A stretch of DNA of 64,000 nucleotides from Schmidtea polychroa (Eukaryota), in NCBI GenBank assembly GCA_044892525.1, contig CM097885.1:11348001-11412000 (forward strand), read 5' to 3'. The translations under genes were made by a program, and so were the position numbers. Positions 1-64,000 of the stretch are shown piece by piece (within the stretch, counting starts at the first letter, position 1; every line of letters begins with the position of its first letter). The notes under the pieces are model-generated. The model was given only the letters and a program-made list of their open reading frames with translations, was not told where the DNA came from and did no database searches.

Positions 1-1946
1 TTACGATGAAGGTAGCAAGCGTCTTTAGTTCATCCGACGGGCTTCTTGTGGCAACATACAGACGTAGTATGCGATTAGCCGTGGTTAACCATCTCGAATG
101 GTTGATAAGACCAGGATTGCGAAGTGAATGGTCGACAGGACAAATACCAACACTTACAGCAGTACACAAATCGAACAGGTATTTCTGATCTGTACTTAAA
201 TCGTCGGAATTTGCACTTGACGGTAGAACACAGTTTATCGGCATGTAGTCAACGATGGGAAGCTTCTCACAATTCAACAATGACTTTCCAATGGGACCAG
301 AAAATCCTTTTGGACCATTGGTAGGTCCATCGAGATACTGAAACAAATGTCTTAACGGTAATTCGTTTGCATGCAACTGACATACGAACCACTGTAGCGG
401 TCTGTGTAACGTCACTTCAAGTAATCGAATGATGCCTCCTCGAATGCCCGTATTAGTGGCTGTCCCATCACAACCTATTGCTTTTATGCCACTCGTGTCA
501 ACATTTCTTTTATTCAAATATGCAATCAACTCAGCCGTGATAACTTTGCTTGACCCTGCAGTTGGTGTAATGTGACCGAAATATGTAGCTCCTGGTTCGG
601 CTATAATCGATATATGTTCTTCAGTTATTATTTTCCGATGAAATTTACCATCGCATTCTTTAATTTGGGTCATTGTATTGTCTTTTCTGCCGTCAAAATA
701 TAACCCAGTGATTGTGTTACTGACTTCGGCACATAATGCGCCACGCTTATTACAACGTTCTCGACGCACTTTACTTCTGTCAATCACTTTAGAAACATCA
801 TGTTCGTGGATTATTCCAACATCTTGAAGAACAGCACTGGCGATTCCTGCTGCCGCCCTGTCGGATACGCCATGTCGATCACACGCTAAAGCCAACGACG
901 GTAGCTTAACTCTCATCTGCTTGTCATTCAATTTTCGCGGTTGTTTAATTTGGCTTATACAATCGTCATCAGAGTCATCATCGCCGGTATCCATTTCCTC
1001 TTCCATTCCAGAAATCTCGTCACAGACATCCGACTGTTTATCACCGATGTCATCAATGGCAGATTTGGTACACATCTGCCTCTGTGTCGACTCTTTACGG
1101 ATATACCGCTTTTGTAATATACTGGATTCAAACTCATCAACTCCAGCTATGATCATACAGCGTGAACCCCGCTGATCTTCTAGAAAGTCACGTTCAATTG
1201 TGGGTATCTTTCTTGACTTCTCACAGTGACACTGAGACATACAAGAGCACTTGCAGGAGCAAATGTCAAAGAGTTTAATCGATTCATCTTTAAACTGCGA
1301 TATTTTCTCTCTGTATGGTTCTGAGTCCTTCCTAGATTTATACGGCTTCAGCAATTTCATGAACGTCTTGTGGTACACGTTCAACATTTCATGAACACGG
1401 CGGTGGCTTACATGTGGTATGGAAGCTTTGTCCCATATTTGTTCTACTTTCATTGACACTGTTTCTGCCACGTTGCGATGTGAAGGATCTTTATTGGTCA
1501 ATTCGCATTTCAGTCTCTGCTTTGTCAGGTTGTAGAATTTCATAACATCTGCATAAGTCGGTAGTTGATTGTCGGGCATCTCGGATGGACCACCAAAGAT
1601 GACACAAGACACTTTCTTTCTGGTTACAGCCATTGCAACTCTAAAAAGGAAAACCAGAGGCATTTAAAATCCATAGTGTATGGGTGGCAAATATTTTGCT
1701 ATTAAAAGTAATGAAAATATTATTTAAATGCCATCAATGACTTCAATAATATGTCAATAATAGCAAATACATTATCGTTTTCTTATCAATGGTTACATTT
1801 TAAAGTTGGTTGTGGAACCTCAAGACATTATTTAAATTATTGTTTTTCTTTACAGAGTACTTCATTGGACCTCATAGCAAGTTTTTATAACTATCCAAAG
1901 TCTACTAAGTCAAAAAAATTTTTTCGGTCATTTTCACTCCACCCTA
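1..1946 (-). mobile_element. hATm-like DNA transposon inserted into the Polinton integrase gene
   Basis: The end reads TAGGGTGGAGTG on the minus strand at 1946, matching the TAGGGTG terminus I recall for hATm elements. It directly abuts the integrase chromodomain tail. Confidence 0.65.
2..1633 (-). CDS. hAT-superfamily (hATm-like) DNA transposase; runs off the window start
   Basis: Manual translation of most of the frame from ATG 1633: MAVTRKK...LFDICSCKC...FLEDQRG...LYFDGRKDNT...EEHISIIAEPG...CDGTATNTG...LQWFVCQLHANELPLRHLF...HSRWLTTANRILRLY. A splice-acceptor-like tract (ttttcctttttag) lies just upstream of the ATG. Confidence 0.8.
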   Translation of the reverse strand, partial: MAVTRKKVSCVIFGGPSEMPDNQLPTYADVMKFYNLTKQRLKCELTNKDPSHRNVAETVSMKVEQIWDKASIPHVSHRRVHEMLNVYHKTFMKLLKPYKSRKDSEPYREKISQFKDESIKLFDICSCKCSCMSQCHCEKSRKIPTIERDFLEDQRGSRCMIIAGVDEFESSILQKRYIRKESTQRQMCTKSAIDDIGDKQSDVCDEISGMEEEMDTGDDDSDDDCISQIKQPRKLNDKQMRVKLPSLALACDRHGVSDRAAAGIASAVLQDVGIIHEHDVSKVIDRSKVRRERCNKRGALCAEVSNTITGLYFDGRKDNTMTQIKECDGKFHRKIITEEHISIIAEPGATYFGHITPTAGSSKVITAELIAYLNKRNVDTSGIKAIGCDGTATNTGIRGGIIRLLEVTLHRPLQWFVCQLHANELPLRHLFQYLDGPTNGPKGFSGPIGKSLLNCEKLPIVDYMPINCVLPSSANSDDLSTDQKYLFDLCTAVSVGICPVDHSLRNPGLINHSRWLTTANRILRLYVATRSPSDELKTLATFIV

Positions 1947-2020
1947 ATAAACAATACTATGTCAAATGGCATGGTTATCAAAACCCGTCATGGATATCAG
2001 CAAAAGACCTAGTAAAGTGA
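1947..2020 (+). pseudogene. C-terminal chromodomain remnant of the Polinton integrase
   Basis: KQYYVKWHGYQNPSWISAKDLVK* fits the chromodomain pattern Y-VKW-GY...SW. It sits immediately upstream of the penton gene, the usual Polinton position. Confidence 0.75.
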
Positions 2021-3033
2021 ATTTTTATACTATTTTACCGAGCAATAGTTGCCCATTAATTCATCCAGACAATCAAGCCAGTAAATTTATGGTCAATCTC
2101 CAGAATCCGATTTCTTTAAATGGTGACTGGGAAGTTGCACTGCAAGATTTTACATTCGTGTACAACACATTCCCATTTTATAGTCAATGTAAGATTGATT
2201 TCAAAAGGAATATTGTGAAAACATGTAGCGGTATCTTTGTTATTAGTAATTATGATAAAACATATCATATTCCGAATCAAATATTAGATTCGCATTGCTA
2301 TATGTTTTACAAGGATGGATTAAATATCAGTTGTGATTTTAAACCATTTACAATAACATTCGAAACTATTGAAGATGCCAAACGAATGGGTTGCAAAAAG
2401 TTGAAAAATATTGTTACGGAGACCGAGTATTTATTACGTTTTAATCTATTTGAAGCAAACAGTGTAATGAAAGAAGAAATCAAAATATCTGTGTCGTATA
2501 ATGATGAAGTTGAAGAATCTTTTACCTTTGCTGATGAATTATATTTTGATAAACTTGATGATTTACTTAAATATTTAAAGTTCAATTGTTCACACATATT
2601 TAAAAATTTGGAAATTGTGAAAGATTTGATGTTTACCGTCAGTTTGAATGAGGATATTTGCGAAGTTACATTTGATAAAAATTTGGCAAATTCACTTGGA
2701 TTAGATAAGCAAAAATATCGAGAAAAATCGACTGGTATACGCAAACCAAGAATACTAGAACATCATCAACAAATGTTCATATATACTAACATTATCGAAC
2801 CCATAATTGTTGGTGATTCCAGTGTTCCTCTTTTGAAATCGGTATGGATTGGAAAATATGAACATGATGAAGTTGTCAATATAAATATCGATAATCCCAT
2901 GTATTTACCAATAGCAAGTTCATGTATAAACAATATAGAAATAAATATTCGTGATGATAGTGGAAAACTTATAAACTTTCCAAAAGGTTCAAAAACTCAT
3001 TTGACATTACATTTTCGTAAAATAAATGGCTAG
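1966..3033 (+). CDS. Polinton minor capsid protein (penton)
   Basis: N-terminal FYTILPSNS...NQASKFMVNLQNPISLNGDWEVAL and C-terminal FIYTNIIEPIIVGDSSVPLL...NIEINIRDDSGKLINF...LTLHFRK. The real start may be near 2017. Confidence 0.88.
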   Translation: MAWLSKPVMDISKRPSKVNFYTILPSNSCPLIHPDNQASKFMVNLQNPISLNGDWEVALQDFTFVYNTFPFYSQCKIDFKRNIVKTCSGIFVISNYDKTYHIPNQILDSHCYMFYKDGLNISCDFKPFTITFETIEDAKRMGCKKLKNIVTETEYLLRFNLFEANSVMKEEIKISVSYNDEVEESFTFADELYFDKLDDLLKYLKFNCSHIFKNLEIVKDLMFTVSLNEDICEVTFDKNLANSLGLDKQKYREKSTGIRKPRILEHHQQMFIYTNIIEPIIVGDSSVPLLKSVWIGKYEHDEVVNINIDNPMYLPIASSCINNIEINIRDDSGKLINFPKGSKTHLTLHFRKING

Positions 3034-3388
3034 TTCTGATATTATTAGTATGTATAGTGGTAGCCAATCTGGTGGCGAATTACCATATTTTATTGGTAAA
3101 CAGTACGGATCGGGATGGTTGAGAACAATTGGTAGATTTGCATTGCCTATTCTTAAACGTATTGGTAGTTTTGGTATGAAAACTGCAAAAGACGTTATTA
3201 TGAATGAACAGAAAATATTACCATCTCTAAAAACCAATGCTTTAGCTGAATTAGGGAAAGTTTTACCAGGGGTTCCAGGTATGTTTCAAAAAGAAAAATC
3301 TCCAGCTCCAGCTCCAAAACGTAAAAGACATGGAATATCACGTATAAACAAACGAATGAAAGGACATGGAACTATATTTGCAAAATGA
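3026..3388 (+). CDS. Polinton core protein (PW-like, basic)
   Basis: QSGG and QYGSG adenain-type sites, amphipathic WLRTIGRFALPILKRIG, basic C-terminus; located between penton and MCP. Confidence 0.8.
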   Translation: MASSDIISMYSGSQSGGELPYFIGKQYGSGWLRTIGRFALPILKRIGSFGMKTAKDVIMNEQKILPSLKTNALAELGKVLPGVPGMFQKEKSPAPAPKRKRHGISRINKRMKGHGTIFAK

Positions 3389-4608
3389 TTTGTGGTAAAT
3401 CTGAATTATGTATATTTGATAGACCGTCGCCCCAGGCTGTAATAGAATTTGGGGCATTTGAGGAAGTTTTTCCTATGAATTCAATTACCGATAGTAGAAA
3501 TGATATAGAGTTTTATATTAATGGTTCGCAAACTGAATATTTAGATTTGAACGATACTTTATTGACTGTTCAGATCAAGGTTGTAGATAAAGATAGAAAA
3601 GTTTTGGATGCCAATGCAGATGTAATACCGAACAATTTCATGTTTCATACTCTGTTTAAAGATGCAGTGGTGGGATTTAATAATATCAAGATTGAGGGTG
3701 GAAATAATACATTCATTCACAAGGCATTAATAGAAACTATTTTAAATTACAATTCCGATACTAAAAATACATGCCTTACTCCTATGGGTTATGCAGCAGC
3801 AGATGATGAAAGAAAAAAGTGGGTTAAAGGCTCAAAATCATTCACTATGTGCTCATCATTACAACTCGATTTTATGGATCAACCGAAATATTTGCTACCG
3901 GGAGTTAATGTACATATTAGATTGAAAAGGTCTGATTCTGCATTATCTCTTACTAGTGCAACTGGTGCACCAATATGTCAATTAGTTGATGCAAAATTAT
4001 TGGTGAGAAGAGTACGACTAGACCCCTCAGTATTAGCAGGTCATCAATTGGGTCTTAATTCAAAACATGCAATTTATCCATTAAAAACAAAGGAAATTGT
4101 ACAATTTGCTATTGCTAAAGGTGCTTCATTTTTCTATAAAGAACAAATATTTGGTGACCGAAGAATGCCTAATTTTATTCTGATAACATTTCAAAGTGAA
4201 GCACAATATAATGGATCATATACTGCGTCCAGCTCAATTTTCAAAAACTTTGGTGTTACATCATTGACTTTGTCGAAAAATACTGATTATAGAGAAACAT
4301 ATATTCAAGATTTCGAGAATGACAATTACTCTGCGACATATATGCAGAGTATTGTTAGAAATCTGGGTTATTTAGATAAAAATTTGAATTGCGGAATAAC
4401 TCTAGAAGATTTTAAAAGGAAATACCCATTTTTTACATTTGTTTTAGCCCCTGATTTTGATTTAAATCAAAGTCAATTACCTCAAAATGGAAATTTACGA
4501 CTGGATATAAAGTTTGCAAAAGCTATTACTGAACCAGTACATGTTATAATATATGGAGTATTTGAAAATGAAGTTCAAATTACTGCAAATAGAACAGTGT
4601 TGGTATAA
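3385..4608 (+). CDS. Polinton double jelly-roll major capsid protein
   Basis: Intact 407 aa ORF with the CGKSELCIFDRP start, YLDLNDTLL, QPKYLLPGVNVHIRLKRS and GNLRLDIKFAKA motifs. Confidence 0.9.
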   Translation: MICGKSELCIFDRPSPQAVIEFGAFEEVFPMNSITDSRNDIEFYINGSQTEYLDLNDTLLTVQIKVVDKDRKVLDANADVIPNNFMFHTLFKDAVVGFNNIKIEGGNNTFIHKALIETILNYNSDTKNTCLTPMGYAAADDERKKWVKGSKSFTMCSSLQLDFMDQPKYLLPGVNVHIRLKRSDSALSLTSATGAPICQLVDAKLLVRRVRLDPSVLAGHQLGLNSKHAIYPLKTKEIVQFAIAKGASFFYKEQIFGDRRMPNFILITFQSEAQYNGSYTASSSIFKNFGVTSLTLSKNTDYRETYIQDFENDNYSATYMQSIVRNLGYLDKNLNCGITLEDFKRKYPFFTFVLAPDFDLNQSQLPQNGNLRLDIKFAKAITEPVHVIIYGVFENEVQITANRTVLV

Positions 4609-5017
4609 ATGTATACAGAAACACCAAAAAGTTGTCATGGAGTAAGTTGTTTTTTATACTCTGGATTTATTTAAGTAGTTCTGTTCAGGTCAATAAAATC
4701 GGAAAACAGATATTGGGAAATGAATTTGTTGGAGTTTTTCCTCTTGATAAAATTCCATATTTGAGCAATAATCAAGCAATAATCGTCAATACTCAATCGT
4801 CTCATCTTGGTGGAGAACATTGGATAGCTATATATATGAAACCTGGTAATATATTCGTGTTCGATCCTATGGGTTTTTATTACCCGGCTTTGTTGATATC
4901 AAAACTACAATGGGAAAACCTATTGTGTATAATAAAACTATGTTTCAAAATCCTTTGACTCAAACATGTGGTCAACATTATTTAGCTTGGTTATTGTACA
5001 AAAAATTTGATGTTTAA
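4609..5017 (+). pseudogene. Adenain-like cysteine (maturation) protease; probable intron 4642-4688; frameshift near 4908
   Basis: FVGVFPLD, GEHWIAIY (catalytic His), VFDPMG, and in the shifted frame QNPLTQTCGQH (catalytic Cys). The ATG at 4609 abuts the MCP stop and joins in frame through a GTAAGT...TTCAG intron. Confidence 0.85.
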
Positions 5018-5045
5018 TAAATGTATCCTTTCCTTTGTTGTTGTG

Positions 5046-5126
<81 letters not shown>

Positions 5127-5501
5127 ATTATTTTGAAAAATATTATTATTTTGAAAAATATTATTATTTTTAATTAATTTTATTATTATTTACATAAATA
5201 TTATTAATTCTACATAAAGACCACCTTTGCCTGAAGCATGCACAGTGCAAGTTAACAAAGGCAGGACTAACAAAGACAGTCACATGTAATTTCTGAGTGA
5301 TTTACATTACATACATGCATGCGTGTGATTGGTTGAGTGAGTAAAATATTCAGTGTCTATGTGTGTGTGCCTAAACTCTCATTGGCTGGGACAGGAAAAT
5401 ATTCATTCTCTTTATAAACATTGACAAATCTCAAATTTGTCACAATTATTTTAAAATTTTTCAACAACAAACCATTTAAAATTTTTCAACAACAAACCAA
5501 A

Positions 5502-5996
5502 ATGTCAAACAACAATATTTTTCGAGGACTTTTGTCAACTGGTAAATTATTATTTTTATTATTATTCTATTTTTATTTATTTTTTATTTAGATTCTTTTG
5601 ACTGGTTAGAAGTAACCGAGGATGAGACGTTATTGAATGTGGATCGAATTTTTGGTAAATTTATTATTCTAATTTTTATGAAATTAATTTTGTTTTTTAG
5701 AACCGATTACAATTAGTGACGACGATGATGTCGTGTTTATTGGGCAAACTGATGCCCCTAATGTAAGAGAAAATGATGCTGAAAGTAAATTTATTTTATT
5801 TTTTGTATATTATTTTTAAAAAATCATTTAGAGTTTAATGTAGACTTGGATAATGGTGGAAATGCCCTCAGTTTAGAGGAGGTAGCAGAAATTGCCCTCA
5901 ATTTGGAGGTGGTAGCAGAAAATACCCTCAATTCGGAGGTGGTAGCAGAAAATGATAATGGCCTCTCTGAGGATGATTCCGATGAGGAACCTCAAT
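5502..5996 (+). CDS. Four small exons of a spliced acidic Polinton protein, possibly the 5' end of pPolB
   Basis: Exons 5502-5541, 5592-5654, 5701-5784 and 5832-5996 are separated by 50, 46 and 47 nt GT-AG introns, all phase 1, with an open frame throughout. TATAAA at about 5413 and ATTGG (CCAAT) boxes lie upstream. Confidence 0.7.
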
Positions 5997-6351
5997 GTAA
6001 GAATTGATTTATTATTTATATGTATATATATATATTTTTTTAAAAATTAAACAATTTTCGTAATCACTTTTTAAACATTTGCATACAAATTTTTGTAATG
6101 TTATTAAATGTTAATTAATTATGATGATAAGAAGAATATGATGAAAAATGATGATATGAAGAAAAATGAAGATATGAGGAATAAGATGATATGAAGAAAA
6201 TGATGAAAATGACGAAAATTATGAAATTATTATTAAGAAAATACTACGTTTCTGAAAAATAATGAAATTATTATACAATGTTAAAAAGTGATTACGAAAC
6301 TATAGTTATAAATATTCCTTGTAGTTTGCAATGTGCATCTACAATAGTTAA

Positions 6352-6433
<82 letters not shown>

Positions 6434-6466
6434 CAGCTACATATATCTCTAATAGTAATAATAATG

Positions 6467-6527
<61 letters not shown>

Positions 6528-6589
6528 TATTAATAATATTTTACATCATTTAATGTAGTCTGCAGTGCGCATGCAGCTACATATATCTC

Positions 6590-6630
<41 letters not shown>

Positions 6631-6764
6631 TTTGTTAATGATGAGATTCGTGTGGATCCTGATGACAGAACTTTTGAAAGAATTTTGTTAGAAATTTTAT
6701 ATTTTTATTGTGTAATAGTGTTGCAGTGGGCACGCAACATTATTTATCTGTTGATAGGATTTTT

Positions 6765-6852
<88 letters not shown>

Positions 6853-6944
6853 TTTTACATCATTTAATGTAGTCTGCAGTGAGCATGCAGCTACATATAT
6901 CTCTAATAATAATAATAATGATGATGATGATAATAATAATAATA
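6352..6944. repeat. (AAT)n microsatellite tracts with a repeated spacer
   Basis: Direct observation; atgcagctacatatatctct recurs three times. Confidence 0.95.
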
Positions 6945-7109
6945 ACCTTTTATTCTACATTATCTTATAATAATATACCAAATTTATTAATTGTTAATAA
7001 TTAATCCGTTTTATAATTATTATATAATAAAAACGGATTAACTACTAACAATTGGTAATAAATATTTAGAAAAATATTCAAATAATATTTAAGGATTTAT
7101 CATTATTAG

Positions 7110-8706
7110 GTAAATTATATCCACGATACTGCCAGGCTTCTGGACATTCAAAATCTTGTCATAAGACAATGAAAAAATATTATGGCCATAAATTCTATGG
7201 ACTCATATACTATTTATGTCCATCATGCCAGACTTCCCAACATATAAAATATACTGATTTTTAGAAAACCCATAGTAACCATCTTAATCAGTTTTTTATA
7301 AAGAAACTTACTCTCTTTAAACGGATAAATAAAAATGCAAATAAAAATGTAAATAATGATGCGATTAGCGCAGAACATAAAAATTTAAATAAAACTGTAA
7401 ATAAAAATGTAAATAAAACTGTAAATAAAACTGTAAATAATGATGCGATTAGCGCAGAACATAAAAATGTAAATAAAACTGTAAATAAAACTTTAAATAA
7501 TGATGCGATTAGCGCAGAACATAAAACTGTAAATAAAACTGTAAATAATGATGCGATTAGCGCAGAACATAAAACTGTAAATAAAACTGTAAATAATGAT
7601 GCGATTAGCGCAGAACATATAATTAAAACTGTAAATAATGATGCGATTAGCGCAGAACATATAATTAAAAATGTAAATAATAATCTAAATAAAAATGTAA
7701 ATAAAAATGTCAATAATAAACGGCCTGCTGTTATTCAAGACTCTTGTATACCATCTAAAGTTATTAAAGTTAATGGTGGTAATGAAATAAATATCCAAAT
7801 TAATAAGCAAATAGGTGGGTCAATACATGGTTCAGTCGATATAGATGACGAACCAGAAATAGAAATAGATTTTAAGGGGGCTAGAAAAAATCTAAGGTTT
7901 GACGTTGAGAAAAACGACTTAGTTCAAATATCGTTAACATCGAAAATTATAGAAAAGTTAATAGCCGAAATAAAAGGAATGGGGCCGGTTAAAATACAGT
8001 TCACTGTTCTCATACAATTTGAGAAAGATGGCGAAATCCGAGATAATTTTTTCTCCAATAACGCCGAAGTTTTTTCCGATAATTTTCTATTAGAGGGCAT
8101 CACTAAGTTAAATAATAAAATTGAAAAATTCACCTATTTAGGAAGCGGATGGCGGGTTGTTAGGATAAAAGAAATAGATTTTATAATAAATAAATATAAA
8201 TGTATAAATAGATTAGCTGGACATAGTTACATCCCCACCCCAGCGGCTTTAAATTCTAAAAAAGCAATTGTAAATATACAGAACACAGATGATATGTGTT
8301 TCATCTATAGTATTCTAGCCCTCTTAAAGCGTGATATTATACACCGCAATAGGCACCGTGTTACTGCTTATGAGAGTTATTTAAACGAGATCAATTTCGA
8401 CCCTATTAGTGATTGCCCGATGAAATTATGTGACATACCCAAATTTGAACGCAAAAACAGTGAACTGAACTTGGCTATTAACGTTTTAACTTATAGGAAT
8501 AAACCAGCTAAGCCTATTGAACATCAAGATATAGATTATATTCCCCATCACCCACATCTAGATATTATTCACCGCTCTAAGGTTATAGGTGGTGAACCCA
8601 TATATTTATTATTATTAGAAGACGGTAGTAATTTTCATTACACCGCAGTTTTTGATCTGCAAAAACTTATGAATTGTCATCCTAATAATTCCTGTGATAT
8701 ACAAAT
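7110..8706 (+). pseudogene. N-terminal region of Polinton protein-primed DNA polymerase B, truncated
   Basis: Frame open from 7265 through N/K-rich repeats, QIGG, GSGWRVVRI, SYIPTP..L.SKKAIVNIQNTDDMCFIYSILA, PMKLCDIPKFE and LLLLED..HY. A Cys/His-rich exon from 7110 is offset by a frameshift at about 7260. No polymerase core follows. Confidence 0.8.
7326..7712 (+). repeat. Coding tandem repeat (NKTV / NNDAISAEH units)
   Basis: Repeated aataatgatgcgattagcgcagaacat and aataaaactgta units, in frame with pPolB. Confidence 0.9.
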
Positions 8707-8972
8707 TTGGAAAAGTACTACCGACGTGATTGAAAGTCGGAGGAAAGTTATTGAAAGTCAGTGGAAAAAATTTTATAGAAAAAATAGTACCGACGTGATC
8801 GCAAGTCGGCGGAGAATTATTGAAAGCTCGTGAAAAAGAAATTATTAAAAAAAAAATTAGTACCGACGTGAGAGAGAGTCGGCTGAGAATCATTGAAAGT
8901 ATTGAAAATTTGTGAAAATAGTGCTAACGAGATTATTAAAGGCTATTATTGGGAGATTTAAAAGAACTCAAA

Positions 8973-11567
8973 GTGAACCGATACAACCTCAGAAGTCAGA
9001 AACAAGTCCAAATGGCAAATGATAATGCTGTTATGCCTCTCAATAGAGAGATGATTGATTTCGCAAGTTGCCAGAAATTACCCGTCAATCAATATGGAGG
9101 AGACCCTGTCGAATTTGCAGATTTCATGGGAGATTATTATATGTACGCCTCAGCATACGGATGGACACAAGCCATTATGGTTCAGAGATTCCCACTCTAT
9201 CTGAAGGGTGCGGCAAGAGAAGCCTGGCAGCAAGTCGACAAACGAAATGTTGGTAATGATTGGACCAAATTGAAGGATGCAATGGCACTGAAACTGGTTG
9301 GTGGAGATATCAAAAGAATCATGCGACAGAAATTTTATAATCGAGTTCAAGGTCCAGATGAATCGGTCAGTGAGTTTGCTTATCATCTAACCACTTTAGC
9401 AGATAAAGCCTTTGAAGTTAAACCAGACCAAGCAGATATGGCCAAGCAGGTTAAAGAGCTATTAGAAGATCAGTTTATAACCGGAGTCCACTCCGAAATT
9501 AAAAAAGCCCTATGTTATGTGGATTTTTCCAATTTCGATGAGCTCGTGAAGAAAGCCATGAAGATAGAGCTGAATTTGAAAAGTGCAAAAAGATCAGATG
9601 CTTTTGGAGTTAATGTGGAGAGACGTGAGCGGTCAATTACGCCTGTGAGAGCACCATGGGATGAAAAGAAAATAAATCAAATCAGTAGTCCAATTTTGAG
9701 ACCCAATAATAGATTCCAAGCCAGTAGATCAGCCATGAATGTACAATCAAATGGACAGGTAAATAATCCTCAATGCGAACATTGCAAAAAGTCTGGACAC
9801 TATTCAAATCAATGTTGGTTCAAATATGGGAAAAATCCCAGCCCTAACAAGAGATTCACAGAAAACAAACGGATCAGCTGTGATGTCGAATGCTATTGAT
9901 GCGGAAAGAAAGGGCATATTAGCAGAAACTGTTTTACCAGATCAAGATCATCGTCAACGTCACCTTCACCACAAAGGGACAAAGTGAATACAAATGGACA
10001 GATACAATGTCATTCGTGCAAGGGATACGGCCACATGGCGCGATCATGCCCAAGGAACTCAGAAAGATTCAGCAGACCTATTTTAAAGAAATCGATCAGA
10101 TTCCAAGAAGATATGCCAAACACCAGTAACATGACATATGCTCAGAGAGAGGAATTTCAAGACAAAATGGAAAAGGAATTTCGAGAAATGCGACAGAAGC
10201 TGAACAAATTAGTGGTGAAATTTGAATCAGATGAGGAAACTGAATCTCATATGATAATTGGAACCGTGTCAGAAGGTGAGGGAAAACCTGCCACGAAAGT
10301 GCGAAAGATCGCATCAGATGAGAATCCAACTGCACTGTTAGCCCGAGTTGAAAAATGGCTTGAGAAAATGGAAACTGACAACTCCCAGTTGAAACGATGG
10401 ATCGCAGAACTCAGCGTGATGACACTAACCCAAAGCGAACTAAAGAGAGCCATAAATTTCTGTGCAAAGTTATTCAAAGGAAACAGAGACGATGAGATAC
10501 TTAAACAAATGCAAAAGTTTGGCAAGGCTTTACGGTCAACAAGGGATTTAGCTGATATCATAGTGGAAACGACGGGACTTGATAATGTGAAGTGCCAATT
10601 CCGTGTAAATGCCTACGGACAAATCAGAGAGCTAAAGAAGCGAATACTGCGTCAATACAGTGGATGGCAAGTGCAACTAAAATTTGAGAATCGATGTCTG
10701 GAAGACGAGGAGTACTTGGTAGATTGCGGTCTGATACCAGGCTGGAAAAATAAAGTAAATGTTGTTAATGCTGTTAATACTTTGAATTCAGACAGACAAA
10801 ATTGGGAAAAGATTCTAGCAGATTTACAAGATACCCTGTATGCAGGGAATAGAGATAAAATTAATGCGAGTATCGACTTCATAATGAGCATCGAAATGGA
10901 TCGAGAAATGAAAGAAGGGTTGTTTGAATGCATCGTACCGTATACGAATAAACCGACGAGTTATCAGGCAAAGCTAAAAGAGGTAATTCGAAAACTAGGA
11001 CATGATTATGAGGCGGCAGACGATAGTGCGAAGTCTTTGATAATAGCGTTAAATATTGCGGATCAAAGGATTGAATATCATCAGGAACATTGGAGTGTAA
11101 AAGCAAAGAAAATACGACAAAAAGCAGCGGAGATATTAGGTCATGAAGGAATTATCGTGTTGATGTTCAAAGGACGAGAATTGGATGATGACGAATATTT
11201 ATTAAACTACGGATGTAACCCAAATTGTATTAATAATGTGTACGCAACAAAACAAAGTGATGAAATGGAAAGAGATGCAGTAATAGTACCGTTTTGGCCT
11301 CTGTATGAGGAAATGGATAATGATAATGTAGAGATTAAAACTGAAGTTGTAGATGACCCAGGAGAAATTGATCAAGAAATTAATGAATTGCAGAGATTAG
11401 AAACAATGGAAAATGAGGAGATGGGATCGGAAAATGAAGTTACAAGGGATATCGAGGAATTGAGCACCGATAATAGGGTAATACCGAGCATAGATGAGAT
11501 GAAAAGTGAAGAGAACTTCGTTGAAACGAAAAATGACATCGCGATATTTCGGAAAAAAACAGAATGA
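8973..11567 (+). pseudogene. gag: Gag (capsid plus 3 CCHC knuckles) followed by two ubiquitin-like domains; in-frame TGA at 9897
   Basis: Retrotransposon capsid motifs (LYLKGAAREAW, RVQGPDESVSEFAYHL, EDQFITGV). Knuckles CEHCKKSGHYSNQC, CY*CGKKGHISRNC and CHSCKGYGHMARSC. ORFs 8949 and 9984 are in the same frame. Ubl-like QLKFENRCLEDEEYLVDCG and LMFKGRELDDDEYLLNYG. Confidence 0.88.
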
Positions 11568-12102
11568 TGCGGAAATTGAATCTTTGAGTTTAGATGAATC
11601 AAGCAGGACTGAGCGAATATTAAAAAGTTTAGTTACGAAATTGTACTTGTTAGATGAAACTGAAACAGAAGAAGATGATACTTCGGAGGGGGAGAAAAGA
11701 GTTGTAAAAAGATTGGCAACGGAATTAAAGAGGAGATTACCGTCGATAATTAAAAGGAATTATGAAGAAAAGGAATTTTGTGAGGAAGCAGTAATTGAGG
11801 ACCTAACACGAACCGAGTTGGATCGAGATGTAATATTGACAGTGCTAGCCTATATAATATTGGAGATTGGTATTTATGGTTGTCTGGAAAGTGACAATTC
11901 AAAATCATTGATAAAGAAAGCTAGTGAAATGACGAATAAATATTTGACTAAATGGATCGCAAACAATGGCGGATGGGAAAAGTTAATACAAAAGGCTGAG
12001 AGCCCAAAAACAGAGACAGTGAGGAAAAAGGGAAAACTTGCATTTCCATGGTTGATGATTTCTATTATTATGTTATTGGGAATAATAAACACGACGAATT
12101 CA
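11560..12102 (+). CDS. Bcl-2-like domain within the retroelement polyprotein, ending in a hydrophobic anchor/signal peptide
   Basis: BH2-like LTKWIANNGGWEKL (WIANNGGW at 11953-11976), degenerate BH1-like ELDRDVILTVLAY and BH3-position helix VVKRLATELKRR, then RKKGK and a hydrophobic stretch. Confidence 0.65.
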
Positions 12103-13885
12103 TTGGTGGCATACGACTGCTCCCAAACCGAAATGGGAAGAGTATATTCGTTGGTAAACGTAGCAGAGTGTTCGGATGCATATCCAGTAAAATTTAAAGT
12201 GACAAATCCAGTAAAATATTATGTATATCAAGAATCGGGGTTTCGACGAGCAAAGGTGAGGGAGTGTACAGTGAAACGAACTACTTTTGTATTTTATTGT
12301 GGAAAATGGAGCCACTCATCGATGGTGAAAATGCAATCGATACCGAGAACGATAGAAATAATTCCAGAGAATTGTTTGGCAGCCTTTCAAACAGGACAGT
12401 TGAAAATAAATGCAGATATCAAACTACAAGCAAAGCTTAACCACAAAATCCGTGAGACTGTAACCGTGCGAGGGATAATAGAGTCGAATGGTGATTGCCA
12501 AGGAGAGCCATACAAAATAGACGATGCTATAATTGACAAAGCCGTGGTTGTGGAAGAGTACATGTCAGAATTAAGAGAATTTGATGGATCATTTGATGAT
12601 GATACTGGTAAACTACAAACACATCCATTCTGCAACATGAAACAATCTAGCTGTCAGACAGGCGAATCAATCTTGGTGTACGATGTCGATACCAAAAAGT
12701 GCAATTTAGTGCAATTGAAGTCAATGAGTTTTAAAGAAATAACGGGAGAACAGATCAGGGAAAAGCCTGAGAAAATAAGAATGGATCCAGCAACGAGCAC
12801 AACAACAAGAATCACACCTCTACGGATGAAAGATACTCCAACAGTGTTAATGTCAACCTCGGAGGAAGATGGGATGCGCTTCCTGAGAAAAGAAACTAAA
12901 ACAAAGTGTGGACAAAATGTCTATGAGACAAATTATAAAGGTATATATGTATCTCAGAAAATGATTACAGAGGCCCAAACAAACATACATGCCGGAGATA
13001 TCAAGTTGACAAATTACTTTAATAACAAAATAGACTATTTATTTCACTTTGGTCAAAATACTGTTGAAAATGTGTACCGAGAAGTTATTATAAATGATTG
13101 CAATCTCAATAAAGAAATACTCCGAAATCGGATGGCAATGGCTATAACCAATCCTAATTTGGTAACACCAATGTTAATTGCAGAAAATGGAGTGTTCGCC
13201 AGAATTTTCGGTGAAGCACTATATAGCTATAAATGTAAAGCGGTACCAGTGAAACTGACAAAGTATGACCAATGCACCAACGAGTTACCAGTGAATTTAA
13301 ATGGAAAGTTGCGATTTATGGAGCCTGTAACACGAATATTACTGGAAGAGGACGTGAAACCGAAAGTATTACAGTGCAATAGATTGTTGGCACCATTATA
13401 CAGACTAACACCAGAATCTTGGATTGCATTACCAGATCATCGAGAAGTAAAGACACCGGAAAACTTAGAATTGACAGAATTACAATATCTGGTAAATTTT
13501 ACGTCGTTAGAAAAATTGTCGCAAAGTGGAATTTACTCGAGCGAAGACATTGAGGAAGCTCACAGAAACTTGTTATTTCCATCAAAGAAGGAAAGAGTAA
13601 TAATGGAAATGGTAGATACAATTCTCCCAAGCGGAAGTGGGAAGGTAAATTATGAGTATTTGTTAACTCCAGATCATTACAAGAAAGCGACGTATAATAC
13701 AATCTAGGGAAAGTTTATGTTCATTGGACAAGCGTGTGCCGGATTGATTGGAATTTATGTAATATGTGTTGTAATCAAAGTAATAATATCGCAGGTCCTA
13801 TCAACACACAGATTATACGCGATCACAGGTTGGTCGTGGAAACTAGTAATTGGGTGCATACCATTATTGGCTAGATTCTTCATTA
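12103..13885 (+). CDS. env: Envelope glycoprotein, chuvirus-like (probable class III fusogen); TAG at 13705
   Basis: Signal peptide then LVAYDC, a Cys-rich ectodomain, YFNNKIDY, DCNLNKEIL, GEALYSYKC and CTNELPV...FMEPVTRIL, then C-terminal FIGQACAGLIGIYVICVVIKVII TM region. This pattern matches chuvirus-type G proteins as I recall them. Confidence 0.8.
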
Positions 13886-14289
13886 CTCATCATCAATATC
13901 AGGAGTTGGAGATACTCAAGGCTCGAATATTAAAGAAGAAAAAGGTGAGCTACGCTAGTACTACCCCTTCAAGGGACGAGAATAATGACAATGACAACGA
14001 GGGTGATAGTGCACCGTTATATGTTGACAATCAAGAACTAAGTGGAATGAATAAAGAAGCGTTAAGAACTTATCAAATCTTAAAAGAACCACTGTTAAAT
14101 GCGAGTAGCGTAGACACATTTACAAAATTGTGTATACCAAAATCATTTATGCAACCAGCACCAGTGTATCCAGTTGATCGATTACGAGAGATGAAACCAG
14201 TGGAAAATATCGCATTACAATGTGAAGGAAAGGTGGGAGAGAGAATCGAGCCTTCTAGCGCAGAGATCGAGAGAAAAAATATGTTAGGC

Positions 14290-17200
14290 TTACCATGCAA
14301 CTACTCATTGATGACATTAACAAAAAGAGGAAAGCAACCCCGAATATTTACACAAATGAACAAACATAAAGTGGAAGCTTTAGTCGATTCGGGATCTAGT
14401 CACACAATAATATCGGAAAATGTATTAAACGCGAAGGAGAAAATGCGAATAAAGCCTACCGACGAAATAGTGAGGTCATTATCAAAAAATGAATTCAACA
14501 TAATTGGACAACTTAACGTCATATTCTATATTGGAGATCGAATAATAGCGCACGATGCGCTCATAATGAAGGGAAGTCCAGTACGATGTCTGATCGGCAT
14601 GGATATATTAGAGCAGCTGGACGGAGTCTCACTTAATTTAAAGACAGGTAATTTGATAGCAGGAGAAACAGGAGAAATAATTCACAGGGCAGGTGAAGTG
14701 TTTGTGAATCAGACATTGACAATACCACCAGAATCGGAGATGGTATATTGTGCAAATACCATGAGTGTGGATAATGGTGATTTTATATTCGAACCAAATC
14801 AAACGCTAGTCGAAAAATATGATTTACCGATATGTGACGAAGTTGTCAAAGTGGAAAATCAGATAGTACCAGTCCATATAACGAATAGCAGTAAGAAACC
14901 GGTTCAGCTACACCCAAAAACAAAATTGGGAAAATTATCAAAAATGTCTATTGAAACAAATTGCAAAATACCAAGAAACGTCAAAGTGTATAAGGAGCCT
15001 GAAGTGGTAAGCAATGATTTAAATGAGAGGCAGAAAAAGGAATTTACAAAACTGTTGAGAAAATACCAAGATATCTTTGCTAAACACGAATATGATTTAG
15101 GTTTAACCAATGTAATTGAGCATGAAATACCGTTATTAGACGAAACTCCAATAAAAATAAAGCCATACAGAATCCCCTACGTTCATCAAGATGAAAGTGA
15201 TAGACAGATTACAGCAATGAAGGAATTTGGAATAATTCGAGATAGCGCGTCACCATTCTCCTCATCAATAGTGATAGTTAAGAAAAAAGATGGAGACTTA
15301 CGATTTTGCGTAGATTATCGGAAGCTAAATCAAGTTACGAGGAAAGACACTTATCCAATTCCGGTACCCCAAGAAATGTTTGATCAAATGGGAGAGGCAC
15401 GATATTTCACAGTTATTGATTTAAACAAAGGGTACAATCAATTTAGAGTAAAAGAGGAAGATAGAGGAAAGACGGCGTTCTCGGATGGCAAAGGACTGTA
15501 TGAGTTCAATGTGTTACCATTTGGATTAACAGGAGCCCCAGCTACATTCCAACGAGGAATGAATTATGTGTTACGAGGAATTCGACATGCATTGGTATAT
15601 ATCGACGATATAATAATATTTTCAAATGATTTTGAAGAACATCTGAAAGATGTAGAAACTGTATTTAAACGGCTCAAAAGTGCAAAATTAAAAATCAAAC
15701 CATCGAAATGTGAATGGGGCAAAGCAGAAGTGATTTATGTCGGACATATAATATCACGGCGAGGGTTACAAACTAATCCAGATAACATCAAAAAAGTGGA
15801 AGAGTACCCAGTACCAAAAGATGCCGATGAGGTTAGACAATTTTTAGGTTTGGCTAGCTATTACCGAAAATTTATAAAAGATTTCTCTCATATCGCACAA
15901 CCATTGAATACGTTACTAAAGAAAAACAATAAATTTATTTAGGGACAAATGCAACAAAACGCTTTCAATACATTAAAAGAGAAATTAGTAACAACTCCTA
16001 TATTAAAATGTCCAGATTTTACAAAACAATTTATCTTGATGACGGATGCAAGCAACGTTGCATTGGGTGCGGTATTGGGACAAAAATTTGAAGGTGAAAA
16101 GGACCATGTAATAGCATACGCAAGCAGATCATTGAGGACTCACGAGAAAAACTACTCAACGATTGAAAAGGAAACGTTAGCGTTAGTGTATGGAATTACT
16201 ACTTTTAGACAATATTTATTGGGCAGAAAATTTACTGTTTATACAGATCATAATCCATTACAGTGGTTAATGAAACACAGAGATTCAGCCAGTAAGTTAA
16301 TACGATGGTCAATTGCCCTCCAAGAATACGACTTTGAGATTAAATACCGGACAGGTAAAGCTAACGCGAATGCAGATGCAATGTCGAGAATCCCAGAAAA
16401 TAATAGTGAAGGGACACCTGAAAAAGTGGAAGGCACTATATTCGCTGCAATCAAAGCTGTTAATGATATGTCTGAACTTCAAAATGATCAGGAAAACGAT
16501 AGTGAATTAAAACAATTTATCGAACAAGCGGTCAAAATAAGAAAAGAACAAGACTGGAAACGACTTACAGATGCAAACAGCAAATATGTAATTCATAATG
16601 GAATACTTAAATGTTGGAAAAATGGGGAAGCATTAATTATTATACCAGCCAAGCACAGAGATGCATTACTGATGCAGTATCATGATGGAGCGTTGGGAGG
16701 TCATTTGTCAACGCGCAAGACGCTATCAAGATTAAAATTGAAATACTTTTGGCCAACAATGGAACAAGACGTGAAAAATTGGTGTAACAGTTGCAAAGTA
16801 TGCATCACCCGCAGAAATACTGGTAAAAAGATTAAAGTACCATTAAAACCGATGCCAGTACCTGCAGCACCAATGGAGATGACGGCAATGGATATTCTAG
16901 GACCATTACCGGAAACAACAAAAGGAAACAAATACATTGTTGTTTTTTGTGACTACTTTACCAAATGGCCAGAAGCATACGCTATTCCAAACAAAAAAGC
17001 AGATACGATTGCTAGAATATTTGTGGAAAACATAATATTTCGCTATGGTACTCCAAAGAAATTGTTAACTGATCAAGGAAAGAACTTTCAAAGCGAGATG
17101 TTTAAATCAATCACAGACTTATTTGGAATTTGGAAATTGAATACGTCACCATATCATCCACAAACTGATGGATTGGTGGAACGATTTATTGGGACACTGA

Positions 17201-17745
17201 TAAATATGATCTCATCATATGTGAATCGAAAACAGAAAAATTGGGACGACTTCATAAAGCCGTGTCTATTTGCCTACAGAAATGCAGTAAATCAAAGTAC
17301 AGGAGAGACCCCTTTTTACTTGATGTATTTAAGGAAAAATAATATGCCGATTGATCTCAAATTCCAACCACCAATTTCACAATATATGGAGATACCCGAT
17401 TATAAAGCATTGATGCAAGAAAGAATGCAGTCAGTATGGACTAAAGCCGGTTTGACAATAAAGCACAACCAAGAGAAATATAAAGAATCATACGATAAAA
17501 AAGCACATGCGCATGGCATAAAGATTGGAGATCTAGTATATCTGAACAGACCGGAACCTCTCAAAGGTTTATCGCCTAAATTGCAAAGACCATTTAAAGG
17601 ACCCTACAAAGTGTGCGACACCACCGAAACCAATTTGAAGTTATTACCATTCAGGAGTAAAAAAGCTAACCCGATGATTGTGTATGCAAATCGATGTAAA
17701 CTAGTGCCAGAGGAAGATGAATCTAGATATCCCTTAAGATCCAAG
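14290..17745 (+). pseudogene. pol: Pol: aspartic protease, RT, RNase H, integrase with GPY/F; TAG at 15940
   Basis: ALVDSGS (DSG at 14386), RFCVDYRKLN, LPFGLTGAPATFQR, YIDD (15598), TDAS, H-H-C-C zinc finger, MDILGP, TDQG, DGLVER and GPYKV. Same frame as env upstream. Confidence 0.97.
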
Positions 17746-17811
17746 CAGAATAAAGTAACGGGTCAAACAAAATTGAAACAGAAATTCACTAAAAATCCAA
17801 CACCAGTCAGC

Positions 17812-18945
17812 TACATCAATAAGATATTATATGTAGCAATAATGCTGATGTTAGTAACAGTCGCGAGCGGCAAAAAGATTGACTTGCCATATGCGGTAAA
17901 CAAAATCCAGGTAATGGAGAAAATACATATATATTCCACCCTAACAAATGTAGTATGGAGCTGTAAATGCGAGATCGCAGACCAAATAGAAATTATTAAT
18001 TTACTAGACAATACGGCACCAGAAGTAGAACTGAATTATGATAAAGATACATTTGCAGTACAAAATTTAAAGCCAAATTTGAAATACCAATGGCTGTTGA
18101 GACAGAACATGTCAAAGTGGTACACGCAAATTCCGATAGAAGTGCACACAAAAGAGATGCGAAACTTGATCGAGATAGAACCAGAGATAAACAGAATCAA
18201 TATATATTGGAAGCCAGTGGACTTGGTGAAAGTGCGAATCACATTTCAAGGGTTAAATGTCAACACCCTTAACTCGCGAAAATCATTTATCCGCTACGAG
18301 AAATTGAAAATGAATCAAAATTATTCAGTTAATGCAAACTACTACGAGAACATATGCCTCAAAAATGGAACGGTAGTGAGAAACCAATGGTCACGATTTA
18401 AGAGTGAGACCCAGTCTATCTATCTCGGAGACGAGTCAAATCGTATAACCCTGAGTGTTGGAAATGGACCGGTAACAATATATAGAAAATCAGGAAATGA
18501 TGAAAGAGTTGTTATTATCTACAAACAAAAAACCCTGACTATATTAGATGCCGGTAATCATTTTTTTACACTTTACACTTCTGATTTAGAGACGGCATGG
18601 GAATTAACAGTTAAATATCAGCGATGGATAACCGAACCAGGCAGATGGCAAACAGTTTTCGTGGAAGTCAAGACAATCAATGAATCGAAACGAAAATCAA
18701 ATACAACTACATCACCTTTCCAATTACCGGCCCAAGAGACGACAAAACCTAACTCAAATAAACTAATGATGATAAATTCGGACTTGACAGTCAACTATTG
18801 TGAATATCTCATTTACATTTTAATAACAGGTTTTCTCATCTTATCAATAACATTCATAATCATCACCATCTCGATATGTGTAAAAGAGAGACAACTAACT
18901 ATCCTTCAACCACCATCATATTCATATTATGAGACAAGACTATAA
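17812..18945 (+). CDS. Second type I membrane protein fused in frame after integrase
   Basis: Internal signal-like KILYVAIMLMLVTVASG, about 300 aa beta-rich ectodomain with N-X-S/T sites, S/T/P stalk, TM YLIYILITGFLILSITFIIITISICV and tail PPSY. Confidence 0.7.
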   Translation, partial: YINKILYVAIMLMLVTVASGKKIDLPYAVNKIQVMEKIHIYSTLTNVVWSCKCEIADQIEIINLLDNTAPEVELNYDKDTFAVQNLKPNLKYQWLLRQNMSKWYTQIPIEVHTKEMRNLIEIEPEINRINIYWKPVDLVKVRITFQGLNVNTLNSRKSFIRYEKLKMNQNYSVNANYYENICLKNGTVVRNQWSRFKSETQSIYLGDESNRITLSVGNGPVTIYRKSGNDERVVIIYKQKTLTILDAGNHFFTLYTSDLETAWELTVKYQRWITEPGRWQTVFVEVKTINESKRKSNTTTSPFQLPAQETTKPNSNKLMMINSDLTVNYCEYLIYILITGFLILSITFIIITISICVKERQLTILQPPSYSYYETRL

Positions 18946-19124
18946 ATTGTGATCTGCATGCTATAAATAGTGTATAAAAATATATTATATTTATATCAAC
19001 AATGTGCATGTTTTATAAGTACCATAGGATGAACTGTGTAATTTGTTTGAGATTCGAAGCGAGGTGTTGATGCTTTGCGAATAAAGAGTGATACAAAAAA
19101 ATGACTATTATTTAATTTCAGAGA

Positions 19125-19370
19125 ATGCAAGAAGCCTCGGAGATGACATGCAAAGAGTGTAAAACAAGTACGCAAGAACTAAAGCAAAAGTTTCGTAGCA
19201 TGCAGGGCAGAATAACAGATTTGGAGGAAGAAAACTTCCGTCTGAAAAGGCGGTTGGACCGTTTGGAAATCTTATTGTTTCAACACGAAGCCGATTTCGC
19301 GATGTTTCGAATGAGAGTAGAAGAAATGGAGGAATCGGAAGATGATGGTGAGATAAATCAATTAGACTAA
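19125..19370 (+). CDS. Accessory ORF: CxxC plus coiled coil with acidic tail; probably expressed from a spliced RNA
   Basis: CKEC followed by a heptad pattern; acceptor-like ttaatttcag just upstream; AATAAA just after the stop. Confidence 0.55.
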   Translation: MQEASEMTCKECKTSTQELKQKFRSMQGRITDLEEENFRLKRRLDRLEILLFQHEADFAMFRMRVEEMEESEDDGEINQLD

Positions 19371-19788
19371 AAAAATAAATTATTTAAACGGACCCTGTTG
19401 GTGTTTTTTCGTCCTCGAGAAAAATAAAATAATAGTTTAAATAAATATAAGTAACAAATTAGCAAATAAATAATCAAATGAATAAACAAATTAATATAAA
19501 TAAATAGCAAAGTGAGAAATCAAATAAATAATAGATAAAAATAAACAAAGTTAAACGAGCAAATAGAATACAAATAGAATAACTCGAAATGGCTGATTAG
19601 TAATTAATGAATTAGCATAACAATATAGCAATGGGTAACCTACTGGGGCGAGAGAACAAAATTATAAATAGGTAAGGAATAATTTCACATTAGTAGTAAC
19701 AAAGACTAATCGCGAAGAGGGATACAATTACCCCACCCTTTCTAGCATAAATTAAAAACAAAGGTATGCTGAACATTTATTCAAAGTT

Positions 19789-20489
19789 TTATTCTTCATC
19801 AGAGTCCAGCAGAACGGGACTTTGGATGCCACAGTCCCATTCCCTGCGTACATTGCAAGGCGGGCGTCTTTCAAACCTACTGCCTGTATCCACACAGGCA
19901 AAGGTGCGTTTCAATCCCTTTCGACGCGGTGGCAAAGGGACCCTGAAAAAGAAATTTAAAAACCTGTTAATATGGCAGTCAAATAACCATTGCATAACAT
20001 CGAGATATTCAAACTTAGGTTCTGAGACAGCCTAAAATAGTAAGGGTTGAAAAGAAAAAATGAAATAAATACTATGTAAAACTCCGTACCATGGCGCCCT
20101 CGACAAATAGTTAGTGCAGAGAAGTAATTGATTTTAAGAATTACGTAATAAATTAATATACGGCTAAAATTGTCAAAAAAAAATGCAAGCGCAATCATTA
20201 GCAAATACGAGTAGGTTTGCTTTTAGTAAATACAAAAATTAAAAATCAAAAATATATACCCCAAATCATGAGTGTAGTATAGGAAGTTGCATAACAAATT
20301 AATAAAATTAAAAAGTAAATAAGTTAATTTAATAAGCAACACGAGCACTTGCAATCACCGGGGTTTGGCTACCCTGGACAGCGACTGCAAATGTTCGGTT
20401 GCTGGGAGGGAACGCATTCCTAATAGTTGAGGACAGCATGGTAAAAAGAATCACAAAAAAATAAAAGACAAGTAATCACTTACGTCCAT
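19789..20489 (-). CDS. Antisense spliced accessory gene (about 82 aa)
   Basis: Minus-strand TATA at 20607-20615, 50 nt UTR intron 20511-20560, ATG GAC then GTAAGT donor at 20483. The acceptor at 20032 joins in frame to ORF 19789-19995, and AATAAA overlaps the stop. Confidence 0.55.
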
Positions 20490-20617
20490 ATTAATTGAGG
20501 GATGTCGTTACTAAAATTCAAAAAAAAATATGAAAAAGAAATAAAATATAAAATGCTTACTTGAAGATTGGCAAGACAAAACTAATGAAAAGTGGTAAAG
20601 CAGAAACTTATATAGAA

Positions 20618-20752
20618 CGCTTATCAGTACAGGCTACGTTAAGAAACCACAGGGTAATTAATTAGAAAGCTTATCAGCACGGGCTGCGTTAAGAAACCAC
20701 AGGGTAATTAATTATAGAGCCTATCAGTATCGGCTACGTCAAAAACCTCAAG
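20618..20752. promoter_or_regulatory. About 2.5 copies of a ~50 bp repeat upstream of the antisense TATA box
   Basis: cttatcag..ggct.cgttaagaaaccacagggtaattaatt is repeated. Confidence 0.5.
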
Positions 20753-23513
20753 ATAAGTAAATATTCATTCGGAATATTAATGTTCATCGCAGATACTTTA
20801 TCAGGCGGAAGATAAAAGTGAGTAAACAAAGTGATATCATGAGTCGGTCGGTGCGGTAGGAGATTTTAACTTTTTACCATGCTGTGAGTGAAATAAACCA
20901 ATAAGTTTATCAATAACAAAAAATTATTTTTTAAATCATAATATTAGTAATTATAATAACAAATAAATTACCTTGCAACTGGGAAATAAATTAGACAAAT
21001 ACTTTGCACGTAATCAATGGTTTATCAAAATAAAAGCCCCAGAAAATTCGAATCACAATTGCTTCCAAAATTCAATATGCGCCCTAGAAATATTTCAAAC
21101 CAACCAATTCCGTTATTGTATTGGGCTAATTTTTGTTCCCGGGTCGATAAAAAAAAAATTTGCGGTTGTGTCTGACAAGTAGAATGACTGACCAATCAGA
21201 CTGAAATACATTCACCATTGGGATGAATTTTGAAGAAAATTGACACACACCTACACGCAAGTGCACCCATTTAGAGATACACACAAAGAACCCCGATTAA
21301 TGTACAAATACCGTGAACTACTTAATCGTAAACACACACACAGACCATCAACTGCTCAACTCTGTTATTGACCACAATTGTATCCATTTTTTTGTAAACC
21401 TTATTCATCGTGAACAATAACAACAACCACAGTAAATATCATCACACTACTAACAATGTAGAATAAGGAATTTCTCAATAATATTTTTTTTTTCAATTGG
21501 GGTTGTAAATAACGTGGAATCCTAAAAAAAAACCATATAATATTTCGAAAAGGAAAAAATGATTCCAACAAAATATAATTTAATTTCAAAATTTTTTTGA
21601 AACAACTAAATAACTTTTTATGATTGCAAATTTTTTTTCTAATGAATTAATTATTCAAATCAAACTTTATTTTCATCTCAGAGAATTAAATTTTTTATGA
21701 GAATTTACGTGGATAATAAAATTAAAACAACTTTTGAATGTTAAATGAATATGTAGACCACATAATTTAGCTAATTGAATGTCCGCATGATAAATCAATG
21801 TCCTATAGTGTGTATTTTTATTATAGAACTGTGTTTGTATGTACCGATTGATTGTTTCGATCAATATCCTTCCTCTTCATTAACCATATTATAAGCAACA
21901 ATTTTAAAAAAAAAATTTAATATTCTGAGAAAGGTTTTAACTGCAATAACCTCCAATTCCAAAATAGTTAGCAAATGTTAAATTTTTAGTGTGCAAAATG
22001 GGATTATTTAGTTTGCATTTAATTGGGAGCCTAATTCTAATTGAATGTCTTTAATTTGGCCATTTTGCTTCAATTTCCACTTTTGTATAAAGAAATTATA
22101 TTAAATCAATTTCACCTTTAATACTTTTTCAGTGTTCTGTACCTCAGAATACTCAAATGAAATACTGTACGACACCATTTTTGAGTAATTCACATTTTGC
22201 AATTAAATAGTTTTATTTATTTTTAATTACCTCCTAATGAAGATTTTTTAAGTAAAATAATTTTCACTATGTTTTCAATTTTTTAAAATAATAATCTAAT
22301 TAAAATATTTAATATGAATTAATCATGAAACAATTTTTTAAAATAATAATCTAATTAAAATATTTAATATGAATTAATCATGAAACTTAAATTTTTGAAG
22401 AAGTTTATGTTTCACGTAGATCATCAATTCTTAACATTCCTCAATCATTGCTTCTAACTGCATAGCATTCTGGAACCATATATTCATATCTCTAATAAAT
22501 TCATCATTTATTCTGAGAAAGGTTTTAACTACAATAACCTTACCAGACTGTCTTTAGTCTACTCGACCATTTGAAAGATCCTGAAAATGTCTATTAATAT
22601 CAGATAATATCTTTAACTGTGTTTCTGATCAGAATTAAATAACAATACTGTCATGTCTGAGGGAAATATTCTTTATATTTCATGCCTTTAATCCTTTAAT
22701 CCTTCACAGTCGCTGATTGAACGCGAATAATTTGAAAATATATAAATAAAATTACGTTTTAATATATTTTATATCATTAATAAATTAATAGAGAGACAAT
22801 TAATGAGAAAAATCAGTTGTGATAAACTGATATAGTTTCAAAATTTCTCCAATAGCAGGAATTATCGAATCGACCAATCGAATTCGTTTCGGATGACAGA
22901 AATATATTCTCTGTGCTGCCTATAAACATACTTGAGCAAAATATTTATCAAAAATTGTATAGAAACTTTATAATTTAGATATTAAAGAAATTAATTAATT
23001 TTCGGCTAAACATCTAACATCTTATCAATATTTACTGTCGACAAACAAAGAGATTTTCAACCAGATTTATAATCTCTAGATCTTTATTTCTGATAAGAAT
23101 TATGAAAAACTTATAATTTTAAATTAAAAATAATGGCGATTTCAACACTGCCTAAATATATTTAAGTTATTATTACCGTTAAAGGAAATTGGCATTCGAT
23201 AACATGGTTTCAAAAAAAAAAGGGTTTCAATAGGCCAAGATTTCATTTAAATTCAGAATTTTATGAATATACTTTTTATATCAACCAATGAAAATCATTA
23301 CATTAAATCGTTTGATCAATAATTAATAAAAACCACGACCAATTTCATCATTTCTCATATTTTTGGGTTATTATTAATGAAATATCAAGGTTTTTATATC
23401 TTTCGACATTGGCGAAAACAATTGCTCATTGTAACATTATTTATGTATACTTGGTTAAAATTCAACAAAACTTTCCATTAAAACACAAATTTCGAGGACG
23501 AAAATATTTTTTT

Positions 23514-24584
23514 AAGGGGGGAGATATGTTGAGGTCTGTAAATTAAAATTAAAAATTTAAATAAAATTTAGAATAATAATTCAAATGGAAAGTAAGCGAG
23601 GAAAAAAGGCAAATAAAAGCGGGATCGTGCACAGAATCAATAGTAAAGGAAAGTGTGATGGAAACAGTATTAGAAAATGCCAAAAGCAATTACGAAAGGC
23701 GAGAATCCGGAAATCCGAGAAAAATCAATAAAGGGAAAAATCATCGAAATCGAATGGGAAAAACGGGACAGGTATAGATTAGCTAATGGTCAACAAGATG
23801 ATGGTTAGGGATTTATCAGAAAAGGGTTAGGAAGGGTCGAAAAACATTCAAATGTATGAAAACAGAAAACGTTAATTAATTAATTAATTGGCTAATGGAA
23901 AACCCGAGCTAATGGGAAACCCGAGCCAATGGAGAACCCGAGAGATAAAGGAAACCCGAGCTGGGTAAACAAGAAGAAAGGCAAACAAAAGGAAGATTTG
24001 GGCCCATTAGCTTGACACAATGATTAATGGGAAAAGAGTAAGGAGAAGATAGCGCGCGTAGGAAGACCGGTAGGGCCATTAATTATCTGGATTCGTTGGA
24101 CCATTATGGGTGACAGCCGAAGCAAACACATAGGAGAAAATGTCAAACGAAAGATTGGCTCGGCAATAACCATTTGTCATCCTGATTTCGAGGAGTATAT
24201 AAGCAAAGGGAAAATCAGAGAAAATCGGCATTCTGCCTCAGCTAGGGTTCGAAGAATTAGACTGTAGGAAAAGTGGTAAACGAATTAGGGAAGTAGGGAA
24301 AAGAAGAAATAGAATTAAGAATACGGAAAGGCAAAAAGGGATCAAACCAAAGAGAAACCGAGGAAAAAGAGAGTCGAGAGAACGAAAGGATCAAAAGGTG
24401 AATATTGTTTGTTGGCAAAGCATCAACGCCGAGCGGAGAATCGTATAAAACTTTGATTGGTAATTGTAGCGTGATAATAAATTGTGAACCTGTTGTTTCA
24501 ATATACGTTGGGTCGTTCATTGTTTTAATTTAAAGAACACCAGGAGTCAGAGAGAACCGACTTGAAATAATCCAAAACCCAACA
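23514..24584 (+). mobile_element. Polypurine tract (23514-23526) and LTR (23527-24584)
   Basis: AAGGGGGGAGATA followed by TGTTGAGG...AACCCAACA (TG..CA with TGTTG/CAACA inverted ends). Internal TATATAA at about 24196 and AATAAA at about 24476. Confidence 0.88.
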
Positions 24585-25561
24585 ACTTCATTAAAATTTG
24601 ACTTCACATTAGGAAATGCTCTCCGAAAATTTGTTCCTCTATTATCTCTTTGCCAATCTGGACTCAATCTCCTGGGTACTCTTTCAGAATAATTTTTAAA
24701 CCAACACTGATTTGTATAATGGCCAGTTTTCTTACAAATATCACACTGAATAACTTTATCTCTCTCAGTGCCGGGCGAATTTTGGCTTGCTCTGTTCATA
24801 TTATTATTATCGTTTCTCCATTTGGGTGATGGGCTCTTTGATCGTTGAAATCTATTTCCTGATTCCCAATTGTCTTGGGTTGGGGTTACTGATCCCTCTC
24901 TTTGTACTGGAATTATTGCAAATACCTCAGATTTACTTTTAGAGCTCTTTAGATTCAATTCGATTTTCATTGCCTTTTTAACTAGTTCATCGAAATTGTC
25001 ATACTCTACAAAACATAATGCTGTTTTTATTCCTTTATTTACTCCGGACAAAAATTGATCTTGAATCAGTTCCTGCATCTGCTGGGCTAATCCTGGTTGT
25101 TTCGAATCTTCTTCAAAGGATTTGCTGGCAAGAGTCGATAAATGATATGCAAATTCGCTCACTGTTTCATTTGGATTTTGAACTCTATTATAAAATTTCT
25201 GACGCATTAATCTCTTTATATCTCCTCCAATAAGTTTAGCAGCCAAAACATTTTTTAATTTAGCCCAATCATTGCCGATTGTTTTCCTGTCGATTTGTTG
25301 CCAAACCTCTCTAGCAGCTCCTTTAAGATATAAGGGTAATCTTTGAATCATGATTGCTTGAGACCATCCATAAGCCGTTGCATACATATAGTAATCGCTC
25401 ATAAAATCAACAAATATAATTGGATCTCCTCCATATTGCTCTACTGGCAATCTTTGAGAACTGGCAAAATCATTATTTTCTTTAATAACTGAAACTGGTA
25501 AATCTTCACTGCTCATAATGGCTTCCTTTTTACTCTGGCTTCGTAAATAATATCGGTTCAC
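24585..25561 (-). pseudogene. gag: Truncated gag of a second, related Gypsy family
   Basis: Clearly homologous to gag at 8973 (QYGGDP..F.DFM.DYYMYA.AYGW.QAIM.QR.PLYLKGAARE.WQQ). One CCHC knuckle; cut by the LTR ending at 24584. Confidence 0.92.
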
Positions 25562-25702
25562 TTTAATAAATTATTTCGTTTTCAATTTGCACAAAATCTA
25601 AATCTCAATTTATTATTACAATAAATAATTTACCTTATCACAATCACTTTAATAATTTCAATTAAACACACTTTATTTTAACAATCTTTTCACCAACTTT
25701 TG

Positions 25703-25720
25703 ATCACGTCGGGCTCACCA
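25703..25720 (-). promoter_or_regulatory. Primer binding site, tRNA-Trp type
   Basis: TGGTGAGCCCGACGTGAT lies 5 nt inside the LTR end and is near-complementary to the tRNA-Trp 3' end (ATCACGTCGGGGTCACCA). Confidence 0.8.
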
Positions 25721-25725
25721 AAATA

Positions 25726-26730
25726 TGTTGGGTTATCGAGTTGGTGATAAAATTTAATGTTACTCTGACTCCAAGCGTGTCTTTATATAATTCACAAATA
25801 ACACTTGACAACAGAAATCTTTATTGATAATCACAAATAAACTTTCACTTGACACTGACGATAAATTCAACACTCTACTTGGTGACTATACAATGCTTAT
25901 TACAACACTCGGTGAGGAATAGCACTTGTGTATAACACCGGATTAAAAGATCACAAATTACTGATTGGTTTCTAAACTGGGATTTTGAGCTGGTTGTCTT
26001 CTTTGACTTTCTTTCAAACTTTATTCAAATAATCAATAACTTCTTTTCGTTTTGTTATTCAGCCAATCCTCCTCTTCAACTCTTCTCCAATAATTATTTT
26101 CCACAATTATTTCCTTTACAATTACTTTGACAATCGTTTGTCCAACAAAGTTTCGTCCAACGTTTAATTTTCCTCAATAATTCTATTTCTCAAATCGTCT
26201 CTCAAATTGTATCTCAAATCGTCTTCCAAATCGTCTCTCAAATCGTTTCTCCCTTTGTTCCTTTTGTTTCCCTTTGGTTCTAATTTCATGTTCACCTGTT
26301 TTCCTTTATATAATTTGCTTCTCTTGTGGCACTCCAGATAATCGAGTGTTTTTCCACTTTCCATCTCCTGCTTTTCCCGACTGTCCCATTTTTATCTCTG
26401 ACAGCTGTCAAGTTGTTTTTCCCTTTTTCCTTTCTTGTTTGGCCGCCTTCTCCCATCAATTCTATTATCACTCGCAAGCTGTCGAGATAAGGATATTGTT
26501 GTTTTCCTTTTTTCCCTGATTTCAAAATTCCTTTTTCCTTTTTGTACTAATTAATTAGTACTGATCTTCATTTTTATTTTCCTGTTTGATAACTTTTATT
26601 TCCTTTCTATTTCTCATTTTTGATTTCTTTTCACTTCCGTTTTCTTTTCTGAGTCCCGTTTGTCATGGCGATCTTCCCCCAGGTAATTTTATTTATTTCT
26701 TTATGAATTATTATTTAGGTATCCTCAATA
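25726..26730 (-). mobile_element. 5' LTR of the second Gypsy element (about 1 kb)
   Basis: On the minus strand it starts TATTGAGG (compare TGTTGAGG) and ends AACCCAACA like the other LTR, followed by PBS and gag. Confidence 0.8.
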
Positions 26731-27810
26731 AAATTGTCTGAGAATATTCAGTATACAGATTGCTGGGCAACGACACCACATAGATAAGATTGACAGCGAT
26801 TATCAAGAGCAAACTCTGGTCAGAAGAAATATAATCACTAAATTAAAGTTCCAACCGATAAAGTTGTGAATAAATCCGACAATTTAGAGAAATCGATTTT
26901 CATAAGTCCAAACAAAATTAATTTTTATCTTTCAACAGAATCTGTTATTAATGCCACGCACAATGTCTAACAAACGCAGCAATACACACAGACAAGTCTG
27001 CCCGTTCTAGGATAGTGTGTAGGTCGACATCGCCATCACATCGAAGTGTAGTATAATAGGTCTAGATTTTGTGCATGAATGAGATAACGACGTCGCGACA
27101 ATTCAGACGATAAAAATTCTCTTCGTTGTTTAACATTGAGTAGCAGTAATGAATGACTCCCAATAATAAATGCCGGCAACAATCGCATCTCAATGAAACC
27201 TCATAAATCACCACTTGCATGCACAGGATAGGAAATGAAGCTATGACATAACAGAACAGTGAGGTTCTCCATGACGACACCTACGTCGCAAATTCAAATA
27301 ACTCTACAAAAATCTGATAACAATAATTAAAATTTATAACTTTTCTAATATATCTATTTCTTTGCACTATAAGGTTGAGACAATCAAAAGAATTTCATTC
27401 ATTTCCTGTGGCATACAAAATGAACAACTCTCAATAGGTCATAACATCAAATGAACCTAATGCAGCTAATGATTAACAGTAATAAAAAATTTATAAAAGT
27501 AAAAAACCTACACTTCCCGAAGTTGGTAATAAATTAAATAAAAATTGTCAACCCTAAAACTTGTAGGACATTGGTAATATAGTAAATGGATTTTTGACAA
27601 TCCCCGTTTTCTCTTAATTTGAATGAATTGAGTCGATAGAACATGAGTGTTTGGGGTGAATAATGGTTTTAAATGTTCGCGAGTGGTCAGAGATCCGCTG
27701 AGGATCTCCGAGTGAAACGCATGAGGATATTACATCAACCACATGATAAACTTGTAAATGATACACCAATGATCACTTCTAACCATGATAGCAAACTTCT
27801 TTAACTTTAG

Positions 27811-28573
27811 ATGACCACACCGATCAAATCCGGAAAAGATCTTCGTCCGTGTTTCTCCTGTTCGGACAAGAACGAGGATATTAAGAAACTACACGTCTAT
27901 ATCGGGGCCTTGAAGAAACGTATTGATTTATACGAGGGCACGTGGTTCTCCCCGCTACAAATGAAGGAGGAGCGTAGGAAAATCTTGAGATTGGAGCACT
28001 GTCGTGACAGTCTCCTGGAAGAAAGTAGGTGCCAGAGGCTCACGATAAAAGCCCAATCAGAGGCCCTGTATAAAATCTATACGGACGTCGAGATTGCTAA
28101 GAGGGTCCGAGAATATCCAGTTCAAGACGGGACAAATGTGTTCCCAATCCAACACCAGGCATCCGAGGTCCCACTGACCACCCGCTGCAAAGGGCATGGC
28201 TTACAATTGTCATCCATCCTCGCTCCAGCTCTCTCCAGTTCTAGGCCCGCGACAAAGGGTCCATCGGACGCCATCTTGGCTCCGATTCTTCAGCCTCACC
28301 AGATGCAACCAACAGTTGAAACCAAAACGCCAAATCGGAAACGTAAGCGGCCGACGCGCGCTGAATAAAAAACAAAAGCGCAGGGACGCCATCGCCGCGC
28401 TAGAGGCTTCGCTATCGGTGGCCCAATCCACCATCAAGGAAATCTCCAATTCCCATTCAATTCCAAACCAAGAAATATTCCGGGTAGTTCCGGCCGATGG
28501 TATCAAGTTCATTGCAGATCGCCGGTTACCCGTGGATATAGATGAAATGTTAGCCGAAGGAGAAATTTTCTGA
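27811..28573 (+). CDS. Two overlapping ORFs of unknown function (CxxC plus coiled coil; basic tail), probably a mobile-element accessory gene
   Basis: GC-richer island with acceptor-like ttaactttag before the ATG, CFSC plus heptads and NLS-like RKRKR. Confidence 0.4.
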
Positions 28574-29530
28574 TGATCCAACATAACGTCAACGTCAAGT
28601 TTAATTCACTCTAATGGACTTAACTTTGATCCTTGCCTGCTGACAAATTCATCTATGCATTTTATTTTGTTAATTAGATATCGGTGTAATACGTTTTTTG
28701 GTGTAATCAATGTGTGTGGTGGAATTAATATAAATTTTCTTGGCATTTGATGAGTTATTTATGAGATTGTTGTACAAATTGTATGGCTTGATTGCTAAAT
28801 CGAATGTAAGTCATCGGATGAAGGTCGTCCCCTTGGACCAGGGTCGGACCGAGTAATGTGTGAGAGTGTGGGTAAGGCCTTCTATGGCACCTTGGAACCC
28901 GAACCGAGAAGGGGTTAACAGTAGTCCTAAGGCAGGGGCTCACCTGTTAATCAACTCCAACCCATGTGAGCATCACCAACGTGTAAGACCTCCACGGGCT
29001 CACATGAGGGAATATCAGTAAAGTCATTATGGGTATGCTGGGGAAGGGCCAGAGCCGAATGAAGCTGAATATATGACTTATGATAACCCTTTCCGTTCTC
29101 CCCACATACGCCAACATATAATTAATTTTCCCCAAAAAATATAGGGCCCCTAATATATTTTTTGCACACGGCCCTAAAAATGTTAGTTACGGCACTGAAT
29201 ACTGTCTTTATGATTGAGCTATATTATTTTACTAAACGCCATTACTCTCAGTTTTTGACAGAAAGATTTGTTGTTGTAACCGATTTAAACGATATATTAA
29301 CGTTTACACATTTCTGCGGTATTTAAATAATATAAGTAATAATCATACGTACTCCTTGCGTTATATTGATATATAAATAATATTGTATAATATATAAATA
29401 ATATACGATAAATATTTAAATACAAAATACTATAATTAATTTTTAAATGTAAGTAATTTAAATTTATTTTTGATTTCTAAAATTTGGTAATTAATACATA
29501 ATTATTATTATATTTAGTGAAATCCTCGTC

Positions 29531-29995
29531 ATGAACGTTGATGAAATTAATAAAAAATTGAAAACAGAACAATATATTTTAACTGACAAGAAGAAGGCGA
29601 AGAGTGATCTCTGGAGAAATTTCAAAGAGATCGTTGATAAATCGAATTATAAAGACATTGGTTATGTACTATGTATTAAGTGTGAAACAATTTTTAGTTA
29701 TTGTGCCAAATTTAAAGCTACATTCTTATAAAAAATAGGCAATTACAAGTAGCTCAACATCATCCAAAACCAGCATGGATATCGGCAAATTTTTTCACTC
29801 ACAGCCTAAAACATTGCAAAAGATCAAAGACCGACTTACAAAATCGTGTAGTAGAGATGTTCGTCCATTTGACATCGTAAGTGGCAGCGGTTTTATAAAT
29901 TATTCACAGGAATTGATTCGAATTAGAGCTCAAAATGGCAACTTGCATATTAAAGATATATTGCCACACGCTACGACTGTTTCTCGTAATACCCA
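29531..29995 (+). pseudogene. hAT (hobo/Hermes-like) transposase 5' fragment
   Basis: BED finger KSDLWRNF...VLCIKC and D.RPFDIVSGSGF...DILPHATTVSRN; frameshifted. Confidence 0.8.
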
Positions 29996-31179
29996 CAACG
30001 AAGATCAGCGGCACTCAAAAAAGGTAACAATAACGTTTCCCATCTATACGAAACAGGAAACCTCAAGAAAATTCAAGCAACAAAATTTATTAACAAATTA
30101 AATAATAAAATCAATTCTATTAAAAGTCAGAATAAAAAGAAAATATGGCTCTCCAAAAAGAATCTGGTGAGAGAAACTGGAAGGACGTTCTCACAAACCG
30201 ACTTCAATAATATAAAACGGTTTTCATGATAACCGCCTTATATAATGACGACACCCCAGAAAACAATGCCAGATTCTTTTATATGACAGAGACAATATTA
30301 AAACAGTCCTCGTCATCATTGAGTGACCTCGAATGGAAGACCATATTAGAACAATTCTTAGTCCCAGAAGAATGGCTAAAAATTAAAAGCCAATCCATAA
30401 TTTCCGGAACTGAGTAAAGAAGATGGTGATCTCATTACCATTATAATAGCAGCTTTGAGATTTTACCAGTTCATTTCCCATATCAACCAAACTAATTCCA
30501 TTAAATATTTCCAATTCGGGATAATGAGAACTATTATTGGAGTCCCTTGTTCTTTCAGATTAAGAAAACAAATTCCATACTTAAGAAAAACAGTGGTTAT
30601 TCAGAACTCAGATGATCATATACATGAGGAGTCACAGATCCCAGGAGTAGAAATTATGGAGACAACTACAGATGAACTAGAGAATCCCCCCAGCGACCAA
30701 AACACAGATAATGAAATACAACAGACAGAGCCGGAAAAGATAAAAACTACAGCGGTCGAAACTCACTACTCCCCACAACAAAGCGAGACAACCGAGACTA
30801 ACAAAACTCCACGAGAAGCCGAGATCAGTGTTGAGATTATTTCTGGAACCAAAGAAAATTGTCAACCTAAACACATGATGCTGCGGAGAGAAAAAAACAA
30901 AAACAGTTGACTAGAGGAGGAGCTGTTGAGAAAGATAAGACCACAAAATCTTCCTACGAAGGTGTTATCACAATAATGACCTGGAAATTAACTGTAACAC
31001 AGGAAGATCCAGAAGGTGAAGAAGCATGGATAAAAGGAGGAAAGAATATTTAAGTGCGTCCAGTGCACGAATCCAATCAATCATAAAGAAATTGCGGCTC
31101 ACATTAGCAGTCACAAAGATAAAATTATCAAGGAGAGAAAGGAAAGCAATATCGTCAACATACCTAATGAAGAGGATAT

Positions 31180-31620
31180 CCCAACTGATAAAAACTGATT
31201 GTCTCTTCCTGTAATAGAATCATATACGAGATTCATCTCAAGTAGCCCAATAGCACATGGGACTAATGTATGCTACATAAACCCCTCTTGTGCTGGCTAC
31301 TTAATAGATGATAACAAATCTGCTCTCTATACAAATATTCACATGAAGACTATTGTAGGATGGGATTGGGTTATATGGCTGATTCATTGTAACTTAGGAC
31401 ACTGGACAACCAGATACCAGAGGCCCGAAAAATTCCGATAAAGAGCAGGATGGACAATTTACATATAATGACGACTCAAGAAGAATCCACCTTCAATCAA
31501 CTATCAACATGCGAATATCCCAAACAGGACAACAACTACGACTATGGGATATTAGCAAACCTTGCATTTAAACCAGAATTGGATGACAGAACAATATTAT
31601 CATCAACAGCCAAAATAAAT
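31180..31620 (+). pseudogene. Ulp1/C48-like protease remnant, probably from a mobile element
   Basis: LSLPVIESY...INPS...WLIHCNLGHWT and, in another frame, PKQDNNYDYG (compare PQQxNxxDCG). Confidence 0.45.
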
Positions 31621-32239
31621 TAAATATTTGAAAAAATAATAATTTTTTTTCAAAGTTTTTCTGTGCCCCTATATTGTATATTATATAAATTAATTTGTTA
31701 ATATGAGTTAAAGTAATACTTTCGGAAGTAAAGTTCTAATTTTCCCTCCTTATATATCTAAATAATCTAAATTACTTTTAATCATCTAGAACAGTGTTTC
31801 CTCACTGTGGGGATCACGCCTCAGAGATAGGGCACCGAGCTTCAGAGTTTGGACACGTCAACAATTATCAAATATTCCAAATATAATATGCTCAGTTACA
31901 ACTAAATATAACAACATTAAGTGGAATGGCATAGGTTTGCAGGCGAACATTTTCGATTTGTCAATTAGTTTTTTCTCACGAGTCGGTTTTAGTGACGTGG
32001 CACTGATTCATTTGAGCACACTCCGTGTGTGTTTGTTGCTTGTGTGGACACATGTCAATTCTGACGTGGCACCACACCCGAAATCCCTGCATAATTGGAG
32101 TGTGCATTGTACTATACAAGTATTAGGATGTGAGCAAACGAGGGGGAGGGTGTGATATTATTTTATTTACATCATACTACCACTAAAATAGACTAAGGAC
32201 CAACGACCATGGACAGCAACAGCTACTACTACTACTAGC

Positions 32240-34676
32240 ATGATTTCTATGTATTACAAATGGAAGATTTCCTTCATTTTTTTAATTTTCACATCTTTTT
32301 GCATACCATCTATTAAAAATGACCAATAGATGCAATTTTTGTATTGTTAATTGAAGGGTATAACATGAAATAACTTTGGAATTGCCTTCTGATTGGTATG
32401 GTGTTACTGAAGATGAGTATGGTAAGGCTCAACTAATTTCACTTTAGCAAAACTGTAATAATTTGTTAGACTATATTTTAACATACCTCAAATTAGACGT
32501 AATTCTCCTTGCGGATTATTTTCAGCAATTCAGTAAAAGGCATATAATGGTCTTGAGCCTCTAAATTTCTATGACATTCCCGGTATGTCATGGGCCTCTG
32601 TGTTTATGACATTAACGGAACCTATAGAACTGTTGCAATACATGGAAATACATAATTTCTATGAGGAAGGAATACGAACAGGGCCGGATTATGGTCTAGA
32701 CAAACAAAACAAATGTCTAGGGCCCGGCCGACAGTCGGTTAACATTAAGAAATAATAAATAGAAAATACGCGCGGTCTGATATTCCTGCCGAACGCTGGT
32801 AGTTTAAAATAATTAAATAAGTATTATGTAATATTCCCCATGAAAATCGCTAAAGAATTAATTATAAAAGAAAAAAATTATTAAATATTGAAGATATCAT
32901 ATCTATCGAATCGACTTGCATGGATGTCATGGAAGTTTTTTTAAATGGCTAAGGAAGTTAGATATGAAAATGGTCGGGTAGGGAAATTTTATTAACACTT
33001 GATAATGCGCAGTCCATCCTTCCGTTAATGATTTTAAAGCTTTTATTCTTTCCACCAAATTGCACTTCAAAAATTCAGCCACTTAACCAAGGAATAATAA
33101 AATCCCTTAAAGGACTATAAAGAAAAAAAATTGAATCGAAAATTTTGTTTTGAACTAGATAATAATCAAAACTTTATTTATACTGATCTTATAAAAGAAA
33201 TCAAATTGAAGGATCCCTTAATGTTAGTTCTCGAAGCTTGGGGTGAGGTAACAACGGAGACAGCAGTGAATTGTTTTCATAAAACCATAAATAATTCTAA
33301 ACTCGATACCAATGACCTGTTTAATTTAGAAGAGCCGGAGTAGGGATTGCGATATCGATAACCCGATTAATCGGACAAAAATATCATTTTAAAATTATCG
33401 ATAAATTCTCTAAATATTATCGATAATTCGATAAATAAACCAACACACATTTTTCAATTTCTGAAAAGTTTTTCAAACTTTTGGATAGTTTAATTATTCA
33501 ACTAATTAATTTAATTTGTTTTTACACTTAAACTGTTTAAATTGTTTGTTTGTAAAATTGTTAAATTTGAACTTCTACATTTTTGGTAAATTTTTTTAAA
33601 GGAAACGAGTTTTATTTTAATTTAATATATATTATACGTGTTGATATTTTGCGAATGAATCCAAAGGATCAAATAGAAAATATTGCTAAAATGATATATA
33701 ATAAACTAAAGATGGATGCTATGCCGTGGATAAAGTTAAAGGGAGGATGGAAAATACTGTATGATGAGAGCTTAGTTGAGAGTGCTAAAGAAAGCATAAA
33801 AGATAATACTACTGCGGAAGTAGATGATACCGAAGAGACAGCAAAATTCTAGTTAATAAAATAGCGATGAAACCAAGTTAAAAAGAGACAAATATTTGGA
33901 TATTGTTTGTATCGTCTTTCTCATTCTCGATAGTCAAAATAATAATTGATTACAATTGATCAAGTTATTATTATTATTTCAACTATCTTAATTATTTTTT
34001 AATTATTCTGTATCGACTAACAACTTTGGATGCTCCTTTAATTGGTGATCTCAGATATAATATAACATAATAAATACACTATGAAATATATCCAGATTTA
34101 TAAGGCATTCCTTCTCTAACTCATTAATAAAGTATCATTTACACTTTTAAGTCCAATCTTTCATTAATACTACAAATGTAGAATATATTCGGCAACCAAA
34201 AGTAATTGTAATACCTTGTATGTCTTACTAATCCGGACTAATAAACCAAGTGTTCGCTATTAAAAAAATTGAAATACCAACGTTATAACAAAGTTGATGT
34301 TATGCTGCCGAATGAGTCTGACATACGAGGTATTATATTTTATTTCAATAATTTCCTGATGATATTATATTTTATTACTATATATAAATATAATGCCGGC
34401 TTCCCACTAAGAATTTCAGAAATTTGGAAAAATGTACACTTTTGTTGTGAACATTGGATCTGAATCCAATTGTATAAACTATACATGAAAGTTGAATCTT
34501 TTTTCTTGGTATTTCAATAAATAAAATAATTGGGACCAAATAATGATACCCATTAACATATTTTTAACACTATATTATTTGCTTTTCGATTTTTATTATT
34601 ATTATTATTTAAAACAATAAAGTGATAATTTAAACCTTATTATTATTATTTTTTTAATATTATTTATTATTATTAT
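32240..34676 (+). repeat. About 2.44 kb segmental duplication, copy 1 (copy 2 at 36296-38733)
   Basis: Near-identical sequence at an offset of about 4057; three ORF-track peptides are identical in both copies. Confidence 0.97.
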
Positions 34677-34713
34677 TATTATTTTTATTTTATAATATTA
34701 TTATTATTTATTA

Positions 34714-34759
<46 letters not shown>

Positions 34760-34776
34760 TATTATTTCATTAATAG

Positions 34777-35249
34777 CCACTGACAAAAGCTTTGCGGAAA
34801 AATTATTAAAAACTCAAGAAAAGCACCCAAAACTCACAAAGGATGAATTCCGTTCCAATGTCGACTTCTCTGTCGTACTTTATGCCGGTCGCGTAGATTA
34901 CGTGGCAGATAAATGGTTAGAGAAAAACATGGACCCATTGAATGAGAATGTAGTTCAATTGCTACAAAAATCAAACGTGCCTTTTTTCCAGGTAGCTTTA
35001 CTCCTAAATGCTTTTTTAAGGTTTATTCTTGGAATTATTTTTCATTAGTGCGTTTGGAAAGACGTTGAAAACTTTGTTATTTTATCAGCGACTGCTAATC
35101 AAGAAACTCAGTTTGGATCTAGAACTCGCAAGGGAATGATGAGAACCGTCAGTCAACTTCATAAATAATCTTTGGTCAAATTATTGAATGTCCTGAACAA
35201 TACAAATCCACATTTTGTGCGTTGTATAATTCCTAATCACGAGAAAAGG
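34777..35249 (+). pseudogene. Two-exon fragment of a non-muscle myosin II heavy chain motor domain
   Basis: TDKSFAEKL...FSVVLYAGRVDY..DKWLEKNMDPLNENVVQLL, intron 34992-35048, then RKGMMRTVSQLHK*SL..L...[16 protein letters not shown], with an in-frame stop. Confidence 0.88.
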
Positions 35250-35699
35250 GTAATAATAATAATAATTATTATTATTATTTATTATTATTATTATTATCAT
35301 TATTTATTATTATTAATATTATTTATTATTATTAATATTATTCATTATTATTTATTATTATTAATATTATTTATTATTATTATTATTACTTATTATTATA
35401 ATTATTACTATTAATATTAAAATTATAATTTTTTTTATTTTATCACCATTGGTTCATTTTCATTTTTAAAATATACTTAAATAATAAATATTGATTTAGA
35501 GTATGAAAAGAAAATCAGATAAATGAAATTTATTTTAAAATCACTAAAAATATAAATCATATGGAAAATTAAATTCTCTAGAACCGGGACGCGAATTACT
35601 TTACTATATATAAAACAAAAATTTGTTTTGCAAAAAAAACATGACAACAATAACCCATACATTTTAATATTTATTTATTTTAATATTTAATATATCAAC

Positions 35700-36295
35700 A
35701 ACCAAGTTAAAACGAGACAAGCTGTGATACAGGCGAGTCAACGATGGTGTATAAAATAAACAAATATGAATGTCATCTAACCAAGTTAAAAGCATTAAAG
35801 TTCAGAACAATTCGAGGTAAACAGTTCACGGATGTAGAATCCAAGAACATCAAAAACCAAAAACGACGAACAACAATCATTCAAGAGACAGATACACCAA
35901 CGATATACATGTCAGATTCGGAAACAGAAGTGATGAGATTTGTGGGGAAAAGTGAAAGTATTAAAGGTGGCAAGGCAGTCATACAAACAAATTATGAAGG
36001 AATTTAGATCAGCGGAAGTGAAATAAAAGATGCAAAATCAAAAATAAATAAATTTGATGTCAAACTAGCTTCATATTTTAATAATAAAATAGATTATTTT
36101 TATCATCATCAGTTAGTAAAATTGGACAAAGTATACCAAGCAGCTATCGTAAATGATTGTAAACTTAATAGAGAAATATTAAGAACAAAGATGGCGGTTG
36201 CAGTCACAAACCCAGATTTGATGGCACCGATTTTATTTGCAGAGAAAGGGACATTTGCAAGAGTCGTCGGAGAAGTGATACAAATATTTCAGTGT
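35700..36295 (+). pseudogene. env: Diverged remnant of the same env glycoprotein family
   Basis: Colinear with 12650-13235: SCDTGES, DTPT, TNYEGI, YFNNKIDY, NDCKLNREILR, AVTNPDL, FARVVGE. Confidence 0.88.
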
Positions 36296-36499
36296 ATGAT
36301 TTCTATGTATTACAAATGGAAGATTTCCTTCATTTTTTAAATTTTCACATCTTTTTGCATACCATCTATTAAAAATGACCAATAGATGCAATTTTTGTAT
36401 TGTTAATTGAAGGGTATAACATGAAATAACTTTGAAATTGCCTTCTAATTGGTATGGTGTTACTGAAGATGAGTATGGTAAGGCTCAACTAATTTCACT

Positions 36500-36736
36500 T
36501 TAGCAAAACTGTAATAATTTGTTAGACTATATTTTAACATACCTCAAATTAGACGTAATTCTCCTTGCGGATTTTTTTCAGCAATTCAATGAAAAGGCAT
36601 ATAATGGTCTTGAGCCTCTAAATTTCTATGACATTCCCGGTATGTCATGGGCCTCTGTGTTTATGACATTAACGGAACCTATAGAACTGTTGCAATACAT
36701 GGAAATACATAATTTCTATGAGGAAGGAATACGAAC
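36500..36736 (+). pseudogene. Polinton pPolB core remnant (also at about 32445-32677)
   Basis: YLKLDVILLADFFQQF...GLEPLNFYDIPGMSW...IELL...EEGIR; ends at a hAT-like terminus CAGGGCCGGATT. Confidence 0.75.
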
Positions 36737-37039
36737 AGGGCCGGATTATGGTCTAGACAAACAAAACAAATGTCTAGGGCCCGGCCGACAGTCGGTTAAC
36801 ATTAAGAAATAATAAATAGAAAATACGCGCGGTCTGATATTCCTGCCGAACGCTGGTAGTTTAAAATAATTAAATAAGTATTATGTAATATTCCCCATGA
36901 AAATCGCTAAAGAATTAATTATAAAAGAAAAAAATTATTAAATATTGAAGATATCATATCTATCGAATCGACTTGCATGGATGTCATGGAAGTTTTTTTA
37001 AATGGCTAAGGAAGTTAGATATGAAAACGGTCGGGTAGG

Positions 37040-37400
37040 CAAATTTTATTAACACTTGATAATGCCCAGTCCATTCTTCCTTTAATGATTTTAAAGCTTT
37101 TATTCTTTCCACCAAATTGCACTTCAAAAATTCAGCCACTTGACCAAGGAATAATAAAATCCCTTAAAGGGCTATACAGAAAAAAAATTGAATCGAAAAT
37201 TTTGTTTTGAACTAGATAATAATCAAAACTTTATTTATACTGATCTTATAAAAGAAATCAAATTGAAGGATCCCTTAATGTTAGTTCTCGAAGCTTGGGG
37301 TGAGGTAACAACGGAGACAGCAGTGAATTGTTTTCATAAAACCATAAATAATTCTAAACTCGATACCAATGACCTGTTTAATTTAGAAGAGCCGGAGTAG
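37040..37400 (+). pseudogene. pogo/Tigger DDE transposase remnant (also at about 32985-33343)
   Basis: LFFPPNCTSKIQPLDQGIIKSLK...AWGEVTTETAVNCFHK. Confidence 0.8.
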
Positions 37401-38731
37401 GGATTGCGATATCGATAACCCGATTAATCGGACAAAAATATCATTTTAAAATTATCGATAAATTCTCTAAATATTATCGATAATTCGATAAATAAACCAA
37501 CACACATTTTTCAATTTCTGAAAAGTTTTTCAAACTTTTGGATAGTTTAATTATTCAACTAATTAATTTAATTTGTTTTTACACTTAAACTGTTTAAATT
37601 GTTTGTTTGTAAAATTGTTAAATTTGAACTTCTACATTTTTGGTAAATTTTTTTAAAGGAAACGAGTTTTATTTTAATTTAATATATATTATACGTGTTG
37701 ATATTTTGCGAATGAATCCAAAGGATCAAATAGAAAATATTGCTAAAATGATATATAATAAACTAAAGATGGATGCTATGCCGTGGATAAAGTTAAAGGG
37801 AGGATGGAAAATACTGTATGATGAGAGCTTAGTTGAGAGTGCTAAAGAAAGCATAAAAGATAATACTACTGCGGAAGTAGATGATACCGAAGAGACAGCA
37901 AAATTCTAGTTAATAAAATAGCGATGAAACCAAGTTAAAAAGAGACAAATATTTGGATATTGTTTGTATCGTCTTTCTCATTCTCGATAGTCAAAATAAT
38001 AATTGATTACAGTTGATCAAGTTATTATTATTATTTCAACTATCTTAATTATTTTTTAATTATTCTGTATCGACTAACAACTTTGGATGCTCCTTTAATT
38101 GGTGATCTCAGATATAATATAACATAATAAATACACTATGAAATATATCCAGATTTATAAGGCATTCCTTCTCTAACTCATTAATAAAGTATCATTTACA
38201 CTTGTAAGTCCAATCTTTCATTAATACTACGAATGTAGAATATATTCGGCAACCAAAAGTAATTGTAATACCTTGTATGTCTTACTAATCCGGACTAATA
38301 AACCAAGTGTTCGCTATTAAAAAAATTGAAATACCAACGTTATAACAAAGTTGATGTTATGCTGCCGAATGAGTCTGACATACGAGGTATTATATTTTAT
38401 TTCAATAATTTCCTGATGATATTATATTTTATTACTATATATAAATATAATGCCGGCTTCCCACTAAGAATTTCAGAAATTTGGAAAAATGTACACTTTT
38501 GTTGTGAACATTGGATCTGAATCCAATTGTATAAACTATACATGAAAGTTGAATCTTTTTTCTTGGTATTTCAATAAATAAAATAATTGGGACCAAATAA
38601 TGATACCCATTAACATATTTTTAACACTATATTATTTGCTTTTCGATTTTTATTATTATTATTATTTAAAACAATAAAGTGATAATTTAAACCTTATTAT
38701 TATTATTTTTTTAATATTATTTATTATTATT

Positions 38732-40519
38732 ATGACGAATAATACAAATGTAAATGATAAGAATAAAGATTCACTGTGGAATTACTTTATCCGCACTAAA
38801 GATGGAAATACAGGTATATGCACAATTCAAGGTTGCTCGTAAACCATAAAATCTTCAGGCGGAACGACTACTGGTTTACGTAGCTATCTTAGAACACAGC
38901 ATAACATAAATTTATTAAAAAGAGATCTAAATGGTGGAACCTCGAGCTCAAGCGAAATCTAAAAAATTAAAAATATCAACCGAAGTGAATTTTTCTTGTA
39001 AAATTCCAAAATTTTTCACCAAAACCATTGATGAATCTCTAACTGCAATAATATCTCGGATGACAAGCAAAGATGGCCTGATATTTAAAACATTTTGTAC
39101 GTCATATAATTTGAGAGAGCTATTAAAAAGTAAAGGTCATCAACAAATTCCTAAATCGTCCAATACAATTAGGAATATAGTTTTATCGTATTCCCAAAAA
39201 ATACGTGATGAAATGATAAATGAGTTATCTTCACGAACTGTTCGCGGCGAAAGATTTAGTTTGACGTTTGACGAGTGAATATTGGTTAAAAATCGCCGAT
39301 ATATGAATATTAATATTCACGCGAATAACATATTTTGGAACCTTGGCTTAACGCGAGTGAATATTATCGATGCCAGCAGAAAAGTGCGTAGAACTACTTG
39401 GTGAGAAATTGCGTGAATTTAATTTTTTAATTTATAATATTATTTCAATAACAACGGACGGTGCTTCCGTGATGACAAAAGTGGGAAAATTAGTAAATGT
39501 TGATCATCAGCTTTGCCTAGCACATGGCATACACTTAGCTGTGGTAAAAGTCATTTATAAAAAACACCGTAAATGAAGAATTAAATAATTATGAGAATCC
39601 AGATAATGATGAAGATAATGAAAGTGAGGAAATGACGGTTTTAATGTTATTAATGGTACGCTCATAGAAGTTTCAAATATAGTTTACTTGATATGCTCGA
39701 ACGATTTCAGCAAATTAAATATAAGGTAAGAAAAAGTCAAATTGACCTTAACATAGATATTAGCTTTTCAGATGAACAATTTCACTTATTATCTAATATA
39801 ATGTCAGTGCTGCTTCCTATTAAAGTGGCGGTGGTAACACTTTGTTGTCGAGACAGAAATCTATTTAGTGCTGGCATCACTTTAAAATTTATGCTGGATG
39901 AATTATTTCAACAAAACAGCTGTTTAAGTAATCAATTTAAATCAGAATTGATTTTACGTATCAAGGAACGCCCAACAACTTTTGCAGATGTTTTTCAATA
40001 TTTGAATAATTCGCAAGGTTACTTTACATCAAACGAAGAAGATTACGATATATTCTATTAAACAAGTAAAAGTTCAATAACTAAAGCTATTGTAAAATTG
40101 GTGATGAGTCATTGTGACAAAAATGATGAAAACTTTGTTGAAAACACGGATGATATTATAGAAGAAGTTTTAGAGGCGTCACACACTCCTGTTCATGATG
40201 TTGTATTATCAGTGAAAGAAAAACTTCACTGAACAATACAAGAAAAATCCAATTTAAATCTTGAAGGTCCACAAGGATCACAGTAAAGAACGTTAGGAGA
40301 TATAAATAAAATTATCAAAAGAGAAATGAAAATATGAAAGTTCGTGGTAAATACTTAGAATTGGCCTATAACTACCTTAGTTCCGTGCAACCAATAAGTG
40401 TTAATTCAGAAAGGGCGTTTTCGGTTGCAGGGATTTTCTGCACAAAAATACGATCACGATTATATGATGAAGGCCTAAATGCGTTGTTTTTAAGAGCGTT
40501 TTTTAATAAGTTACATTAA
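38732..40519 (+). pseudogene. Degraded full-length hAT (Ac-like) transposase
   Basis: BED finger WNYF...C...C...GGTTTGLRSYL..QH, FSLTFDE, ITTDGASVM, CLAHGIHLAV and SVNSERAFS; many stops and frameshifts. Confidence 0.9.
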
Positions 40520-41499
40520 ATAAAAAAACTTTAATAAAAATTTGTATTGTTTGATTTTTATCGATAATTACAATGTAGGATATTTTGCAATCACTAAGCC
40601 GGAGTTTGATTTAAAGAATTATTATTGTTTTCCAAATGTTGATGATGATGAAATGTTATTTGCAGATATCAAAGAGGGAGTTATTGATGAAGATGATAAT
40701 CTTTTGGATGATAAGAGCCAATCAAATAATTATAAAGGCAAATGTGAGATATTAGTCATCTCGCTGCATATAATATGTTGACAAAATTAGAGTTATATTT
40801 ATTAGAAAATGATCCAAAAAACATGACACTGATTTACAAGCTTAAGAATGTTCTTGATGAAAATAAAAAAATAGACCCCCAAGTTTATTAGATTATGTTT
40901 CAAGAGATAATATTAAATAAAGGAAGAAAATTTATGTTTTATTATAACCACGGTCGGCCTTAGGTACAGTCAAAGCAGACAGTTGTCTAGCGCCAAAATC
41001 TGGGGGAACCATTTTAATCAAAAAATGTTTTTAACTTTTTTAACCTTTTTTCTCAATGTAAGCTGTTGCATTTTTATTAATTTCGAATTATAACTTATAA
41101 CTTATAACTTATAATATTTCTAAAAGACCACTTTTATTTCAACCAAGTGTTTATAATTAGATTCACTTTTCGTCTTTATAATAGATAAAATTATTATCAT
41201 TCAAAACGTAATAATATTTTCATAATAAGTTATATGGACTAAATTTTTAAAATGTTTCAAATTTAATTAATTATAATTTATTTTGATGACTAGTGAGCGT
41301 TATTATTAAAACGATTTTGCAACAAACGCAAACAGTATTGATATGTGATTAGTTGAAAAAACAAAACAAATGTATTGAAATAAGTTAACTATCCTTTAAA
41401 ATCTGAAGTACTTTTTAATTTTAATCAGTTTTCTTAGTTATACATCTTAGTTATACATTCTTAGTTATGTATCTAATTGCTAAATATTAAAAAATAAAG

Positions 41500-42145
41500 T
41501 CAAACCCTATGTCAGAAGTTATCGGGTGCTCAACCTCATCAGAAAAAGCGACAAACAGAACTTAGTATAAAAAAGCAAACAGGATGGCTTTTCAGGTATT
41601 TAGAGAAAACCGAAACTACTCCAGCTGTTAATATTATTGCCCAGTCTGGCCAGTCATCAAACTACAACGCTCAATGTCAACTGTGACAATGTTGCTCAAA
41701 ATGAAACGGAATTAAGCCTTACTGTCACTGAAGATGAACTAATAAGTCCAGAAAATAAGTACAGAAAACAATGAAGAAGTAGCCGTGGAAGAAAATCGAT
41801 TTGATTTTGACGATCCAGCCATTTGGCCAAATGTAATAGATGATGCCACTCGAGTAGCATTTGTAAAGAAAGGCCCAGTAAGAATCACAGAGTATGATTT
41901 TCCTAAAAATGAATCTCAAAACAATCGTCGTTCTAAGGAAATATATTATAAACAAAACTCAAGAATGGAGAAAAAGTGAAGAGAACATGGTTAGTTTATT
42001 CCAAAAATAGCGATGCCGTCTACTGTTTATTTTGTAAGTTGTTTTCATTTACCAAGATTGCATTGACAGAAAATGGGTATATGAGACAGGCAAAATATTT
42101 CACGCCATTTATCGAGTCACGAATGCTCTCCAAATCCATGCATTT
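41500..42145 (+). pseudogene. hAT Tip100/ZMYM-type transposase 5' fragment
   Basis: DDPAIWP, KKGP and TTF-type finger RTWLVYSKNSDAVYCLFCKLF. Confidence 0.8.
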
Positions 42146-43487
42146 GGTGGCACCATTTAATTAATATATGGTTATTTAATTCTAAAATTCATAAGATATT
42201 TATATATAGTTGATAGAAATACAGTTCTATATCAATAGTGATACCAATTATTTCAATCATTTAACTAGAAACATATTTATGATAATATTTAATAAAAACA
42301 GTCAATTTAAAATTATTAATACATGACTAATTGGGGTAGTATCGAATAAAAATCTATAGGTCAGTTATATATTTCTTTGTGAAAAATGTATGACTATTTC
42401 TGGAACAAATTAAAGATTTCAAGTAATTTATGTATATTTGTTAGAATAATATTGTTGTTTGAGAAAACATTTAACAATAGACATTCGTCTACCCTAAGAA
42501 AAGCCCTTCGAAATGAGACACTGATCTCTCACTAATCAACTTTGTGATTATTGATTTGATTCTTAAAAGTTGTTGAAATATCCTTTATTTATTGCATATT
42601 AAAGTCGATTATTTAAACTAGTGTGTCTTTAACCTACTTAGTCCCAGTGGACTCATAGTTTTAAAGTTGATAAAATAAACTCTATAGTATGTGTGTGACT
42701 TATATATTGCCCCAGTGGGTCTATATCCCTTACTTTTGGGTTTGTATAACTTTTATCTATTAAAACCATGTAGTATATATATTGTGCCAATGGGGACTAT
42801 GTTTTTTACGTGTGTGTATGTTTGTAATCTATCTATTTATTTATTAAATCTGTATGCCCTACTTGTTTATTTATTAAAACTATACATTATTGCCAGTGAT
42901 GACTATGTTTTAAAGCTGACTTGACCTACTTAAAATTTGATTAATTTTGACGTGAAATACATTAAAAATTCCATGACCTACATAAAAATACTAGTTAACC
43001 TACTTAAAAAGATTATTCAAAAATATTTTTTTCTTAATTATTTTTTCCTCAGAGGGGACCGATTCATCTACTTATGATTGCAGATATTAATTTATAACAT
43101 GTATATTTAATAAAAATAATATCAGATATTGATGCTTATGACCATAGTAGTAATGATTGCCAAACAGTGATATAAGTATGGTAAGTCAACCTCCTTTATA
43201 AGTGTTAGAGGATGGACGAACACTAAAGATTCTGAAAATTACATATTACATGGTGTGAGCAGATAAATACAGAATAAACGTAAATATGGACAATAATCAA
43301 TAATGATAATATCTATGTGATGAAAGGAATAAACATTACTATATTGACTCGTGATAATAACTTATTATTAACAATTTGATGTGATCTGTTAATTTATCTA
43401 TTTATCCAATTATACTGATTTATTGATTCTTGATGACATTATAATAAATTTATCTTGTTTTAATTATTTTTGTTGTTATTGTCGTTG

Positions 43488-43567
<80 letters not shown>

Positions 43568-43912
43568 TCAATCAACATATGTTGATTGCTTTAATTTAAT
43601 AAAAAAGATATTTACTTTTGCACTAAGTGCATGATTTTTATATTCAAATCAAAAAATGTTTATTTTGTGCAATAAGTGCACTATAGAAAAATTTAATTTG
43701 AACCAGTGTTTGTGTTCTTATTTATATAGGAACCATCAAGTTGAGATTTGAGAACCTCAACATAAGATTTTCCGCTATAACGATATAACTAATAATTATG
43801 AAGGTAATGAACTAAAACCTAAGTACAGAAGTTGAGTGATAATATTTATTTTACACAAAGATTTGCATCTAGAGGCATGTATATTAGTTTTTTTTAAAAC
43901 TGATTTCATAAG

Positions 43913-44075
43913 TATTTTTGTCAATTATTACTTTTCCGATAAATATCTTACTATAGATCAAAACTTTGTTGAATTGATGAAAGATTAAGATATTGTACCT
44001 TTGAATGCCTTGGCTAAGTTTCCATATCTCCATCAAGTTATTACAACCGTTGGAGACTTAATAAAAGCATTTTAG
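43913..44075 (+). pseudogene. La-motif (LARP-like) exon remnant
   Basis: VNYYFSDKYLTIDQNFVELMKD*DIVPLNALAKFP resembles the La HTH motif (EYYFS..NL..D.FL...M...VP...IA.F). Confidence 0.5.
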
Positions 44076-44902
44076 TGTAATAATTTCGTTCTCTTGGAAG
44101 CATTTGATTATCTCATATTGATCAATTCATTTTTTTAATATATTTTATTAAAAATATTTTTAAAATTATTTATTTTATTTTAATTTTTTTTACTATATTT
44201 TTTTAATTATTTATAATATATTTTTATTGTTTATAAATTTTTTAATTATTATTTATACAATTATTCTATTTTTTATATTTTATTTTTTTATATTTTTATT
44301 TGCCACCAGATTAAATTACGCTAAATATCTGGCTTGCGATCAAATGCGTGTTGCTTTGATGGATGATAAAGTTATTGAACCTAGAAGATTTAATAAAAGC
44401 ATTCCAGTTTAATTTTTTCTTTCCCTTGGCACCATTTAACCGTTTGGCTCTGCTAACCTTTTCCCATTATCATGTGGCGATTATGAGAAGCAGTTATCAT
44501 ACATCCAACAGTTTTATACATCGACCTTATTGCACCTAGAAAGGTCATTTGAACAGTAAATCCATTTAAATATTTTGAATTAATTCTCTAGCATCCGGTT
44601 CTATAAGGCAATAAATTGCACGAATCATAAATTTATTATTTCTTTTGTTTATTATTCAGATATTTTCAAAAAATAACTTTTTTCAAAATGCCTTATTTAA
44701 AATTGGCAACAATAAAATTATTCAAAACAAAAAATTTTAAAATCTCTCGACATTTATAAAAATTTTGACAATTAAATTAAACTATTTCACGCTTTGGCAT
44801 TTTTATCCCTAATTAATTAATTTTATAATAAATCAAATTTATTATTTCAATGATACAATAAATATATTATTCTAATTGGCAATTTTAGATAGAGAAATGT
44901 AA

Positions 44903-44985
<83 letters not shown>

Positions 44986-45612
44986 TCTTTATTACCTTTT
45001 GTATTAATTGTTATCAGTATTTTTATAATTTTATATTTATTGTTTTTCAATTTATTATCATTCCGAGTTTTTATTAATTTATTATTTTTATTGTGATGTT
45101 TTTGTAATTATTATTTTTAGTTTCAATTATATTTTGTGGCTTGCCTACCAGCGAAAAAGAATAGAAATGGCTCACAAATTCTTACAAAGCAAGCAAATTT
45201 CTCAATAATTCCAACTAACATGAAATGCATGCTTCTAATTAATAAAAATCAAATATAAATGAAAAAATGATTAATTTAGCAACTGAAAATCATTGGAATA
45301 TAGCTCACAGATAGAGCTACCAATTTGTCCAATGAAATTAAATGGCCTTGAAAACAACTAATGAAAAACGAGTTCGCTTTATTGACAGTCGAATTAGCGT
45401 TTAGATTGACTACCAATCTTGCTGTGGTCTTGTGGAACTGATTAAACATTCATGTCGAATATAAATGCAAAATGAATATTAACTATTAAGAATTCAGATA
45501 ATAATTTATAACATGTATATTTAATAAATATAATTAATTCACAAACTAAGCTTATCTCGAATTTAAACAAATTAATATTAGTTTTTAAATTTAAATAATT
45601 AAAAATAACTCA

Positions 45613-45910
45613 CTAATTGAATGGCTAACATCAATACTGTTTTTAACAAGATTTGCCTATAACAATGAATAAACAAATCTTCCAAAGACGGACCCAGTAA
45701 TTCTAAAACTAAGGCATTGTATCGATCGCATTGTCCAGAGTAAAAATCTTCTGGAAAGCCTGTTATCGGATTACCTAAACTGTTAAAAATATTAATCACA
45801 ACCATAATATAATAAATGAAATAATTGATAATATTACCTAATCGAAGTTCATCAAAATTTCCACAAAACTATTAAAAAATTCGAATCTCCACCGCTCAGA
45901 ACATTAGAAA
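45613..45910 (-). pseudogene. Casein kinase I (gamma-like) fragment
   Basis: CGNFDELRL(G) exon, then [17 protein letters not shown]...[11 protein letters not shown] exon ending in a GTGAGT donor; degraded. Confidence 0.85.
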
Positions 45911-46762
45911 ATTTCGAATAACGATTTTAATCTGCTAAGCACTATATTTGAATATTTTATTAAAACTAACCTGAAAAAATAGTGAATTTAAACAAACAGC
46001 TTAATAAAAAATGCTGACTTATAATAATTAAAAATTTATTAAAATTGTTTATATCCCATGAAAATTTTAATATATGTTCAAAGTTTTGAAATTTAATTCG
46101 TATTTTTTATTGGACAATAAAAGTAGTTTAATTTAAATTTAATTTTTGTGTATGTAAAATTGGTTTTCAACTATTTAAAGATAAAAGATTTAAAAACACA
46201 ACAGTGTTTGGTAAAAACTGTAGAAATTAAAATATTTTTGAATACGATAATAATGCATTTTCAGAAACCAGCATAACAATCACATTGATAAATTAAATAA
46301 ATACAAAAACCATTGGCAGTAAACGGGAAAAGTTGACATATTTTTTATTGAGATTTTTAAGCTGTTGAACACAAATACAAAAGTATTAAGTTTGTATTAA
46401 ATTTACTGAATCAACACCAAATTATGCAAAGTCAAATAAAACATTAAGAATAAAACAAAGGAAATTGTAAAATGGATCAAGTCTAAAATGTCAAAATGAA
46501 AATTCAATTAGAAAAATTGATATTTTTATTAGATGTAAATATAGATGAATAAACTAAAATTGTTTCATTAACGTGTGTTATAAAAAAGTGTAATTCTAAT
46601 AATTTTAAATAAATATTATTGTGCTGGGTTGTTTGATTTTCTTATTAAAAGGACATTAAGGAGTCATATAGTGATACCAACTTGCAGAAAATACCCAATA
46701 AAATTAATCTTAATTTAAAAATGATAATAATAATAAATTAATTAAATTTTAAAAAATAGATA

Positions 46763-48854
46763 TAGTAAGCAAAAAAATGTGTTAACATGAAATAGAAATT
46801 TGTTTAATTTTTAATTATTTTGTTCTGCTAATGCTTTGGATACTCACCTTTTATATACCAACAGAATTTTATGTGGCCTTTCAAATGTTACTATTTGTGA
46901 AACAACATGATGAATTTTTTTAGACTATTTTTTATTGCTATTTGCAAACATACTAAATTTTAAATCAAAAAAGTATGGAAATATTTTGCATTTCTATGAT
47001 TTTGTTTAAATGCATCAATTATACATTTGTTTCTGGAATTTCGACGACAGTATAAAAGCAGCCTTGATCATTTCATATCTATTCCGAAGGAACTTTTTTC
47101 ACAACTCAGCAGTCCATATCCACAAGAAAGTATTTGTCAGGCAATATTCGAGAAAGAATGGTGGACCTTTATATTAATGGTGGAAGAAAGAAAATTGACA
47201 TTGCGAAGTCTTTTGCAGTGCAGCGCAGTACTGGGATTAAAGTTATCAAAAAATACCAAAGCTGTGGAAGAGTTCAAGATGCAAAAAAATGTGGGAGACC
47301 TCGTAAAATAGACGAACCTATGAATCGAACTATCGTGAAAGAGGCCAAGAAAAACCCATTCATGACAACTTGAACCTTAATCAATTGAGCAAGCAAACTA
47401 TTCGAAAAAGACTGGTGAGCATTGGACTTCATGCACGCAACCCTCCTATAAAGGCATATGTTTCTGATAAGAATTATCGGGAAAGAATTGCCTTTGCCTA
47501 AAAGCACATTGGCTGGACTACACAACAATGGTCTGATGAACCAAAGTTCAACCTTTTTGTTTCCGATGGTCGATGTAAAGTTTGGCGCCCCAATCGAGAA
47601 AAGGACAATCCTCTGTATTCCAGGGTAAGAATACCTCATAGATTGAGATTTTAACAGGACAACGATCCGAAGCATTCCTCAAAGTCCTACAACAGTGGTT
47701 CGTGAAGAAAAGGTCAATGTTCTGAAATAGCTGTCACAATCTCCGGACCTTAATCCAATTCGAACATCTTTAGGATGAGATGGGATGAGACGCCTTGAAG
47801 GTCAACATTTCTCGAACTCGAATCAGTTGTATGAGAAACTTCAGGAAATTTGGTCTGAGATTCTTGTTAGCATATGTGAGCGCCTTGTGACCTCGAATCC
47901 ACGCTGTTGTCAGGCAGTTTTGGATGCTGGTGGATACCCTACAAAATATTAATCATTATCTATGTGTAAACTTTTTCACTCAGTATTTATTCTGTATTTA
48001 TTCAGTACAAAAGAAAATAAAAGTGTTTAAAATTTATGCTGGATGAATTATTTCAACAAAACAGCTGTTTAAGTAATCAATTTAAATCAGAATTGATTTT
48101 ACGTATCAAGGAACGCCCAACAACTTTTGCAGATGTTTTTCAATATTTGAATAATTCGTAAGGTTACTTTACATCAAACGAAGAAGATTACGATATATTC
48201 TATTAAACAAGTAAAAGTTCAATAACTAAAGCTATTGTAAAATTGGTGATGAGTCATTGTGACAAAAATGATGAAAACTTTGTTGAAAACACGGATGATA
48301 TTATAGAAGAAGTTTTAGAGGCGTCACACACTCCTGTTCATGATGTTGTATTATCAGTGAAAGAAAAACTTCACTGAACAATACAAGAAAAATCCAATTT
48401 AAATCTTGAAGGTCCACAAGGATCACAGTAAAGAACGTTAGGAGATATAAATAAAATTATCAAAAGAGAAATGAAAATATGAAAGTTCGTGGTAAATACT
48501 TAGAATTGGCCTATAACTACCTTAGTTCCGTGCAACCAATAAGTGTTACAAAATATTAATCATTATCTATGTGTAAACTCTTTCACTCAGTCTTTATTCT
48601 GTATTTATTCAGTACAAAAGAAAATAAAAAAGTGTTTCCATATTGATTTGATTCAAAATTGAGAATTTTTTTAAAACAAATTACGAAAAGAGTGTTAAAA
48701 TTCCCTCCCATTGTTTCACTGATTGTACCTTCAGAAAGCCCACCTAAATTTTACCAAGAAGCACTAACGGGAAAATTCATGGCATTTACAGAATAAAATG
48801 ATGAAAGATGAAACAAATTTCTATCTCATATTTCTATACTTTTTTTGCTCACTG
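46763..48854 (+). mobile_element. Tc1-like transposon with degraded transposase (about 47140-47952)
   Basis: GRPRK, WSDE.KFNLF, QDNDPKHSS, SQSPDLNPI and GGYPTKY*. Degenerate TIRs ((C/T)AGT(G/A)AGCAAAAAAA...GAAATTT) are flanked by TA. Confidence 0.88.
48028..48548 (+). repeat. Copy of hAT segment 39882-40403 inserted in the Tc1 element
   Basis: Near-identical 520 bp, flanked by an ~85 bp direct duplication of Tc1 sequence. Confidence 0.93.
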
Positions 48855-49099
48855 TATATATGATAAATATAGAAATTATGAAGGTAATAAAGAAAAACCT
48901 TAATGCGGAAGTTGAAGGATAATATTTATTTTACACAAAGATCTGCATATAGTGACATGTAGCTATCTTATTAATTCATCTCAATCAACTACGAAAAACG
49001 CTTGTGAATATAGTAATAATGATCGAAGTTGAGTTATGTCGCTAGATAGTGATATAAGTATTGTTAGTCAACCTCCTTTTACGATTGTTAGCTTGAACG

Positions 49100-49334
49100 A
49101 CATAAATCTTGTCCAACCAACTCATTTGCAAGCTAACCTCAAAGAAACTATTGATTCTTAGTGAAGAAAGAGTTAAGCAATTGGATATTAAAATCAGAGT
49201 TCACAGTGGTGGAAAGAACTCACAAATTTATGCTATCAGTCAAGCATTGGTAAAATCTGTTGTTGCATCCTAGCAAAAATTTGTTGATGAACAATCTAAA
49301 AGAGAGTTGAAAGAAAGCTTCATTCGATATGATG
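49100..49334 (+). pseudogene. RPS16: 40S ribosomal protein S16 (uS9) fragment
   Basis: LDIKIRVHSGGKNSQIYAISQALVKSVVAS*QKFVDEQSKRELKESFIRYD. Confidence 0.88.
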
Positions 49335-51075
49335 GAAGTGAAATTCCTTGGATATCTAATTATGATAACAGCGGTATTTTTGATCAATGTTTCGGCAGTT
49401 GAGATGGCCGTGAAGTCAAAATACACCCATAGCTCTATTTGGATCATCGCAGGTGAAGTGACACGATTAGGGTGAGATATCGTCGCGAGATTAATGGAAC
49501 TTTATCTATCGCAAGAAAATGAGTGCGAAAATTCCGGATAGTGTCGATTTATTGTCCACAATATAGATAATTGAATGGATAGAATGACTTACACCTAAAT
49601 CCGAAATATAAAGGTCTCTATACCAAACACCACTGAGATACATTCTCTATAGTGGTGGTTGGCGTGTAGAGCAATTGCTCACTCACCAATTTAATGAATT
49701 TCCTATCATATTTTGGAAATTTATTTTTGCCATTTTACAAATGGTTTTCAGGTAAGATGTTAAATTTTAAGACTTGAATTTTGATCCATATAGATATGAG
49801 ATCATTATTCAAGTTCTTAAATACTACTTTTAATCAACAGTATAAGTATAAAATATTTTTAATTAATTTTCAAGGTTTTTTAGGAATTTTATGATATTTA
49901 TCTTTAAGTATTTTAGAATTATTTCGAAAAAATGTGAGTGAGATATATTTTTAATTATAATTAAATAAATCAATCACCAAAAATATGTATTTTTCTAAAT
50001 AATTTTTGTAATTTTTTTCTGAGCTCAATATCAGATGCTTCTTCCAGGAAACCATTTGGATTGAAAAGACATTGAACCAGATTCATCTGCTCTTGATAAT
50101 TTGATTAAAAATATATTTTTAAAAAGTTTCAGCGATCTTTTTTCTTTCTAAAAATGGTCTAAAATCAAGTTATAATAGAAACTTATCTCAGCCGTGCATT
50201 TCTACGAATCAAATGTTTATGTGTGTTTTTTAGTGTGTGTTACTCTTGTGTGTAGTTTTTAATTTTCTTCCAGTTTTCAGATTTCTATAGTATAAGATGT
50301 ATCTCACTGCACTATAAATGAGAACATCAGCGTGAAATCAAAGTAAGTATGCATATTTCTATAATGTTTGATTATTGATTTTTTTCTTATATTATAGGAA
50401 ACGGTTCTCAGTGGTGTTTGGGGTATAATGCACGTTGGTGTGTTCATCAGTGGATGACTCACCATTTATGAGAGTATGAAGTTATTTACTTCATTTCATT
50501 TATTAAATTTTACAAGTAAGTTTTTTTTAATTTAAAGAACTTTTAAGGTTTGGATTTTGATTTTATATAATTATGAGATTATTATTCAAGCTCTTAAATG
50601 TTACTTGTAGTCAACATTTTGATTATAAATTATTTTTAATTAATTTTCAGGGTTCTTTTTACGATTTTTATGACTTTTTATGAATTTATTTGGAATTATT
50701 TCGATAAAATGTAAGTTAGATATATTTTTAACTATAAATAAATAAAGAAATCACCAAACACATTTATTTTTTAAGACATTTAAGAAAGAAGCGGAGTAGT
50801 TTTTTAAGTTTTGTAATCTTCTTTCTCCAGCTCATTGACATGGCGAATTTTATCATTTTATGTAATTCTATGAAAATATTATATTTTTTATACAATTTAT
50901 TAAAATTTACGATTTTCGAAATTTTTCCTGCAAATCCAAAGATATCGATGGACCTTATTGAATATTAGAAATGCTACTTTCACACAAAGTCGTTTGACAA
51001 GAAATATCTTATATATTGTAAAATATTAATTATTTGTAATTAAATGAAAAAGTTCTTACATTGTCAATTCTTCGC

Positions 51076-52245
<1,170 letters not shown>

Positions 52246-52378
52246 TTTGAAAACAAACGGCAATACAAAAGTACTCATCGATGACTCATTTATTTTTTGA
52301 ACAAAGACAATGACGCGCCCATGGGATATATTATTTATTACTATCAATAGTATTATTATTATTATTATTATTATTATA

Positions 52379-52428
<50 letters not shown>

Positions 52429-52954
52429 CATCATCAAGTTTTAATTACCAAGGTAATTTAAACAAAGACCATGACTCAGTCGCTGAATCATCAAGGTCGT
52501 TCTATTTTTAGTAACAAAGACATCTATTTTTGTTCCAGCGGTTTATTTTTGTTTTAATTATCGAATACGTAATAATTTAATTTTGTTTAAATCGTTGATT
52601 ATATAATAATATTTTTATTTTTTGTTTTAATTATCGAATACGTAATAATTTAATTTTGTTTAAATCGTTGATTATGTAATATTTTTTGATTTAATTGTCG
52701 ATTACGTAATAATTTAATTTATCATTATTATTGGGAAAGATATTACCGCTCGCGCGGAAAATGTTATTTTCAAAATTATTATTTTCGAAGTTTTAATCAA
52801 TATTATTTTTATTATTATTATAATTATATAGTCCGAGTTTATCCGACAAAATATTGTGTCCCCTATGTGTATTTGTAGATAGGGTACTGGTCACATTCAA
52901 CATGTCGCAAGGGTATTAATATTATTATTATTATTATAACATTATTATAACTTC

Positions 52955-53280
52955 ATTATTTTCAAGGTCATATTATTATTTTTCAAAATATTATTATTTT
53001 CAAGGTCATAATATTATTTTTCAAAATATTATTATTTTCAAGGTCATATTATTATTTTTCAAAATATTATTATTTTCAAGGTCATATTATTATTTTTCAA
53101 AATATTATTATTTTCAAGGTCATATTATTATTTTTCAAAATATTATTATTTTCAAGGTCATATTATTATTTTTCAAAATATTATTATTTTCAAGGTTATA
53201 TTATTATTTTCAAGGTCATATTATTATTTTTCAAAATATTATTATTTCAAGGTCATATTATTATTTCAAGGTCATATCAT
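52955..53280 (+). repeat. Tandem repeat of about 35 bp containing TCAAGGTCA
   Basis: ttttcaaggtcatattattatttttcaaaatattatta occurs about 8 times. Confidence 0.9.
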
Positions 53281-53683
53281 TATTTTATTTTAGTTTTGTT
53301 TAAATCGTTGATTATATGATAATATTTTTATTTTGGTTTTAATTATCGATTACTTAATAATTTTTTATTTTTTTTTAATTATCGATTACTTAATAATTTA
53401 ATATTGTTTAAATCGTTAATTATATTATAATATTTTTTTTGTTTTAATTATCAATTATGTAATAATTTAATTTTGTTTAAATCGTTGATTATGCAATAAT
53501 ATTTTTTGTTTAAATTATCGATTATGTAATAATTTAATTTTGTTTAAATCGTTGATTATATTATTTTTTTGGTTTAATTATCGATTACGCAATAATTTAA
53601 TTTATCATTATTATTAGGAAAGATATTAACGCCCGCGCAGAAGATGTTATTTTCAAAATTATTATTTTCAAAGTTTTAATCAA

Positions 53684-53762
<79 letters not shown>

Positions 53763-54271
53763 TCCAAAGTTATTTTGAAAGTTATTATCAAAATTCTTCT
53801 TCTTCTTATTATTATTATAATTTGCAAAATATTCATAAAACCTAATTTTTACGTCCATTTCATGCTTTTCAGCATTTTCATGATTATTTCAGGAACATTT
53901 TCATCAAATATTTTTCAAAGTATTATTTTCAAAGAATTATTTTCAAAGAATTATTATTATTATTTTTTATTATTATTATTTTTATTATTATTTGCAAAGT
54001 TCTAATTATTATTTTAATTTAGAAGTTTCATTATTATTATTTACTTAAATATTCATAAAACTTAATTTCTACGTCAATTACATGATTTTCAACATTTTCA
54101 TCATTTGCATGATTATTTTAATAATTTTCTACATTTTCAATATTTTCACGATTTTCAACATTTTCATGATTATTTCAGGAACTTTTCATCGAATATTTTT
54201 CAAAGTATTATTTTCAAAGATTTATTTTCAAATTATTTTCAAAGTTTTTATCAATATTATTATTATTATTA

Positions 54272-54312
<41 letters not shown>

Positions 54313-54634
54313 GGTAAAGAAAAATCTAAAATATGGTTTACACGCACAACCCATCAACCATTATTATTATTATTATTATCAATATTAAAAACATAAAATA
54401 TTTTTACACACACACACATGCACAATCCATTAAACATTATTATTATTAACGCAAATATTAGTGAAAAACCTAAAATATTTTTTACACGACCCATTAAACT
54501 TTATTATTATTATTATTATTATTATTATTGCAAATATTAGTCAAAAACATAAAATATTTTTACACACACACAATTATTATCAATATTAGTGAAAACCTAA
54601 AATATTTTCTACACACATATACAACCCTTTGAAC

Positions 54635-54712
<78 letters not shown>

Positions 54713-55202
54713 ATTAGTTAAAAACTTAAAATAATTTTTACACACTAAGTTATGGGGTAGAGAATTATTATATGTTTGCAGTATTCTGTGTTTGCCTTTA
54801 CAGGAAATTGTCAATAAGGAGTGATAATTTTATACATACATTCTATATACACATACCTTTTTAAAATGGATGTATATACTCCTAGTCTATCCGACAAGAT
54901 ATTCTGTCCCCCTATGGGTATTGCTTATACATGCCACTTCTCGCTATATTTACATTTACTTTCCATTAATGAATAATTTGAACACTTATTTTCACTTTTT
55001 TGAATTTCATTATTAATTAATCATAGAATAATGATGATTCTTACCACCTGAGAATAATATTGTTAATTTTTATCTCTGTGTTATTAAAATTATCTTTCGA
55101 TTTTACGCTGCTTACCATTTTAGAATAAGATTTTTTATCAAATTTGTGATAATTTGACTGATTCAATTTGATAGAGTTATTGTTAATTCGTTTTATTATA
55201 TA

Positions 55203-56995
55203 TACTCTGAGTTTATCCGACAACATATTTTCTCCCTCTATGGGTACTGCTTGTAAGGGTATTGGTCGTAAGGGTACTGGTCGTAAAGGTACTGTTGTGT
55301 TTTAATGATTTTATTTAGGCAAATTTTTGTTTATTATTTGGCATTAAATTCATTGGTAATTTTTTAGAGTTAGCGGGATTTTACTAACATTTTTTGTGAA
55401 TTTCATGTTAATTGAAAGAATATTTAAAAATTTAAGGTTTAGTGTTAATTCTAAGATAAATTTAATTAATTTCTTGATAATTTGCTATATTTTATTGACT
55501 TGTTTTTAAATTTTAAATAAAAATTAATTTTTAATGTTAATAATCAAGTGATAGATAAATTTGATGATGATGACTTTGTAATGATATTAATTTGACTATA
55601 TAATTTTTTCATATATTTTTCTAAGAATATTTACACATTGATGAACTTTAAAATATTGAAAATCTAAAGTTGAAACCAGATAATTTTTTCACGATGATGA
55701 TATATTTGAAATTTACTTGAAAATTATTGTAAAATATACCGAAATTTAGTTTGAAAGATATATCATGTTATAATGGTTATAATTAGTTGAATCGATGAAG
55801 AATTATGATCAATCAATGAAATATTATCATCTCTAGTTAGGTATTTGATGATACATGTGATTAAATATTTATTTTAATGAATTTTGATCTTTTAGTGAAC
55901 TCTTTGAATTTAGCTACTAAATTATTTCAATGGAAGAATGTTTTTAACAATTAAATCTCTATTTAAATCGACAATGTTCTTATTGGTAAAATATCAAATT
56001 TTCAAAGGAAATAGTCAGTATTTAGCTATGAATTAATAATAATTTCAGTGAACTTATATCGTTTTAGAGGTTTATTAGGTCGTGATGAATGTTATTGCAC
56101 AGTAATTTAGATTTATGTTTTAGAACAAGTTTTTATTAATTATCCACTGTTTTATTAAGTCGTTTAGGGTTAATAATCTATTTACTTGGTTTTGACAATG
56201 AAATATTTGAAATCTTTAGAGATAATTGATATCAAAGGTTATTTCTTTAAATTAGTTTATTTAAGAAGTTATTTTATTCATTGTGAGGATATCAGTGAAA
56301 GAAATTTATGATTTTAATTAGATTTCTAGAAATTAAATCGGTTAAATATAAGTTAATCTATTGAAGGAATATTGTTATCGGATGGATAAATGATATTTTT
56401 CTAAATTACCTTTGCTAAATATTATTTTAAATGACTAAAAATAACAAAATTAACCAATATTTATAAATTTTTCCCACAAAATATCCATGTTTTGGTTACT
56501 CAAACATCTGAAATTTCTCGCAAAGATATATTACGTCTAATGATCATCTAATTAAATTAGAAAAGAAATATAACCATATATGAACATGTAATTTTAACTA
56601 ATAAGCACCTTATTTGGTTAAATGATAACCATATTTCTATTATGACTCCTTTAAATATTTTTGCCTCGAACAAATTTACTCCAAATGATAAAGAATTTAA
56701 AATTATCAATGAATAATGACCATGTTTTTCTCATATTAATAACTATTGTAACGAACATTAGATGAATAAATTACCTTTTGCTTTAAATGTCTAAAAGGTT
56801 AACCAATAAATTAGTCGCTCGACATAAGTGTAAAGTTACATTTAAAATATTCACGAATTTCTGATCATCTCACTAAATTACCTAAGAATTTCTAAATGAT
56901 TATTATACCCTTGCGACATGTTGAATGTGACCAGTACCCTTGCTGGTAATACCCATAGGGGGACAGAATATTTTGTCGGATGAACTCGGAGTATA
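55203..56995. mobile_element. Putative non-autonomous TIR element
   Basis: Inverted ~70 bp ends TACTC(C/T)GAGTT.ATCCGACAA.ATATT...CTATGGGTA...AAGGGTA.TGGTC with a non-coding AT-rich interior. Confidence 0.55.
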
Positions 56996-58154
56996 TGGTC
57001 TTTATTGATATATCAAAATACTGTTATTTATAAATTAACTAAAAAATACTATATTATTTTACTGAATGATAACTTAAATGTTTTTAATATACCTATTTCT
57101 AAAGTAAATCGACAGCTCAGACCAACAACATGTATGGATGACCACCCATTGTTAATTTATTTCCAGTGTCACGTCCCTCAAAAATACCGTGAGTGTTTTA
57201 ACAAAACTGAGCTAAAAGAAACTTTCCAGATAACAACTCACCTGAATGTTTTGAACAAAAATGATCGAAATTGAGAACAAACGATTAGATGGCGATTAAC
57301 TTCTGGCCACAACCCTAACAACATGAAAATTAAGATTTAATTATTGAATTCGTTGTTTTCTGCCTGGAAATACTAACAGAATATTTTTTAATTCAAAGAA
57401 TCTTCATTATAAATTTTTGAATTTAAAAAATTAAATGAAGGATATATAAGTGTACATAAAATTATAATATTATATAAAATTATACTGTATTTATTAATAA
57501 ATTTAGAATACATAAAATTATAATATTATAATATTATATAAAATTATAATATTATATAAAATTATACTATATAATAATAGTAATGTTTAAATATGCTTAA
57601 ATAACTAAATTGTTTAAATATTTTTAAATAACTAAATTTAAATTATTTAAATAAACTTTTCATATAACTTTATTTCTTTCGTTTTAGTATCCATAAAGTA
57701 AGTATATAAAGAATTTACTACAATATTTTAATTATTTTACTTAGTAATGAAGAAAATGAATTATATAATTATGAAGAAGATAAACCAGAAAAAATAGTGA
57801 AACACTAAAAGACTTATGTTCTGGATTTAGAGATTTCTTATTAAAACATGAATTATTGGATTATGGGGAAGATGACCAGACAAAATGGTGAAACACTAAA
57901 GGAGTTATAGTTCCGGATTTCTTAAATGAATTAGCTGATTGTGGGTGTCCTTCAACATGAATGTTTACTTATCAGACTTAAATTATGTAAACTTTCAACG
58001 AATGTCAAAAAAAATGGGAAAAATCGATGTTTTAGCAATTAAGTAAAGTACTCGTCAGTAGATGGATTGGGCACCGCTAGCACAGTACCCCCCCCTCCCC
58101 TCCCCCCGTCGGTAAGATTTTCAAAAATATTCTAAGTCTAAAAGTACATTTTTT

Positions 58155-58636
58155 TTCAAGGTCAAATTTAAACAAAGACATATGACTCATCAAGGTCAAA
58201 TTTAAACAAAGACAATGACTCATATTATGACTCATCAAATTGTTCAAGGGCATTTAAACAAAGACCATGACTCATCATATGACTCATCAAGGTCATTTTC
58301 AAGGTCATATGACTCATATGGCCTTGAAAATTTTTTTCAAGGTCATATGACCCATAATATGAATCATCAAGGTCATTGAAACAAAGACCATGACTCATAG
58401 TATGACTCATCAAGGTCATTTTCAAGGTTATATGACTCATAGTATGACTCATATGACCTTGGGAAAAATTTTCAAGGTCATATGACTCATAATATGACTC
58501 CTCAAGGTCATATGACTCGTCCGATGACTCATCAAAATTTTCAAGGTCATTTTCAAGGTCATTTTCAAGGTCACATGACTCACCCAAGGTCATTCCCAAG
58601 GTCATATGAGTCATCGCGATGACTCATCAAGGTCAT
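58155..58636. promoter_or_regulatory. Subterminal array of TGACTCA, TCAAGGTCA and AAACAAAG motifs
   Basis: Dozens of interleaved copies; the same array occurs at 51193-51660. Confidence 0.6.
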
Positions 58637-58793
58637 ATTATTATTTTTAAAAAATATTATTATTTTTTATTATTATTTTTAAAAATATTATTATTTTATT
58701 TTTAATTTCTTTCAAAGTTCCCGCCAACGAAAATTAATAATCGATAGCTCATTTTAAAGCTCAATCCAAGACCTTTCGAATGAGCCATATATC

Positions 58794-58986
<193 letters not shown>

Positions 58987-59110
58987 GATTAGTATTATTA
59001 GTATTAATCTATATACACCGAGTCTATCCGACAAAATATTTTGTCCCCCTATGGGTAATGCTCACAAGGGTACTGGTCACGCTCAACAAATCAACAAAAC
59101 ATACATTTAT

Positions 59111-59611
59111 TTAAACAATAAAATAATGTAAAATTAACAAAGGTAAACTAAATATTGATGTACTACTATTCGCAGCAATATTGTTAGAAATTGGTAACGT
59201 TGAATTGATTTTCAGATATTCTATTGATCCTTTGATTGTTTGAATTTCTCTTAATAATAATTCAATCTTTTTTAACAAATAATCATGCTTCTTATCAATA
59301 ATCTTCATATTCTTTTTATTTTCAGTAATAGAGTTATTGAAAACCTCAATATGATCAATCAATTTAATTTTTATATTTTGTATATATTCAAATGTTAGTT
59401 CATAACTGTTTTCTAAATTCTCCAATCTTTGAGCTATTCTTTTTCCTGGATGCTTTGACCATTTTGGTTTATCGAGAATATATAAAATATCCATCAACTT
59501 GGCTGTATTCGGACAAACACATATTGATTTATTAAAAGACTCCACTGTTATTGTTGTATTGTGTGAGCACACACTCGTTATAATAATTAGCAATATGAAT
59601 AGAGTTTTCAT
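59111..59611 (-). CDS. Secreted or GPI-anchored coiled-coil glycoprotein
   Basis: Signal peptide MKTLFILLIIITSVCS, CVC, several N-X-S/T sites, heptad region and C-terminal NSS plus a hydrophobic tail with no cytosolic residues. Confidence 0.7.
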   Translation of the reverse strand: MKTLFILLIIITSVCSHNTTITVESFNKSICVCPNTAKLMDILYILDKPKWSKHPGKRIAQRLENLENSYELTFEYIQNIKIKLIDHIEVFNNSITENKKNMKIIDKKHDYLLKKIELLLREIQTIKGSIEYLKINSTLPISNNIAANSSTSIFSLPLLILHYFIV

Positions 59612-59716
59612 GGTGTATCAAATCAAAACCTTTCTTTTACATTTATAGTCTATCAACCAATCAAAATCATACAGTATTAGTATAAATAAAACATCATATT
59701 TTAAAATATTGTAAAA

Positions 59717-60231
59717 ATGTCTAATTTAATGGAAAATATGTTAAGAGAACTCATCAACAAGAATATTATGGAAAGCCTAATTTTCCTGGTCGATCGGACC
59801 GAAAAGATTATAGAAGGTAATCACATTGATTATGAGGACGTCCTCAATTCCGATTCCCTCGAAACAAAGAAATTCTATTTTAATAGAATATTTAATTGCT
59901 TATGCGACGAGGAGATGAAGTGGACCCGAATATTAGTAGGGTTCGCTTATATGAAGATAATAATTGAAAAAAGCCTATGGGATTCCGAGCACTATTATCA
60001 GTGGTCTCAAGAAGTAATACTTTTATAATCTATATTTTATTAATATATATTTTCTAGATAATCAAGTCAAAGTTTCAGCCATGGATTGAAGCCAATGGCG
60101 GATGGGGCGTGCTGAATCGACTCGCCAGAAATGCAAAAGAATTAGATCAGCAAAAAATCCAATTTAAAAACTATTTAAAACTTGCAACAGGTGTTGCTAT
60201 TTTATATGTTTTATGTCGTTTTTTTAAATAA
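59717..60231 (+). CDS. Bcl-2 family protein (156 aa, 2 exons; intron 60014-60057)
   Basis: BH1-like DEEMKWTRILVGFAY. After a 44 nt phase-0 intron come BH2 FQPWIEANGGWGVL and tail anchor LATGVAILYVLCRFFK*. Confidence 0.85.
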
Positions 60232-60299
60232 AATTTATATAGTTATTTTGTTTGATTTTTAAATAAAATTTTAAATAAATTTACAAACACTAATATTTA

Positions 60300-60685
60300 T
60301 TAATTAACACATTCGCAGTCGTCATCTCCACATTTCATTATATTTTCAACGACATGATCAATACAATCATTCGTAATATTATCTTTAGATTCATCTTTAG
60401 GTTCCTCTATAGGTTCCTCTATAGGTTCCTCTATAGGTTCATAGATTTCCTCTTGAGTTTCTTCCTCATCCATTTCTTGAGTTTCTTCCTCATCATCAAA
60501 TCCTGTATCTTGACTCTCAACTAACCAGCCGATATTTAAGGCATTTGTAATAGATAATATATCCTCCATTTTCACACCAGCTATTTCTGCTAACTTTTCC
60601 AACAAAAAGTTGATTAAAAATTCTAAATAATAAATAATTCGGTAATTAATTAATCATGTTAACCTTTTTCTGCAGTCATTTTCAT
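60300..60685 (-). CDS. Acidic protein with EEPI repeats (2 exons; intron 60623-60663)
   Basis: ATG at 60685; a 41 nt phase-1 GT-AG intron joins in frame to ORF 60300-60605; Cys-containing acidic C-terminus. Confidence 0.65.
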
Positions 60686-60811
60686 CACTTTAAAACTAAA
60701 TTATAAGTTTGTTTATAGATTTTCTTTGTTAAATTTGCATGTCATTTGCATTTATGTTGCAATTAATAAAGAGAAAAACAAATCTGACTAATACATTTAT
60801 TAAATATAACA

Positions 60812-61054
60812 TTAAAATATTTGTGAAAGTCTAGCAGACATAATTTTCCAAATAGGAGAATATACATCATTATTATCAACTTTATATCCCTGGATTGCAA
60901 TTGTAATATACCAATTTTCATTTTCTTTGAAAGCGATTTCATCAAAGGAATCATAAAATCTTGCATATCTATTATTGAACCATGCATGTTGATTACATGA
61001 TAGATTCGAATCTATCCGTTTAAAAACATCGTCAATAGTTTTGACATCAATCAT
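60812..61054 (-). CDS. Hypothetical 80 aa Polinton protein (a ~57 aa ORF from 61223 overlaps its start)
   Basis: Compact ORFs between TATA/CCAAT-like motifs and AATAAA-like signals. Confidence 0.5.
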   Translation of the reverse strand: MIDVKTIDDVFKRIDSNLSCNQHAWFNNRYARFYDSFDEIAFKENENWYITIAIQGYKVDNNDVYSPIWKIMSARLSQIF

Positions 61055-61520
61055 TGAAAGCGTGCCGGATAAGAATTTTAAATTTAGTTGGAATTAGCTT
61101 GACTGGTGCAACCAATTTCATATTGATTTCTTCTTTCAAAAAATACATTTTGTAGTTGTGGAACATTTGAACTGGTTGTACCATTTCTTTAGGTTTTTCG
61201 GTGCTTGAAATTTTCTTGGTCATCGTGAATAATGAATAAATTTAAATGTTACAGGGTTTTTATACCTTTGACTCATGCCTATCAACCAATCAGATTATAG
61301 CATGTCTTTGTTTAAATTGCATTCAAAATGCATTGATGTTGCATTGATGTTGCATTGTCACATGTTCTATTTACAGATTTATTATTAATGTTTAAATTAT
61401 TACATGTTTTGATATATGTACAGATTTATTATTAATATGTTTCATTATTATTAATGTTTTTACTATTATTACTATTCATATTTCTATTACTATTATTATT
61501 TCTATTATTATTACTATTAC

Positions 61521-61562
<42 letters not shown>

Positions 61563-61609
61563 TATTATTTCAAATATAAAAAAGATAAAACACAATAAAA
61601 ATACATTTA

Positions 61610-62024
61610 TTAATAACCCAAATCAACAATCCGGGAGTAGTGAAACCTTCTCAGAGTTTTCACTAACTCCCATTCGACATATCGCCGATATCGATCGGCG
61701 CAACATGAGCATCTGATGATGCACTGGTACTCTGGCTCCATTTGTTTGATGGTTCTGTTTATCTTTATATCCCACAGAAACTGGTGAAATACCTCCATTA
61801 TTCTAATTTGAGTTGTGTAGAAAATGAGGTCCGGAATTATTTCTGCTTCTCTATCCTTGATAATTTCAATAATTTGAGGATAATAATATTTTATCCTTTT
61901 TATCATAACTTCTAAATATTTTTCTAAAATAATAAATAGTAAATAATGTGAAAATAAAAATTTTAAATTTACCGGAATCGTCGATATCTTTCATGAGGGT
62001 TGCAGAGCTTGGTAATTTGTACAT
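61610..62024 (-). CDS. Hypothetical protein with CxxxCxCC (2 exons; intron 61924-61972)
   Basis: ATG at 62024; a 49 nt phase-1 intron joins in frame to ORF 61610-61906. Confidence 0.65.
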
Positions 62025-62098
62025 GGTGTTGAAAAAATGAATTCTAAACAAAAAACCGTTTGTTTAAATCAATCAATAACCAATTAGAAATTAACCAA

Positions 62099-62536
62099 TT
62101 AGAAATCGACCAATGAAATTATCTCATTTCGAACATTGTCAACAAATTCTCTATACTCCAAATTTCTCAACCCCAGCATGACAACCTTTCCACTAGCAAA
62201 CACGTTGACACATATAGGGTTATATTTTAATAGTCTTAGTGCCGGAAACAATTCCGGTTCAAACATACAATCACATTTTTTCGACATGTTATATAGATTG
62301 ATACTATGTCCCATATCCATAGTAACGGTAATTGATTGGATTTTAATATTATTTATTCGATATTGTAATTTATTAATATCCAAAGGTTTCTTACATCCCA
62401 TGATTCTGCATTTACCAGTCTTGAAAAATATTATCGGATATTTCCCGCTTCTATCGATAATTTGCTGTGGTTTCCCTGGTGGGAACCTCATATTCGATAC
62501 ATCAAAATTTCCTCGATAATTTATATTTGCTAACAT
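62099..62536 (-). CDS. TATA-binding-protein-like protein
   Basis: Two TBP-like repeats: IIFFKTGKCRIMG and IKIQSITVTMDMGHSINL...FEPELFPAL...VNVFASGKVVMLG. Confidence 0.85.
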   Translation of the reverse strand: MLANINYRGNFDVSNMRFPPGKPQQIIDRSGKYPIIFFKTGKCRIMGCKKPLDINKLQYRINNIKIQSITVTMDMGHSINLYNMSKKCDCMFEPELFPALRLLKYNPICVNVFASGKVVMLGLRNLEYREFVDNVRNEIISLVDF

Positions 62537-62635
62537 TATTAAATCATTTATGAAAATTAGTCTTTATATACAAATTGAGCACGAGTTCATTAAATCATCG
62601 AATATAAACAAATACACATTTATAAAATCTTTGAA

Positions 62636-63262
62636 ATGGAATTAAGAAATGATGCAGTATACCAAATCGTTGGTCCGAGTGGTAGTGGAAAAACATTATT
62701 TGTTTGTAAATTACTAAAATCCAATTTATTCAAATCAAAATTCAACAGGATTTATTGGCATAGGGGTGCTGATGAAGAACATGGATTAACTCAATCAAGT
62801 TTCTGTAAATTAAAAAACATGAAAATAGTAAAGGGATTCGATAAAAACTGGTCCAGCCGATTAAAGAAAGGCGATGTCATTATTATCGATGATTTGTATC
62901 AAGAAGCTAATAAAGAAAAAGATTTTAATAATTTATTTACAAAGATCAGCAGACATGTCGGTGTAACAGTTATTTTCATAACACAAAATCTATTTCATCA
63001 AGGTGGGGCACATCGAACACGTAATTTAAATGTACAGTATTTAGTTATTTTCAAGAATCCTAGAGATGCAACAGTGATTGATTTTCTTGCACGTCAAGCA
63101 TACCCTAACAATCGTAATTTTCTTATCAGTGCATTTCAAGATGCTACAAAAATACCTCATGGATATATATTTCTTGATTTCACACAACAATGTCCCGATG
63201 ATTTACGTGTAAAAACAGATATTTTCAACCCAAAAGGTGCCATGGTTTATAAACAAAGTTGA
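62636..63262 (+). CDS. A32/FtsK-like DNA packaging ATPase
   Basis: Walker A GPSGSGKT, Walker B IIIDD, SRH, ITQNLF and YLVIFKNPRD. Confidence 0.95.
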   Translation: MELRNDAVYQIVGPSGSGKTLFVCKLLKSNLFKSKFNRIYWHRGADEEHGLTQSSFCKLKNMKIVKGFDKNWSSRLKKGDVIIIDDLYQEANKEKDFNNLFTKISRHVGVTVIFITQNLFHQGGAHRTRNLNVQYLVIFKNPRDATVIDFLARQAYPNNRNFLISAFQDATKIPHGYIFLDFTQQCPDDLRVKTDIFNPKGAMVYKQS

Positions 63263-63414
63263 AAACCTCTATGAATAATAATGTTTCTAAAAGCAAGGGT
63301 GAAAAATATTAGGAAATTAAGAAAGGTATTAGAAAGACTATTAAAGTTCCAAAGGTTCCACCAACAACTAGTTATACACCATCTAAAAAACTTGTAACTG
63401 AAAATTTCTCTGCA

Positions 63415-63813
63415 ATGAATCTTATTTCGAAAAATCCTAAACCTAAACGTAAAACCCGTAAAACCTGTAAAACCGGTAAAAAAGTAGTTAAAAATCATCG
63501 CAGTTTTCCATTTTTTAATGCATTGTTAAAGGCTCCGAGTATGAAAAGAATGAATATATTGCAATCATTCCCAAATTTTGTTGTCGATGATTTACTCAAT
63601 ATTATACTTAAAGTAGTCAAAGGCAAAATTAAAATCAGTAAATCAAAAAAGCATTTATTGAGCAAACATAAGAAACCTTTATTATCTTTAGTAAATAATA
63701 AAAATCGTAAGCAAATGAGGAAAATTATATATAAACAACAAGGTGGATTTATTGGTGCATTGATACCTCTGGCATTATCATTATTAGGTGGAGTTGTAGG
63801 AAATCAATCATAA
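63415..63813 (+). CDS. Basic Polinton virion protein with a C-terminal amphipathic peptide after QQGG
   Basis: K/R-rich; QQGG|FIGALIPLALSLLGGVVG. Confidence 0.8.
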   Translation: MNLISKNPKPKRKTRKTCKTGKKVVKNHRSFPFFNALLKAPSMKRMNILQSFPNFVVDDLLNIILKVVKGKIKISKSKKHLLSKHKKPLLSLVNNKNRKQMRKIIYKQQGGFIGALIPLALSLLGGVVGNQS

Positions 63814-63816
63814 ACA

Positions 63817-64000
63817 ATGGGTGCTAATCCTTCATTGCCCGACATTAAATTTAATTTTAAATCTTCTTGTTGTAATGGAGAAGATTTGGACGAACCCAGA
63901 AGACGAAGCCGGTTTCGGTGGAGTGGCAAAATTAAACAAAAGAGTTCCGAATTCGAAAAAAGAAACCCAGAAGTGGTTATCAGATCAGCTTGCGTACAGT
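63817..64000 (+). CDS. Partial ORF with an N-myristoylation-like start
   Basis: MGANPS...SSCC; open to the window end. Confidence 0.5.
   Translation, partial: MGANPSLPDIKFNFKSSCCNGEDLDEPRRRSRFRWSGKIKQKSSEFEKRNPEVVIRSACVQ

Follow-up and report, generated by a model that had tools for sequence, protein, structure and literature searches.

The question raised by this locus is whether the hydrophobic segment between its Bcl-2-like domain and its Env glycoprotein is a Bcl-2 tail anchor or a signal peptide of Env, and what the Bcl-2-like domain may do for the element that carries it. The window (the whole stretch of 64,000 nucleotides of Schmidtea polychroa DNA that was analysed) contains a copy of a high-copy Burro-like gypsy element of 15-18 kb (15.1, 17.7 and 17.8 kb in three copies). 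Pfam matches and the frames of copies give the domain order Gag-Ubl-Bcl2-Env-Pol in a single frame, matching the Burro polyprotein Gag-Ubl-BCL2-Env-PR-RT-RH-IN, and open frames of 3334-3336 aa spanning the window's element were found in 6 of 150 scored copies. The parts of the window copy are listed below, with a slash marking a predicted cut.

8940..9899, + strand: Gag capsid and first zinc knuckle, ending at a stop in the window copy (PF03732, E=1.4e-9)
9900..11567, + strand: zinc knuckles (zf-CCHC, 1.9e-6), coiled region, two ubiquitin-like domains, acidic linker
about 10560-10739 and 11046-11228, + strand: the two ubiquitin-like domains (ubiquitin, 1.9e-5, 2 stretches)
11238..11249, + strand: candidate element-protease site VYA/T, proposed from a loose pattern at other domain borders
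11553..11560, + strand: frameshift lesion
11596..11985, + strand: Bcl-2-fold domain (profile, Pfam, PDB and model matches)
11815-11838, + strand: BH1-equivalent ELDRDVIL, within the Bcl-2-fold domain
11953-11976, + strand: BH2 WIANNGGW, within the Bcl-2-fold domain
12022..12102, + strand: internal Env signal peptide, the proposed borrowed anchor (basic n-region, h-region, c-region)
12022-12036, + strand: n-region RKKGK
12043-12087, + strand: h-region, a 15-residue hydrophobic core
12088-12102, + strand: c-region NTTNS
12103-12120, + strand: LVAYDC, start of Env
12103..13788, + strand: Monjiviricetes-type fusion glycoprotein ectodomain and transmembrane segment (PF24664, E=3.8e-72 and 8.1e-9)
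13789..17742, + strand: Env tail, protease (DSG at 14380), RT (YIDD at 15598), RNase H, integrase (Pfam)
17803..18945, + strand: second internal signal peptide, FN3-like ectodomain, transmembrane segment, PPSY tail (hydropathy)
23527..24584, + strand: 3′ LTR, about 1.06 kb (97-98% identical to LTRs in three further copies)

The window copy is broken by stops at 9897-9899, 13705-13707 (in Env) and 15940-15942 (in the Pol region) and by an A-run frameshift near 11553-11560, and it has no 5′ LTR, its homology with other copies starting near 8721; these lesions are absent from the sequence-only reading of this DNA. A programmed frameshift upstream of Bcl-2 was rejected: the second ubiquitin-like domain and BH2 share one reading frame in 14 of the 19 family copies examined, and the frameshift is therefore a lesion of the window copy. 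Contigs from four presumed RNA runs contain no GT..AG joint over Bcl-2/Env, splicing being still possible, and one contig from such runs covers 10074-17305, which is no proof of transcription. The FN3 assignment within the second signal-bearing unit, which is fused behind the integrase, is a lead only (Atlas score 0.88).

The Bcl-2 cargo is not itself new, having been published for planarian Burro elements. In the available text of a review (PMC6431247, citing Jurka 2007 and Grohme 2018), the giant gypsy-like LTR retrotransposons Burro/GYPSM1 carry a BCL2-like domain directly before an in-frame Env, in a polyprotein with Gag, zinc knuckles, Ubi/SUMO-like, BCL2-like, Env between gag and pol, PR, RT, RH and IN. 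Family D of the S. polychroa genome fits Burro1 in its 4,700-4,800-aa frames and RING+MATH accessory frame; it shares the junction of the window element, and its Env is 37% identical to that of the window. The window family, set against Burro by published description, differs in size (15-18 kb, 1.06-kb LTRs and a 3,334-aa frame, as opposed to over 30 kb and 4,873 aa in that text) and may be Burro-2, -3 or -4. Its plus-strand frames of at least 45 aa in the window gave no Pfam match to the MATH, BIR and ankyrin cargo of the giant elements, Pfam having replaced a BIR/RING regular expression that matched nothing, its own control included, and the window copy yielded no IAP. A signal peptide is not mentioned in the available text of the review; no statement that Bcl-2 is anchored via the Env signal was found in the searchable literature, and the core Burro papers may contain one.

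The Bcl-2 homology proposed in the sequence-only reading is borne out. A profile made from retroelement sequences only matches Bcl-2/Bcl-xL at E=8e-5. The Pfam Bcl-2 model matches the window sequence alone weakly (E=0.008; 17 bits, below the 31.4 cut-off) and aligned relatives in nine of nine cases at E<=1 (best 3.1e-7), while all 55 PDB matches of the window domain at E<=10 (best E=0.087) are of the Bcl-2 family, counting one that we take to belong to it. Of 5000 random orderings of the residues of the element, 3 produced the motif W[ILVM]xxxGGW. Support from the fold leans on Bcl-2 rows in the alignment, because the model made from the retroelement-only alignment (9 rows) is of low confidence (pLDDT 52, pTM 0.49) and matches no fold significantly; every Foldseek row shown for it belongs to the Bcl-2 family, but with E>=0.16. 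When the alignment includes 10 Bcl-2 rows from the host or elsewhere, and not independently of them, pLDDT rises to 76, the top 36 structural rows all have the Bcl-2 fold, and Hydra Bcl-2-4 is matched with Z 14.3 (rmsd 3.1, 133 aligned). Atlas matches of 0.80-0.81 are a lead only. Protein searches gave one match among cluster representatives (P0002) and two chimeric Env fragments, with no match among longer proteins or with alignment A1. The domain occurs in four families of the S. polychroa genome and three outside lineages, and the Bcl-2/signal/Env junction was found in seven lineages (genome families A-D, P0002, L088 and L089), L089 having a stop between BH2 and signal.

WIANNGGW, RKKGK, the hydrophobic stretch and TNS/LVAYDC all read in the frame 11503-13707 (+) as had been described. 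The sequence-only reading took the stretch for a Bcl-2 tail anchor that doubles as the Env signal, of which the signal-peptide anatomy and the membrane-bound state that cleavage would leave are upheld, but not the tail anchor. In nine sequences, the residue at -1 of the predicted cut is small in 9/9 and that at -3 in 8/9, and the h-region ends 2-7 aa before the cut, which was set from the (-3,-1) rule together with the conserved start xxAYDC; the PF24664 match begins at model positions 5-6, in the xxAYDC region. The h-region lies a variable 22-54 aa from BH2 but only 2-7 aa from the start of Env. Moreover, L090, whose Env is the most distant, encodes Gag-signal-Env-PR-RT in a single frame that matches neither Bcl-2 nor Ubl. 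Because the spacing to Env is fixed, the spacing to BH2 is variable and the segment is present in Bcl-2-less L090, it is better read, on sequence comparison, as Env's own signal peptide than as a Bcl-2 tail anchor. The domain would have no C-terminal tail anchor of its own, since the frame runs on into Env and L090 has the segment, and the Bcl-2 part probably would gain ER anchoring by borrowing Env's signal, not the reverse. Whether Bcl-2 was gained or lost is not settled by the Env tree, which is unrooted with L090 as a long branch. Scans of viral contigs for Env relatives confirmed none, and no solved structure of an Env relative was found.

The best explanation overall, slightly favoured to be correct, is that the Bcl-2-fold part is anchored in the membrane through the signal peptide of Env. 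An ancestral Burro-like gypsy element would already have made Env in one polyprotein with an internal signal peptide, and a host Bcl-2-family domain would have been captured and placed directly ahead of it. As translation proceeds, the signal would insert into the ER membrane, leaving its N-side cytosolic and sending Env into the lumen. Cleavage by signal peptidase at the predicted TNS/L is very probable, after which the leftover signal helix would hold the upstream part in the membrane; that this anchor lasts is somewhat probable. The tethering of Gag to the membrane that had also been suggested follows from the single frame and is probably transient. The element protease would free a product of about 285 aa (acidic linker, Bcl-2 and anchor) from Gag-Ubl, and a cut at the candidate VYA/T would separate these parts. 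The product would be a tail-anchored-like Bcl-2-fold protein, one per Env and first at the ER, most likely dampening a host death or stress response via a non-canonical surface and not by classical BH3 capture. A parallel is NSm of RVFV, which in the available text of one report (PMC4926171) is released from its precursor by cleavage at the signal of Gn, is located on mitochondria through its C-terminal transmembrane domain and counteracts apoptosis. Each would be a cytosolic accessory protein lying upstream of a glycoprotein, severed at the signal of that glycoprotein and retained through a C-terminal transmembrane segment, but NSm is from an unrelated virus with no Bcl-2 homology claimed in that text, and activity is shown for NSm and only putative for the Burro-like domain.

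A rather improbable alternative is that the anchor is a processing intermediate, from which the element protease or a host signal-peptide peptidase (SPP) later releases a soluble Bcl-2-fold protein. Flavivirus anchored capsid and HCV core are signal-anchored intermediates that are later released, and SPP favours h-regions with Ser, Gly or Cys, residues that the h-regions here contain. The layout of a cytosolic domain before an internal signal is repeated behind the integrase in families A, C and D, and the integrase must leave the membrane, so such signal remnants can be removed; by eye, families A and D have candidate sites immediately ahead of the second signal, and family C has them within the beginning of that signal. 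A protease-like INS/L precedes the first h-region, at its start, in family D, but the loose pattern, which was derived from a few domain borders, picks out no such site in the interval from BH2 to the h-region of A, B or C.

What an anchored Bcl-2-fold protein might do depends on its BH motifs. The GGW motif pointed out earlier is conserved, its GW core being present in 7/7 lineages with an exact WxxxxGGW in the window and the first W of BH2 replaced in D, L088 and L089. BH1 is as degenerate as had been reported: it reads DRDV in the window, neither its Trp nor its Gly is kept in any of the seven lineages, Arg takes the place of the Trp in families A, C and P0002, and Gly is changed to an acidic residue in 5/7 lineages. 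The BH3 G-D pair is absent from the window sequence in the alignment. Loss of the BH1 Trp and Gly in all seven lineages makes classical blocking of Bax/Bak doubtful, and the apoptosis block by a viral-type Bcl-2 that had been proposed appears weakened by the missing BH1 and BH3 residues. Bfk, in which Arg replaces the BH1 Trp, binds no BH3 peptide according to the available text (PMC8814693), and the G138E/R139L/I140N mutant of Bcl-xL loses Bax binding (PMC5348979). The proposition that a change of Gly to an acid makes a dead domain was set aside as too strong: only two of ten other Bcl-2 loci of the S. polychroa genome keep this Gly, so its loss is less damning. A complex predicted between the domain and a BH3-like segment from host locus L019 scored 0.09 and counts neither way. 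Like cellular and viral Bcl-2 proteins (Bcl-xL, Hydra and Trichoplax Bcl-2, KsBcl-2, A179L), the domain has the common helix order, BH2, a fold match and a downstream hydrophobic helix; it differs in lacking NWGR and the BH3 G-D pair and in having as its anchor an internal signal with a cleavage region, and, being polyprotein-derived, it would first be inserted at the ER. It resembles Bfk and Bid in having a Bcl-2 fold without the BH1 Trp (PMC8814693, available text); it differs in that its Z scores, 9.2 for Bfk and 6.0 for Bid, are lower than the 14.3 for Hydra Bcl-2-4, although they come from a model that leans on its alignment, and in that it has no BH3 motif like that of Bid. Some putative role in cell survival has about an even chance, and action by classical BH3 sequestration is unlikely.

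The comparison of dN/dS across copies that the sequence-only reading called for found purifying selection on the Bcl-2 core (pN/pS 0.06 among D subfamilies; omega 0.13 in C, 0.30 and 0.38 in A), but selection does not single out the core because its flanking linkers are about as constrained. It is quite improbable that the domain no longer acts in cell death and works instead in assembly, as a matrix-like or adaptor module that joins Gag-Ubl to the membrane of Env synthesis. The lost BH1 Trp and Gly, the missing BH3 pair, the constant position between Gag-Ubl and Env and the retention of the domain in frame even in a derivative without RT, RNase H and integrase would suit such a module. However, L090 has the same Gag-signal-Env-Pol layout without the domain, which is therefore not required by design; the domain diverges faster than Env (36% as opposed to 70% identity between A and B), as fits a host-facing part; and the host Bcl-2 loci themselves mostly lack the Gly. 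Very improbable is the original version, in which a classical viral Bcl-2 captured with its own tail anchor lent it to Env as a signal and blocks Bax/Bak at mitochondria: NSm exemplifies a signal-derived anchor that reaches mitochondria, and the 22 aa from BH2 to helix in family A are within the 14-25 aa of stand-alone Bcl-2 frames of the same genome, but the signal in Bcl-2-less L090, the variable BH2 spacing, the loss of the BH1 residues and the post-helix net charge (0 in 6/9 and +1 in 3/9, compared with +1 or +2 in 4/4 stand-alone tails, a weak contrast as three of the four are close relatives) argue against it.

Anchoring through Env's signal peptide, the preferred reading, predicts the site (ER, cytosolic face), the end (TNS) and the amount (one per Env) of the Bcl-2-fold protein, and is therefore directly testable with small reporter fusions. 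Lee et al. (2026, as available through PMC13465017) are reported to have found that Burro1 protects planarian stem cells via a RING+BIR (IAP) region, and the Bcl-2-like domain is a more widespread cargo than IAP. It may be proposed, tentatively and with more doubt than the anchoring itself, that Burro-like elements of at least seven lineages make a Bcl-2-fold death inhibitor 1:1 with Env, anchored in the membrane by the Env signal peptide and acting at the ER independently of the BH1 Trp and Gly. In the smaller family this would be the sole gene for cell survival, and it would add to the IAP of Burro1 another way in which retroelements protect planarian cells. If the domain protects cells without NWGR, it would widen the requirements for a pro-survival Bcl-2 fold; if it does not, a death regulator of host origin would have been put to a different purpose.

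The frame at 11503-13707 on the forward strand contains, by sequence reading, the Bcl-2-like domain, the signal and the start of Env, and the sequence agrees with the order of motifs that the sequence-only reading had described:

11953-11976, forward strand: BH2-like WIANNGGW (BH2, a Bcl-2 homology motif; motif reading)
between BH2 and the hydrophobic core, forward strand: RKKGK (motif reading)
12043-12087, forward strand: hydrophobic core, with NTTNS directly after (motif reading)
from 12103, forward strand: LVAYDC (motif reading)

The pattern W[ILVM]xxxGGW arose by chance in 3 of 5000 shuffles. Within the family A element (8940-18945), Pfam recognized Gag, zinc knuckles, two ubiquitin-like stretches, Bcl-2, a fusion glycoprotein, protease, RT, RNase H and integrase; Env is a Monjiviricetes fusion glycoprotein (E=3.8e-72), and the Bcl-2 match of the window sequence is weak (E=0.008). 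This copy is damaged: it carries three stops and, near 11553-11560, a frameshift, and its 5′ LTR is missing. Family A is abundant (1428 candidates, 150 of them scored; identity 89-100%), open frames of 3334-3336 aa are present in 6 of the 150 scored copies, and the second ubiquitin-like domain (Ubl2) shares a reading frame with BH2 in 14 of 19 copies examined. Three measured copies gave a length of 15.1-17.8 kb with LTRs of 1.06 kb; the LTR pairs are 99.7-100% identical within each copy, and the insertions are therefore recent.

Several other features of the window were recorded. A related gag with about 70% DNA identity, at 24530-25570 on the reverse strand, ends inside the 3′ LTR, which suggests nesting, one family member having inserted into a relative. 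A small coiled-coil frame downstream of the polyprotein (19116-19370), with a possible splice acceptor immediately upstream, has weak Pfam matches only. A motif RY(N/P)LRS, which we take to resemble the chromatin-binding motif of foamy-virus Gag, lies before the first Met of Gag (about 8976-8995) and is repeated at the integrase end (17725-17742), where family C has KYGLQS. The frames at 1951-8833 adjoining the 5′-truncated element presumably resemble Polinton/Maverick genes (capsid-like 3325-4608, polymerase-like 7265-8833), for which no Pfam support was found, and Pfam identified an A32-type ATPase at 62594-63262.

Compared alone with the PDB, the window domain gave 55 matches at E<=10, all to the Bcl-2 family (best E=0.087). 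The same junction, from Bcl-2-like domain through internal signal peptide to Env, occurs in three further families of this genome, B (L051/L052/L064), C (L049/L058) and D (L060), in the protein cluster representative P0002 (27% identical), and in two metagenome contigs, L088 and L089. Family D is Burro1-like, because it has frames of 4,700-4,800 aa and a RING+MATH frame. The Pfam Bcl-2 model matches 9/9 aligned members (best E 3.1e-7), and a profile from retroelement sequences only reaches Bcl-2 (E=8e-5), its BH1 and BH2 aligned in register. The AlphaFold model from the retroelement-only alignment (pLDDT 52) is of too low quality to judge the fold, and the model with 10 added rows of host or other stand-alone Bcl-2 (pLDDT 76) matched Bcl-2 folds over 133 residues at Z 14.3, indicating compatibility with the fold, not independent proof. 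A branch of the sequence tree, with support of 92/88 (below the starred level), has all nine retroelement rows on the same side, so a single capture may have taken place. Elsewhere in the genome, seven Bcl-2 frames of the NWGR type lie in a tandem cluster (L019-L025), and the exon read shows no tail anchor in them; stand-alone Bcl-2 frames exist in multiple copies (L034-L048), one kind of which (L041) adjoins a TBP-like frame.

The hydrophobic segment had been proposed as a Bcl-2 tail anchor doubling as the Env signal peptide. Signal-peptide anatomy is indeed present at the junction: when the cleavage site is positioned by the rule of small residues at -1 and -3, the hydrophobic core (h-region) ends 2-7 aa ahead of it in nine sequences, with a small residue at -1 in all nine and at -3 in eight, and a conserved xx(A/I)(Y/F)DC follows directly, where the Env profile starts. 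BH2 lies 22-54 aa from the h-region in the eight sequences that have it. The tail-anchor half of the proposal is not supported, as the segment appears to be Env's own: L090, a relative with Gag, signal, Env, PR and RT in a single frame, has the signal at the same place and gave no match to Bcl-2 or Ubl. The Env of L090 is the most distant (30%) and sits on a long branch of the unrooted tree. Net charge after the helix is 0 in six of nine sequences and +1 in three, compared with +1 or +2 in 4/4 stand-alone Bcl-2 tails, which weakly favours the signal being Env's own. Read most simply, the signal would belong to Env, with Bcl-2 inserted ahead of it. The stretch L090:440-2260 also includes an additional hydrophobic stretch shortly upstream of the Env signal and a region without assignment between zinc knuckle and signal.

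When an internal signal whose N-side is cytosolic has been cleaved, the upstream part stays attached to the ER membrane. From this biology, Gag-Ubl-Bcl2 would initially be tethered to the ER membrane through the signal. A loose protease pattern, derived from other domain borders, points to VYA|T (11246/11247), behind Ubl2, as a candidate site; between BH2 and the h-region it has no match in A, B or C and one in D. The family A product would likely be an acidic linker, Bcl-2 fold and anchor of about 285 aa. A working precedent is RVFV NSm, described in passages of PMC4926171 as anti-apoptotic and anchored in the same manner. Against a lasting anchor, integrase, which in A, C and D lies ahead of a second internal signal, must be released, so the element or host can remove such remnants; in L089, moreover, a stop, perhaps a lesion, separates BH2 from the signal.

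This second signal, behind integrase (window 17803-18945; L080; L059), is followed in the three families by a probable FN3-like ectodomain and, in A and D, by a transmembrane segment, the C locus ending before that point; the family A protein ends in PPSY. The second signal and FN3-like protein are not described in the Burro passages of the review PMC6431247. A derivative (window 14866 to 17802; L084, L085) without RT, RNase H and integrase retains the Env tail, protease and FN3-like protein, in frame in L085; its joint is present in contigs of two of four runs and in two of four fetched loci, and it looks like a non-autonomous subfamily.

BH1 had been called degenerate for lack of NWGR, rightly so: the window reads DRDV, and the seven lineages (A, B, C, D, P0002, L088, L089) read DRDV, D(K/E)EV, NRDK, DDEH, NRDK, TFNT and EDTK, with neither Trp nor Gly kept in any. 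Among ten other Bcl-2 loci of the genome, Trp is kept in nine and Gly in two. Bfk, in which Arg replaces the BH1 Trp, bound no BH3 peptide according to passages of PMC8814693, and Bcl-xL mutated at all three of G138-R139-I140 lost Bax binding according to passages of PMC5348979. The loss of Trp and Gly and the behaviour of these two proteins make classical BH3 capture by the retroelement domain doubtful, and we consider it unlikely. Among poxviruses, Bcl-2 folds that lack the motifs can nonetheless influence death or immune signalling. In the window frames scanned, Pfam gave no BIR, so Bcl-2 is the only candidate death regulator of the window copy.

Pairwise comparison of natural copies, the dN/dS measurement that had been proposed, gave Bcl-2 core omega values of 0.13-0.50 within families (C 0.13; A 0.30 and 0.38; B 0.50, from 12 changes) and 0.37 for A versus B; between D subfamilies, pN/pS is 0.06 at 93% amino-acid identity with synonymous sites saturated. 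Bcl-2 diverges faster than Env and RT, the identities of A versus B being 36%, 70% and 87%, respectively. Linker regions upstream of the core are under similar constraint; selection therefore shows that the frame is in use but does not single out the Bcl-2 domain.

The Burro elements of planarians are described in passages of PMC6431247 as a single polyprotein of Gag, Ubi2/SUMO-like, BCL-2, in-frame Env, PR, RT, RH and IN, and Burro-2, -3 and -4 are noted there to have a BCL2-like motif, so both the Bcl-2 cargo and its position before Env are already published; the term 'signal peptide' does not occur in that paper. The match to Burro makes a planarian the most likely host. Passages of PMC13465017 attribute an anti-apoptotic effect of Burro1 to its RING+BIR region, and those of PMC8532177 mention BURRO1 and BURRO4 expression without the term 'Bcl'. 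A literature search combining LTR retrotransposon, Bcl-2-like, polyprotein, signal peptide and env, with Grohme 2018 and Lee 2026 outside its range, found nothing on the junction. The feature is real and its cargo is of a known kind; the new part lies in a testable account of how it is processed, in which the direction of borrowing is opposite to that of the sequence-only reading.

Follow-up and report, generated by a model that had tools for sequence, protein, structure and literature searches.

A compact TBP-family gene in a Schmidtea polychroa Polinton and a variant TATA-like box upstream of morphogenesis genes: a candidate late-transcription switch

EBV BcRF1 and HCMV UL87 are herpesviral TBP mimics, and the TBPs of Nucleocytoviricota mostly come together with a viral polymerase. 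For Polintons, the timing of capsid genes and a helper-free virus cycle are, to our knowledge, open questions. ORF24 of KSHV, a further herpesviral mimic, is a multi-domain protein of 752 aa, which is part of a six-protein complex and binds Pol II itself (PMC12529657). Most Nucleocytoviricota TBPs pair with a viral TFIIB, and their stirrup is about 40% conserved (PMC7221094). With respect to Polintons, the available text of Starrett et al. 2021 (PMC8502044) contains TBP only as a figure-legend abbreviation, without analysis, and the accessible part of its supplement holds no TBP match. Moreover, the word 'promoter' is absent from the accessible portions of the Polinton papers PMC11161782, 10.1101/2023.08.22.554363, PMC11296320, 10.64898/2026.10.13.758929 and 10.64898/2026.06.19.733378, and no published study of a Polinton TBP or promoter class was found in the literature as far as accessible (including 10.1101/697771 and PMC4402545), with Repbase, bioRxiv supplements and subscription journals lying outside the search.

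The window, that is, the whole stretch of 64,000 nucleotides that was analysed, contains an intact reading frame of 145 aa with the motifs FEPELFPAL and VFASGKVVMLG, as originally described (Table 1). Its assignment holds against the Pfam TBP profile (PF00352; E 1.6e-15, 57.1 bits versus a cut-off of 22.9), and every one of its 35 PDB sequence matches is a TBP or a TBP fusion. The AlphaFold2 model (pLDDT 96, from an input alignment of 85 sequences) is a two-lobed saddle, all 145 residues of which superpose on residues 66-240 of yeast TBP (Z 13.2, rmsd 2.4), while the best non-TBP structure reaches Z 6.3. Helices of at least four residues are absent from residues 1-80 of the model. The first repeat, which had been described as shortened, is indeed so, yet both lobes fold in the model; because the match to TBP extends along all 145 residues, this repeat is a folded lobe minus two helices and not a remnant. 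Both profile and fold make the product a TBP-family member, though it is neither a canonical TBP nor an ORF24 homolog. An Atlas search with the same query returned generic TBP clusters, and the structural matches of the model in BFVD included Nucleocytoviricota TBP-like proteins.

The gene resides in a Polinton that spans about 19 kb and has terminal inverted repeats (six other copies compared). Small genes occupy the left arm, namely those for the TBP, a likely single-stranded DNA-binding protein (SSB) and a predicted membrane protein, and are followed by a co-directional block with the ATPase, a 177-aa basic protein, the integrase, a 355-aa and a 123-aa gene, a 406-aa putative capsid gene, a protease-like frame, pPolB and a RING protein. 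The Polinton/Maverick hallmarks are thus present (terminal inverted repeats, pPolB, integrase, ATPase and protease), while Pfam gives no capsid match for the conserved 406-aa gene, which is labelled 'MCP' by size, position and conservation. The copy in the window is damaged outside the TBP-ATPase pair. Contigs from four sequencing runs presumed to be RNA cover parts of the region, give neither start, strand nor level, and play no part in the argument. No TFIIB or RNA polymerase gene was recognised among the element ORFs scanned, several small ones of which were unmatched. Protease- and A32-family searches of the same genome returned mostly the same Polinton family.

Table 1. Features of the Polinton copy within the window, with their positions and recurrence in other copies or related loci.
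Feature	Position	Strand	Remarks
Left terminal inverted repeat region, starts AGTAG	58057..59160	+	inner end approximate
Likely T7 gp2.5/Enc34-type SSB gene	60812..61222	-	broken frame in window copy (136 aa in others)
Compact TBP-family gene, intact	62099..62536	-	145 aa; Pfam TBP, AF2 model, structure match
Canonical TATA box TATATAAAG of TBP gene	62562..62570	-	present in 30/30 TBP-selected copies
TATAAACA box before ATPase, candidate late promoter	62603..62610	+	30/30 copies; 22/23 relatives
A32-like packaging ATPase, intact	62636..63262	+	208 aa; Pox_A32 E 3.6e-7
Second TATAAACA box, within ATPase 3' end, before 177-aa gene	63248..63255	+	15/17 relatives
Basic 177-aa gene, frame broken in window copy	63281..63813	+	ORF 63415-63813 remains
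TATAAACA box before small ORF (ATG 63817) preceding integrase	63730..63737	+	small-ORF family c22 4/4
CATAAACA box, 65 nt before integrase ATG	63809..63816	+	10/13 relatives
Integrase start	63875..64000	+	~5.6 kb insertion interrupts window copy beyond window

The SSB gene sits behind a CCAAT and a canonical TATA box, and the structure match of its product is middling (Z 7.0-7.5). Being the commonest neighbour of the TBP gene, it was considered as a cofactor candidate and set aside, since it folds like an SSB; an Atlas search with this neighbour gave no usable match. In related Polintons (L037, L041, L042, L054, L057, L064), SSB-like genes show an apparent GT...AG intron before the ORF, and integrase genes of the family in the window (L122:1494-2780 and window neighbours) carry a variable (ATT)n tract, with a poly-Ile run in some copies, which is probably an intron. 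A 103-aa Polinton gene (window 59717-60028) has a weak Bcl-2 match (E 0.063), and its product may act against apoptosis jointly with that of the RING gene, which lies at the opposite end. Elsewhere in the window, positions 1966-8833 hold a fragment of a second copy of the TBP-bearing Polinton family, with 355-aa, 120-aa and 407-aa putative capsid genes and a pPolB piece, in which the box lies 19, 100 and 41 nt upstream of genes. This fragment is followed by an LTR retrotransposon (~9000-18945) with an extra 724-aa ORF (11533-13707) upstream of pol, the product of which presumably resembles a viral glycoprotein.

The TBP and ATPase genes are separated by a spacer of 99 bp, as had been claimed, and the TATA-like boxes noted on its two strands are present, though they are weak evidence by themselves because TATAWA arises on both strands in 35% of 5000 shuffles of the spacer. 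What exceeds chance is their identity: the forward-strand box is the specific conserved variant TATAAACA, while the reverse-strand box is the canonical TATATAAAG, which we infer to be a host-type early promoter. The divergent arrangement, on the other hand, proved not to be a family trait. Among 26 metagenomic loci with an ATPase, this gene is on the strand of the TBP in 24 (adjacent in 12) and on the opposite strand in 2; a divergent pair as a functional unit was therefore rejected, the orientation being specific to the lineage in the window.

Absence of the gene from other copies of the family, or its grouping as a recent host TBP pseudogene, had been named as grounds for abandoning the original prediction, and neither was found. 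The TBP gene lies 98-103 nt from the ATPase in 30 of 30 ATPase-selected loci and is intact in 24, and the 781-Mb genome yields at least 150 matches among best hits, all without an internal stop. Database homologs number 109, with 60 representatives at E < 1e-30, and of 80 metagenomic TBP loci 37 include a Polinton hallmark gene, many others being short. At least four TBP variants, about 55-60% identical, occur in the same genome beside ATPases that are 87-97% identical; dN/dS among the four is 0.14-0.33, with dS near saturation. The slot is modular: such variants replace one another next to near-identical ATPases, and the TATAAACA box is retained (loci L143-L152, L167, L170).

In a tree of 54 rows, a 100/99 branch separates 25 Polinton proteins and 15 distant relatives from the remaining rows, which are 6 paralogs of the host and 8 further TBPs; it is midpoint-rooted, and no donor is therefore claimed. 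The intact-frame copies, the 109 homologs, the dN/dS values and the separate clade together show that the gene is not a pseudogene. The single giant-virus TBP in the tree falls among cellular TBPs on a long branch, and neither this tree nor the BFVD structural search indicated a close relationship to giant-virus TBPs. Scans of viral contigs with ATPase and MCP alignments gave no matches, and the corresponding scan with TBP gave one, a canonical TBP of a giant virus. The host genome itself has about seven TBP-like loci (L159-L166), several of them highly divergent, at 31-46% identity to plant TBP.

Residues were compared between 59 non-redundant metagenomic loci and plant TBP (yeast number = plant + 41), using the DNA-contact positions of Table 1 in PMC12529657. 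N4 was assigned to N69 by structural range and repeat symmetry; MAFFT misplaced the first strand relative to cellular TBP. Kept are N69, P191, the intercalating phenylalanines F116 (58/59), F190 (57/59) and F207 (57/59), and the E186/E188/L189 stirrup, in which the equivalents of the TFIIB-binding glutamates E186 and E188 (E93 and E95) are found, at the level of sequence, in 56/59 and 57/59 loci. F99 is replaced by P in 56/59, so three of the four kinking phenylalanines remain. Further replacements are V71 to N (54/59), V122 to R (57/59), T124 to M (58/59), I194 to R (48/59), V203 to C or S (55/59) and L205 to N (57/59), with N159 to S and V161 to T fixed or nearly so across the 59 loci. The DNA-face changes are thus polar and near-invariant, altering about eight contact positions relative to cellular TBP, and most of them extend to a set of 97 more distant proteins, with greater variation there at V71, I194 and V203.

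Parallel polar changes occur in KSHV ORF24 (PMC12529657). I194, V203 and L205, all changed in the Polinton TBP, constitute the specificity positions of the altered-specificity mutant TBPm3 (PMC1636458). The N-lobe of TBP reads the 3' half of the box, in which C is disfavoured (PMC1636458), and the Polinton box departs from the TATA consensus at position 7. In addition, about 13 residues of the basic N-lobe helix H2 are missing and the helix is not predicted in the branch of the query, which deletes a surface used by TFIIA, TAF1, Mot1 and Brf1 (PMC7221094, PMC2577341). The designation 'minimal' accordingly fits this branch and fails for a second one, in which N-lobe lengths are near-normal.

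Upstream boxes were counted on the sense strand, within 100 nt of the first ATG, in 59 non-redundant of the 80 metagenomic loci, all of which had been selected by TBP. ATAAAC is the top 6-mer upstream of ATPases (23/23, background 7%), and ATAAAC[AG] precedes ATPase (22/23), MCP (10/10), p177 (15/17), integrase (10/13), p355 (9/14), p123 (5/6), PLA2 (9/11), c2 (15/21) and LRR (5/5) genes against a background of 5.3%. It is rare before TBP (4/56), SSB (1/15), c9 (0/5), c10 (0/6) and c14 (1/8), and some late-type genes are poor in it as well, namely protease (3/6), the C2H2 gene (1/9) and c37 (0/3), the latter two lying in the late block. Pooled over morphogenesis and integrase genes, the box occurs in 108/128 sense and 0/128 antisense upstream regions, the 128 genes representing eleven families picked after the counts were seen. 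The distance from box to ATG peaks at 31-38 nt, and the preceding base is T or C in 65/69 sites; conversely, 135 of 278 box occurrences are not near any catalogued start. Where the box falls inside a preceding gene, the constraint lies on the DNA, since synonymous choice favours it: ATA AAC encodes 34/57 of the Ile-Asn pairs close to a start versus 39/296 elsewhere, although P values for this codon choice are overstated because the loci are related.

Genes of the TBP class have canonical TATA boxes instead (TBP 26/56), and an Inr-like TCA[TG][TA] at +30 to +33 accompanies 19/50 early-class TATA boxes versus 4/99 late boxes. A TAAGA box was found in 0/128 sense upstream regions. Covariation between box and TBP residues is not demonstrable over the 59 loci, as both are nearly constant; C at box position 1 is found in 29/71 cases in the longer-TBP branch versus 11/57, which is one contrast only.

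A comparison is offered by Polintons devoid of TBP. Searching the same genome with the capsid family PF21738 revealed a second Polinton family (loci L191-L210; G000, e.g. C1:16275772-16286000) with a PF21738 capsid and a PLA2-integrase fusion. Ten 20-kb stretches contained no significant TBP match within this family, the three matches present there belonging to neighbouring fragments of the TBP-bearing family. The box precedes 2 of 59 hand-picked genes of the TBP-less family (background 3%) and 0 of 27 genes on six IMG/VR Polinton contigs, which are partial and give no TBP match, amounting to 2/86 comparable genes. This near-absence shows that Polinton capsid genes in this host do not generally require the box, while the link between gene and box contrasts one clade with two or three other lineages, so that shared ancestry could explain it. 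Most upstream regions printed for the TBP-less family end in (T/A)TAAAATG or a TAAATG-like context at the start codon, which we take to resemble the poxvirus intermediate/late initiator; this family may use the polymerase of a helper virus, or the context may be translational.

The observed fold, conservation and residue changes of the protein, together with the two upstream classes and the co-occurrence of box and genes, suggest that the Polinton TBP probably has an altered specificity, is made early and brings host TFIIB and Pol II to late promoters. Host TFIID would transcribe the TBP and SSB genes early from their canonical TATA boxes. The Polinton TBP would then bind (T/C)ATAAAC(A/G) as a lone TBP, without TFIID, and recruit host TFIIB and RNA polymerase II, thereby turning on the genes for morphogenesis (capsid, packaging) and the integrase in an early-to-late switch. 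Since the basic N-lobe helix is gone, the protein may moreover escape TFIIA, TAF1, Mot1 and Brf1. A broader reading, which we hold only tentatively, is that a widespread Polinton lineage possesses an orthogonal core-promoter code run by one 145-aa TFIID-free TBP, which would be linked to TFIIB and ignore Mot1 and TFIIA.

Two functions had originally been proposed, a late-gene transcription factor and a dominant-negative TBP mimic. The former now has more support than any other reading, since a class of promoters that would match it was found, with binding and timing being what we infer; the latter has lost ground, as the DNA face shows near-invariant remodelling and not decay. More generally, it is improbable that the protein is a decoy or repressor, acting through TFIIB sequestration, through blocking of TATA boxes (host shut-off or early-gene feedback) or by keeping late boxes shut until replication. 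Such a role would accord with a TFIIB stirrup retained while F99 and the co-activator surface were lost, with the lack of an identified activation domain or partner gene and with the SSB-like fold of the commonest neighbour, yet a pure decoy needs neither a near-invariant remodelled DNA face nor a matching box, and the late boxes come without alternative core elements. Unlikely, too, is a deliberately weak TATA box read by host TBP or TRF once replication makes templates abundant, with the Polinton TBP as a general booster or acting elsewhere. In a plant assay, TATAAACG did retain 27% activity with wild-type TBP (PMC10005294), a crystal structure shows wild-type TBP bound to the C(-25) variant (1qn3, Hoogsteen pairs), and the host has several divergent TBP paralogs. 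However, there are many ways to weaken a host box, and nevertheless a single variant has become fixed in elements whose TBPs share about 35-55% identity with the query; TBP-less Polintons of the same host almost lack this variant, and near-invariant DNA-face changes need a target.

The forkhead consensus is RYAAAYA, which ATAAACA fits, and the box might therefore be a host forkhead site for tissue-specific expression, unrelated to the TBP gene. We consider this very improbable in view of the strict orientation (108 versus 0), the scarcity of the classic GTAAACA (2/128), the preference for a preceding T or C and the clustered distances to the ATG. Practically negligible is the probability of a recent host TBP retrocopy or functionless passenger: the Polinton gene is intronless and intronless TBP paralogs exist in the host, but its clade is separate at 100/99, dN/dS is well below 1, and 109 homologs as well as 80 loci, 37 of them with a Polinton hallmark gene, speak against it.

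With a named factor and a named 8-bp target, the proposed switch can be tested using a single small protein and some short oligonucleotides, and the box could serve to annotate late genes, unknown ones included. If the broader reading is true, no smaller viral switch for late transcription would be known, and these elements would be expected to have a nuclear virus cycle independent of a helper. A natural shifted-specificity TBP that keeps its TFIIB contact would be an independent parallel to the herpesviral mimics, and possibly an orthogonal promoter tool.

Compared with known systems, the element resembles Polintons/Mavericks (adintoviruses, Starrett et al. 2021) in its terminal inverted repeats, pPolB, integrase, A32 ATPase, protease and putative capsid. 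Its TBP shares with cellular TBP and TRF the two-lobed saddle (Z 13.2), the EPELFP stirrup and N69/F116/F190/P191/F207, but differs in an identity of only about 22-25%, in the largely deleted N-lobe H1 and H2 and in its separate clade. As in Nucleocytoviricota TBP-like proteins, a viral TBP fold has lost the N-lobe regulatory signature (PMC7221094), whereas the Polinton stirrup is near-invariant and identity to those proteins is 9-20%. The closest parallel in design is offered by the TBP mimics of beta- and gammaherpesviruses such as KSHV ORF24: in these nuclear DNA viruses, too, a virus-encoded protein with the TBP fold has acquired polar residues on its DNA face, late genes have a variant TATA box, and host Pol II is used, as is proposed for the Polinton. 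Unlike the herpesviral TATT late promoters, the Polinton box is of the ATAAAC type. KSHV ORF24 keeps all four phenylalanines and lacks the TFIIB glutamates, while the Polinton TBP shows the reverse, with the glutamates kept and F99 lost; it is a bare 145-aa core as opposed to the four domains of ORF24, and a partner gene was not identified. By analogy, the Polinton TBP likely works like a herpesviral vTBP, but in a simpler form.
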